A DNA stretch of 64,000 nt from Escherichia coli (lineage in GTDB: Bacteria; Pseudomonadota; Gammaproteobacteria; Enterobacterales; Enterobacteriaceae), in NCBI RefSeq assembly GCF_044647545.1, contig NZ_CP172818.1. The stretch is one strand, 5' to 3'. The position numbers were made by a program, and so were the translations under genes. Under the pieces are notes generated by a model. It was not told where the DNA came from, did not search any database, and worked only from the letters and a program-made list of their open reading frames with translations. Each line of letters opens with the position of its first letter. Within the stretch, counting starts at the first letter, position 1. Below, piece after piece: positions 1 through 64,000 of this stretch.

Positions 1-261
1 GAAGATACTCTGCGTGCCGTTGGCGTTTTCGTTCAGCTCGAAACGCCTATAGCTTTCGATGCCATCGACAACCAACCGGTGGATTTACTTTTTGCCCTGC
101 TGGTGCCGGCAGACCAAACTAAAACGCACCTGCATACTCTGTCACTGGTGGCGAAACGTCTGGCGGACAAAACCATCTGCCGCCGTTTACGCGCAGCCCA
201 GAGCGATGAAGAGCTGTATCAAATCATTACGGATACCGAAGGTACTCCGGATGAAGCGTAG
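1..261 (+). CDS. ptsN: PTS IIA-Ntr (PtsN), 3' end only; 5' part lies outside the window
   Basis: Frame 1 is open from base 1 to TAG at 259-261; translation ends ...DKTICRRLRAAQSDEELYQIITDTEGTPDEA, recognised as the PtsN C-terminus; followed by rapZ and npr as in the rpoN-operon tail. Confidence 0.85.
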   Translation, partial: EDTLRAVGVFVQLETPIAFDAIDNQPVDLLFALLVPADQTKTHLHTLSLVAKRLADKTICRRLRAAQSDEELYQIITDTEGTPDEA

Positions 262-306
262 TTATTCGGTAATGTCTCTTTTAGACGTTGTGAGGAGAAA
301 CAGTAC

Positions 307-1161
307 ATGGTACTGATGATCGTCAGCGGACGTTCAGGTTCAGGTAAATCTGTCGCCCTGCGTGCGCTGGAAGATATGGGTTTTTACTGCGTGGATAACC
401 TTCCCGTAGTGTTGTTACCCGATCTGGCTCGAACTCTGGCCGATCGCGAGATTTCTGCCGCCGTCAGCATTGATGTTCGTAATATGCCGGAGTCACCAGA
501 AATATTCGAACAGGCGATGAGTAACCTGCCTGACGCTTTCTCACCGCAACTACTGTTCCTGGATGCCGACCGTAATACCTTAATTCGTCGTTACAGTGAC
601 ACGCGCCGACTGCATCCGCTTTCCAGCAAAAACCTGTCGCTGGAAAGTGCTATCGACAAAGAAAGCGATTTGCTGGAGCCTCTGCGTTCGCGAGCGGATC
701 TGATTGTCGATACCTCAGAAATGTCCGTTCACGAGCTGGCTGAAATGCTGCGTACCCGTCTGCTGGGTAAACGTGAACGCGAACTGACCATGGTCTTTGA
801 GTCTTTTGGCTTCAAACACGGTATCCCTATCGATGCAGATTACGTCTTTGACGTGCGCTTCTTGCCGAACCCGCACTGGGATCCGAAACTGCGTCCAATG
901 ACAGGTCTGGATAAGCCTGTCGCCGCGTTCCTCGACCGCCACACAGAAGTACACAATTTTATCTACCAGACGCGAAGCTATCTTGAGCTATGGTTACCTA
1001 TGCTGGAAACCAACAACCGTAGCTACCTGACGGTCGCCATTGGTTGTACCGGCGGGAAGCACCGTTCGGTGTATATTGCAGAGCAACTGGCAGACTACTT
1101 CCGCTCGCGCGGTAAAAACGTCCAGTCACGCCATCGTACGCTGGAAAAACGCAAACCATGA
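307..1161 (+). CDS. rapZ: RNase adaptor protein RapZ (YhbJ), P-loop NTPase
   Basis: 284-aa ORF with Walker A GRSGSGKS near the N-terminus; length and sequence match RapZ; 4-bp overlap with npr. Confidence 0.95.
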
Positions 1162-1430
1162 CCGTCAAGCAAACTGTTGAAATCACAAACAAGCTGGGCA
1201 TGCATGCCCGGCCTGCAATGAAGCTGTTTGAATTAATGCAAGGTTTTGACGCTGAAGTGCTGTTACGTAATGACGAAGGCACCGAGGCTGAAGCCAACAG
1301 CGTTATTGCACTGCTGATGCTGGATTCTGCCAAAGGACGGCAGATTGAAGTTGAAGCGACCGGTCCGCAGGAAGAGGAAGCACTGGCCGCCGTTATCGCC
1401 CTCTTTAACTCTGGTTTTGATGAAGATTAA
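1158..1430 (+). CDS. npr: Phosphocarrier protein NPr (PtsO)
   Basis: 90-aa [23 protein letters not shown]..., HPr-like with active-site His; position after rapZ. Confidence 0.95.
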
Positions 1431-1575
1431 TCTTCATCACTTTGACATTCAAATCCCTTCAAGCTCCCCCGGCAATAAGAAAAGCGCGTACTGAAATCGT
1501 TATCAATCAACGTCAATTGTACATTTCGTGCGCTTTTTACTTTCAGAAGAACCTTAAGAAAACCTTAAGAAGCAT

Positions 1576-1592
1576 TGTTTAGATTTCGTTTA
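1576..1592 (+). promoter_or_regulatory. Putative PhoP box (direct repeat TGTTTA-N5-CGTTTA) upstream of yrbL
   Basis: Sequence tgtttagatttcgttta ~50 bp upstream of the yrbL start matches the PhoP box hexamer direct-repeat architecture; yrbL is a known PhoP-activated gene. Confidence 0.55.
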
Positions 1593-1642
1593 AGTTAATC
1601 GACCATACTGGAGATCGTCAGAAAATATTTCCAGGAGATGGC

Positions 1643-2275
1643 ATGATTCGCTTATCTGAACAAAGTCCCCTGGGCACCGGAAGACATCGGAAATGTTATG
1701 CGCATCCGGAAGATGCCCAACGCTGTATCAAGATTGTCTACCATCGTGGCGATGGTGGCGATAAAGAGATCCGCCGTGAGTTAAAGTACTACGCGCATCT
1801 TGGTCGTCGGTTAAAAGACTGGAGTGGAATACCGCGCTATCACGGTACCGTTGAGACGGATTGCGGAACCGGTTATGTCTACGATGTGATTGCAGATTTT
1901 GACGGCAAACCCTCCATTACGCTGACCGAATTTGCTGAACAATGCCGTTACGAAGAAGACATTGCACAACTGCGCCAGATACTGAAACAGCTGAAGCGTT
2001 ATTTGCAGGATAACCGTATCGTGACGATGTCGCTGAAGCCGCAGAATATCCTCTGTCACCGCATCAGTGAGTCAGAGGTTATCCCCGTCGTCTGCGACAA
2101 CATTGGTGAAAGCACATTGATTCCACTGGCGACCTGGTCGAAGTGGTGTTGTCTGCGTAAGCAAGAGCGGTTATGGAAACGATTTATCGCCCAACCGGCG
2201 CTGACTATTGCCCTGCAGAAAGATCTGCAACCTCGTGAAAGCAAAACGCTGACCCTCACTTCGCGCGAAGCTTAA
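1643..2275 (+). CDS. yrbL: PhoP-regulated protein YrbL
   Basis: 210-aa [31 protein letters not shown]...; length and sequence match YrbL. Confidence 0.9.
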
Positions 2276-3000
2276 TCCAGCTGGTGTTGTTGCATAAACG
2301 ACTCACCGCCTAACTGATACATCTGCCGTAAAATCCACGCCTGACGGCTACGCACGTAGCCCGATGGCGCGGAGACTTTGAAACGAAGTGGATTAGGTAA
2401 TACAGCTGCCAGTAATGCAGCTTCCGACCGGGTAAGCTTGCTCGCGGGTTTGTGGAAATAACGTTGTGCCGCAGCTTCGACGCCAAACACACCGTCGCCA
2501 AATTCGGCGATATTCAGGTAAACCGTCAGGATACGCTTTTTGCTCCAGACCGTTTCTATCCCCAGCGTTAATCCAGCTTCCAGCCCTTTTCGAACCCAGC
2601 TACGCCCATCCCATAAAAAGAGATTTTTGGCAGTCTGCTGAGAAATCGTTGAAGCACCGCGAATACGGTTTTCATTGCGCTCGTTGTGCGCCAGGGCTTT
2701 CTCAATGGAAGCGACATCAAAGCCCCAGTGCTCAGGAAATGTCTGATCTTCTGCGGCAATCACCGCCAGTCCCATCCACGGCGAGATTTGATCCATACTG
2801 ACCCAGTCAGAATGTGCCACGTAACGAAAATTGCCATGCAGCCAGGCGCTGACCTGTCGCTCGACCATTACCGCTGAGAAAGGAACAGGCGCAACGCTAA
2901 ACAACGCGATGCCCCCGCCCCAAAAAACGGCGAGGACAACCATTAACCGCAAAAGAAAACGGCGAACGAAACTAAACACCGTTAAGCGGCTTTTACTCAT
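2272..3000 (-). CDS. mtgA: Monofunctional peptidoglycan glycosyltransferase MtgA
   Basis: 242-aa ORF with N-terminal TM segment and transglycosylase motifs (AAEDQTF, RKGLEA...); 4-bp overlap with elbB. Confidence 0.93.
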
Positions 3001-3650
3001 TCAGCCAGAACCAGCACGCGGGAAACCAGCTTATCAATGCCGCTCGCCGCTTCTGCAATGTTCTGCGCCAGCATATATGCCGGGGTGGTGACAATCTTAT
3101 TGTCTTCATCAACCACGATATCATCGACAGGACACGGCACATGCTCCGCGCCCATCTCTTCCAGCACTTCTGCGGTATCAATATCAGTACCGATGGTCAA
3201 ACGCAGCGGGAAATCGAAAATTTTCGGCAGCATCGCCGGGGCAATACACATAAAACCAAGCGGTTTTCCGGCCTGATGCATCGCTTGTGCCAGCGCCTTT
3301 AATTCACGGTCAACGGTGCATTCGCGACCAAGACTGGCAAAATTGCTTAAATTCTTCGCCGCGCCAAACCCCCCCGGCACAATCAACGCATCCAGTTCAG
3401 CGGCATCGGCCTGGGCCAGAGGACGGATTTCACCGCGCGTTATTCGTGCCGCTTCAATCAGCACATTGCGCGTTTCCGTCATCGCTTCGCCCGTTAAATG
3501 GTTGATAACATCAACCTGCTGCTTATCCGGTGCAAAGCAGACCGCCTGCGCACCGCTGCGTGAAATAGCTAACAACGTCAACACCGCTTCATGAATTTCA
3601 GAACCGTCATAAACGCCGCATCCGCTCAGAATTACGCCAATTTTCTTCAT
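2997..3650 (-). CDS. elbB: Glyoxalase ElbB (DJ-1/PfpI family)
   Basis: ORF 2997..3659; likely start is [16 protein letters not shown] (217 aa) three codons inside the track ORF. Confidence 0.9.
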
Positions 3651-3767
3651 TGTGATCATCCTTTCGCAATTGACTGAAACACATTAATTTTTTTAATAAA
3701 AATGCTACGCATCACACATTTAACTGATTCATGTAACAAATCATTTAAGTTTTGCTATCTTAACTGC

Positions 3768-3889
3768 GTGCGGCCTGAAAAACAGTGCTGTGCCCTTGTA
3801 ACTCATCATAATAATTTACGGCGCAGCCAAGATTTCCCTGGTGTTGGCGCAGTATTCGCGCACCCCGGTCTAGCCGGGGTCATTTTTTA
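3768..3889 (+). ncRNA. arcZ: Hfq-dependent small RNA ArcZ (RyhA/SraH), convergent with and overlapping the arcB 3' end
   Basis: Sequence gtgcggcctgaaaaacagtgctgtgccc ... gcgcaccccggtctagccggggtcatttttt matches ArcZ as I recall it, including the 3' seed region and intrinsic terminator hairpin plus T6; location between elbB and arcB as in K-12. Confidence 0.8.
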
Positions 3890-6216
3890 GTGGCTTTTGC
3901 CACCCACGCTTTCAGTACTTCTACGTCGTGACGCCACTCTTCTTTCATCTCTTCAATCCATTCACCGACGTTATCTTCCCAGGCGGGAAGGTCAGGAGAC
4001 TGAATTTGCTGACCCAGCTGTTGCAGATGGCGTAACCCCACTGACCCCGCCGCACCTTTAATTTTATGTCCTTCCTCAACAATGCCTTTTTTATCCTGCG
4101 CCGTCAGATTCGACTCCAGCACGCTGACATAGCCCGGCATCATCTTCTCAAACACCGCTAACCCGTCGGTGATCAGCTTCGGTCCTACAAGTTCGAGATA
4201 CTGTTCCAGCATGGGAATATCGAGCAATGCTTCTGATTTACTGTTCTCTTCTGTCGTCACCGTACTTTCCTCATCATCCTGGGTATCCCAGAATTTCTTG
4301 ATCATCGCGGTTAGCGCCGGAACAGAAAGCGGCTTACTCAGCACATCATCCATTCCAGCATTGAGGTACTCTTGTTTGTCTTTCAGCACGTTAGCGGTTA
4401 AGGCCACCAGCGGTGGTAAATCCTCGCGCGGATAACGCTTCGTCAGTTCACGAGAGATATCCAGCCCGGTCATATCTGGCAACTGAATATCCAGCAACAC
4501 CAGGTCGTATTCGCCCGGTTTAAACATCTCCAGCGCCGCCTTGCCGGTCATGGCGACATCAACGCTGTTACCTAATTTTTCCAGCACAGAGCGTGCGACA
4601 ATCACGTTCAGTTCAATGTCTTCCACCAGCAGCACATTCAGCGCCGGTAAAGGCATATCGTCTTCATCAAACGCATCATCAACCTCTTCTGCTACCGACG
4701 GTGCGTGGATCGTCAACGTAAAGGTTGAACCTTTGCCCTGTTCGCTGGTAACCGTAATATCGCCGCCCATATTTTTCGCCAGACGACGAGAAACGGCCAG
4801 ACCAATACCGGTGCCGGTGGCAGGTTTACCGCCATGACTGTCTTTCACCTGGTAATACATGGCGAAGATTTTATCCAGCTCATCCTGCGGAATGCCGATA
4901 CCAGAGTCTTCCACTTCAAAATGCAGCATATCGCCTTCATCGTAGCGCACGCGCACGGTAACCTGGCCTTGCTGGGTGAATTTGACGGCGTTACTGATGA
5001 GGTTCCACAGGATCTGCCGTAAACGCGTCCCGTCGGTAATGACCTGATGCGGTAATGGCAGCGTCGGCTCCAGATTAAAGCGCAATCCTTTTTGTTGCGC
5101 CTGCAAGGCGGAGAGATTTTCCAGATCGGCAAGGAAGCTGGTGAAATCAACCGGCTGATTATCAAGCTGGACCTTGCGCCGTTCCATCTTATCCATGTCG
5201 ATAATATCGTTGAAGATATTCCCCAGCGTGACGGCCGAAACATGGATGGTTTTGAGGTATTTTTCCTGCTCGGCGGTGAGTTCGGTATCCAGCAGAATGC
5301 GGCTCAGGCCGACGATACCATTCAGCGGTGTACGCAATTCGTGACTGATGGTGGAGATAAACGTCGTTTTGTCGCGGCTGGCCCGTTCAAGCGCATCCTG
5401 ATACCGCTTACGCTCGGTAATGTCGCGACCAAAGCCCATCAAACCGTGACGTTTACCCACGCGGTCGTAGTACGGCACTTTACGGATTTCAAAGCAGGCT
5501 TTGCGCCCGTCCGGGTAATCCAGCCACTGTTCATAGGTCAGTGACACATTATGACGGAACACTTTTTCATCGGTTTCAATGACTTTTGCGGCGGCTTCCG
5601 GTGAGTAAACATCAGCAGGTTTCAGGTGAACCAGTTGTTTTTCGCTTTTTCCGGTCAGCAGCTCCATCGCGCGGTTACAGCCGGAAAACTCTTTATCTTC
5701 GTTACGATAAAAAACCAGGTCGGGTGAAGCATCAAGGAAGGAACGTAAGAATGAGGATTGCTGCTCGAGCTGAATTTGTGTCTCTTCGCGCTCTTTGATT
5801 TCAATTTTCAGTTGGCCGAAGGTTTCCTGCAGTTCTGCTTCCGCTTTTTCACGAACGGCGATTTCCTGATTTAGCTGGGCAATATTATCTTTTAACTGAA
5901 CGTTGAGGCTCAAATCGCGCTCGCGCATCTCCTCCAGTTTTTGCACCAGTCGTGACAGACGTTGCCGTGACTCCTCCAGTTGCTCGACGACCACCGATAG
6001 AAAGTAGACCGCCCACGGCGTAATCAGCAAACCAAAGAAGATAGAACGAATAACATCAATGCTTTCGACCTGACCATGCAGCACCATGGTTACCGCCATT
6101 TGTACCACAATGGCAAGAACGACGAGGGCCAGCGCCAGCAACATTGAGAAGCGCACCAGACCTAACTTCATCATCAGGTCAACATAATACTGCGCCAGCA
6201 GACGAATTTGCTTCAT
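3880..6216 (-). CDS. arcB: Aerobic respiration control sensor histidine kinase ArcB
   Basis: 778-aa ORF with TM segments, PAS, HisKA (SHELRTPLNG), HATPase, receiver and HPt domains. Confidence 0.97.
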   Translation of the reverse strand: MKQIRLLAQYYVDLMMKLGLVRFSMLLALALVVLAIVVQMAVTMVLHGQVESIDVIRSIFFGLLITPWAVYFLSVVVEQLEESRQRLSRLVQKLEEMRERDLSLNVQLKDNIAQLNQEIAVREKAEAELQETFGQLKIEIKEREETQIQLEQQSSFLRSFLDASPDLVFYRNEDKEFSGCNRAMELLTGKSEKQLVHLKPADVYSPEAAAKVIETDEKVFRHNVSLTYEQWLDYPDGRKACFEIRKVPYYDRVGKRHGLMGFGRDITERKRYQDALERASRDKTTFISTISHELRTPLNGIVGLSRILLDTELTAEQEKYLKTIHVSAVTLGNIFNDIIDMDKMERRKVQLDNQPVDFTSFLADLENLSALQAQQKGLRFNLEPTLPLPHQVITDGTRLRQILWNLISNAVKFTQQGQVTVRVRYDEGDMLHFEVEDSGIGIPQDELDKIFAMYYQVKDSHGGKPATGTGIGLAVSRRLAKNMGGDITVTSEQGKGSTFTLTIHAPSVAEEVDDAFDEDDMPLPALNVLLVEDIELNVIVARSVLEKLGNSVDVAMTGKAALEMFKPGEYDLVLLDIQLPDMTGLDISRELTKRYPREDLPPLVALTANVLKDKQEYLNAGMDDVLSKPLSVPALTAMIKKFWDTQDDEESTVTTEENSKSEALLDIPMLEQYLELVGPKLITDGLAVFEKMMPGYVSVLESNLTAQDKKGIVEEGHKIKGAAGSVGLRHLQQLGQQIQSPDLPAWEDNVGEWIEEMKEEWRHDVEVLKAWVAKATKK

Positions 6217-6311
6217 TAGGGAATTCCTTCACGACAACCTGCCCCAATAATACCCAATTCTGACAGTTACGTTATAAATTGTGTGAGAAATGCGGAATTC
6301 CCCTCAATGGC

Positions 6312-7241
6312 CTACGCCGTTGGAGGTAGCCACGGACGTCCCAGCGCCGATCCCTGTACGCCATGTTCATTCAGATAACGATCCAGCTCGACCATTCCCG
6401 TCCAGCGATTTTCGCACCACAGAGGAGCAAGCAGCGTCGGGCGACGGGCGCTGGCGGAAATGCGGTGGTAGATCACTTCCGGTGGCGTATGGCGAATCAT
6501 TTCTCCGGCAGTGAGCGTGTAATCTTCCAGTTCAATACCGTTCAAACGCCCCGCTTCCCAGGCTTTCGCCATAATGCTGCCTTTCACAATATGCAGCGGA
6601 TGCAGCTTTATGCCGTCCACGCCAGTTTCAACGACTCGCTCCAGCGTTTGCAAACATTCAGCCTGCCCTTCACCAGGCAGGCCGACAATTAAGTGAGAAC
6701 ACACCTTCAGCCCACGCTCACGCGCCAGCTGCGTCGTGCGCTGATAACAGGCAAAATCATGACCGCGATTGATGCGATGCAGCGTTTTGTCGTGGGCGGT
6801 TTGTAGCCCCAGCTCCAGCCACACTTCGTAACCCTGGTCCTTATATTCGCAAAGCAGATCCAGCACCGCATCCGGCACGCAGTCCGGGCGGGTACCAACA
6901 CACAAACCGACAATATTGGCCTGGCTCACCGCCTGCTGATACATAGAACGCAGCACCTGAACTTCCGCAAAGGTGCTGGTATACGCCTGAAAGTAGGCCA
7001 GATAGCGTTTAGCGCGGTTAACTAAATTCGCCTGGTGCGCCAGTTGCTCGGCAATGGAACGATGCTGCTGCGCTTCATCGGCAAACGAGGCCACATTACA
7101 GAATGTGCAGCCACCACGCCCGATGGTACCGTCACGGTTAGGGCAGCTAAAACCGCCGTGCAGCGTCAGCTTATGCACCTTTTGCCCATAACGACGGGTG
7201 AGATCACCACCAAACATATTGACTAATTTCTGTAACTGCAT
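6312..7241 (-). CDS. yhcC: Radical SAM family protein YhcC
   Basis: ORF 6312..7274 with a CxxxCxxC-type cluster (CPNRDGTIGRGGCTFC); likely start at MQLQKLVNMFGG giving ~309 aa; the upstream ATG at 7274 is an alternative. Confidence 0.85.
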   Translation of the reverse strand: MQLQKLVNMFGGDLTRRYGQKVHKLTLHGGFSCPNRDGTIGRGGCTFCNVASFADEAQQHRSIAEQLAHQANLVNRAKRYLAYFQAYTSTFAEVQVLRSMYQQAVSQANIVGLCVGTRPDCVPDAVLDLLCEYKDQGYEVWLELGLQTAHDKTLHRINRGHDFACYQRTTQLARERGLKVCSHLIVGLPGEGQAECLQTLERVVETGVDGIKLHPLHIVKGSIMAKAWEAGRLNGIELEDYTLTAGEMIRHTPPEVIYHRISASARRPTLLAPLWCENRWTGMVELDRYLNEHGVQGSALGRPWLPPTA

Positions 7242-7821
7242 AATCTGATAGACCGCGCCTTGAAAAGAGGCCAAAGCCTGCCATTTTTAGCTCAATTCGG
7301 CGATGACCTGGATCAATCGTCCCGGCCTGCTTTTATCAACTGCATAATCAATCAAAATTACCGAAATTTCATGCACAATCACATAAATCACTTTTGCTTA
7401 TCTTGTGTCAGATTTTTTTATCTCCTTATGGATTTTAGGCAAAAACAGTAGCATGAAACGTTATTACCAATTAAGGCAGTATAAAATGCTGGTTTTCTCG
7501 TCAGTTCAAGGCAGGATAAGGGTTAACACGCCTTTATGACAGTCAGGAATTGACTGTTTCTCTAACGACGCCCTTTTAGCCTTAAATAGAAAATCCACTT
7601 TAATTTCAGACAATTAATAAAGAATTTTGCGCTAAAGCACATTTCTGTACCAATAAGCTTGCCATTTGACCTGTATCAGCTTTCCCGATAAGTTGGAAAT
7701 CCGCTGGAAGCTTTCTGGATGAGCAGCCTGCTCATCATATTTATGCAGTAATTGAGATCCCCTCTTCACCGTATTAACCGATGCGAAAAGGACAACAAGG
7801 GGGCGAATGCGAGGCGCGCGT

Positions 7822-10800
7822 ATGACACGCAAACCCCGTCGCCACGCTCTTACTGTGCCCGTGCGCAGCGGTTCGGAAGTGGGGTTCCCGCAGAGCCTGG
7901 GGGAGGTTCACGATATGTTGTACGATAAATCCCTTGAGAGGGATAACTGTGGTTTCGGCCTGATCGCCCACATAGAAGGCGAACCTAGCCACAAGGTAGT
8001 GCGTACTGCAATACACGCACTGGCCCGCATGCAGCACCGTGGCGCGATTCTCGCCGATGGTAAAACCGGTGACGGTTGCGGCTTGCTGTTACAAAAACCG
8101 GATCGCTTTTTTCGCATCGTTGCGCAGGAGCGCGGCTGGCGTTTAGCAAAAAACTACGCTGTCGGGATGCTCTTCCTGAATAAAGATCCTGAACTCGCCG
8201 CTGCCGCACGCCGCATCGTTGAAGAAGAGCTGCAACGCGAAACATTGTCGATTGTGGGCTGGCGTGATGTCCCCACTAACGAAGGCGTGCTGGGTGAAAT
8301 CGCCCTCTCCTCTCTGCCACGCATTGAGCAAATTTTTGTGAACGCCCCGGCAGGCTGGCGTCCACGCGATATGGAGCGCCGTCTGTTTATCGCCCGCCGC
8401 CGCATTGAAAAGCGTCTCGAAGCCGACAAAGACTTCTACGTCTGTAGCCTGTCGAATCTGGTGAACATCTATAAAGGTCTGTGTATGCCGGCGGATCTGC
8501 CGCGCTTTTATCTGGATCTTGCGGACCTGCGTCTGGAATCGGCCATTTGCCTGTTCCACCAGCGCTTTTCCACTAACACCGTACCGCGCTGGCCGCTGGC
8601 ACAGCCGTTCCGCTACCTCGCGCATAACGGTGAAATCAACACCATCACTGGTAACCGCCAATGGGCGCGTGCGCGTACCTATAAATTCCAGACGCCGCTG
8701 ATCCCTGACCTGCACGACGCCGCGCCGTTCGTCAACGAAACCGGCTCTGACTCCAGTTCCATGGATAACATGCTGGAACTGCTGCTGGCAGGCGGGATGG
8801 ATATCATCCGCGCCATGCGTCTGTTAGTGCCACCCGCCTGGCAGAACAACCCGGATATGGACCCGGAACTGCGTGCCTTCTTTGACTTTAACTCCATGCA
8901 TATGGAGCCGTGGGATGGCCCGGCAGGCATCGTGATGTCTGACGGTCGTTTTGCCGCCTGTAACCTCGACCGTAACGGTCTGCGTCCGGCACGCTATGTC
9001 ATCACCAAAGATAAGCTCATTACCTGCGCCTCTGAAGTCGGTATCTGGGATTATCAGCCTGACGAAGTGGTCGAAAAAGGCCGCGTCGGGCCAGGCGAAC
9101 TGATGGTGATCGACACCCGCAGTGGGCGTATTCTGCACTCGGCAGAAACCGATGACGATCTGAAAAGCCGCCATCCATATAAAGAGTGGATGGAGAAAAA
9201 CGTCCGCCGACTGGTACCGTTTGAAGATCTGCCCGATGAAGAAGTGGGTAGCCGCGAACTGGACGACGACACGCTTGCCAGCTACCAGAAACAGTTTAAC
9301 TACAGCGCGGAAGAGCTGGACTCCGTAATTCGCGTACTGGGTGAAAACGGTCAGGAAGCCGTCGGTTCGATGGGCGATGATACCCCATTCGCCGTGCTCT
9401 CCAGTCAGCCGCGCATTATTTACGACTACTTCCGCCAGCAGTTTGCTCAGGTAACCAACCCGCCAATCGACCCGCTGCGTGAAGCGCATGTTATGTCGCT
9501 CGCCACCAGCATTGGCCGCGAAATGAACGTCTTCTGCGAAGCTGAAGGCCAGGCGCACCGTTTAAGCTTTAAATCGCCGATTCTGCTCTATTCCGATTTC
9601 AAACAGCTCACGACGATGAAAGAGGATCACTACCGCGCAGATACGCTGGATATCACCTTTGACGTCACTAAAACCACGCTCGAAGCGACGGTGAAAGAGC
9701 TGTGCGACAAAGCCGAAAAAATGGTACGTAGCGGCACCGTGCTGCTGGTGCTCTCCGACCGGAATATCGCTAAAGATCGCCTGCCGGTTCCGGCTCCGAT
9801 GGCGGTTGGCGCGATCCAGACCCGTCTGGTCGAGCAAAGCCTGCGTTGCGATGCCAACATCATCGTCGAAACCGCCAGCGCCCGTGATCCGCACCACTTC
9901 GCCGTGTTGCTGGGTTTCGGCGCGACGGCTATTTATCCGTACCTTGCCTATGAAACGCTGGGCCGTCTGGTAGACACCCACGCGATTGCCAAAGATTATC
10001 GTACCGTGATGCTCAACTATCGTAACGGCATCAACAAAGGCTTGTACAAAATCATGTCCAAAATGGGCATCTCCACCATCGCCTCTTATCGCTGCTCGAA
10101 ACTGTTTGAAGCGGTCGGTCTGCACGATGATGTCGTGGGCCTGTGCTTCCAGGGCGCGGTTAGCCGCATTGGCGGGGCGAGCTTTGAAGACTTCCAGCAG
10201 GATCTGCTGAATCTGTCGAAACGTGCCTGGCTGGCGCGTAAGCCCATCAGCCAGGGCGGCCTGCTGAAATACGTGCACGGTGGCGAATACCACGCCTACA
10301 ACCCGGACGTGGTGCGCACACTGCAACAGGCGGTACAAAGCGGCGAGTACAGCGACTATCAGGAATACGCGAAGCTGGTTAATGAGCGTCCGGCAACCAC
10401 GCTGCGCGATCTGCTGGCAATTACGCCGGGTGAAAACGCAGTCAACATTGCCGATGTTGAACCGGCAAGCGAACTGTTTAAACGCTTCGATACCGCTGCG
10501 ATGTCTATCGGCGCGTTAAGCCCGGAAGCCCACGAGGCGCTGGCTGAAGCGATGAACAGCATCGGCGGTAACTCGAACTCCGGTGAAGGGGGTGAAGATC
10601 CGGCGCGCTACGGTACCAACAAAGTCTCACGCATCAAGCAGGTGGCGTCCGGTCGCTTCGGTGTTACTCCGGCGTATCTGGTCAATGCTGACGTCATTCA
10701 GATTAAAGTCGCCCAGGGCGCGAAGCCGGGCGAAGGCGGTCAGTTGCCGGGTGATAAAGTCACTCCTTACATTGCCAAACTGCGCTATTCGGTGCCCGGA

Positions 10801-12375
10801 GTGACGCTGATCTCCCCGCCGCCGCACCACGATATCTACTCTATCGAGGACTTAGCGCAGCTCATTTTCGACCTCAAGCAGGTTAACCCGAAAGCGATGA
10901 TCTCCGTGAAGCTGGTGTCCGAACCGGGCGTCGGCACCATCGCGACTGGCGTGGCGAAAGCTTATGCGGACTTGATCACCATCGCAGGCTATGACGGCGG
11001 CACCGGCGCAAGTCCGCTTTCATCGGTGAAATACGCAGGCTGTCCGTGGGAGCTGGGGCTTGTTGAAACCCAACAGGCGCTGGTTGCCAACGGCTTGCGT
11101 CACAAGATCCGTTTGCAGGTTGATGGCGGCCTGAAAACCGGCGTTGATATCATCAAAGCGGCGATTCTCGGCGCAGAAAGCTTCGGCTTCGGCACTGGCC
11201 CGATGGTGGCGCTCGGCTGTAAATATCTGCGTATTTGCCATCTGAACAACTGCGCGACGGGTGTTGCAACTCAGGATGACAAACTGCGTAAGAATCACTA
11301 TCACGGCCTGCCGTTCAAGGTGACTAATTACTTTGAGTTTATCGCACGTGAAACCCGCGAGCTGATGGCACAGCTGGGGGTAACGCGTCTGGTGGATCTG
11401 ATTGGTCGCACCGACCTGCTGAAAGAGCTGGACGGTTTCACCGCCAAACAGCAGAAACTGGCGCTGTCGAAGCTGCTGGAAACTGCCGAGCCACATGCAG
11501 GTAAGGCACTCTACTGCACCGAAAACAACCCGCCGTTTGATAACGGCCTACTGAACGCGCAGTTGCTGCAACAGGCAAAACCGTTTGTCGATGAACGCCA
11601 GAGCAAAACCTTCTGGTTCGATATCCGCAACACCGATCGTTCTGTCGGCGCGTCGCTTTCAGGCTATATCGCCCAGACGCACGGCGATCAGGGGCTGGCT
11701 GCCGATCCGATCAAAGCATACTTCAACGGCACCGCAGGCCAGAGCTTCGGTGTGTGGAACGCGGGCGGCGTGGAACTGTATCTGACCGGCGATGCTAACG
11801 ACTATGTCGGTAAAGGCATGGCGGGCGGCTTAATTGCCATTCGTCCTCCGGTTGGCTCAGCCTTCCGCAGCCATGAAGCAAGCATTATCGGCAACACCTG
11901 CCTGTATGGCGCGACCGGAGGTCGTCTGTATGCCGCAGGCCGCGCGGGTGAACGTTTCGGCGTACGTAACTCCGGTGCTATCACCGTGGTAGAAGGCATT
12001 GGCGACAACGGCTGTGAATATATGACGGGCGGTATTGTCTGTATTCTGGGTAAAACCGGCGTTAACTTCGGCGCGGGCATGACCGGCGGCTTCGCTTACG
12101 TTCTCGATGAAAGCGGCGATTTCCGCAAACGCGTTAACCCGGAACTGGTCGAGGTCTTAAGCGTTGACGATTTGGCGATCCATGAAGAGCATCTGCGTGG
12201 TCTTATCACCGAGCATGTGCAGCATACCGGTTCCCAGCGCGGTGAAGAGATTCTGGCGAACTGGTCAACCTTCGCCACGAAATTCGCGCTGGTTAAACCG
12301 AAGTCCAGTGATGTAAAAGCACTGCTGGGTCACCGTAGTCGTAGCGCAGCAGAGTTGCGCGTGCAGGCGCAGTAA
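7822..12375 (+). CDS. gltB: Glutamate synthase (NADPH) large subunit GltB
   Basis: Long ORF 7807..12375; likely start MTRKPRRHALTVP (1517 aa); N-terminal amidotransferase with Cys after propeptide (…DNCGFGLIAHIEGEP), FMN and GXGXG domains. Confidence 0.97.
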   Translation: MTRKPRRHALTVPVRSGSEVGFPQSLGEVHDMLYDKSLERDNCGFGLIAHIEGEPSHKVVRTAIHALARMQHRGAILADGKTGDGCGLLLQKPDRFFRIVAQERGWRLAKNYAVGMLFLNKDPELAAAARRIVEEELQRETLSIVGWRDVPTNEGVLGEIALSSLPRIEQIFVNAPAGWRPRDMERRLFIARRRIEKRLEADKDFYVCSLSNLVNIYKGLCMPADLPRFYLDLADLRLESAICLFHQRFSTNTVPRWPLAQPFRYLAHNGEINTITGNRQWARARTYKFQTPLIPDLHDAAPFVNETGSDSSSMDNMLELLLAGGMDIIRAMRLLVPPAWQNNPDMDPELRAFFDFNSMHMEPWDGPAGIVMSDGRFAACNLDRNGLRPARYVITKDKLITCASEVGIWDYQPDEVVEKGRVGPGELMVIDTRSGRILHSAETDDDLKSRHPYKEWMEKNVRRLVPFEDLPDEEVGSRELDDDTLASYQKQFNYSAEELDSVIRVLGENGQEAVGSMGDDTPFAVLSSQPRIIYDYFRQQFAQVTNPPIDPLREAHVMSLATSIGREMNVFCEAEGQAHRLSFKSPILLYSDFKQLTTMKEDHYRADTLDITFDVTKTTLEATVKELCDKAEKMVRSGTVLLVLSDRNIAKDRLPVPAPMAVGAIQTRLVEQSLRCDANIIVETASARDPHHFAVLLGFGATAIYPYLAYETLGRLVDTHAIAKDYRTVMLNYRNGINKGLYKIMSKMGISTIASYRCSKLFEAVGLHDDVVGLCFQGAVSRIGGASFEDFQQDLLNLSKRAWLARKPISQGGLLKYVHGGEYHAYNPDVVRTLQQAVQSGEYSDYQEYAKLVNERPATTLRDLLAITPGENAVNIADVEPASELFKRFDTAAMSIGALSPEAHEALAEAMNSIGGNSNSGEGGEDPARYGTNKVSRIKQVASGRFGVTPAYLVNADVIQIKVAQGAKPGEGGQLPGDKVTPYIAKLRYSVPGVTLISPPPHHDIYSIEDLAQLIFDLKQVNPKAMISVKLVSEPGVGTIATGVAKAYADLITIAGYDGGTGASPLSSVKYAGCPWELGLVETQQALVANGLRHKIRLQVDGGLKTGVDIIKAAILGAESFGFGTGPMVALGCKYLRICHLNNCATGVATQDDKLRKNHYHGLPFKVTNYFEFIARETRELMAQLGVTRLVDLIGRTDLLKELDGFTAKQQKLALSKLLETAEPHAGKALYCTENNPPFDNGLLNAQLLQQAKPFVDERQSKTFWFDIRNTDRSVGASLSGYIAQTHGDQGLAADPIKAYFNGTAGQSFGVWNAGGVELYLTGDANDYVGKGMAGGLIAIRPPVGSAFRSHEASIIGNTCLYGATGGRLYAAGRAGERFGVRNSGAITVVEGIGDNGCEYMTGGIVCILGKTGVNFGAGMTGGFAYVLDESGDFRKRVNPELVEVLSVDDLAIHEEHLRGLITEHVQHTGSQRGEEILANWSTFATKFALVKPKSSDVKALLGHRSRSAAELRVQAQ

Positions 12376-13788
<1,413 letters not shown>

Positions 13789-13909
13789 GGTGTTCTGGAA
13801 AGCGCCTCGCATAATCTGAAGAAAACCAATGTAATACGCACATCTGGATTGTTACCGGCCGATGCAGATCCCGGCGTATAGCTGATTCCATTATTCAACA
13901 CTGCGCCAT

Positions 13910-15037
13910 ATGAAGGGACAGATAATGGAATCGCTCTCAGAAGGAACCACAGCAGGCTACCAGCAAATCCACGACGGCATTATTCATCTGGTCGATAGCG
14001 CCCGGACGGAAACGGTACGTAGTGTTAACGCGTTAATGACCGCCACATACTGGGAAATTGGCCGACAAATTGTCGAATTTGAACAAGGTGGCGAGACCAG
14101 GGCTGCGTATGGTGCGCAGCTAATCAAGCGACTATCAAAGGATTTAAGTCTAAGGTATAAGCGTGGGTTTTCCACCAGGAATTTATGGCAGTTTAAGAAT
14201 TTTTATATTTGTTTTCAACGAATTGAAATTGTGCAGACACTGTCTGCACAATTCACCCCCACAATTCGCCAGACACTATCTGGCGAATCTTGCCATTTAG
14301 CGCAACTTGCCAAATCTTTCCCCCTGCCCTGGTCCACTTACGTCCGTTTGCTTTCTGTTAAAAACGCTGACGCTCGTAGCTTTTATGAGAAAGAAACACT
14401 CCGCTGTGGCTGGTCTGCTCGTCAGCTCGAACGGCAAATTGCGACCCAATTTTATGAGCGGACACTACTGTCACATGACAAATCAGCCATGCTGCAACAA
14501 CACGCTCCTGCCGAGACGCATATTCTTCCGCAACGGGCGATACGCGATCCCTTTGTGCTCGAATTTCTGGAATTGAAAGATGAATATTCAGAATCCGATT
14601 TTGAGGAGGCGCTGATCAACCACCTGATGGATTTCATGCTGGAACTTGGGGATGATTTTGCCTTTGTTAGTCGACAGCGAAGGTTACGCATTGATGACAA
14701 CTGGTTTCGTGTCGATCTGCTGTTTTTCCACCGCCGTTTACGCTGCCTGCTAATCGTCGATCTAAAAGTGGGCAAATTCAGCTATAGCGATGCCGGACAG
14801 ATGAATATGTATCTCAACTACGCCAAAGAGCACTGGACGCTACCGGATGAAAATCCGCCCATCGGTCTGATTCTCTGTGCAGAGAAAGGAGTCGGAGAAG
14901 CGCATTATGCACTGGCTGGTTTACCTAACACCGTTCTGGCGAGTGAATATAAGATGCAACTACCTGATGAAAAACGACTCGCGGATGAACTCGTTCGAAC
15001 ACAGGCGGTGTTAGAGGAAGGCTATAGACGCCGTTAA
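13910..15037 (+). CDS. yhcG: DUF1016-family (PD-(D/E)XK nuclease-like) protein YhcG
   Basis: 375-aa ORF; length matches YhcG; contains two of the palindromic repeats described below. Confidence 0.85.
   Translation: MKGQIMESLSEGTTAGYQQIHDGIIHLVDSARTETVRSVNALMTATYWEIGRQIVEFEQGGETRAAYGAQLIKRLSKDLSLRYKRGFSTRNLWQFKNFYICFQRIEIVQTLSAQFTPTIRQTLSGESCHLAQLAKSFPLPWSTYVRLLSVKNADARSFYEKETLRCGWSARQLERQIATQFYERTLLSHDKSAMLQQHAPAETHILPQRAIRDPFVLEFLELKDEYSESDFEEALINHLMDFMLELGDDFAFVSRQRRLRIDDNWFRVDLLFFHRRLRCLLIVDLKVGKFSYSDAGQMNMYLNYAKEHWTLPDENPPIGLILCAEKGVGEAHYALAGLPNTVLASEYKMQLPDEKRLADELVRTQAVLEEGYRRR
14227..14253. repeat. Palindrome copy 1 (aattgtgcagaca-c-tgtctgcacaatt), perfect 13-bp arms, inside yhcG
   Basis: Read directly; shares the core cagacaCtgtctg with copies 2 and 3. 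Confidence 0.9.
14263..14288. repeat. Palindrome copy 2 (aattcgccagaca-c-tatctggcgaat), one arm mismatch, inside yhcG
   Basis: Read directly; 36 bp downstream of copy 1. Confidence 0.85.
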
Positions 15038-15041
15038 TTTC

Positions 15042-15069
15042 AGCGGTTTCGAATTCTCCAGACACTGTC
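15042..15069. repeat. Palindrome copy 3 (gaattctccagaca-c-tgtctggagaatc), immediately 3' of the yhcG stop codon
   Basis: Read directly; same core, non-coding location. Confidence 0.9.
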
Positions 15070-15096
15070 TGGAGAATCTTTAAAACGAACTAAGTT

Positions 15097-16429
<1,333 letters not shown>

Positions 16430-16433
<4 letters not shown>

Positions 16434-17119
16434 AGCACCGCCTTTTTCATCGCTGTGTTGTACCACTGACAAATGTGTTCAAGACGCGTAATGGCAGAAC
16501 CGACCGTCACCGCCCACGCGCCGTGGCGCATCGCATCCGCCGCCTGAGCAGGCGTGTTGTAACGCCCTTCGGCAATCACCCGACATCCGGCGTCGCTCAA
16601 CGTTTTCACCAGCGCCAGATCCGGCTCTTCTGGCGTTTCAGGTGTGGTATAGCCAGAAAGCGTGGTGCCAATAATTTCGGCTCCCAGCTTTTGGCAAGCC
16701 AGGCCGTCTTCCGGCGTTGAGCAGTCGGTCATCGCCAGTAAACCGTGATGGTGAATACGTGCCAGCAGCGTTTCAACAGGCACCGGACGCGGACGATCGG
16801 TGCCATCAATCGCGATGATATCCGCGCCTGCCTGCGCCAGCGCATCGACATCTTCAATATAGGCCGTGATGCGTACCGGAGAATCCTCCAGATCGCGTTT
16901 CACAATCCCGATAATCGGCACACTCACCACCGCACGCGTGGCTTGCAGATTTGCCACACCTTCAATGCGAATGGCGACCGCACCCGCCTGCTCTGCAGCT
17001 AATGCCATGGCGGCGACGATTTCGGGTTTATCGAGCGGGCTGTCAGGAACCGGCTGGCAGGAGACAATCAGGCCACCGTTAGCAGCGATTTTTTGATCCA
17101 GTTGTGCAAGTAACGACAT
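16430..17119 (-). CDS. nanE: N-acetylmannosamine-6-phosphate 2-epimerase NanE
   Basis: ORF 16430..17161; likely start [22 protein letters not shown] (229 aa); ATGA overlap with nanK. Confidence 0.93.
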
Positions 17120-17166
17120 ACATCTTCCCTTAGCGAAAGGCCCGGTACAGAGACCGGGCAACAGGA

Positions 17167-18657
17167 TTAACTTTTGGTTTTGACTAAATCGTTTTTGGCG
17201 CTGCCAAACGGCACGGCACCGCTAAATGGTTTGCCGTCGATAGCGTCATGAGTACGCAATGCTTCCGGGCGCAGCCAACGCTGAACGCGAGAAGGCATAT
17301 CCAGACCAATCAGCAGGATCACCACAAACGTCAAACTGAACGAGAGCGATGCCAGCGCAGTACCCAGATCCAGACGTTGAGCGATCAACGCGCCGATGAT
17401 TGGGGCCAGTGCGCCGCCCAATGCGCCAACGTTGTAGGTAAAGCCCAGGCCCGCTGCACGCTGGTCGGTATCGAAATAACCGCCAATCAGTTTCGGTAAG
17501 ATCCCGGCGATCCCTTGTCCAAGCATTTGCTGGAAGAACAGTAACAGACCGAGCACCCAGACGTTTGCGCCGCCAATCGCAAATACCGGAATAATCAGCA
17601 GCTGCGAGGCCAGCAGACTACAAACGTACGCTTTGCGGGTTCCCAGCCAGTCACCGAGGAAGCCACCGACGCAGCACCCCACCGCCGCGCCAAAGCCACT
17701 AAAGAACAGCACATTGGCGACAGTATGCGGGTCATAAGCCAGATCGGTTTTCAGATATGTTGGCAGCAGCGCCTGAATCGGCCATGAGTAGAGGAAAGCA
17801 AACAACACGACCACCATCAGCATTACGCCCGTTGGCCAGCGTTTGCCCGTACTCTGCACCATAAAGCTGATAAAGATTGCGGCGCATAACAGCCCAAGAA
17901 CAGCGACGATCGCGGCATTTTGCAGGTTACCGGCGAAGCAGAACCACAGCGCAGTAGCCGCCGCCAGTGTCATTACGATATTGGCAATGCGATGTTCACC
18001 ACGGTAGAGAATATCCACCATTGTGCGTACCGGTGCTTTACCCCCGTGTTTCTCTTTCCAGTCTTCCGCTTCCGGGATGTTTTTACGCAGCCAGAGAGCA
18101 AAGATGATTGGCAAAATGCCGATAAAGAACAGCGCACGCCAGCCCCAGACCGGAACCACCAGACTATAGACCTGAGCGGCAACGACGGCCCCCACTGAGA
18201 AGCCTGAAATCAGAAAACCACTGGCTTTGTTACGCAGATGCTTTGGCCAGCTTTCAATGACATAGGTGGCGCTGGAACCGTATTCACCCGCCATCCCCAT
18301 GCCGATGACCAGACGAGCGATAAACATGGTGATGTAGCCTGGCGCAAAGCCGCAGGCCAGCGTCCCGGCCGAGAAGAGAACGATGCTGGTGACCATTGCC
18401 AGACGACGCCCGTAGCGGTCACCCATAGCGCCGAGCATCAGGCCGCCGAACCAGCGAGAGATAAAGGCTGCGGAGATCAGACTTGCCGCCTGCACCGTCG
18501 TGAGCCCGAATTCACCCTGTACTTCGGTGAGTACTAGGGCGATTAAAACGAAATCAAAACCGTCAAGCAGATATCCCAACCAGGCAGCGGAAAATGCCCG
18601 CCATTGTGCGCGGTTAAGATGGCGATACCACGGGATATTCTGGGTTGTAGTACTCAT
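17167..18657 (-). CDS. nanT: Sialic acid transporter NanT (MFS)
   Basis: ORF 17167..18687; likely start [19 protein letters not shown] (496 aa); multi-TM MFS protein. Confidence 0.93.
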
Positions 18658-18728
18658 TGTGAGTCTCCCGCGGTGGGCGATGCCCACACGCTTTGGTATG
18701 AAAATTGTAGGGTACAGATGCGTTTATT

Positions 18729-18759
18729 TCCCCTCACCCGGTAGGGGCGAGCGAGGGGA
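18729..18759. repeat. GC-rich imperfect inverted repeat in the nanT-nanA intergenic region (tcccctcacccggtaggggcgagcgagggga)
   Basis: Read directly; related to the element at 36576-36612 (shared cccctc ... aggggcgag ... gagggg); family name not assigned. Confidence 0.5.
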
Positions 18760-18765
18760 AAAAAC

Positions 18766-19659
18766 TCACCCGCGCTCTTGCATCAACTGCTGGGCCAGCG
18801 CCTTCAGTTCTGGCAGATATTTTTCATCTACCGGACCAAACGGTTTGCGGCACAGCGGCACAGAAACGACATCCATATAATGCAGGACAGTTTTCAGGCC
18901 GCGGAATACGCCCGTTTTGATCAGTAAATCAATGACTTTGTTGCACTCAGTTTGCAGTTTCTGCGCGGTCTGGATATCGCCTTCTTTCAGCGCCTTAACA
19001 ATGCCCTGATAACGCCAGCCCATGATGTTGTAGGTACTACCGATACCACCATCAGCGCCCGCCAGAAGACCAGAGGCGAAGATTTCGTCGTAACCGTTAT
19101 AGAGCACCAGATCAGGATGTTCACGACGGATCTGCTCCATCTGATAGAGATCGCCAGAAGTCTGTTTCAGCGCACCGACGCCAGGCAACGTAACAAGTGT
19201 GTTGATCTGATCCAGGGTAAGTTTTACCCCACTCAGGGCTGGAATGTTGTACACCACCATCGGCAAACCATCCGCTGAATCAATAATTGCCCGATAGTGA
19301 TCGCAGTGTTCTTCAAAGCTGAAAGGATAGTAGAACGGCGTAACGGCAGAGACGGCATCGAAGCCATAACGTTTAGCCGATGCCGCAAGTTGTTGGCTTT
19401 CAGCAGTGCTGACGCAACCTACGTGAGCGATGAGTTTAATCTTGCCTTTCGCCTCTTCGGCGACGATTTCCAGTACCTGTTCACGCTCGGAAAGGCTTTG
19501 TACAAAGGCTTCGCCGGTAGAACCACCCACGTATAAACCGTCGATGCCCTGCTGAATATTGAACTGAACCAGGCGACGCAGACTCGCTTTATCCAGTGCT
19601 TGTTGTTGATCAAAAGGAGTCAGGAGTGCGGCCATTACGCCACGTAAATTCGTTGCCAT
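18766..19659 (-). CDS. nanA: N-acetylneuraminate lyase NanA
   Basis: 297-aa [53 protein letters not shown]...; DHDPS/NAL family. Confidence 0.96.
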
Positions 19660-19694
19660 AAATACCTCTGAAGTGATGCTTGTCTGATAAACGA

Positions 19695-19717
19695 TATACC
19701 TTTATACCTGTTATACC
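19695..19717 (-). promoter_or_regulatory. NanR operator: three GGTATA repeats (read on the minus strand) in the nanA promoter
   Basis: Plus strand shows tatacc x3 (19695-19700, 19703-19708, 19712-19717); reverse complement GGTATAACAGGTATAAAGGTATA matches the known NanR operator. Confidence 0.8.
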
Positions 19718-19780
19718 AGATCAATTAAGCAACACCCCATACAGAAAGCTTATAATGCGATCTGCTTCACTAAAGTGGCA

Positions 19781-20572
19781 TTATTTCTTTTTGTTGGTGG
19801 TCTGACCGAAGGCGTGCCAGGTAGCAGAGACGCTGTTGAGATGCGATTGCAACGCGCGATCGGCTTCATCGGGATCGTGGCGGCGGATCGCGTCAACGAT
19901 CGCAATATGCTGTTGATAGCTAACGTTGTTATGCTCGTGCAGAGCCTGATCAGCCACGGTTGGACGTGCGGCGATCAGCCAGTCGAGCAGGGCAACGTGG
20001 ATCGCCATGAAGATTGGGTTACCGGGGATCTCCGCCAGCACGCGGTGGAAATCAACGTCTGAACGAATGAATGCCGCGTTGTTATCCAGCGACTGACTGT
20101 TGATTTCCAGTGCTTTTGCCAGCAAATCGATTTGCTCATCGGTGGCGTGTTCAGCCGCATAGCGCACCAGGCTGGATTCAAAGAACAGACGTAATTGTTC
20201 GAAATGGGCAATCCCGCCAGGATGAGAAAGGAAATCTTTCGCCATGCCGGAAAGCTCGCCGATGATGGTGTCCGCAGAAGGACGTGAGACGCGAGCGCGT
20301 TCGCCGTTGTTTATCTGCACCAGACCTTTGCGTTTTAACGCTGCCAGCGCTTCACGCACCGAAGGACGCCCGACATTAAAGAACGCCATCAGTTCGCGTT
20401 CAGACGGTAATTGTTCACCTTCGCCAAATTCACGACGGCGGATCATCTGTTCCAGCTCTTCTTCCACCATTTCGGAGAGTTTTTTACGCGCCAGCGGGCG
20501 GCTGCGTAAGTTGCGGCCAATTACAGGTGAAGAATCTTCGGTTTGCGAATCAAATGCGTTCATAAGGCCCAT
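19781..20572 (-). CDS. nanR: Transcriptional repressor NanR (GntR/FadR family)
   Basis: 263-aa ORF with N-terminal wHTH; divergently placed upstream of the nan operon. Confidence 0.95.
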
Positions 20573-20951
20573 TCTGTAAGGTCAGTGTGATTAACATCAT
20601 CAGTGACATCCTATCACAGGATTGAAAGTAGGGGGAAATGGCGGGGTTTTCTCTTTGTGCCTCATCATTACTATGATTAACTGAATAATTAACTATTGCG
20701 AAAAATTAATGTAACGCAGATAAAAACATCCCGATTGAATTATTCATAAGACTATTAACAAGTATTATGAATATTATGAATGTGTTCTTACAAAATAATC
20801 ATAAGCGCATATTTTTTAATGAAAAATCACCTCATCTACAATTAAAAACACGACATCCGCACCATAAATAGCCTTGCAAAAAATATAACATCATTGTTTT
20901 CAATCTGCCGTTTATGGGATTGACCGTTTTCTTTTGACACGGAGTTCAACA

Positions 20952-22319
20952 ATGTTCGGCATAATTATATCTGTCATCGTATTAATTACGATGGGCTATT
21001 TGATCCTGAAAAACTACAAACCTCAGGTGGTGCTGGCTGCCGCAGGTATCTTCCTGATGATGTGCGGTGTCTGGTTAGGGTTCGGTGGTGTGCTCGATCC
21101 CGCCAAAAGCAGCGGCTACTTGATCGTCGATATTTATAATGAAATCCTGCGCATGCTGTCCAACCGCATTGCCGGATTGGGGCTGTCGATTATGGCAGTG
21201 GGCGGTTATGCCCGCTATATGGAGCGCATAGGGGCAAGTCGCGCGATGGTGAGCTTGTTAAGCCGCCCGTTAAAACTCATTCGCTCGCCGTATATTATTC
21301 TGTCGGCAACTTACGTCATCGGCCAAATCATGGCGCAGTTTATTACCAGCGCCTCCGGTCTGGGTATGTTGCTGATGGTCACCTTATTTCCGACGCTGGT
21401 GAGTCTGGGAGTAAGTCGTCTCTCTGCGGTGGCGGTTATCGCAACCACCATGTCCATTGAGTGGGGGATTCTGGAAACGAACTCCATTTTTGCTGCCCAG
21501 GTCGCAGGAATGAAAATTGCCACTTACTTCTTCCACTACCAGCTTCCGGTCGCCTCTTGCGTCATTATCTCGGTGGCGATCTCCCACTTTTTCGTGCAAC
21601 GCGCTTTCGACAAAAAAGATAAAAATATCAATCACGAACAGGCAGAGCAAAAAGCTCTCGATAATGTCCCACCGCTCTATTACGCCATTTTACCGGTGAT
21701 GCCGTTAATCCTGATGCTCGGCTCGCTGTTCCTTGCCCACGTCGGGCTGATGCAGTCAGAACTGCATCTGGTGGTGGTGATGTTACTGAGTTTGACGGTG
21801 ACGATGTTTGTTGAGTTCTTCCGCAAGCATAACTTGCGCGAAACAATGGACGATGTGCAGGCGTTTTTTGACGGCATGGGTACGCAGTTTGCCAACGTGG
21901 TAACGCTGGTGGTCGCGGGTGAAATATTTGCGAAAGGCTTAACGACGATTGGCACTGTCGATGCGGTTATCAGGGGGGCGGAGCATTCTGGTCTGGGCGG
22001 TATTGGCGTGATGATTATTATGGCGCTGGTCATTGCCATTTGTGCCATCGTGATGGGCTCAGGCAATGCGCCGTTTATGTCATTTGCCAGTCTTATTCCG
22101 AATATCGCAGCCGGACTACATGTACCAGCGGTTGTAATGATTATGCCGATGCATTTTGCCACGACGTTAGCGCGCGCTGTTTCGCCGATTACTGCGGTGG
22201 TGGTCGTTACGTCAGGAATTGCAGGCGTTTCGCCTTTTGCGGTAGTGAAGCGGACAGCGATCCCCATGGCAGTCGGTTTCGTGGTGAATATGATTGCCAC
22301 TATCACGCTATTTTATTAA
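20952..22319 (+). CDS. dcuD: C4-dicarboxylate transporter DcuD (DcuC family)
   Basis: ORF 20934..22319; likely start [20 protein letters not shown] (455 aa); multi-TM. Confidence 0.9.
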
Positions 22320-22332
22320 GCGATTAAAAAGA

Positions 22333-22358
22333 CAAAACAGGCCGCCAGGGCCTGTTTT
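22333..22358. terminator. Intrinsic terminator hairpin between convergent dcuD and sspB
   Basis: caggcc-gccag-ggcctg followed by TTTT, with an A-run upstream (possibly bidirectional). Confidence 0.6.
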
Positions 22359-22362
22359 AGTA

Positions 22363-22860
22363 TTACTTCACAACGCGTAATGCTGGTCGACCACCACGTG
22401 GTGGCTGCGGTGGTTCATCGTCAGGATGAGTGTCATCATCGTGATCTGGCTTGTCGCCATCAATAACCGACATAACGGTTTCGTTGTCTGCCGATGCCTC
22501 TTCATCATTCATGATGCTGGCATCTTCATCGTAGGCAGCTTCAGGTTCAAACATCGTGCCTGCGCCATTTTCACGGGCGTAGATAGCCAGCACGGCAGCC
22601 AGCGGCACAGAAACCTGACGCGGAATGCCACCAAAGCGCGCGTTAAAGCGCACCTCATCATTCGCCAGTTCCAGATTGCCGACAGCTCGCGGCGCAATGT
22701 TGAGTACGATTTGCCCGTCACGCGCATATTCCATAGGAACCTGCACGCCAGGGAGCGTCACATCCACCACCAGGTGCGGCGTGAGCTGGTTATCCAGCAA
22801 CCACTCATAGAATGCACGCAGCAGATAGGGACGACGTGGTGTTAGCTGTGACAAATCCAT
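22363..22860 (-). CDS. sspB: ClpXP adaptor / stringent starvation protein B
   Basis: 165-aa ORF MDLSQLTPRRPYLLRAFYEWLLDNQLTPHLVVD... with acidic C-terminal tail ending ...GGRPALRVVK. Confidence 0.96.
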   Translation of the reverse strand: MDLSQLTPRRPYLLRAFYEWLLDNQLTPHLVVDVTLPGVQVPMEYARDGQIVLNIAPRAVGNLELANDEVRFNARFGGIPRQVSVPLAAVLAIYARENGAGTMFEPEAAYDEDASIMNDEEASADNETVMSVIDGDKPDHDDDTHPDDEPPQPPRGGRPALRVVK

Positions 22861-22865
22861 ACAGA

Positions 22866-23504
22866 TTAACTCCGGCCCAGACGCATTTCACGTTCAGCTT
22901 CAGTTAAAGAAGCAAGGAAAGAGTCACGCTCAAAGACGCGGGTCATATAGCCTTTCAGCTCTTTCGCACCCGGGCCGCTGAACTCGATACCCAGTTGCGG
23001 CAGACGCCACAGCAGCGGAGCAAGGTAGCAATCGACCAGGCTGAATTCATCGCTCAGGAAGTACGGCTTCTGGCCGAAGACCGGCGCAATCGCCAGCAGT
23101 TCTTCGCGCAGTTGCTTACGTGCGGCATCTGCTTCAGAAGCTGAACCGTTGATGATGGTGTTCATCAGCGTGTACCAGTCTTTTTCGATGCGATGCATGT
23201 ACAGACGGCTTTCACCGCGAGCTACCGGGTAAACAGGCATCAGTGGCGGATGCGGGAAACGCTCATCCAGATATTCCATAATGATGCGAGATTCCCACAG
23301 GGTCAGCTCACGATCCACCAGGGTCGGAACGCTCTGATTCGGGTTGAGGTCAATCAGATCCTGAGGCGGATTGTCCTTTTCCACGTGTTCGATCTCGAAA
23401 CTTACACCTTTCTCAGCCAGCACAATGCGGACCTGATGGCTATAGATGTCAGTAGGACCGGAAAACAGCGTCATTACCGAACGTTTGTTGGCAGCGACAG
23501 CCAT
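22866..23504 (-). CDS. sspA: Stringent starvation protein A (GST-like, RNAP-associated)
   Basis: 212-aa ORF MAVAANKRSVMTLFSGPTDIYSHQVRIVLAEKGV... Confidence 0.96.
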   Translation of the reverse strand: MAVAANKRSVMTLFSGPTDIYSHQVRIVLAEKGVSFEIEHVEKDNPPQDLIDLNPNQSVPTLVDRELTLWESRIIMEYLDERFPHPPLMPVYPVARGESRLYMHRIEKDWYTLMNTIINGSASEADAARKQLREELLAIAPVFGQKPYFLSDEFSLVDCYLAPLLWRLPQLGIEFSGPGAKELKGYMTRVFERDSFLASLTEAEREMRLGRS

Positions 23505-23838
23505 GAAAACCTCCAGGTATAGTCAGAATTTTTACTGCTACCAGCCACCAGGTGGCCAGTCAGAAGTTGTGTTACCCAGTAAGGAACGACTCTCTTTGTT
23601 CGAAAATCAAACAAAAAATGAGCAATACCCGACATTTGGGCAGAAAATTGGATGATAGTTTACCAGATTTTGCGACCTTTGTGGTGAGTCGATGCCGGAA
23701 ATGGGGAAAAAGAGATGCGCTTTAGTCTGAAATAGTTGACTTAGTCCCTTATTGGCGATGTGGTTTTTGTTTTGCCTGTTGTCAGACGGCAGCAAAAAGC
23801 AACTTTCCATTTTTTACGCTGATTCAGAATTTAGCCAT

Positions 23839-23866
23839 AAAAAAACCCGCCGAAGCGGGTTTTTTC
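23839..23866 (-). terminator. Intrinsic terminator after rpsI
   Basis: cccgc-cgaa-gcggg hairpin flanked by A7 and T6 runs. Confidence 0.7.
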
Positions 23867-23897
23867 GCAAATTGTTTTCTGCCGGAGCAGAAGCCAA

Positions 23898-24293
<396 letters not shown>

Positions 24294-24305
24294 CTATAAT
24301 CCCGA

Positions 24306-24821
<516 letters not shown>

Positions 24822-24952
24822 CTACCCCTTCGAATAGCCTATGCCAGCACACAAAAAGTTTTGGGAAAAAAACTTTCTTGTAACGTGGGGTCGCAGGATT
24901 ATAGAGAAGTCGGGGTCAAAGATCGACCCCTTTTTGTGATTTGTGGCAGGTT

Positions 24953-26080
24953 TTAACCCGCTAAATGCTCGCGCTTCAGATACTCTTCGCTTTGCATCTC
25001 TTGCAGACGTGACAGGCAACGCTGGAACTCAAATTTCAGCCGCTCGCCCTGATAAATGTCATATAGCGGCACTTCTGCACTCACCACTAATTTGACATGG
25101 CGCTCGTAAAACTCATCCACCAGCGCAATAAAGCGCCGCGCTTCGCTCTCCATCAACCGCGTCATAACTGGTACATCAAACAACATGACCGTGTGAAAGA
25201 GGCGTGAGAGCGCAATATAGTCATGCTGACTGCGGGCGTCGACGCACAGCGTAGTAAAAGAGACCGCCAGCGTCTGGTTCTCGACGCCCATTGTCGCCAA
25301 TGGCCGATGGTTGATTTCTAATGTCGGTGAATTTTCTCGTTTCGCCCCCGCCAGCGCCAACCATAGTTTATCCATTTGCGCCCGGGTTTCATCGTTGAGG
25401 GGCGAAAGCCACAGATGCGCCTGAGTGAGTGTACGCAGTCGATAATCAACACCAGCGTCCACGTTCATTACATCACAATGCTGTTTAATGGCATCGATTG
25501 CAGGCAAAAAACGCGCACGTTGTAGGCCATTTCGATAAAGTTCGTCCGGCGGAATATTTGACGTCGCTACCAGCGTTATTCCGCGAGCGAACAGGGCTTT
25601 CATCAGGCCGCCAAGTAGCATGGCGTCGGTAATATCAGAAACAAAAAATTCGTCAAAACAGAGCACGTCAGTTTCTGCTTTAAAGCGATCGGCAATAATT
25701 TCCAGCGGATCGGTCTGCCCCTGCAAAGCAGTTAGCTCTTCATGTACCCGCAGCATAAACCGGTGAAAGTGCAGACGCTGTTTCCGCTCTCCCGGCAGGC
25801 TTTGATAGAAAAGGTCCATCAGCCAGGTTTTCCCGCGTCCTACCCCGCCCCACATATATAAGCCACGCACTGGCGTATGCTTTGTGTCTTCGCGTTTACC
25901 CCACAGCTTACCGACCCGCGCCATTAGCCCACTCGTCCTGGGGGCTGGTGGCGTGCTATTGATGAGTTCCTGATAAATAATTTCCAGGCGGCTGACGGCC
26001 TCTTTTTGAACGTCGTCGGGTTGATGGCTGCCTTCATTGAGCGCCTTCAGGTATTGCGATGTTGGGGTAATGCTTTGCAT
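24953..26080 (-). CDS. zapE: Cell division ATPase ZapE (YhcM, AFG1-like)
   Basis: 375-aa ORF with Walker A GGVGRGKT. Confidence 0.93.
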   Translation of the reverse strand: MQSITPTSQYLKALNEGSHQPDDVQKEAVSRLEIIYQELINSTPPAPRTSGLMARVGKLWGKREDTKHTPVRGLYMWGGVGRGKTWLMDLFYQSLPGERKQRLHFHRFMLRVHEELTALQGQTDPLEIIADRFKAETDVLCFDEFFVSDITDAMLLGGLMKALFARGITLVATSNIPPDELYRNGLQRARFLPAIDAIKQHCDVMNVDAGVDYRLRTLTQAHLWLSPLNDETRAQMDKLWLALAGAKRENSPTLEINHRPLATMGVENQTLAVSFTTLCVDARSQHDYIALSRLFHTVMLFDVPVMTRLMESEARRFIALVDEFYERHVKLVVSAEVPLYDIYQGERLKFEFQRCLSRLQEMQSEEYLKREHLAG

Positions 26081-26273
26081 GATCTTATTGTTATTCCTTG
26101 AATAATCGGTGCGCCGTTGTTCACGGTTGACGAAAAAAAGGCCGTTCTACACTACGCGATATGCAGTCGGGATTCCACTTCTGTGGAATTAACGGTTATA
26201 GTGGCATAATCAGCCGCAGGCATGGAGCCTGAAGCCAACACCCTACGGAAACAAAAGACAACGGGAGATGTTC

Positions 26274-26672
26274 ATGACCTGGGAATATGCGCTAATTGGG
26301 TTAGTCGTCGGCATCATTATTGGTGCTGTGGCCATGCGTTTTGGTAATCGTAAACTACGCCAGCAACAGGCGTTGCAGTACGAACTGGAAAAGAATAAAG
26401 CTGAACTGGACGAGTATCGCGAAGAGCTGGTTAGCCACTTTGCCCGCAGCGCGGAATTACTGGATACCATGGCGCACGACTATCGCCAGCTGTATCAACA
26501 CATGGCGAAAAGCTCCAGCAGCCTGCTGCCGGAACTGTCTGCTGAAGCAAACCCGTTCCGTAATCGTCTGGCAGAGTCTGAAGCCAGCAACGATCAGGCA
26601 CCGGTGCAAATGCCTCGCGACTATTCTGAAGGCGCATCCGGCCTGCTGCGTACTGGCGCGAAGCGCGACTAA
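26274..26672 (+). CDS. yhcB: Inner-membrane protein YhcB (ZapG), DUF1043
   Basis: ORF 26268..26672; likely start MTWEYALIGLVVGIIIGAVAMRFG (132 aa); single N-terminal TM plus coiled coil. Confidence 0.9.
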   Translation: MTWEYALIGLVVGIIIGAVAMRFGNRKLRQQQALQYELEKNKAELDEYREELVSHFARSAELLDTMAHDYRQLYQHMAKSSSSLLPELSAEANPFRNRLAESEASNDQAPVQMPRDYSEGASGLLRTGAKRD

Positions 26673-26825
26673 TTTATTTTTCGGGCGCAGCCATTGCGCC
26701 CTCCTCTTCTCTCCCTCCCCGACTATCATTTAATCTGGTGTCTCATTGTTAGCCGTCTGAAAATTCAATAACATCAAACTGTTTTGAATCTCTTTTCTTA
26801 TCATTCAGGTACGAGAGCAGGAATA

Positions 26826-28193
26826 ATGAAAAAACAAACCCAGCTGTTGAGTGCATTAGCGTTAAGTGTCGGGTTAACTCTCTCGGCGTCATTTCAGGCC
26901 GTTGCGTCGATTCCAGGCCAAGTTGCCGATCAGGCCCCTCTCCCCAGTCTGGCCCCAATGCTGGAAAAAGTGCTTCCGGCAGTGGTGAGCGTACGGGTGG
27001 AAGGAACGGCCAGTCAGGGACAGAAAATCCCGGAAGAATTCAAAAAGTTTTTTGGTGATGATTTACCGGATCAACCTGCACAACCCTTCGAAGGTTTAGG
27101 CTCCGGTGTCATCATCAACGCCAGTAAAGGCTATGTGCTGACCAACAACCATGTGATTAATCAGGCACAGAAAATCAGTATTCAGCTCAATGATGGGCGC
27201 GAGTTTGATGCAAAACTGATTGGTAGCGATGACCAGAGCGATATCGCCCTGTTACAAATTCAAAACCCGAGCAAATTAACGCAAATCGCTATTGCCGACT
27301 CCGATAAATTGCGCGTCGGTGATTTTGCCGTGGCGGTCGGTAACCCATTTGGCCTTGGGCAAACCGCCACCTCTGGCATTGTTTCCGCATTAGGCCGCAG
27401 CGGGTTGAATCTTGAAGGTCTGGAAAACTTTATCCAGACAGATGCTTCCATTAACCGCGGTAACTCCGGCGGTGCACTGTTAAACCTTAACGGCGAGTTA
27501 ATTGGCATCAACACTGCAATCCTTGCGCCTGGCGGCGGGAGCGTCGGGATTGGATTTGCCATCCCCAGTAATATGGCGCGAACACTGGCGCAGCAGCTTA
27601 TCGACTTTGGTGAAATCAAACGCGGTTTGTTAGGCATCAAAGGCACCGAGATGAGTGCCGATATCGCCAAAGCCTTCAACCTTGACGTGCAGCGTGGCGC
27701 GTTTGTCAGCGAAGTGTTGCCAGGTTCTGGCTCGGCGAAAGCGGGCGTCAAAGCGGGCGATATTATTACCAGCCTCAACGGCAAACCGCTGAATAGCTTT
27801 GCTGAGTTGCGCTCTCGTATCGCGACCACCGAGCCGGGCACAAAAGTGAAACTTGGCCTGCTGCGTAACGGCAAACCACTGGAAGTAGAAGTGACGCTCG
27901 ATACCAGCACCTCTTCGTCGGCCAGCGCTGAAATGATCACGCCAGCGCTGGAAGGTGCAACGTTGAGCGATGGTCAGCTAAAAGATGGCGGCAAAGGTAT
28001 TAAGATCGATGAGGTTGTCAAAGGAAGCCCAGCTGCTCAGGCTGGCTTGCAAAAAGACGATGTGATCATTGGCGTCAACCGCGATCGGGTGAACTCGATT
28101 GCTGAAATGCGTAAAGTGCTGGCGGCAAAACCGGCCATCATCGCCCTGCAAATTGTACGCGGCAATGAAAGCATCTATCTGCTGATGCGTTAA
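26826..28193 (+). CDS. degQ: Periplasmic serine endoprotease DegQ (HtrA family, two PDZ domains)
   Basis: ORF 26784..28193; likely start MKKQTQLLSALALSVGLTLSA (455 aa); catalytic GNSGGAL motif. Confidence 0.95.
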   Translation: MKKQTQLLSALALSVGLTLSASFQAVASIPGQVADQAPLPSLAPMLEKVLPAVVSVRVEGTASQGQKIPEEFKKFFGDDLPDQPAQPFEGLGSGVIINASKGYVLTNNHVINQAQKISIQLNDGREFDAKLIGSDDQSDIALLQIQNPSKLTQIAIADSDKLRVGDFAVAVGNPFGLGQTATSGIVSALGRSGLNLEGLENFIQTDASINRGNSGGALLNLNGELIGINTAILAPGGGSVGIGFAIPSNMARTLAQQLIDFGEIKRGLLGIKGTEMSADIAKAFNLDVQRGAFVSEVLPGSGSAKAGVKAGDIITSLNGKPLNSFAELRSRIATTEPGTKVKLGLLRNGKPLEVEVTLDTSTSSSASAEMITPALEGATLSDGQLKDGGKGIKIDEVVKGSPAAQAGLQKDDVIIGVNRDRVNSIAEMRKVLAAKPAIIALQIVRGNESIYLLMR

Positions 28194-28282
28194 TGTCGTA
28201 AACCGGGCATCAGGCTGACGTGTGATGTCCGGTTAACTCGTGGTATGCTGCTGCCGTTCCCTTTTTTAATGACGCCTCCATC

Positions 28283-29350
28283 ATGTTTGTGAAGCTCTTA
28301 CGTTCCGTTGCGATTGGATTAATTGTCGGCGCTATTCTGCTGGTTGCCATGCCTTCGCTGCGCAGCCTTAACCCGCTTTCCACTCCGCAATTTGACAGTA
28401 CCGATGAGACGCCTGCCAGCTATAATCTGGCGGTTCGCCGCGCCGCGCCAGCGGTGGTTAACGTTTACAACCGTGGTTTGAACACCAACTCTCACAACCA
28501 GCTTGAGATCCGCACCCTGGGATCCGGTGTAATCATGGATCAACGCGGTTATATCATCACCAATAAACACGTCATCAACGACGCCGATCAGATCATCGTC
28601 GCCTTACAGGATGGACGTGTATTTGAAGCATTGCTGGTGGGATCTGACTCTCTAACCGATCTGGCGGTACTTAAAATTAATGCCACTGGCGGTTTACCTA
28701 CCATTCCAATTAATGCACGTCGCGTACCGCACATTGGCGACGTGGTACTGGCGATCGGTAACCCGTACAACCTCGGGCAGACCATTACCCAGGGGATTAT
28801 TAGTGCCACGGGTCGAATCGGTCTGAACCCGACCGGGCGGCAAAACTTCCTGCAAACTGATGCTTCCATTAACCACGGTAACTCTGGCGGCGCGCTGGTG
28901 AACTCGCTGGGCGAACTGATGGGCATTAACACGCTGTCGTTTGATAAGAGTAACGATGGCGAAACGCCGGAAGGTATCGGCTTTGCGATTCCTTTCCAGT
29001 TAGCAACCAAAATTATGGATAAACTGATCCGCGATGGTCGCGTGATCCGCGGCTACATTGGTATCGGCGGACGTGAGATCGCACCACTGCACGCGCAGGG
29101 CGGTGGTATAGATCAACTGCAAGGGATCGTGGTTAATGAAGTGTCACCTGACGGCCCGGCGGCGAATGCGGGTATTCAGGTCAATGATTTGATTATTTCG
29201 GTGGATAACAAACCGGCCATCTCTGCTCTGGAGACGATGGATCAGGTGGCGGAAATTCGCCCTGGCTCGGTGATCCCGGTTGTAGTGATGCGTGATGATA
29301 AGCAGTTAACGCTGCAGGTCACCATTCAGGAATATCCGGCAACCAATTAA
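28283..29350 (+). CDS. degS: Periplasmic serine endoprotease DegS (sigma-E stress sensor)
   Basis: 355-aa ORF with N-terminal anchor, GNSGGAL motif and single PDZ. Confidence 0.95.
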   Translation: MFVKLLRSVAIGLIVGAILLVAMPSLRSLNPLSTPQFDSTDETPASYNLAVRRAAPAVVNVYNRGLNTNSHNQLEIRTLGSGVIMDQRGYIITNKHVINDADQIIVALQDGRVFEALLVGSDSLTDLAVLKINATGGLPTIPINARRVPHIGDVVLAIGNPYNLGQTITQGIISATGRIGLNPTGRQNFLQTDASINHGNSGGALVNSLGELMGINTLSFDKSNDGETPEGIGFAIPFQLATKIMDKLIRDGRVIRGYIGIGGREIAPLHAQGGGIDQLQGIVVNEVSPDGPAANAGIQVNDLIISVDNKPAISALETMDQVAEIRPGSVIPVVVMRDDKQLTLQVTIQEYPATN

Positions 29351-29364
29351 GTCGTGCGCTCAAA

Positions 29365-29397
29365 ACAAAAAACCGGAGTCTGTGCTCCGGTTTTTTA
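29365..29397. terminator. Intrinsic terminator hairpin between convergent degS and mdh
   Basis: ccggag-tctgtg-ctccgg hairpin flanked by A- and T-runs (possibly bidirectional). Confidence 0.7.
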
Positions 29398-29412
29398 TTA
29401 TCCGCTAATCAA

Positions 29413-30426
<1,014 letters not shown>

Positions 30427-30723
30427 TTACAATGACCACATCTCAAGAATGTGTAGTCACGCAAGTTTAGCGTTTATGCATTTAATTGCCGTAATCAGGA
30501 ACCTAACTTACGTAATTAACAGTCGCTTATGCATTAGCGCAACATTCCAACAGGTGGTGACAATATACCCTACCGTTCAGCCAAAACAACATCAATTTGA
30601 TAACAATTAATTTACTTTTAAGCAGAATTTGCATGCCGTGACGCAGGCATGTTTCTCAATAACGAAATTTGATAAAATCCCGCTCTTTCATAACATTATT
30701 TCAGCCTTCTTCAGGGCTGACTG

Positions 30724-30762
30724 TTTGCATAAAAATTCATCTGTATGCACAATAATGTTGTA
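30724..30762 (+). promoter_or_regulatory. Putative tandem ARG boxes (ArgR autoregulatory operator) in the argR promoter
   Basis: tttgcataaaaattcatc / tgtatgcacaataatgtt, ~25-60 bp upstream of the argR start; resembles the ARG box half-site pattern TGAAT-N4-ATTCA (imperfect). Confidence 0.5.
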
Positions 30763-30782
30763 TCAACCACCATATCGGGTGA

Positions 30783-31256
<474 letters not shown>

Positions 31257-31620
31257 TCTCTGCCCCGTCGCTTCTGGCGGCGGGGAAAATGTTGCTTATC
31301 CCTCTCAACCCCCTGCTTTCCCCTGCGATTGATTTAACGAATAGTGCGTTTTACTGCGACATGTCATTCACACAATGAATACATACGGTAAAAAAAGCAC
31401 ATTATGCAAAATTCATTATCTAATTGAAAATACTAGAATTAAAAATAAATAACCGTGTTTTTAATTCTTTTTTGTTATTAAAATTCACATTTTTAACACT
31501 TAGTATCAACTGAAACAGTTAGCGTGGTATTAATTAGTTCAATAATTAGTGTATACTTGATTTTGTGATATGGGTCACGAAACAAAGGCCCAGCTAAAAG
31601 ATTATGTCGAGGTAAAAATC

Positions 31621-31884
31621 ATGAAAATCAAAACCACTGTTGCTGCATTAAGCGTACTTTCTGTTCTCTCTTTCGGTGCATTCGCTGCCGACTCCATTGA
31701 TGCTGCACAAGCACAAAATCGTGAAGCAATCGGGACCGTATCCGTAAGTGGTGTGGCGTCTTCGCCAATGGATATGCGTGAAATGCTGAACAAAAAAGCA
31801 GAAGAGAAAGGCGCAACGGCCTACCAGATTACGGAAGCTCGTAGCGGTGACACCTGGCACGCTACGGCTGAACTGTACAAATAA
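31621..31884 (+). CDS. yhcN: Periplasmic stress-response protein YhcN (DUF1471, YdgH/BhsA/McbA family)
   Basis: ORF 31570..31884; likely start MKIKTTVAALSVLSVLSFGAFA (signal peptide), 87 aa. Confidence 0.88.
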   Translation: MKIKTTVAALSVLSVLSFGAFAADSIDAAQAQNREAIGTVSVSGVASSPMDMREMLNKKAEEKGATAYQITEARSGDTWHATAELYK

Positions 31885-31911
31885 ACCCTCATCGTCTTGT
31901 CCGACGATATT

Positions 31912-31937
31912 GCCCCCGGTTCGGGGGCTTTTTTTTT
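31912..31937. terminator. Intrinsic terminator between convergent yhcN and yhcO
   Basis: gcccccg-gtt-cgggggc hairpin followed by T9. Confidence 0.7.
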
Positions 31938-31940
31938 GCG

Positions 31941-32213
31941 CTAATGACGAACATTAAAACGCAAATGCCCTTCCAGCTCTTCCTCTGCCTCATCAAACAG
32001 CAATATTAACGCGCCAAAACGGCGACGTGTTTTCTCTCCCAGATGAACAAATTCAATCTCAAGTGGTAGCGGCAGGACATCGTTCATTAACACATCCCAT
32101 AGAGAGTCGAGATCGCGTACTTTATCTTTTGCCAGACCAAAGGTTTGGCTAAAGTCGCGATAAAAATCCTCCTGACTCTCAATCTCATCAAAATCAAAGG
32201 TATAAATATTCAT
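31941..32213 (-). CDS. yhcO: Barstar-like protein YhcO
   Basis: 90-aa [45 protein letters not shown]... Confidence 0.88.
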
Positions 32214-32304
32214 CTGTTGCCACCGTCACGTTTCGCGGCGAGTTCTGCCGTTCATTGCTAAGTATAGCCATGAAAAAACCGACGCTTTTGGCGTCGGTTT
32301 TGAC

Positions 32305-34272
32305 TTAACTATCGGTCAACGCATGTTGATACTTATGGAGCATACCCGTAAGCCGATGTACTGGTTCCGTCACCTGCGGTGGCGCTTGCCAGATGCGTAG
32401 CTTTTCCTGGTAGATTTCCAGTTCTTCCAGCAACTGGCCAAAGTACCGACGACGTTTATCATCGCTACGGGCAGATATCACATGGTCTGCTGTGCGGCGC
32501 ATTTGCCGGTGAAACGCCGATAAATCCTCGTTAACCGGGATCGGCGCATCACGCAGGCGCTGGTGCGCGATAATCATCGTCAGTGCCAGGCGAAATTTCG
32601 GCAAATCCCCTGGGAACTTATTCATCAGCAAAAACAGCTGCTGATAAAGTGCCGGGAGGTGATTCTCTTTACGACGTGCCACATTGGTAGTCATCGCGGA
32701 AACAGCGGCAGAAACAAACTGATTAAGCAGTACACGTCCAGTCCTGTCGCGCGATTTATCCCGCACCAGCAAAATAACGGTGAACGCGAGCACACAGCCG
32801 ACGATTTGCCCTAATGCGCTGTCGAGAAACTGACTGAAATGGAAAGTCATCGGGTTATCCAGCACGATAATATTTATGGTGCTGGCCAGCGCCCCCATCG
32901 AGCCCAGTCGCCGTTTCTGTACTTCTATACCGAGGAAAAATCCCAGCACTGCCAGGCTAATACACAGCAGCAACATGCTCTGTTGAGTATTAGGGATAAT
33001 CACCAAAAAGTAGAGCAGCCCTAACGGCAGCGCGGCCAGCGTCCCGTAGATAAAGTCGATCGCCACCATGCGTGGATTTGGCAAACGCATTGCCAGTGAC
33101 GTCACTACCGCAATCATCACCATTGCACCACTGCCGGAAGTCCAGCCCGTCCACAGCCAGAAAAGCGTCCCCAGAATGCAGGAAAGTGTGGTTCGCCAGA
33201 AGTTAACCATCGCATGATGACGTTCGGCTGACTCTACTTTGACTTCCGGTTCGCCTTGCAGGATCTCTTCTTCGGTGGCGTTGATTTTTGTGTTACTGAT
33301 AACGCCGCGCTTGAGAAGCTGATAACGCGTTGCCGCCGCGACCCAGCTATAAATGGTAACAGGCGTTTCCCGTTCCCCGGTCCAGGCGATCACTCTCCGC
33401 AGGCGTTTGAGCTGCTTGTGGACGTCCTGCGCGGTTTCTACCGGCGTGTCAAAAAATTCGCGGAAAGTATCAGTGATCAATTCCGGGCGCGTATTCTGAA
33501 TAAGATAAGTTTCGCAGGATTGTGTAATCAGCGTCAGCGATAGCGTATTGATCGCTTTTAAACGTCGATTGGCCCGCGCCCAGCGGGAAGATTCCATATT
33601 CAGGTTGCTGCGCATACCTTGTAACGCCGTAGTACGTCGCACCAGATCGCCCCAGGCTTTATCGACAACTTCACCATCGCCATGTTTGATACAGAGTTGC
33701 ATTAATTGATATTGCGCGACCAGCAAACTTTCCAGCTCTCGATCCACTTCTTGTTTGATCGATCGCGGAGAAAAGAGCAAATCCGCCATAATTGCACACA
33801 CAATACCGATAACGATCTCGCTACAACGTTCGACGGCAAACTGCGGCGTAAGCAATGGTTCCGGCTGAATAGTGATCACAATGATCAGCGCGGTATAACC
33901 TGCCAGCCCCCACGCATACGAGTTTTCTATTCGTACCAGCGAGGATATCCAGGTACAAAAACCGGCCCAGATACAGCACACCAGAATCATCAATAATGGT
34001 GCGCGGATCATCGCAATGATGATTACCAGTCCGGCAATACAGCCAATAAATGTGCCGATGATGCGCAAAAAGCCACGATAGCGAATGGCGCCAGAATACG
34101 GTTCACCTCCCGCAGCAAAGGCCGGACCGGCGGCAACAATCGCCGCTGTCAGTACCGCCCAGCGTGGCGTTTCCAGCTGGAAGTGAAAGCCAACAAACAG
34201 CGCCAGTACAATGGCGGTCGCCAGTTTTACCGCAAAGCGAATATGTTGATTAGCAATGGAGAAAATACCCAT
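32305..34272 (-). CDS. aaeB: p-Hydroxybenzoic acid efflux pump subunit AaeB
   Basis: 655-aa multi-TM ORF; downstream of aaeA in the aaeXAB operon. Confidence 0.93.
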
Positions 34273-34277
34273 CGTGA

Positions 34278-35210
34278 TTAACCAAACTCACGCAGGCGAT
34301 GGGCCATTTTACGGAAGAACGAATCCTGGCTTTCGTCGCGATCTTGTTTGCCAGTGACCACCACTGTAGCAGTGGTGCCCGCAGGCCAGATGTTCTCTTG
34401 CTGGTTGTCGAGACGAATACGTACCGGAACACGTTGCGCCAAACGTACCCATTCAAGGTTAGAGTCGATGGTCGCCATCCCTTTGTCGTCACGCGTGCTG
34501 CTGGCGTTGGTGACCCCAGCGGCAACACTATCAACAGTCCCTTTCAGCACTTTGTTACTGCCAAGCGGCGTGATCTCCGCACGATACCCAGGGCGCACCC
34601 CTTCCAGCTTGGTTTCTTCCATATAGGCCAGTACATAGAAAGAGTTCTGTTTCACCAGCGCAACCGCCGTTGATCCACGGGTAATAAACTCACCGGTATA
34701 GACGTTGAGGTTGGTCACCCAGCCATCTGCTGGCGCGCGGATGACTGTACGTTCAAGATCCAGTTTTGCCAGATCGCGGGTCGCCTGCGCTTTCGCTAAC
34801 TGATGCAGAACCGTTTGTAGTACGTTGTTGGCCTGGTCGATCTCTTCGCGAGACATCGCCTGCACACCGAGACGGTTACGACGTCCGGCCTCCTGGCGTT
34901 TCTCCTGTGCCAGTACCTGATAATAAGCAACATCGGCTTGCGCTTCCTCAAGCGCCTTTTGATAGCGCGGCTGGTCGATGATGAACAGTACCTGTCCTTT
35001 TTTCACCAGCTGGTTATCATGAACATTCACCTGGGTGATAAGTCCAGAAACGTCCGGCGCGATCGCAACGACGTCAGCGCTAAAGCGCGCGTCACGCGTC
35101 CAGGGGGATTCGGTGTAATAGACCCAGGCATTAAAAATTGCGATGAAGGCCAGAATGACTAATACGACCGTGATGGCCGTACGGGAGAATTTTCTTATTA
35201 GTGTTTTCAC
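34278..35210 (-). CDS. aaeA: p-Hydroxybenzoic acid efflux pump subunit AaeA (membrane fusion protein)
   Basis: 310-aa ORF with N-terminal TM and HlyD-like coiled coil. Confidence 0.93.
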
Positions 35211-35217
35211 TTCAACC

Positions 35218-35421
35218 TCAAACGAACAGTCGCGATATCAAATAAAACAAGCAGCAATAGAGCGCGGTGTTGAACAACGCCGGATGCCAGACAAAGTCGT
35301 AGATACCTGTTGGCACAAGTACCCGGCGCACCAGCCAGAAAATCGCCAGTGATAAAAGCAATTCGAAAAATATCGGTGGGAAGGACAGCCCAAACACCAC
35401 GATAACGGGAAACAGACTCAT
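35218..35421 (-). CDS. aaeX: Small membrane protein AaeX
   Basis: ORF 35218..35490; likely start [33 protein letters not shown] (67 aa). Confidence 0.85.
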
Positions 35422-35570
35422 GTTGACCTTGGTTGTATAGAGAGAGCAGGCGTTATTATTTTCAGCATCTGTCGCCGCAGAGAAGGGCATGGAAAGCCGG
35501 GCGAGAGCAACATTGCTGTAGATTGATATTTAATATATTAGCGTAACTGTTATGCTGTTATCTATATTAT

Positions 35571-35584
35571 GTGATCTAAATCAC
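35571..35584. promoter_or_regulatory. Putative LysR-type (T-N11-A) operator palindrome GTGATCTAAATCAC in the aaeR/aaeXAB divergent promoter region
   Basis: Perfect 14-bp palindrome read directly, located ~20 bp upstream of the aaeR start; assignment to AaeR is inference. Confidence 0.35.
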
Positions 35585-35603
35585 TTTTAAGTCAGAGTGA
35601 ATA

Positions 35604-36533
35604 ATGGAACGACTAAAACGCATGTCGGTGTTTGCCAAAGTAGTTGAATTTGGCTCTTTTACCGCCGCCGCCAGACAGCTACAGATGAGCGTTTCGTCCA
35701 TCAGTCAGACGGTGTCAAAACTGGAAGATGAGTTGCAGGTAAAGCTGTTAAACCGTAGCACACGCAGCATTGGCCTGACCGAAGCCGGTAGAATTTACTA
35801 CCAGGGCTGCCGTCGGATGCTCCATGAAGTGCAGGATGTTCATGAGCAACTGTATGCCTTCAATAACACCCCCATCGGGACGCTGCGCATTGGCTGTTCT
35901 TCAACTATGGCACAAAATGTTCTCGCCGGGCTGACAGCAAAAATGCTGAAAGAATACCCAGGTTTGAGCGTCAATCTGGTTACCGGAATTCCTGCCCCCG
36001 ACCTGATTGCCGATGGTCTGGATGTGGTGATCCGCGTCGGCGCGTTGCAGGATTCCAGCCTGTTTTCCCGCCGTCTGGGCGCGATGCCGATGGTGGTGTG
36101 CGCCGCGAAAAGCTATCTCACACAATACGGCATACCGGAAAAACCCGCCGATTTGAGTAGTCATTCATGGCTTGAATACAGCGTGCGGCCCGACAATGAA
36201 TTTGAACTGATCGCACCGGAAGGGATCTCGACTCGCCTGATCCCACAAGGAAGATTTGTGACTAATGATCCGATGACGCTGGTGCGCTGGCTGACGGCGG
36301 GTGCCGGGATCGCCTACGTGCCGCTGATGTGGGTGATCAACGAGATCAATCGTGGGGAGCTGGAGATCCTGCTGCCGCGTTATCAGTCAGATCCACGCCC
36401 GGTTTATGCGTTATATACCGAAAAAGATAAGCTGCCGCTGAAGGTACAAGTCGTGATCAACTCGCTAACGGATTATTTTGTTGAGGTCGGTAAATTGTTT
36501 CAGGAGATGCACGGGCGCGGGAAAGAGAAGTAA
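35604..36533 (+). CDS. aaeR: LysR-family transcriptional activator AaeR
   Basis: 309-aa ORF with N-terminal HTH (…FTAAARQLQMSVSSISQTVSKLEDEL…). Confidence 0.93.
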   Translation: MERLKRMSVFAKVVEFGSFTAAARQLQMSVSSISQTVSKLEDELQVKLLNRSTRSIGLTEAGRIYYQGCRRMLHEVQDVHEQLYAFNNTPIGTLRIGCSSTMAQNVLAGLTAKMLKEYPGLSVNLVTGIPAPDLIADGLDVVIRVGALQDSSLFSRRLGAMPMVVCAAKSYLTQYGIPEKPADLSSHSWLEYSVRPDNEFELIAPEGISTRLIPQGRFVTNDPMTLVRWLTAGAGIAYVPLMWVINEINRGELEILLPRYQSDPRPVYALYTEKDKLPLKVQVVINSLTDYFVEVGKLFQEMHGRGKEK

Positions 36534-36575
36534 TTAATATTGTACTGTTACGTAGTACAAACCTGTGCCAACGGG

Positions 36576-36612
36576 TTCCCCTCCCCCTAACCCCAGAGGG
36601 GCGAGGGGACCG
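36576..36612. repeat. GC-rich imperfect inverted repeat downstream of aaeR and tldD (ttcccctccccctaaccccagaggggcgaggggacc)
   Basis: Read directly; related to the element at 18729-18759. Confidence 0.5.
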
Positions 36613-36660
36613 TTCGTACACGGAGAAGGATTAATTATCCTTCTGAAAATACTGAAATTA

Positions 36661-38121
<1,461 letters not shown>

Positions 38122-38151
38122 TTAGTTACTGCAGTAGAGGTTTTTACGGCT

Positions 38152-38185
38152 GCCGGATGCGGCGTGAACGCCCTGTCCGGCCTAC
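38152..38185. repeat. REP (repetitive extragenic palindromic) element
   Basis: gccggatgcggcgtgaacgccctgtccggcctac between tldD and yhdP matches the canonical REP consensus. Confidence 0.85.
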
Positions 38186-38259
38186 GGTTATGTTCTGGCT
38201 CGTTGGCCTTTGGCAACGATTATCCTATGAGATTGGGGCAATTACGCGCCCTCGTCAAA

Positions 38260-41200
38260 TCATTGCGCTTTTTCTTTACGCGGTTGTCGCAACACTTCGT
38301 TGATTTGCGGATCGTCCAGCGGACCCGAAATGTGATAGCGCAAAATGGAGACTTTGCTCCACAGCGGTCCCAGCACTTTACTGGCGGCAAACACTGCCGC
38401 GCCAACAATGGGGTTAACCGCAAAGGCCGCAGCCACACCCACCGTCGCAGAAATCTCTGGTGCGACAACCGCTTCCATATTCAGGTCGCGACGTACCAGA
38501 TTTACCGACCCTTTCATAGCGATGTCCGCTTCCAGGCCATCCACCAGCGTGTCGTCGGTGTGCATAACGCCGTCTTTAATCCACGCGGTGCTGCGAATGG
38601 AGTCAAAATAGAACCCTTCGCCAAAAGTGTCTCTGAAATCAAAACGCAGCTTACGCATCAGGGCATCTACGCTCAATAAGCGCAGCAATTGCCCGGCATG
38701 TCCGGTATTGATTTCGGTAATTTCGCCTTTACCCAGTTGAGTATGAATGATGCCATTCAACGTCGCCTCATCTGGCTGCCAGGGTGCTTTGCGCCAGTGT
38801 AAATCGTAATCCACATTAAATGACGACTGGCGTATGGGCGTCGTGACACCAAAAAATTCTGCGGCGGCATCAATTTTCTGCCCGCGCAGTTTTCCTTTCA
38901 GCGAGGTACGTTCATTCCCCGGATTGTTAACCCATTCACCATCGGCAGTGAGCCGCGAAAAACCAGTATCAATCAGTCCATTAGTCAGCGTTAACGTATC
39001 GCCAGAAATGGTGATATCACTGTCAATGCGACCGAATTTTTGCCCCCAGAACCAGCACTCTGCGCATCGTATTTGTGCGTCTGGCCAGCCACGGAAGTTA
39101 ATGCGTTCCGTTGTCGGGAAAGGTGATGACGGCGTTGAATCACCAAGAGTTTTCGCCACGCTTGGGTTGTAATAAAGATATTTGATATTCGCCAGCCACG
39201 GTGCGTTATTACGCATCGCCAGCGTGGCGTTGATTTCACGCCCTTGCGCCTCAACCTGGGTGCCATTTGCCGTCGGTTGCGAAACAATACTCAGGTTATT
39301 CCATTGCTGATTTCCCAGCGACAACATAGGCGTACGTAACGTTATGTGTTGTGGGAAACTCGCTGCACCACCGACACTCTCCGCCGCGCCTTTCTGGAAC
39401 AGGGCCAGCCACTCGGCACCATTCATCGGCGGCATATTGAGTTCAACGCCACTTTGTTCCGGCAACGGCGGGAGCGTTTTACTGTCTGCCGCCCAAATAG
39501 CACGGTCGAGCGTCAGCTTTTGACCAAGCAACCAGCGGCTATTGAAATGGTTATCTGCACCAGCCTGTCCGGTTAACTCAAAGCTGTTGAGATTGCCATC
39601 AACCTTAACGTTTACCGGCAGTGGTTCACCCGCAGGTTTGGCTAACGGTGAAGGTAAGTGACTGCTCACATTCTTCAAATCGCCGTTTAGCTCTACGTTA
39701 TAGGTCGCGCCAGCATGATAAGGCAGATCAATGCCCACTTTACCATCCCACGCCACGCTGCCACTTAATGCTTCGTTCACCGCTTCAGGCAGAACGCCGG
39801 TTTTCGCTGGTTGCCAGTTACCGTTGAGATTCACCGCGACCTGGTAGGCTTTTGCCCCTTCTTTGGTGGAAAAATCCACGTTCAACGGCTGATTAAACCA
39901 GCTTGCTGTCAGTGGTTCACTTTGCAGATCGCCATTAATAAAGCTGAATTTCCCGCTCAAATTTTTCAGGGTGCTGTCGAGTGGTTTGATAAACAGACTG
40001 TTATTACGCAGCGTCACTTCACCTTTCGCGGTTACCAGTTCGCCGTTCAGCGGAATATCGAGATGTAAGCGAGCATTCACATCGCCGTCGAGCTGGAGTT
40101 CTTGCAGGGTCGCCCCCAGAGAATCTTTCAGCGGTGTCTCATCAAAGTAAGGGCCGACGGCTTTACCCGGGCCTTTAATGTCAGCGTCAATCAGCAGTTT
40201 TTCTTTTGAGTAGTCAGGGATCACTGCGGTGAGATTACTCGCACGCACGCCGCCCAGATTAACGCCATCGGTTTTCATCCATAAACCGTCGTTAATAAAG
40301 TCCAGTTCAATATCAAGGTTAGTTAATGCAGGCCAGTCCGGCTGGAAGGCAAACTTCGCGTTGCGCAGCGGCACCAGCACTTCAAACTGACCTTCATTGT
40401 GTTTATAGGGGAAGAGTTGCGGATTGCCACCATAAACCAGCGTCGCGTTATCCGCTTCACCGCCCTGAATCGCGCCACTTAAGTAATCAACCAGGTCTTT
40501 ACCCATCAAGTTTTCCGGGAAATAGCGCCAGGCTTGTGAACCATCATCGGTACTGATGCCAGCCAGAATCCCCAGCCAGGGTTCATCGTTAGCAGGTTGC
40601 AGGTAACGAAAATCGCCGCGCGCATGGACGGCTTTGGCTTTAACGTCAATATTACGTCCATCCAGCTGGAAACCTTTGTCATTGTTCAGCCAGCTTATCG
40701 TTGCCTGGCCGTCGGCGATTTCCAGTGGTGCACGGAATACCGTTTCGTAAGGCATCTTTGCCTGCTTCATCGACGCGGTAAGCAAACCATTTTCTACGCT
40801 GCCGGAAAGCGTCCCGGAGAAGTGTTCCGCACCCGGTAATAATTTCCATTGCTTCCAGGCCAGATCGCTCCACGATGCCTGAAAACGGGTCTTGTCTGCC
40901 GCCTGAAGCGGGATATCCAGCGCCAGAGTGTTAATCTTGCCGCTCGGTTGTGTGGAGCGCCAAACATCACCCAGTGCAGGTGAAAGTTTCGCGACCAGCG
41001 GGCGTACGCCCTCCAGGCCTGCCAGCTCCAGATTACTGGCGCGAATCCGGAGTTCGTCACTGCGTTTATTGTCTTTGCCGCCAACGTCCTGTTTCGGTAT
41101 CCAGGCCAGCGTCAATGCTCCGCTCGGCCAGGGTTTGCCGTCCATCGTGATCCGTGTATCGGGAATAGAGAACTGCCATCCCGGATTTTCACGCGTAATA

Positions 41201-42060
41201 TGCGCAGTCAGATTATCCACCGACAGCGTATGTGTTTCCTTCTCGCCCAACCAGCTGGCACCGCCCTGTTTCAGCCAGACGTCACCGCCGGTTACATCGC
41301 CTTTGTCGATCGTCATCCAGCCTTCAAGGGAGAACTGTGCCGTTTCCAGCGCAATATTGTCCTGCATCCATTTACCGAGCCACGGCTTCAGGTCGATGTC
41401 ATCCGCCTGGAGCCAGACGCGACCATTGCTTAACAACCCCTCATCATCGCGCAAATCCATACGCACCTGCATCACGCCGTGCTGTCCGGTAAGGCTGGAG
41501 AGGCTTACCAGGCCTTCCGCACGGTGTCGACGTGGATCGTTCAGCCAGGTGAGCTGTGGGATCGCCAGCTCGGCGCGCTGACTGGATGGCGTCAGGAAAC
41601 TGACTTCACTGTCGCGGAGATCGAAATGGTCAAATTGACGAAGAAACAGATCGCTGATGTGACTGGCTTCCAGGCTATCATTACCACCGCCGCTGGTGAT
41701 AGGAGTGTTGGTGCGAAAGCGCAGCTGCCAGAAAGTGAGGTCGCGAAACTGCCAGCGCATATGTAACAGGCTCTGCCAGACATCCAGCGCCAGAGTAACG
41801 CGTTTAACCGAAAATTCGCCGCCATCTTTTAGTTCTGCACGGATGTCGTGCGCTTCAAGCGTCGGACCAAAATTCTGCCAGCTGGCTGAGAGCTGACTGG
41901 CTTCTACCGGCATGCCAGTCGCGGATTCTATTTTGTTGAGGATTTCCGGACGCCAGGCGTCAAGATGCGGTAAAGCAATACGCAGGCCGCTAACCAGCAG
42001 GGCAGCGATCACAACGAGCGCAGCTCCAGTAAGCAGTAAAATCCCCGGCAATCGCCTCAC
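38260..42060 (-). CDS. yhdP: AsmA-family envelope protein YhdP (phospholipid transport to the outer membrane)
   Basis: 1266-aa ORF with N-terminal TM anchor (MRRLPGILLLTGAALVVIAALLV...); length matches YhdP. Confidence 0.93.
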   Translation of the reverse strand: MRRLPGILLLTGAALVVIAALLVSGLRIALPHLDAWRPEILNKIESATGMPVEASQLSASWQNFGPTLEAHDIRAELKDGGEFSVKRVTLALDVWQSLLHMRWQFRDLTFWQLRFRTNTPITSGGGNDSLEASHISDLFLRQFDHFDLRDSEVSFLTPSSQRAELAIPQLTWLNDPRRHRAEGLVSLSSLTGQHGVMQVRMDLRDDEGLLSNGRVWLQADDIDLKPWLGKWMQDNIALETAQFSLEGWMTIDKGDVTGGDVWLKQGGASWLGEKETHTLSVDNLTAHITRENPGWQFSIPDTRITMDGKPWPSGALTLAWIPKQDVGGKDNKRSDELRIRASNLELAGLEGVRPLVAKLSPALGDVWRSTQPSGKINTLALDIPLQAADKTRFQASWSDLAWKQWKLLPGAEHFSGTLSGSVENGLLTASMKQAKMPYETVFRAPLEIADGQATISWLNNDKGFQLDGRNIDVKAKAVHARGDFRYLQPANDEPWLGILAGISTDDGSQAWRYFPENLMGKDLVDYLSGAIQGGEADNATLVYGGNPQLFPYKHNEGQFEVLVPLRNAKFAFQPDWPALTNLDIELDFINDGLWMKTDGVNLGGVRASNLTAVIPDYSKEKLLIDADIKGPGKAVGPYFDETPLKDSLGATLQELQLDGDVNARLHLDIPLNGELVTAKGEVTLRNNSLFIKPLDSTLKNLSGKFSFINGDLQSEPLTASWFNQPLNVDFSTKEGAKAYQVAVNLNGNWQPAKTGVLPEAVNEALSGSVAWDGKVGIDLPYHAGATYNVELNGDLKNVSSHLPSPLAKPAGEPLPVNVKVDGNLNSFELTGQAGADNHFNSRWLLGQKLTLDRAIWAADSKTLPPLPEQSGVELNMPPMNGAEWLALFQKGAAESVGGAASFPQHITLRTPMLSLGNQQWNNLSIVSQPTANGTQVEAQGREINATLAMRNNAPWLANIKYLYYNPSVAKTLGDSTPSSPFPTTERINFRGWPDAQIRCAECWFWGQKFGRIDSDITISGDTLTLTNGLIDTGFSRLTADGEWVNNPGNERTSLKGKLRGQKIDAAAEFFGVTTPIRQSSFNVDYDLHWRKAPWQPDEATLNGIIHTQLGKGEITEINTGHAGQLLRLLSVDALMRKLRFDFRDTFGEGFYFDSIRSTAWIKDGVMHTDDTLVDGLEADIAMKGSVNLVRRDLNMEAVVAPEISATVGVAAAFAVNPIVGAAVFAASKVLGPLWSKVSILRYHISGPLDDPQINEVLRQPRKEKAQ

Positions 42061-42127
42061 CCGTCACTCCTTGTCTGCTAAAAATGTGACTCAAAAACCC
42101 TTTGCCGGATGGCGGCCCAGCATCTGT

Positions 42128-43597
42128 TTACATCATTACGACGTCAAACTGCTCCTGGTTATAGAGCGGTTCAATTTGTACTTTAACCTGTTTGCCAACG
42201 AAAATTTCCACTTCCGCCAGCGAGTGTGACTCTTCGCCTTTCAAGGCTTCAGCTACTGCCGGAGAAGCATAGACCAGGAAACGGTCGGAGTCGTAAGCAT
42301 GGTGGACACGAACAATCTCGCGCATGATTTCATAGCATACCGTTTCCACGGTTTTCACCGTTCCGCGACCGTGGCAGGTTGGGCATTCGTTACACAGTAC
42401 GTGCTCAATGCTTTCGCGGGTGCGTTTACGCGTCATCTCCACCAGCCCCAGCGCCGAAAAACCATTAACGCTGGTTTTCACCCGATCTTTGCTCAACGCC
42501 TGCTCCAGCGAGTGCAGCACGCGGCGGCGGTGATCTTCATTATTCATATCGATGAAATCAATAATGATAATCCCGCCCAGATTACGCAACCGTAACTGGC
42601 GAGCGATAGCCTGCGTCGCTTCAATATTGGTATTGAAAATGGTGTCGTCCAGATTGCGATGACCGACAAACGCCCCGGTATTGATGTCCACGGTGGTCAT
42701 CGCTTCGGTCTGGTCGATAATCAGATAGCCACCGGATTTCAGTTCTACTTTGCGTTCCAGCGCCCGCTGGATTTCGTTTTCGACATCAAAGAGATCGAAA
42801 ATCGGCTGGCGTCCGGTGTAATGCTCCAGCTTGCTGGTCATCTCGGGAATGTACTCCGAGGTAAACTCCAGCAATGCTTCGTAAGTCAGGCGTGAGTCAA
42901 CGCGAATGCGGTCGAGTTCGGCGTCGGCGAAATCACGCAGAACACGCTGCGCCAGCGCCAGTTCGCCGTACAGCTGATAACGGGTCTGTGGGCGCTTTTT
43001 ACGCTCCATAACTTTGGTCCAGACGCGTTTCAGATAAGCGGCATCGGAGGCCAGTTCAGCCTCGCCAACCCCTTCCGCTGCGGTACGGATGATAAACCCG
43101 CCCTGCTCGTCGCAATACTCTGCGACCACTTTTTTCAGGCGTTCACGTTCTGATTCGCTTTCAATTCGTTGGGAAACCCCAACGTGAGAAGCCCCTGGCA
43201 TAAATACCAGATAGCGAGAAGGCAGCGTGATATCGGTGGTCAGGCGCGCACCCTTAGTGCCAAGCGGATCTTTCACCACCTGCACCATCAGATCTTGCCC
43301 CTGACGGACCAGCTCCGAGATGTCGCGCACCGTGAATTGCTTTTGTTCTTCACCCGCCACACATTCGGTGTGCGGCATGATGTCGGATGCATGAAGAAAC
43401 GCGGCTTTATCCAGCCCAATATCTACAAAAGCCGCCTGCATACCCGGAAGTACACGACTTACACGACCCTTGTAGATATTGCCTACTATTCCGCGTCGCG
43501 CCTCACGTTCAATATGAATTTCCTGCAGAATACCGCCATCAATATACGCCACTCGCGTTTCCGAAGGCGTTACGTTTACTAACAATTCAGCCGTCAT
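42128..43597 (-). CDS. rng: Ribonuclease G
   Basis: ORF 42128..43615; likely start [22 protein letters not shown] (489 aa); RNase E/G catalytic domain. Confidence 0.95.
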
Positions 43598-44180
43598 GTT
43601 TATCCCTTTTCTCACGCAGTGCGTTAAAATTACTTAATAATTCATACGTTTCAACCAGCGGTAAGCCGACTACGGCGTGATAGCTGCCATTTATCTTCCT
43701 GACAAAACAGCCACCCAGCCCCTGAATACCGTATGCACCTGCTTTATCTAACGGTTCACCGCTGGCGACATAGCCCGCGATGTCTTCGTCTGTTAACGTT
43801 CTGAAAGTCACATCGGTGACCACCAGGCAATCGAGAATGTGCTGGCTGTCGGCCAACGCCACTGCCGTCATTACCTGATGGGTCTGACCCGATAATTTGC
43901 GCAACATCTGCACCGCATGCTCTGCGTCGCGCGGTTTCTCCAGCACTTCTCCATTCAGGATAACGATAGTATCCGCACCCAGCACCGGGAGATCCTGCGC
44001 CGTTTGCGCGACACCCGCCTGTGCTTTCTCGCGCGCCAGACGCACAACATATTGCTGCGCGCTCTCCTGCGGCTGACGCTGCTCCTCAATGCCCGTAACA
44101 ATACGTTCAAAGGTTACGCCAAGTTGCGCAAGTAACTCCTGACGACGCGGAGAACCGGAAGCTAAATACAGAGAAGTCAT
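43587..44180 (-). CDS. yhdE: Maf-like nucleoside triphosphate pyrophosphatase YhdE
   Basis: 197-aa [25 protein letters not shown]...; overlaps the rng start. Confidence 0.93.
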
Positions 44181-44188
44181 AGAAACCT

Positions 44189-45780
<1,592 letters not shown>

Positions 45781-45845
45781 AAGTTATGCGTATTCTCGTA
45801 TCAGACCAGGCAGGGTAAACAGACGCTTCCCCTGCCTGCATCCGA

Positions 45846-47015
<1,170 letters not shown>

Positions 47016-47193
47016 TTACAAATCTCTGCCTGAGTCCAGAAAGGCTTAATGCATCAGCAGCATTCCTCGCCTGTTTGCAACCGCGTAAGGTCATTCATCT
47101 GCATATGTGCTGCAACAATCTGGCGAGCAGACAAGCACACTCCCATGAGACGCAGCGCGCGTTATTCTACGTGAAAACGGATTAAACGGCAGG

Positions 47194-49134
47194 TTAAACC
47201 GAGTATCTTTGTGAATATTTTTTCACGTTAGTATCAAGTGGCTGTGAGGACGCGAAAAAATCCCCTTGCCCACCTGTAACACCGCGCTGAATCAGGGTCT
47301 GCCACTCGCTTCGCGAACGCACGCCGGTGGCGTAAACCTGGGTGCTGGTCCCGGAGCAGGCTTCCACCAGGCTTTGAACCAGCAGCTGGTTCTCCGTTCG
47401 CTTCTCAATGTTTCTGACCAGCCCCGGATGGAGCTTGAGTAACTCAACATTAAGTTCTTTGATCCAACTGGTGCTTACCAGCGTCAAACCAGCCTGGTTG
47501 ACGGCTACCCGTACCCCTAAAGCATTCACTAAACGAATAACAGGTTGTAAGCGACTGATATGTTGACCAACATCGGCCTCTGCAAGTTCAATAATTATGC
47601 GTCTTCGTTGCGATTTTTCACATTGCATTAACGTATCGCGCAGCCAACGCTGAAAACGCGGGCGAATCAGCGACTCAACGGTAACCTGAATCGCCAGATT
47701 TTCCTCTGGCCAGTAACGCAATAGTGGAATAAGACGGCTGATTAGCAGGCGGTCATACTCTTCCGATAAACCAAACTGCAAGACCATCGGCATATACTCT
47801 GCCGAGCTAACCTCTTCATTACCATCGAAGATGCGGCACATGAGTTCACGATGATGAACCCGGCCTTCGCGAGTAACCGCCGGTTTTTGATAAAGGCGCG
47901 GGCCGCCGCGACTCAGCATTTGCTCGATAAGCGTACGCCAGCGAACATTACCGCGTCCTTTTTCAGGCAACGAGTCATCGTAAATAGCCCAGCTATTGCC
48001 GCCCTGCAATCCCGCATTACGCGTGGCAGACTCTGCATGTTCCATTACCTGCTCGGTATCCTGACCACTACGCCAGGCACAGATACCAATGTGGATCATA
48101 TCGTCGCGATCGAGCATTTTATTGTTCGGCAAGGTATCGACGGCTTTGATTAACTGACTGGCGATGCTCTCTGCCTCTTTTAACGTTCGGTGCGGTAACA
48201 GCGCAGCAAAATCACTGCGGTGGTAACGCGCCAGCAGTGCGCCAGGGTAGCGCATCATAAATGTCGATAGCAGATTCGTCAGAGAGAAGAACTGTTCTTC
48301 AACCTGGCTGTGCCCCCAGGTATCACTCAACATATTGAAATCCGGCAGACGAATCATCATCACGATCCCGTGGGTACCTACTTTCTCTTGATCTTCCAGT
48401 AACGTTGCTAACTGATTATCGAAAAAGAGGCGGTTATTGAGGCCGGTTTTCATGTCCTGGGCGGCATAAGAGCGGATCAGCGTATCAAGACGGCTGTGTT
48501 GTTCGCGTGCGTTCTGAATTTCACAAAGCAGCGTATCCAGCGCACTGCTGGTTCTGGGCGGCCATTCATAGATGGTTCCCAACACATTAGAGCCACGCTC
48601 ACCGTTTAAGATACGAGTAGCCCGGGTTTCCAGCAATTCTTGCCCGGCAAGTTGCCGTTGTAACCAGCGTACCGCCAGGAAGAGCATAAGAATGATAAAG
48701 CCAATCGCCCCCGTGAGCGGCGCGGTAGTCATTAAAGAATGGAAATAGTTGCCCATCGGATCCTGATAAACCAGACGCAGCGACATCCCCGGATGCTTTA
48801 TCAACGGAACGCTCAGTTCACGAAATAGATCGTTGGTGCCAACCGGACGATAACTACCATTTCTGGCCAGGGTATAAACCTGTTTATCACCATGCAGCAG
48901 GTCTACACGAACGATATCTGCTGACATCATTAATTCGGTAATTTGTGGCCTTAATGCGCTGAAGTCATTCGACACAAGATGGGTATCAATCGCCGTCGCC
49001 ACCGCCTGAACACGATGACTAAACTTATACTGAATGGCGTTGTAGAAACTTAGCGAACAGCCCAACAAAGTCACAAAAATTGTTAACCCGGTGAGCAGCG
49101 TAACAAAGGCCGAAAATTTCGTCGTTAATCTCAT
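47194..49134 (-). CDS. csrD: RNase E specificity factor CsrD (degenerate GGDEF-EAL membrane protein)
   Basis: 646-aa ORF with N-terminal TM segments followed by GGDEF-like and EAL-like regions. Confidence 0.93.
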   Translation of the reverse strand: MRLTTKFSAFVTLLTGLTIFVTLLGCSLSFYNAIQYKFSHRVQAVATAIDTHLVSNDFSALRPQITELMMSADIVRVDLLHGDKQVYTLARNGSYRPVGTNDLFRELSVPLIKHPGMSLRLVYQDPMGNYFHSLMTTAPLTGAIGFIILMLFLAVRWLQRQLAGQELLETRATRILNGERGSNVLGTIYEWPPRTSSALDTLLCEIQNAREQHSRLDTLIRSYAAQDMKTGLNNRLFFDNQLATLLEDQEKVGTHGIVMMIRLPDFNMLSDTWGHSQVEEQFFSLTNLLSTFMMRYPGALLARYHRSDFAALLPHRTLKEAESIASQLIKAVDTLPNNKMLDRDDMIHIGICAWRSGQDTEQVMEHAESATRNAGLQGGNSWAIYDDSLPEKGRGNVRWRTLIEQMLSRGGPRLYQKPAVTREGRVHHRELMCRIFDGNEEVSSAEYMPMVLQFGLSEEYDRLLISRLIPLLRYWPEENLAIQVTVESLIRPRFQRWLRDTLMQCEKSQRRRIIIELAEADVGQHISRLQPVIRLVNALGVRVAVNQAGLTLVSTSWIKELNVELLKLHPGLVRNIEKRTENQLLVQSLVEACSGTSTQVYATGVRSRSEWQTLIQRGVTGGQGDFFASSQPLDTNVKKYSQRYSV

Positions 49135-49285
49135 CCTTGTGTTAACTCCGATAGTGAGGAAGCGGGCATACTAGCAAATCAGATTTATCTCGCAATTTAT
49201 TGCGCTTCATCGGCTTTGCTTTTCCATTAGCGAGTATAGTCTTCAGAAATTATTTTCCAATCCATCATGCACATGAGGACCACTT

Positions 49286-50260
49286 ATGCAGGCGTTACTT
49301 TTAGAACAGCAGGACGGCAAAACTCTCGTATCGGTACAGACACTGGACGAAAGTCGCCTGCCGGAGGGCGATGTCACGGTTGATGTTCACTGGTCGAGCC
49401 TGAACTACAAAGATGCGCTGGCAATTACCGGTAAGGGAAAAATCATCCGTAATTTTCCGATGATTCCTGGGATCGATTTTGCCGGAACTGTACGCACCAG
49501 CGAAGATCCGCGTTTTCATGCCGGTCAGGACGTATTACTCACTGGCTGGGGCGTTGGTGAAAACCACTGGGGTGGGCTGGCGGAACAGGCGCGAGTGAAA
49601 GGTGACTGGCTGGTTGCCATGCCACAAGGGCTGGACGCGCGTAAAGCAATGATTATCGGTACTGCCGGTTTTACCGCCATGCTGTGTGTGATGGCGCTGG
49701 AAGATGCCGGTGTTCGCCCGCAGGATGGGGAGATTGTCGTGACGGGTGCCAGTGGTGGCGTCGGCAGTACCGCCGTGGCGCTGCTGCATAAGTTGGGTTA
49801 TCAGGTCGTTGCCGTTTCCGGTCGCGAAAGTACCCATGAATATCTGAAAAGTTTAGGTGCCAGCCGTATTCTCCCTCGCGATGAGTTTGCCGAATCCCGT
49901 CCTCTGGAAAAACAAGTCTGGGCAGGGGCAATTGACACCGTTGGCGACAAAGTGCTGGCAAAAGTGCTGGCGCAAATGAATTACGGCGGCTGCGTGGCGG
50001 CCTGTGGTCTGGCGGGTGGTTTTACTCTGCCAACCACGGTCATGCCATTTATTCTGCGTAATGTCCGTTTACAGGGGGTAGATTCAGTGATGACGCCACC
50101 AGCACGCCGCGCACAAGCCTGGCAGCGACTGGTCGCCGATTTACCGGAATCATTCTATACCCAGGCGGCAAAAGAGATATCTCTGGCAGATGCACCGAAG
50201 TTTGCCGAGGCCATCATTAATAACCAGATCCAGGGTCGCACGCTGGTGAAGGTTAACTAA
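49286..50260 (+). CDS. acuI: Acrylyl-CoA reductase AcuI (YhdH), MDR/zinc-ADH superfamily
   Basis: 324-aa ORF MQALLLEQQDGKTLVSVQTLDESRLPEGDVTVDVHWSSLNYKDALAITGKGKIIRNFPMIPGIDFAG... Confidence 0.93.
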   Translation: MQALLLEQQDGKTLVSVQTLDESRLPEGDVTVDVHWSSLNYKDALAITGKGKIIRNFPMIPGIDFAGTVRTSEDPRFHAGQDVLLTGWGVGENHWGGLAEQARVKGDWLVAMPQGLDARKAMIIGTAGFTAMLCVMALEDAGVRPQDGEIVVTGASGGVGSTAVALLHKLGYQVVAVSGRESTHEYLKSLGASRILPRDEFAESRPLEKQVWAGAIDTVGDKVLAKVLAQMNYGGCVAACGLAGGFTLPTTVMPFILRNVRLQGVDSVMTPPARRAQAWQRLVADLPESFYTQAAKEISLADAPKFAEAIINNQIQGRTLVKVN

Positions 50261-50562
50261 CCATTTAGCAAGGATTAATAAGAGAGGGAACTCATTTTGA
50301 AATCATTATTCAATCGGTTAACGGGAAAAGCGGTTAGCCGGACAGCTTTCGTCGAACATCTTGGTCATGAAGTTGTACAACATCATCCAAACTGGAAAGT
50401 CATGATTTCGACTGACCATAAATTGATGCGCATTGATACTCACCAAACGGTAAATCACTCTTGATGATCTACAAATAACAAAAATAATATAAAAAAAACA
50501 TTTAAAAAAAAAAACGCCTCGCTGGATTTTGCCTGGGAAGACTTAACGATGAGTTAATTATC

Positions 50563-50735
50563 TTGTTTGCTGAAGATGGTAGCGAAACCATGCGCTATCT
50601 GATGCGCTACGAAGTGACCATTGACCGCGAACAAGCCATCAATAATTTGAAGCAAATATTGCCGGAAGTTTCGGCTGAAATCGTTGATACAGGCGCAAAC
50701 GCTGGAAAATTTGCCGTTATCTCCCCAGGGGTCTT
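50563..50735 (+). other. Candidate protein-coding start (ORF N-terminus) that runs into the low-complexity tract; product unknown
   Basis: Track ORF 50563..50988; first ~58 codons (…MRYLMRYEVTIDREQAINNLKQILPEVSAEIVDTGANAGKFAVISPG) have E. coli-like codon usage, then the frame enters homopolymer sequence; not recognised. Confidence 0.25.
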
Positions 50736-50736
50736 T

Positions 50737-51120
50737 AGACCCCCCTCTTGTTCCTTTTACCTTTTCGCCAACCCCCCCCCAAATTTTTATCCCCCCCCCC
50801 AAAAAAAATTTTTTTTCCCCACAAAAAAAACCACCCAAAACCCCACCCATAATAAAAAAAAAAAAAAAAAATTCCCCCCTGCAAGAACCACCCCTCCAAA
50901 AAAAAAAATTTATCCCCCCCAAACTCTCTTTTCCCCGGAAAAAACCCTTCATCAACCCACCCCCCCAGATAAAAAAAATTGGGGATGATGGTAAAAATTC
51001 AAAAACACCAAACGCCTTTCCCCAAAAATTTTTTTTTTTTTTTAGCGAAAAAATCAAAAAACAAAAAAACGCACTGCCGCCTGACAAAACAGTTTACCTT
51101 CTGCAAAATGGGGGGAATAA
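50737..51120. other. Anomalous low-complexity tract: A/C/T homopolymer runs, almost no G; probable sequencing/assembly artefact
   Basis: Read directly: runs such as c9, a8, t8, a18, t14 interspersed over ~380 bp; strong strand asymmetry; unlike any surrounding sequence. Confidence 0.8.
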
Positions 51121-51232
51121 TCTGATTTTATTTGATTACAAATTAACCACTTAAACCTATTTCATACTGAGCATTATCAGTCGGTTGATTTTGCGTGCTT
51201 TAGCATTCACATCTATCCAGACGATGCAGTGA

Positions 51233-51400
51233 AAATTGGGCAATCCCCAGCAACCGCTGCGTAATGTCGTCTATCTTGTCGCGATCCTGGCATCCCTACA
51301 TTATTTGTGGTCTGTGAAGATTATCTCATTGCAGCCCCTCATCTTCGCAGGGCTGGCTTTACAGCTTTTCACCTTACGTTATAAGAAGTTCCGTCGATGA
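51233..51400 (+). pseudogene. Possible 3' remnant of an msrQ/yedZ-like heme-binding membrane protein gene (no start codon, <60 codons)
   Basis: Frame translation …[39 protein letters not shown] resembles the MsrQ (YedZ) C-terminus as I recall it (HYLWSVKII…LRYKK); not verified by alignment. Confidence 0.3.
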
Positions 51401-51804
51401 TGGCGCTAATTTCGTGAATTGTGCGGCTTGTTGCAAATTACACGGTGTTGAAGGTTATTTACATGTTAGCTGTTGATTATCTTCCCTGATAAGACCAGTA
51501 TTTAGCTGCCAATTGCTACGAAATCGTTATAATGTGCGACCTCGTCCTCCCTGACGCAGTTTTTGCGCTGCGGAAAAGGTGACATTGGCGCAACGAAGGT
51601 ATATTTTGTTTTTTGCCGGAGGATAGCAGCAGATCGCTGCACAATGTCCGTCAAGTCTAACATTGACACTCTGGGGCAAAATAGACCGGCGTCCCGGCCT
51701 GCTGGAATTTATCGCTATGCATACAGCTGTCGGGGCATACGCTTTACAGACGGCGGTGAAACGCCTGTCACAATCACACTAAACAAAGAGTACGGAACCC
51801 ACTC

Positions 51805-52275
51805 ATGGATATTCGTAAGATTAAAAAACTGATCGAGCTGGTTGAAGAATCAGGCATCTCCGAACTGGAAATTTCTGAAGGCGAAGAGTCAGTACGCATT
51901 AGCCGTGCAGCTCCTGCCGCAAGTTTCCCTGTGATGCAACAAGCTTACGCTGCACCAATGATGCAGCAGCCAGCTCAATCTAACGCAGCCGCTCCGGCGA
52001 CCGTTCCTTCAATGGAAGCGCCAGCAGCAGCGGAAATCAGTGGTCACATCGTACGTTCCCCGATGGTTGGTACTTTCTACCGCACCCCAAGCCCGGACGC
52101 AAAAGCGTTCATCGAAGTGGGTCAGAAAGTCAACGTGGGCGATACCCTGTGCATCGTTGAAGCCATGAAAATGATGAACCAGATCGAAGCAGACAAATCC
52201 GGTACTGTGAAAGCAATTCTGGTCGAAAGTGGACAACCGGTAGAATTTGACGAGCCGCTGGTCGTCATCGAGTAA
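51805..52275 (+). CDS. accB: Biotin carboxyl carrier protein AccB
   Basis: 156-aa [37 protein letters not shown]… with biotinylation motif EAMKMMN. Confidence 0.97.
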
Positions 52276-52285
52276 CGAGGCGAAC

Positions 52286-53635
52286 ATGCTGGATAAAATT
52301 GTTATTGCCAACCGCGGCGAGATTGCATTGCGTATTCTTCGTGCCTGTAAAGAACTGGGCATCAAGACTGTCGCTGTGCACTCCAGCGCGGATCGCGATC
52401 TAAAACACGTATTACTGGCAGATGAAACGGTCTGTATCGGCCCTGCTCCGTCAGTAAAAAGTTATCTGAACATCCCGGCAATCATCAGCGCCGCTGAAAT
52501 CACCGGCGCAGTAGCAATCCATCCGGGCTACGGCTTCCTCTCCGAGAACGCCAACTTTGCCGAGCAGGTTGAGCGCTCCGGCTTTATCTTCATTGGCCCG
52601 AAAGCAGAAACCATTCGCCTGATGGGCGACAAAGTATCCGCAATCGCGGCGATGAAAAAAGCGGGCGTTCCTTGCGTACCGGGTTCTGACGGCCCGCTGG
52701 GCGACGATATGGATAAAAACCGCGCCATTGCTAAACGCATTGGTTATCCGGTAATTATCAAAGCCTCCGGCGGCGGCGGCGGTCGCGGTATGCGCGTAGT
52801 GCGCGGCGACGCTGAACTGGCACAATCCATCTCCATGACCCGTGCGGAAGCGAAAGCTGCTTTCAGCAACGATATGGTTTACATGGAGAAATACCTGGAA
52901 AATCCTCGCCACGTCGAGATTCAGGTACTGGCTGACGGTCAGGGCAACGCTATCTATCTGGCGGAACGTGACTGCTCCATGCAGCGCCGCCACCAGAAAG
53001 TGGTCGAAGAAGCACCAGCACCGGGCATTACCCCGGAACTGCGTCGCTACATCGGCGAACGTTGCGCTAAAGCATGTGTTGATATCGGCTATCGCGGTGC
53101 AGGTACTTTCGAGTTCCTGTTCGAAAATGGCGAGTTCTATTTCATCGAAATGAACACCCGTATTCAGGTAGAACACCCGGTTACTGAAATGATCACCGGC
53201 GTTGACCTGATCAAAGAACAGCTGCGTATCGCTGCCGGTCAACCGCTGTCGATCAAGCAAGAAGAAGTTCACGTTCGCGGCCATGCGGTAGAGTGCCGTA
53301 TCAACGCCGAAGATCCGAACACCTTCCTGCCAAGTCCGGGCAAAATCACCCGTTTCCATGCACCTGGCGGTTTTGGCGTGCGTTGGGAGTCTCATATCTA
53401 CGCGGGCTACACCGTACCGCCGTACTATGACTCAATGATCGGTAAGCTGATTTGCTACGGTGAAAACCGTGACGTGGCGATTGCCCGCATGAAGAATGCG
53501 CTGCAGGAACTGATCATCGACGGTATCAAAACCAACGTTGATCTGCAGATCCGCATCATGAATGACGAGAACTTCCAGCATGGTGGCACTAACATCCACT
53601 ATCTGGAGAAAAAACTCGGTCTTCAGGAAAAATAA
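52286..53635 (+). CDS. accC: Biotin carboxylase AccC
   Basis: ORF 52247..53635; likely start [33 protein letters not shown] (449 aa). Confidence 0.97.
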
Positions 53636-53651
53636 GACTGCAAAAGCGCTC

Positions 53652-53678
53652 AAAAGGCCGGATTTTCCGGCCTTTTTT
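53652..53678 (+). terminator. Intrinsic terminator after accC
   Basis: aaaaggccgg-atttt-ccggcc hairpin followed by T6. Confidence 0.7.
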
Positions 53679-53743
53679 ATTACTGGGGATTGATATCTAC
53701 ATAAGGTACAATCCTCGTTCTCTTCACCCATCAGGGACAAAAA

Positions 53744-53986
53744 ATGGACACTCGTTTTGTTCAGGCCCATAAAGAGGCGCGCTGGGCGCTGGGGCTGACC
53801 CTTTTGTATCTGGCGGTATGGTTAGTAGCCGCTTACTTACCTGGCGTTACCCCCGGTTTTACCGGCTTTCCACGCTGGTTTGAGATGGCTTGCATCCTGA
53901 CGCCGCTGCTGTTTATTGGACTGTGCTGGGCGATGGTGAAATTTATCTATCGCGATATCCCGCTGGAGGATGACGATGCAGCTTGA
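53744..53986 (+). CDS. yhdT: Small membrane protein YhdT (DUF997)
   Basis: 80-aa ORF with two TM segments; overlaps the panF start. Confidence 0.88.
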   Translation: MDTRFVQAHKEARWALGLTLLYLAVWLVAAYLPGVTPGFTGFPRWFEMACILTPLLFIGLCWAMVKFIYRDIPLEDDDAA

Positions 53987-55427
53987 AGTGATTCTACCGC
54001 TGGTCGCCTATCTGGTGGTGGTGTTCGGGATTTCAGTTTATGCAATGCGTAAACGGAACACCGGCACCTTCCTCAATGAGTATTTCCTCGGCAGCCGTTC
54101 TATGGGCGGTATTGTGCTGGCGATGACGCTCACCGCGACCTATATCAGTGCCAGTTCGTTTATCGGCGGGCCAGGAGCTGCTTATAAATACGGCCTGGGT
54201 TGGGTATTGCTGGCGATGATTCAGCTTCCTGCGGTCTGGCTTTCGCTCGGTATTCTCGGCAAGAAGTTCGCGATTCTTGCGCGCCGCTACAATGCGGTGA
54301 CGCTGAACGATATGCTGTTTGCCCGCTATCAGAGTCGTCTGCTGGTGTGGCTGGCGAGTTTAAGTTTGCTGGTTGCGTTCGTTGGTGCGATGACCGTGCA
54401 GTTTATCGGCGGTGCGCGCCTGCTGGAAACCGCGGCGGGTATTCCTTATGAAACCGGGCTGCTGATTTTCGGTATCAGCATTGCGTTGTATACCGCCTTT
54501 GGTGGCTTTCGCGCCAGCGTGCTGAACGACACCATGCAAGGACTGGTGATGCTGATTGGCACCGTTGTGCTGCTTATTGGCGTGGTCCATGCTGCTGGCG
54601 GCTTAAGCAATGCAGTAGAGACGCTGCAAACCATTGATCCGCAACTGGTTACGCCACAAGGCGCTGACGATATTCTGTCACCTGCGTTTATGACGTCGTT
54701 CTGGGTGCTGGTGTGCTTTGGCGTTATTGGCCTGCCGCATACTGCGGTGCGCTGTATCTCCTATAAAGACAGCAAAGCAGTACATCGGGGGATCATCATC
54801 GGTACGATTGTAGTCGCAATCCTGATGTTCGGTATGCACCTAGCCGGAGCATTAGGTCGTGCAGTGATCCCCGATCTCACCGTACCGGACCTGGTGATCC
54901 CGACGTTGATGGTAAAAGTACTGCCACCGTTTGCTGCCGGGATCTTCCTTGCAGCTCCTATGGCTGCGATCATGTCGACGATCAACGCCCAATTGCTGCA
55001 AAGTTCCGCTACGATCATTAAAGATCTCTATCTGAATATCCGTCCGGATCAAATGCAAAACGAGACGCGCCTGAAGCGGATGTCGGCGGTGATTACGTTG
55101 ATTCTCGGCGCGTTGCTGCTGCTTGCTGCATGGAAGCCGCCTGAAATGATCATCTGGCTGAATTTGCTGGCCTTCGGCGGGCTGGAAGCTGTCTTCCTGT
55201 GGCCGCTGGTACTGGGTCTTTACTGGGAACGCGCTAACGCCAAAGGCGCGCTAAGTGCGATGATCGTTGGCGGCGTGCTGTATGCCGTACTTGCGACACT
55301 GAATATTCAGTACCTGGGCTTCCACCCTATCGTGCCCTCGTTGCTGCTAAGTTTGCTGGCTTTCCTGGTCGGAAACCGTTTCGGTACGTCCGTCCCGCAA
55401 GCTACCGTTTTGACTACTGATAAATAA
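53976..55427 (+). CDS. panF: Sodium/pantothenate symporter PanF
   Basis: ORF 53970..55427; likely start [23 protein letters not shown] (483 aa); SSS-family multi-TM. Confidence 0.95.
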
Positions 55428-55438
55428 AGAGTTTTGCC

Positions 55439-56320
55439 ATGCCTTGGATCCAACTGAAACTGAACACCACCGGCGCGAACGCCGAAGATCTTAGCGATGC
55501 GCTGATGGAAGCGGGTGCCGTTTCTATCACTTTTCAGGATACCCACGATACGCCTGTATTTGAGCCGCTTCCGGGCGAAACGCGTCTGTGGGGCGACACC
55601 GATGTGATTGGCCTGTTCGATGCTGAAACCGACATGAAAGAAGTCGTGGCGATTCTGGAGAATCATCCGCTGCTCGGCGCAGGCTTCGCGCACAAAATCG
55701 AACAACTGGAAGATAAAGACTGGGAGCGCGAATGGATGGATAATTTCCACCCAATGCGCTTTGGCGAACGTCTGTGGATCTGCCCAAGCTGGCGTGATGT
55801 GCCGGACGAAAACGCCGTCAACGTAATGTTAGACCCAGGTCTGGCGTTTGGTACAGGGACTCATCCAACTACCTCTCTGTGCCTGCAATGGCTCGACAGC
55901 CTCGATTTAACCGGTAAAACGGTCATCGACTTTGGCTGTGGTTCCGGCATTCTGGCTATCGCGGCGCTGAAACTGGGTGCAGCAAAAGCCATTGGTATTG
56001 ATATTGATCCGCAGGCGATTCAGGCCAGCCGCGACAACGCCGAACGTAATGGCGTTTCTGACCGTCTGGAACTCTACCTACCTAAAGATCAGCCAGAAGA
56101 AATGAAAGCCGACGTGGTGGTCGCTAACATCCTTGCAGGCCCATTACGTGAACTGGCACCGTTAATCAGCGTCCTGCCGGTTTCAGGTGGCTTGCTGGGC
56201 CTTTCCGGTATTCTGGCAAGCCAGGCAGAGAGCGTTTGTGAAGCTTATGCCGACAGCTTCGCTCTGGACCCGGTCGTGGAAAAAGAAGAGTGGTGCCGCA
56301 TTACCGGTCGTAAGAATTAA
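55439..56320 (+). CDS. prmA: Ribosomal protein L11 methyltransferase PrmA
   Basis: 293-aa [37 protein letters not shown]… with SAM-binding [13 protein letters not shown]. Confidence 0.95.
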
Positions 56321-56648
56321 CCTTCGCATCGCCGTAGGGTGACGCAAGGCGAAGTGCGAGCAAGGTCACAAAAGGCACGTTAATTTGCCGATTATTTACG
56401 CAAATTTGCGTGCCAAAATTTTCATTCATAAAGAAAAATTGAGAACTTACTCAAATTTCTTGGAGTGTAAATTTTAGTCACTATTTTCTAATATAATGAT
56501 TTTTATGAGTAATTATCGCGCCAAGCTCATTTTAAATGCAATTCTTTGATCCATCTCAGATGATTGGTCAAAGTTTGGCCTTTCATCTCGTGCAAAAAAT
56601 GCGTAATATACGCCGCCTTGCAGTCACAGTATGGTCATTTCTTAACTC

Positions 56649-57614
56649 ATGCGCATCGGACAATATCAGCTCAGAAATCGCCTGATCGCAGCGCCCATGG
56701 CTGGCATTACAGACAGACCTTTTCGGACGTTGTGCTACGAGATGGGAGCCGGATTGACAGTATCCGAGATGATGTCTTCTAACCCACAGGTTTGGGAAAG
56801 CGACAAATCTCGTTTACGGATGGTGCACATTGATGAACCCGGTATTCGCACCGTGCAAATTGCTGGTAGCGATCCGAAAGAAATGGCAGATGCAGCACGT
56901 ATTAACGTGGAAAGCGGTGCCCAGATTATTGATATCAATATGGGTTGCCCGGCTAAAAAAGTGAATCGCAAGCTCGCAGGTTCAGCCCTTTTGCAGTACC
57001 CGGATGTCGTTAAATCGATCCTAACCGAGGTCGTCAATGCAGTGGACGTTCCTGTTACCCTGAAGATTCGCACTGGCTGGGCACCGGAACACCGTAACTG
57101 CGAAGAGATTGCCCAACTGGCTGAAGACTGTGGCATTCAGGCTCTGACCATTCATGGCCGTACACGCGCCTGTTTGTTCAATGGAGAAGCTGAGTACGAC
57201 AGTATTCGGGCAGTTAAGCAGAAAGTTTCCATTCCGGTTATCGCGAATGGCGACATTACTGACCCGCTTAAAGCCAGAGCTGTGCTCGACTATACAGGGG
57301 CGGATGCCCTGATGATAGGCCGCGCAGCTCAGGGAAGACCCTGGATCTTTCGGGAAATCCAGCATTATCTGGACACTGGGGAGTTGCTGCCCCCGCTGCC
57401 TTTGGCAGAGGTTAAGCGCTTGCTTTGCGCGCACGTTCGGGAACTGCATGACTTTTATGGTCCGGCAAAAGGGTACCGAATTGCACGTAAACACGTTTCC
57501 TGGTATCTCCAGGAACACGCTCCAAATGACCAGTTTCGGCGCACATTCAACGCCATTGAGGATGCCAGCGAACAGCTGGAGGCGTTGGAGGCATACTTCG
57601 AAAATTTTGCGTAA
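56649..57614 (+). CDS. dusB: tRNA-dihydrouridine synthase B
   Basis: 321-aa [38 protein letters not shown]…; first gene of the dusB-fis operon. Confidence 0.96.
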
Positions 57615-57639
57615 ACAGAAATAAAGAGCTGACAGAACT

Positions 57640-57936
57640 ATGTTCGAACAACGCGTAAATTCTGACGTACTGACCGTTTCTACCGTTAACTCTCAGGATC
57701 AGGTAACCCAAAAACCCCTGCGTGACTCGGTTAAACAGGCACTGAAGAACTATTTTGCTCAACTGAACGGTCAGGATGTGAATGACCTCTATGAGCTGGT
57801 ACTGGCTGAAGTAGAACAGCCCCTGTTGGACATGGTGATGCAATACACCCGTGGTAACCAGACCCGTGCTGCGCTGATGATGGGCATCAACCGTGGTACG
57901 CTGCGTAAAAAATTGAAAAAATACGGCATGAACTAA
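57640..57936 (+). CDS. fis: Nucleoid-associated protein Fis
   Basis: 98-aa [101 protein letters not shown]. Confidence 0.99.
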
Positions 57937-57961
57937 TTCAGGTTAGCTAAATGCTTGATTA

Positions 57962-57997
57962 AAAAGGCGCTACTCGGCATGGGGAAGCGCCTTTTTT
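57962..57997 (+). terminator. Intrinsic terminator after fis
   Basis: aggcgc ... gcgcc hairpin followed by T6. Confidence 0.65.
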
Positions 57998-58021
57998 ATA
58001 GGTGTCACAAAGGGAGTGACC

Positions 58022-58906
58022 ATGAGAACAGGATGTGAACCGACCCGATTTGGTAATGAAGCAAAGACCATCATCCAGGGTGATGCATTAACCGAACTTA
58101 AAAAGATCCCCGCCGATAGTGTAGATCTGATCTTTGCCGACCCACCGTATAACATCGGTAAAAATTTTGATGGTCTGATCGAAGCCTGGAAAGAAGATCT
58201 GTTTATCGACTGGCTGTTTGAAGTGATTGCATAGTGCCACCGCGTTCTGAAAAAGCAGGGCAGCATGTACATCATGAACAGCACGGAAAACATGCCCTTT
58301 ATCGATCTCCAGTGCCGCAAGCTTTTTACCATCAAAAGTCGCATCGTCTGGTCATATGACAGTTCTGGAGTGCAGGCGAAAAAACACTACGGCTCCATGT
58401 ACGAACCCATCCTGATGATGGTGAAAGACGCAAAGAACTACACGTTCAACGGTGATGCTATTCTGGTAGAAGCCAAAACCGGATCGCAGCGCGCGTTGAT
58501 CGATTATCGCAAAAATCCTCCACAGCCTTACAATCATCAAAAAGTACCGGGTAACGTCTGGGATTTTCCGCGCGTGCGTTATTTGATGGATGAATATGAA
58601 AACCACCCGACGCAAAAACCGGAAGCCTTACTGAAACGCATTATTCTCGCCTCTTCCAACCCAGGCGATATCGTTCTCGACCCGTTTGCCGGTAGCTTTA
58701 CTACCGGTGCCGTAGCCGTCGCCAGCGGGCGAAAATTCATTGGTATTGAGATCAACAGCGAGTACATCAAAATGGGGCTTCGACGGCTGGATGTCGCGTC
58801 GCATTACTCTGCGGAAGAACTGGCGAAAGTGAAAAAAAGAAAGACCGGCAACCTGTCAAAACGAAGCCGGTTAAGCGAAGTTGACCCCGATCTCATTGCA
58901 AAGTAA
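58022..58906 (+). pseudogene. yhdJ: DNA adenine methyltransferase YhdJ interrupted by a single in-frame TAG stop (codon 71, 58232-58234)
   Basis: Track ORFs 58016..58234 and 58265..58906 are in the same frame separated only by the TAG; both halves match YhdJ (DPPY motif in the N-terminal part, SAM-binding region after it); total span equals 294 codons. Confidence 0.8.
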
Positions 58907-58989
58907 AGGAAGTGTAAGCCTGGTTTTCAGATTATTCATTTCGTGTATATTTCCTGCCAGACTTGGTTAAACATGCACAGGCTCAGGTA

Positions 58990-59169
58990 ATGATTCGCAA
59001 GTATTGGTGGCTCGTCGTTTTCGCTGTCTTCGTTTTTCTGTTTGATACTTTACTGATGCAGTGGATTGAACTGCTGGCAACAGAAACAGACAAATGCCGC
59101 AATATGAACTCAGTTAATCCACTAAAACTGGTTAACTGTGACGAACTGAATTTTCAGGACAGAATGTGA
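58990..59169 (+). CDS. yhdU: Small membrane protein YhdU
   Basis: ORF 58963..59169; likely start MIRKYWWLVVFAVFVFLFDTLLMQW (59 aa). Confidence 0.8.
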   Translation: MIRKYWWLVVFAVFVFLFDTLLMQWIELLATETDKCRNMNSVNPLKLVNCDELNFQDRM

Positions 59170-59171
59170 AT

Positions 59172-59834
59172 TTATATGACACTTAATTCATTCGTTTGAC
59201 GAATTAATTTCGTTATGTTTTCATCTGGCATAAACATTCTTAATACGTTATCGACCAGTGCGGGTGCTTGTTTATAAAGATCATAACCCGCCATATTCAT
59301 TAACCAGTTTTGAACAATTCCGCTGAAGGCACCATCAATAATAATCATCACAACATCTAAATCGAGATTATTTGCTATACAACCTTGTTGCTGACATGCC
59401 TGCAATACTTCGTGGAGAGTCTGCGGATTAAAGCCCATCTTTTCGCGTATCACTCCCTCTGCCAGCATCTCATCATTAAATTCACATTTGTGATATAAGA
59501 TTTTCAGCAACGCCTGCTGGCGGGGAATTTTGGCAATATATTGCAAGCCAACAATCAATTTTTCACGCAATTGTTGAAACGGGTCATGCTCTAACCCAGC
59601 CGTCAAGTGTTCCTGGATTAACTCCCGCAATGAAGGCTGTTGCAACCACATCTCATTAAACAGTTGGGTCTTGTTCTCGAAGTGCCAGTAGATAGCGCCA
59701 CGCGTAACGTTAGCGGCATCGGCAATGTCGTTGAGCGTCGTCTTGCTTACGCCATGTTGCGCAAACTGGGCGATGGCAGTTTCAATCAGTTCTTGCCGGG
59801 TCTTCAGAGCTTCGGCTTTGGTTCTTTTTGCCAT
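59172..59834 (-). CDS. envR: TetR-family repressor EnvR (AcrS)
   Basis: 220-aa ORF MAKRTKAEALKTRQELIETAIAQFAQHGVSKTTLNDIADAANVTRGAIYWHF…; divergent from acrEF. Confidence 0.95.
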   Translation of the reverse strand: MAKRTKAEALKTRQELIETAIAQFAQHGVSKTTLNDIADAANVTRGAIYWHFENKTQLFNEMWLQQPSLRELIQEHLTAGLEHDPFQQLREKLIVGLQYIAKIPRQQALLKILYHKCEFNDEMLAEGVIREKMGFNPQTLHEVLQACQQQGCIANNLDLDVVMIIIDGAFSGIVQNWLMNMAGYDLYKQAPALVDNVLRMFMPDENITKLIRQTNELSVI

Positions 59835-60232
59835 GATTAATTATTCAGGAAATAAATATATTCGACACAGAGTGAGAAAATAGCGAAGGTTAATCTATCA
59901 CCTAATGTGTATTTATACGAGAGGCTAATATTGAGTTGCTATAAATCGTCAAATAAATAACGTTTATTATTTACCTAAAACACATTCACTCTATCAATAT
60001 ATATTTCAATTTACGAGGATTTGATTCTACCTCTTTCAACCCGCGTCAAAATAAAACAGTAGAATATTAATCTTTTTTTGTGTTTATGTGCCTTGAGACG
60101 CTAGTATTCATAACTATTCCTTACATCGACGAATGATAATTTGTAGGATAGCGAACTGTATTTTTCTTTCTGCGAGTTAACGCGTTGCCTTTTTGGGTAA
60201 ATAACGCGCTTTTGGTTTTTTGAGGAATAGTA

Positions 60233-61390
60233 ATGACGAAACATGCCAGGTTTTTCCTCCTGCCCTCCTTTATTCTGATCTCCGCGGCTTTAATCGCCGG
60301 TTGTAACGATAAGGGAGAAGAGAAAGCTCACGTCGGTGAACCGCAGGTTACCGTTCATATTGTGAAAACGGCCCCGTTAGAAGTTAAGACTGAATTACCA
60401 GGCCGCACCAATGCTTACCGTATAGCCGAAGTTCGCCCACAGGTTAGCGGGATCGTACTGAGTCGCAATTTCACTGAAGGCAGCGATGTGCAAGCAGGCC
60501 AGTCTCTGTACCAGATCGATCCCGCGACCTATCAGGCAAGTTATGACAGCGCGAAAGGCGAACTGGCGAAAAGTGAAGCCGCCGCCGCCATCGCGCATTT
60601 GACGGTAAAACGTTACGTTCCGCTCGTGGGTACGAAATACATCAGTCAGCAGGAGTACGACCAGGCCATTGCTGATGCTCGCCAGGCCGATGCCGCCGTG
60701 ATTGCCGCAAAAGCCACGGTCGAAAGCGCTCGCATCAATCTCGCTTATACCAAAGTGACTGCGCCAATTAGTGGACGTATCGGCAAATCGACTGTGACCG
60801 AAGGCGCTCTTGTCACTAATGGGCAAACGACTGAACTGGCGACTGTCCAGCAGCTCGATCCTATCTACGTTGATGTGACCCAATCCAGCAACGATTTTAT
60901 GAGGCTGAAGCAATCCGTAGAGCAAGGAAATTTGCATAAGGAAAACGCCACCAGCAACGTAGAGTTGGTCATGGAAAACGGTCAAACCTATCCCCTGAAA
61001 GGTACGCTGCAATTCTCCGATGTTACCGTTGATGAAAGCACCGGCTCCATAACCCTACGTGCCGTCTTCCCTAACCCGCAACATACGCTTTTACCTGGTA
61101 TGTTTGTGCGCGCACGGATTGATGAAGGCGTCCAATCTGATGCCATTCTTATCCCGCAACAAGGCGTTAGCCGCACACCGCGTGGTGATGCAACCGTGCT
61201 GATTGTTAACGATAAAAGTCAGGTTGAAGCGCGCCCTGTCGTTGCCAGCCAGGCGATTGGCGATAAATGGTTGATTAGCGAAGGGCTGAAATCTGGCGAT
61301 CAAGTCATTGTCAGCGGCCTGCAAAAAGCGCGTCCGGGAGAGCAGGTTAAAGCCACTACCGATACCCCCGCAGATACTGCATCGAAGTAA
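60233..61390 (+). CDS. acrE: Multidrug efflux membrane fusion lipoprotein AcrE
   Basis: 385-aa ORF with lipoprotein signal (…LIAGCNDKG…), AcrA-like. Confidence 0.95.
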
Positions 61391-61401
61391 GGCAATCTGA
61401 C

Positions 61402-64000
61402 ATGGCAAACTTTTTTATTCGACGACCGATATTTGCATGGGTGCTGGCCATTATTCTGATGATGGCGGGTGTACTGGCGATCCTACAATTGCCCGTCGCC
61501 CAATACCCAACCATTGCGCCGCCTGCAGTTTCTGTTTCGGCAAACTATCCGGGCGCTGATGCGCAGACCGTGCAGGATACGGTGACGCAGGTTATCGAAC
61601 AGAATATGAATGGTATCGATAACCTGATGTATATGTCCTCCACCAGCGATTCCGCCGGTAGCGTGACAATTACCCTTACCTTCCAGTCCGGGACCGATCC
61701 AGATATCGCGCAAGTGCAGGTGCAGAACAAACTCCAGCTCGCCACGCCGTTGCTGCCGCAGGAGGTACAACAGCAGGGGATCAGTGTTGAAAAGTCCAGT
61801 AGCAGCTATTTGATGGTGGCGGGCTTTGTCTCTGATAACCCAGGCACCACACAGGACGATATCTCGGACTATGTGGCCTCTAACGTTAAAGATACGCTTA
61901 GCCGTCTGAATGGCGTCGGTGACGTACAACTTTTCGGCGCACAGTATGCGATGCGTATCTGGTTGGACGCCGATCTGCTAAACAAATACAAACTGACGCC
62001 GGTTGATGTGATTAACCAGTTGAAGGTACAGAACGATCAGATCGCTGCCGGACAGTTGGGCGGAACGCCAGCGTTACCAGGGCAACAGTTGAACGCCTCG
62101 ATTATTGCTCAGACGCGGTTAAAAAATCCGGAAGAATTCGGCAAAGTGACCTTGCGCGTAAACAGTGACGGCTCGGTGGTACGCCTGAAAGATGTCGCAC
62201 GGGTTGAACTTGGCGGTGAAAACTATAACGTTATCGCTCGCATCAACGGTAAACCGGCGGCGGGCCTGGGTATTAAGCTGGCAACCGGCGCTAATGCTCT
62301 CGATACCGCGAAAGCCATTAAGGCAAAACTGGCGGAATTACAGCCATTCTTCCCGCAGGGAATGAAGGTTCTCTACCCTTATGACACCACGCCATTCGTC
62401 CAGCTTTCTATTCACGAAGTGGTAAAAACGCTGTTCGAAGCCATTATGCTGGTGTTCCTGGTGATGTATCTGTTCTTGCAGAATATGCGAGCAACGCTGA
62501 TCCCCACCATTGCGGTACCCGTAGTGTTGTTAGGGACGTTTGCCATCCTCGCCGCTTTTGGTTACTCCATCAATACACTAACGATGTTCGGGATGGTGCT
62601 TGCCATCGGGCTGCTCGTCGATGATGCGATAGTGGTGGTGGAGAACGTCGAGCGCGTGATGATGGAGGATAAGCTCCCGCCAAAAGAAGCGACGGAAAAA
62701 TCAATGTCGCAAATCCAGGGCGCACTGGTGGGTATCGCGATGGTGCTGTCAGCGGTATTTATTCCAATGGCATTCTTCGGCGGTTCTACTGGGGCAATTT
62801 ACCGCCAGTTCTCTATCACCATCGTTTCGGCAATGGCGCTTTCTGTTCTGGTGGCATTGATTCTTACCCCAGCGTTATGTGCAACACTGCTCAAACCCGT
62901 CTCTGCTGAGCATCACGAAAATAAGGGCGGTTTCTTCGGCTGGTTTAATACCACCTTCGATCATAGCGTTAACCACTACACCAACAGCGTCGGCAAAATC
63001 CTCGGTTCCACAGGACGATATTTACTGATCTATGCACTAATTGTTGCTGGAATGGTGGTGTTGTTTTTACGTCTTCCGTCTTCCTTCTTACCTGAAGAGG
63101 ATCAGGGAGTCTTCCTGACTATGATTCAGTTACCCGCTGGCGCGACGCAAGAGCGGACGCAAAAAGTGTTGGATCAAGTGACGGATTACTATCTGAAGAA
63201 CGAGAAAGCGAACGTAGAAAGTGTCTTTACGGTTAACGGCTTTAGCTTCAGCGGCCAGGCACAAAACGCCGGTATGGCTTTCGTCAGTCTGAAACCGTGG
63301 GAAGAGCGTAGTGGTGACGAAAACAGTGCGGAAGCGGTAATCCATCGTGCCAAAATGGAGTTGGGCAAGATCCGCGACGGTTTTGTCATTCCATTCAATA
63401 TGCCAGCCATTGTTGAACTGGGCACGGCAACGGGTTTCGACTTTGAGTTAATTGATCAGGCTGGGCTGGGTCACGATGCCCTGACCCAGGCCCGTAACCA
63501 GTTGCTTGGCATGGCGGCGCAACATCCTGCCAGCTTAGTCAGCGTGCGTCCTAATGGTCTGGAAGACACCGCGCAGTTTAAACTGGAAGTTGACCAGGAA
63601 AAGGCGCAGGCATTAGGTGTTTCACTTTCTGACATCAATCAGACTATTTCAACGGCGTTGGGTGGGACTTACGTTAACGACTTCATTGACCGTGGTCGCG
63701 TGAAAAAGGTGTATGTTCAGGCGGATGCCAAATTCCGTATGCTGCCAGAAGATGTCGATAAACTTTATGTCCGCAGCGCCAACGGCGAAATGGTGCCATT
63801 CTCTGCCTTTACCTCTGCACATTGGGTGTATGGCTCTCCGCGACTGGAGCGCTACAACGGTCTGCCGTCAATGGAGATTCAGGGGGAAGCCGCGCCAGGA
63901 ACCAGTTCCGGCGATGCCATGGCGTTGATGGAAAACCTTGCATCACAATTACCAGCTGGCATTGGTTATGACTGGACGGGTATGTCATATCAGGAACGCT
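61402..64000 (+). CDS. acrF: RND multidrug efflux transporter AcrF, 5' portion (continues beyond the window)
   Basis: ATG at 61402 with SD upstream; frame open to the window end; translation [61 protein letters not shown]… is AcrB/AcrF-like. Confidence 0.93.

Follow-up and report, generated by a model that had tools for sequence, protein, structure and literature searches.

An interrupted yhdJ gene downstream of fis

The stretch of Escherichia coli DNA analyzed here, called the window throughout, is 64,000 nucleotides long and carries the genes dusB, fis, yhdJ, yhdU, acrS, and acrE in that order, the same order as in K-12 and in ST648 genomes. In the window, yhdJ occupies the conserved chromosomal position of the YhdJ orthologue, with dusB-fis before it and yhdU and acrS (envR) after it. 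The features of the locus are as follows.

57961 to 57996, plus strand: terminator-like hairpin of fis with a U-tract, ending 25 nt before the yhdJ ATG
58022 to 58906, plus strand: yhdJ pseudogene (M.EcoKII-type N6-adenine DNA methyltransferase), 294 codons plus TAA, broken at codon 71
58022 to 58231, plus strand: N-terminal fragment of 70 amino acids, with catalytic motif IV, DPPY (residues 40 to 43, nt 58139 to 58150)
58232 to 58234, plus strand: premature amber codon TAG, codon 71; ancestral codon GAG (Glu), G-to-T transversion at 58232
58265 to 58906, plus strand: C-terminal open reading frame (ORF) of 213 amino acids from the in-frame ATG at codon 82, with the AdoMet-binding motif I region PFAGSFTTG (residues 221 to 229, nt 58682 to 58708) and without DPPY

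Positions 58223 to 58240 of the window read GTG ATT GCA TAG TGC CAC. Translation of 58022 to 58906 gives 70 residues (MRTG...FEVIA), the stop at codon 71, 223 sense codons, and the natural TAA, and in the ORF list the yhdJ frame falls into two pieces, 58016 to 58234 and 58265 to 58906. The uninterrupted frame of about 294 codons expected of a functional yhdJ is therefore absent. The initial annotation had reported an amber codon splitting an otherwise intact yhdJ, and its coordinates, the assignment to codon 71, the quoted peptide, the length of 294 codons, and the identity of the gene all agree with the sequence, the translation, and the ORF list.

YhdJ, also known as M.EcoKII (b3262), is described as an orphan, CcrM-like, beta-class N6-adenine DNA methyltransferase with the target ATGCAT (Broadbent et al. 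2007, as cited in PMC4444293 and PMC4659465). When codon 71 is read as Glu, the protein from the window matches the NCBIfam yhdJ equivalog NF008572 (PRK11524) over profile positions 1 to 294 of 294 with 587.5 bits, against a cut-off of 292, and Pfam PF01555 (N6_N4_Mtase) with 216.2 bits. The reverted protein has the beta-class order, with motif IV (DPPY) on the N-terminal side of motif I (FxGxG-like). Among its solved relatives, CcrM, M.MboIIA, and M.RsrI are the closest. A chance ORF was considered and rejected, as the 894-bp stretch with T reverted to G is 100% identical to an intact yhdJ in 24 complete genomes and the equivalog profile is matched from end to end.

Ancestral state and reality of the amber codon

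The initial annotation had proposed comparison with the yhdJ alleles of other strains, and this was done with a query of 55 bases, placed so that position 58232 falls in each of its 28-base seed words, searched in 5,426 complete E. coli genomes. The version with G, encoding GAG (Glu), was found in 5,358 of the genomes, and the version with T in 57, every match being 100%. Moreover, the 24 complete genomes with the reverted 894-bp stretch have the same yhdJ allele as the window but with GAG. From these counts and these identical alleles it follows that the ancestral codon was GAG and that the lesion is a single G-to-T change on an unchanged haplotype. The reading as a nonsense pseudogene is thereby borne out: GAG has become TAG on an otherwise intact allele, and RefSeq gives the gene an "internal stop."

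A sequencing or assembly error, in which the true base at 58232 would be G and yhdJ would be intact, had been offered as another reading of the TAG. Two things speak for it, namely that the assembly of the window has a visibly bad patch at 50440 to 51069 and that the collection has no complete genome collinear with it. Against it, T at 58232 is shared by 57 complete assemblies, which are independent of one another and come from different laboratories and technologies, and positions 53745 to 64000, 10,256 bp that contain yhdJ, are 100% identical to the carrier FDAARGOS_497. The 70-amino-acid N-terminal product is encoded on at least 1,000 public contigs. The 213-amino-acid product of the C-terminal ORF is likewise found on at least 1,000 public contigs, although it is a less specific marker than the 70-amino-acid product, since frameshifted assemblies with GAG give it too. 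Sequencing error is excluded at the level of the lineage, and for the window itself we regard it as having next to no chance of being right.

Predicted effect on the protein

The stop falls at approximately profile position 36 of 221 in the single N6_N4_Mtase domain. The 70-residue fragment matches only positions 1 to 36 of the Pfam profile, with 25.2 bits, under the cut-off of 26.7, and the 213-residue fragment matches positions 49 to 218 of 221 with 153.6 bits. A beta-class enzyme is expected to have the catalytic and the cofactor-binding motifs on one polypeptide, and here the stop parts them. The CcrM structure 6pbd could be aligned over residues 10 to 265, which places codon 71 inside the catalytic fold and not between domains. 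Because the stop divides the methyltransferase domain between DPPY and the AdoMet-binding motif, the product is expected to be inactive, and judging from the sequence, the TAG allele would have lost enzymatic activity and with it the methylation of ATGCAT at N6 of its second adenine, which gives protection from NsiI.

An in-frame ATG (codon 82, 58265) lies 31 nt past the stop, and the sequence upstream of it, AAAAAGCAGGGCAGC, has a weak Shine-Dalgarno-like AGG. Translation from this codon may yield a catalytically incomplete C-terminal fragment. There was no second inactivating mutation in yhdJ in the carrier alleles examined, and for this reason a dead gene and one still used in some form look the same at the sequence level.

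Expression context

The hairpin between fis and yhdJ was missed by a simple terminator scan on account of its long loop and was recovered by direct folding. The RNA of 57950 to 58010 folds with -23.5 kcal/mol (z = -4.0), and none of 200 shuffled sequences folded as well. We found no sigma-70-like site between this hairpin and yhdJ. Expression of yhdJ would thus depend on read-through past the fis terminator. The combination of a terminator and the lack of a promoter-like site may account for the transcriptional silence of yhdJ in E. coli, and it fits the silence of the gene in K-12 (PMC4444293).

Carriers, lineage, and age of the allele

All of the TAG carriers for which a sequence type was found belong to ST648, phylogroup F. 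The carriers MS6198 and "ST648" have been typed as ST648, phylogroup F (PMC8281228), and the carrier IMT16316 is named in papers on ST648 strains. The hosts and sources of the carriers are diverse and include humans, dogs, wild birds, a dolphin, pigs, poultry, and wastewater. In both carriers whose RefSeq (PGAP) annotation was inspected, FDAARGOS_497 and strain ST648, yhdJ is labeled a pseudogene with an internal stop. The yhdJ pseudogene is thus an already annotated, ordinary, clone-specific loss-of-function allele; a literature search for yhdJ together with ST648 found no paper.

The genomes that have the same allele with GAG include CFSAN061771, M160133, and LD67-1, which are ST1485, phylogroup F (PMC9630279). 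In a 25-kb comparison, the 53 best matches were all carriers, listed at 100.0% identity, a few of them differing by about one to two single-nucleotide polymorphisms (SNPs) as judged from the bit score, and the next matches were GAG genomes about three SNPs lower in score. One of the GAG genomes, WB61, differs from the window at exactly three positions in the aligned stretches outside the patch at 50440 to 51069, two of them in panF and the third being the TAG itself; within yhdJ, position 58232 is the sole difference.

The panF SNP A54842 is present in 49 of the 57 TAG carriers and absent from 8, which indicates that the TAG is older than at least part of the diversification of the carriers. 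The description of the pseudogene as recent consequently holds only in part: the gene does have a nonsense allele, but that allele is not private to one isolate, is common to 57 complete genomes, and predates at least one SNP among its carriers. Taken together, the sequence comparisons present the TAG as a clone-wide inherited allele and not one isolate's private mutation, and it would have had a single origin, passed on by descent. As a clade marker for close relatives, A54842 was dropped. The G-to-A change at 54842, by which the window differs from the nearest GAG genomes, is also found in several hundred unrelated genomes, O157:H7 among them, together with another nearby mismatch, and it is homoplasic or recombinant.

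Two contigs, L011 and L012, were suspected of being TAG carriers of another lineage, having an island-less gene order like that of the window (described below) and an identical 213-amino-acid product. They were rejected as carriers, for they have GAG at codon 71 and what breaks the gene in them is indels upstream, in noisy assemblies with 99.2% and 98.0% identity to the window.

In a subset of the TAG assemblies, an integrase-bearing, P4-like element lies directly upstream of yhdJ (L010, positions 1 to 9655 of GCA_000522185.2, and nine similar places). The element of L010 encodes a tyrosine integrase, AlpA, a D5-type primase, a capsid protein, and a protease. In L010, identity to the window starts at 57920, within the last 17 bases of fis, and this suggests that the 3' end of fis is the attachment site of the element.

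Screen for amber suppressors

An amber codon may also be read through, and the initial annotation had raised dependence on amber suppression and a look at the host genotype for supE and supF. Suppression is the classical way in which amber alleles stay functional in laboratory strains, and we found nothing else in favor of a yhdJ kept functional by a host suppressor tRNA. In wild isolates, strong amber suppression comes at a cost, and a UAG with U as the next base, the case at codon 71 of yhdJ, is an efficient terminator. The screen covered the supE type (glnV/X, anticodon CUG to CUA) and the supF type (tyrT/V, GUA to CUA) among the possible suppressor loci, using 55-base probes made from the K-12 genes.

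The 64-kb window has no tRNA gene. The supE-type glnV/X(CUA) sequence was found in 158 genomes, one of which is that of ER3413, a methylation-free strain with yhdJ inactivated, and among the 60 matches listed, all were on K-12-sized chromosomes (4.5 to 4.8 Mb), most of them those of named laboratory derivatives of K-12. The supF-type tyrT/V(CUA) sequence was found in one genome, that of the laboratory strain OV2. A concatenated TAG-plus-supE probe matched 215 places in 215 records, never more than one in a genome, so that no genome has both. Among complete E. coli genomes, then, the TAG carriers have neither suppressor type, and the proposed dependence on suppression found no footing; that a suppressor tRNA keeps yhdJ functional in the host of the window is, in our estimation, improbable in the extreme.

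In all of the 60 listed genomes with the supE-type tRNA-Gln (CUA), RefSeq has no annotated feature under the match at the glnV/glnX locus of these K-12 laboratory strains. The annotation pipeline apparently does not call the supE-type suppressor tRNA gene.

Irregularities elsewhere in the window

Apart from three features, the window matches ST648 genomes base for base. Positions 50440 to 51069, about 630 bases, are G-poor and consist largely of long homopolymer runs, for example CCCCCCCCCCAAAAAAAATTTTTTTT, and form the sole such patch in the 64 kb. The patch stands in for most of an 831-bp hypothetical gene and the spacer downstream of it, which are intact in all close relatives, and an island of 220 bp of true sequence lies in its middle. 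It looks like low-quality or artificial sequence.

The window is also without an 8.7-kb sugar-utilization island between accC and yhdT, which is found in every TAG carrier where the stretch is visible and encodes an aldose epimerase, two sugar kinases, a sugar ABC transporter, a tagatose-bisphosphate aldolase, and a DeoR regulator. In place of the island, at 53636 to 53744, stands a 109-bp spacer similar to that of K-12 and SMS-3-5, with about nine differences, whereas the flanks are 100% identical to ST648 genomes. A reference-guided consensus built on K-12 was considered as the cause of the missing island and rejected, given about 400 differences from K-12 over about 20 kb, the accC-yhdT spacer included.

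In the tldD-yhdP intergenic region, at 38141, there is a 2-bp deletion relative to FDAARGOS_497, an AT missing before a run of T. From 31003 to the end of the window, this deletion is the sole difference from FDAARGOS_497 outside the patch and the missing island. Among the complete genomes, none proved collinear with the window; the best coverage was 98% for a 25-kb query and 90% for a 3.6-kb query across the odd junctions. The patch, the missing island, and the deletion at 38141 suggest that the source assembly has local problems or that the isolate is unusual, and they leave the conclusion on yhdJ unaffected.

Interpretation and alternatives

We hold with high confidence that yhdJ in the window is an inherited loss-of-function allele of the ST648 clone, in which a G-to-T change turned Glu71 into an amber codon. 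The proposed course of events would begin with one transversion, from GAG to TAG, in the ancestry of the ST648 clone (phylogroup F). Translation would then end after 70 residues, cutting the domain between the N-terminal DPPY and the C-terminal target-recognition and AdoMet-binding parts (213 residues), and no single polypeptide would have all of the parts needed to methylate ATGCAT. The TAG allele is probably neutral, to judge from what is known of the gene elsewhere, since the cell can do without YhdJ and, in K-12 at least, its expression is not detectable; the allele could have hitch-hiked during the spread of the clone.

Beyond the error and suppression readings dealt with above, the broken gene might not be simply dead, either because its loss was favored by selection as the pandemic ST648 clone emerged or because the 70-residue and the reinitiated 213-residue fragments still act, together or separately. 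Taken as a whole, this idea seems to us improbable, and the present findings lend support to neither of its two forms. For selected loss, by way of, e.g., effects of methylation on phages, plasmids, or gene expression, one may cite the global success and multidrug resistance of the carrier clone, the independent loss of yhdJ in Salmonella Paratyphi A (PMC9239280), and the finding that a Salmonella yhdJ deletion was recovered from the spleen of mice slightly more often than the wild type (PMC9239280). However, no selection is required for a single event to hitch-hike in a clone, and the ST1485 genomes with the same haplotype keep yhdJ intact; we consider adaptive loss quite unlikely. Residual function is a still slimmer prospect. 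Here translation would restart at Met82, and the 213-residue fragment would serve as a noncatalytic DNA- or AdoMet-binding protein or would form a two-piece methyltransferase with the 70-residue fragment that has DPPY. The closeness of the in-frame ATG to the stop, with AGCAGGGCAGC before it, the 170 of 221 Pfam domain positions that the C-terminal fragment retains, and the lack of further lesions in the carrier alleles examined are all in keeping with such a use. On the other hand, the cut lies inside the Rossmann-like catalytic core and not at a domain boundary, the lack of further decay is what would be expected in a young clone, and in K-12 even the intact gene is silent (PMC4444293).

Inherited loss of function in ST648 leads to a prediction and to two practical uses. 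ST648 strains should be unable to methylate ATGCAT even where conditions might switch yhdJ on elsewhere. Since ST1485 genomes of the same haplotype keep GAG, the TAG allele could be used as a single-base marker of ST648, and ST648 and ST1485 offer a natural knockout and wild-type pair with which to study the role of a conserved, silent orphan methyltransferase. If the loss had instead been selected, or if the fragments had a function, the "pseudogene" of this high-risk clone would be the sign of a genuine change in its epigenetic or defense biology.

Comparison with known systems

The nearest known counterpart is YhdJ of K-12, which the protein of the window resembles in its locus between fis and yhdU/acrS, in its full-length match to NF008572, and in its DPPY and PFAG motifs. 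The two genes differ at 20 nucleotides and the proteins at 5 amino acids besides codon 71, which is TAG in the window, with the frame broken, and GAG in K-12, where the gene is intact but silent. In K-12, the gene can be deleted and is nonessential, and YhdJ methylates ATGCAT solely on overexpression (PMC4444293). Methylation of ATGCAT was likewise absent in three natural E. coli isolates that have yhdJ (PMC9911048).

Salmonella offers a closer parallel for the loss itself. YhdJ is active in wild-type Salmonella, yet deletion of yhdJ has almost no phenotype, and a truncation of the gene, 151*, is prevalent in S. Paratyphi A (PMC9239280). Both 151* and the TAG of ST648 are lineage-specific premature stops, and both fall in this orthologous orphan methyltransferase, the deletion of which is almost without effect (PMC9239280). 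The two are independent events, in different species and at different codons, 151 versus 71, and the Salmonella enzyme is active whereas that of E. coli K-12 is silent. For the loss of yhdJ in a single lineage, 151* sets a direct precedent.

Early nonsense mutation in a nonessential orphan DNA methyltransferase is also known from dcm-6 of K-12, a nonsense mutation at codon 45 of Dcm that abolishes methylation and leaves viability unaffected (PMC4444293). In contrast to the yhdJ TAG, a natural, clone-wide allele of an adenine methyltransferase, dcm-6 is a laboratory mutant of a cytosine-5 methyltransferase. Finally, CcrM of Caulobacter is the closest solved structure (PDB 6pbd, E = 7e-32, residues 10 to 265) and has the same beta-class order of motifs. 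An orthologue of CcrM was nevertheless rejected for the protein of the window, which scores 135 bits against a CcrM equivalog cut-off of 830, and unlike YhdJ, CcrM is essential and cell cycle regulated, recognizes GANTC, and has an extra C-terminal domain.
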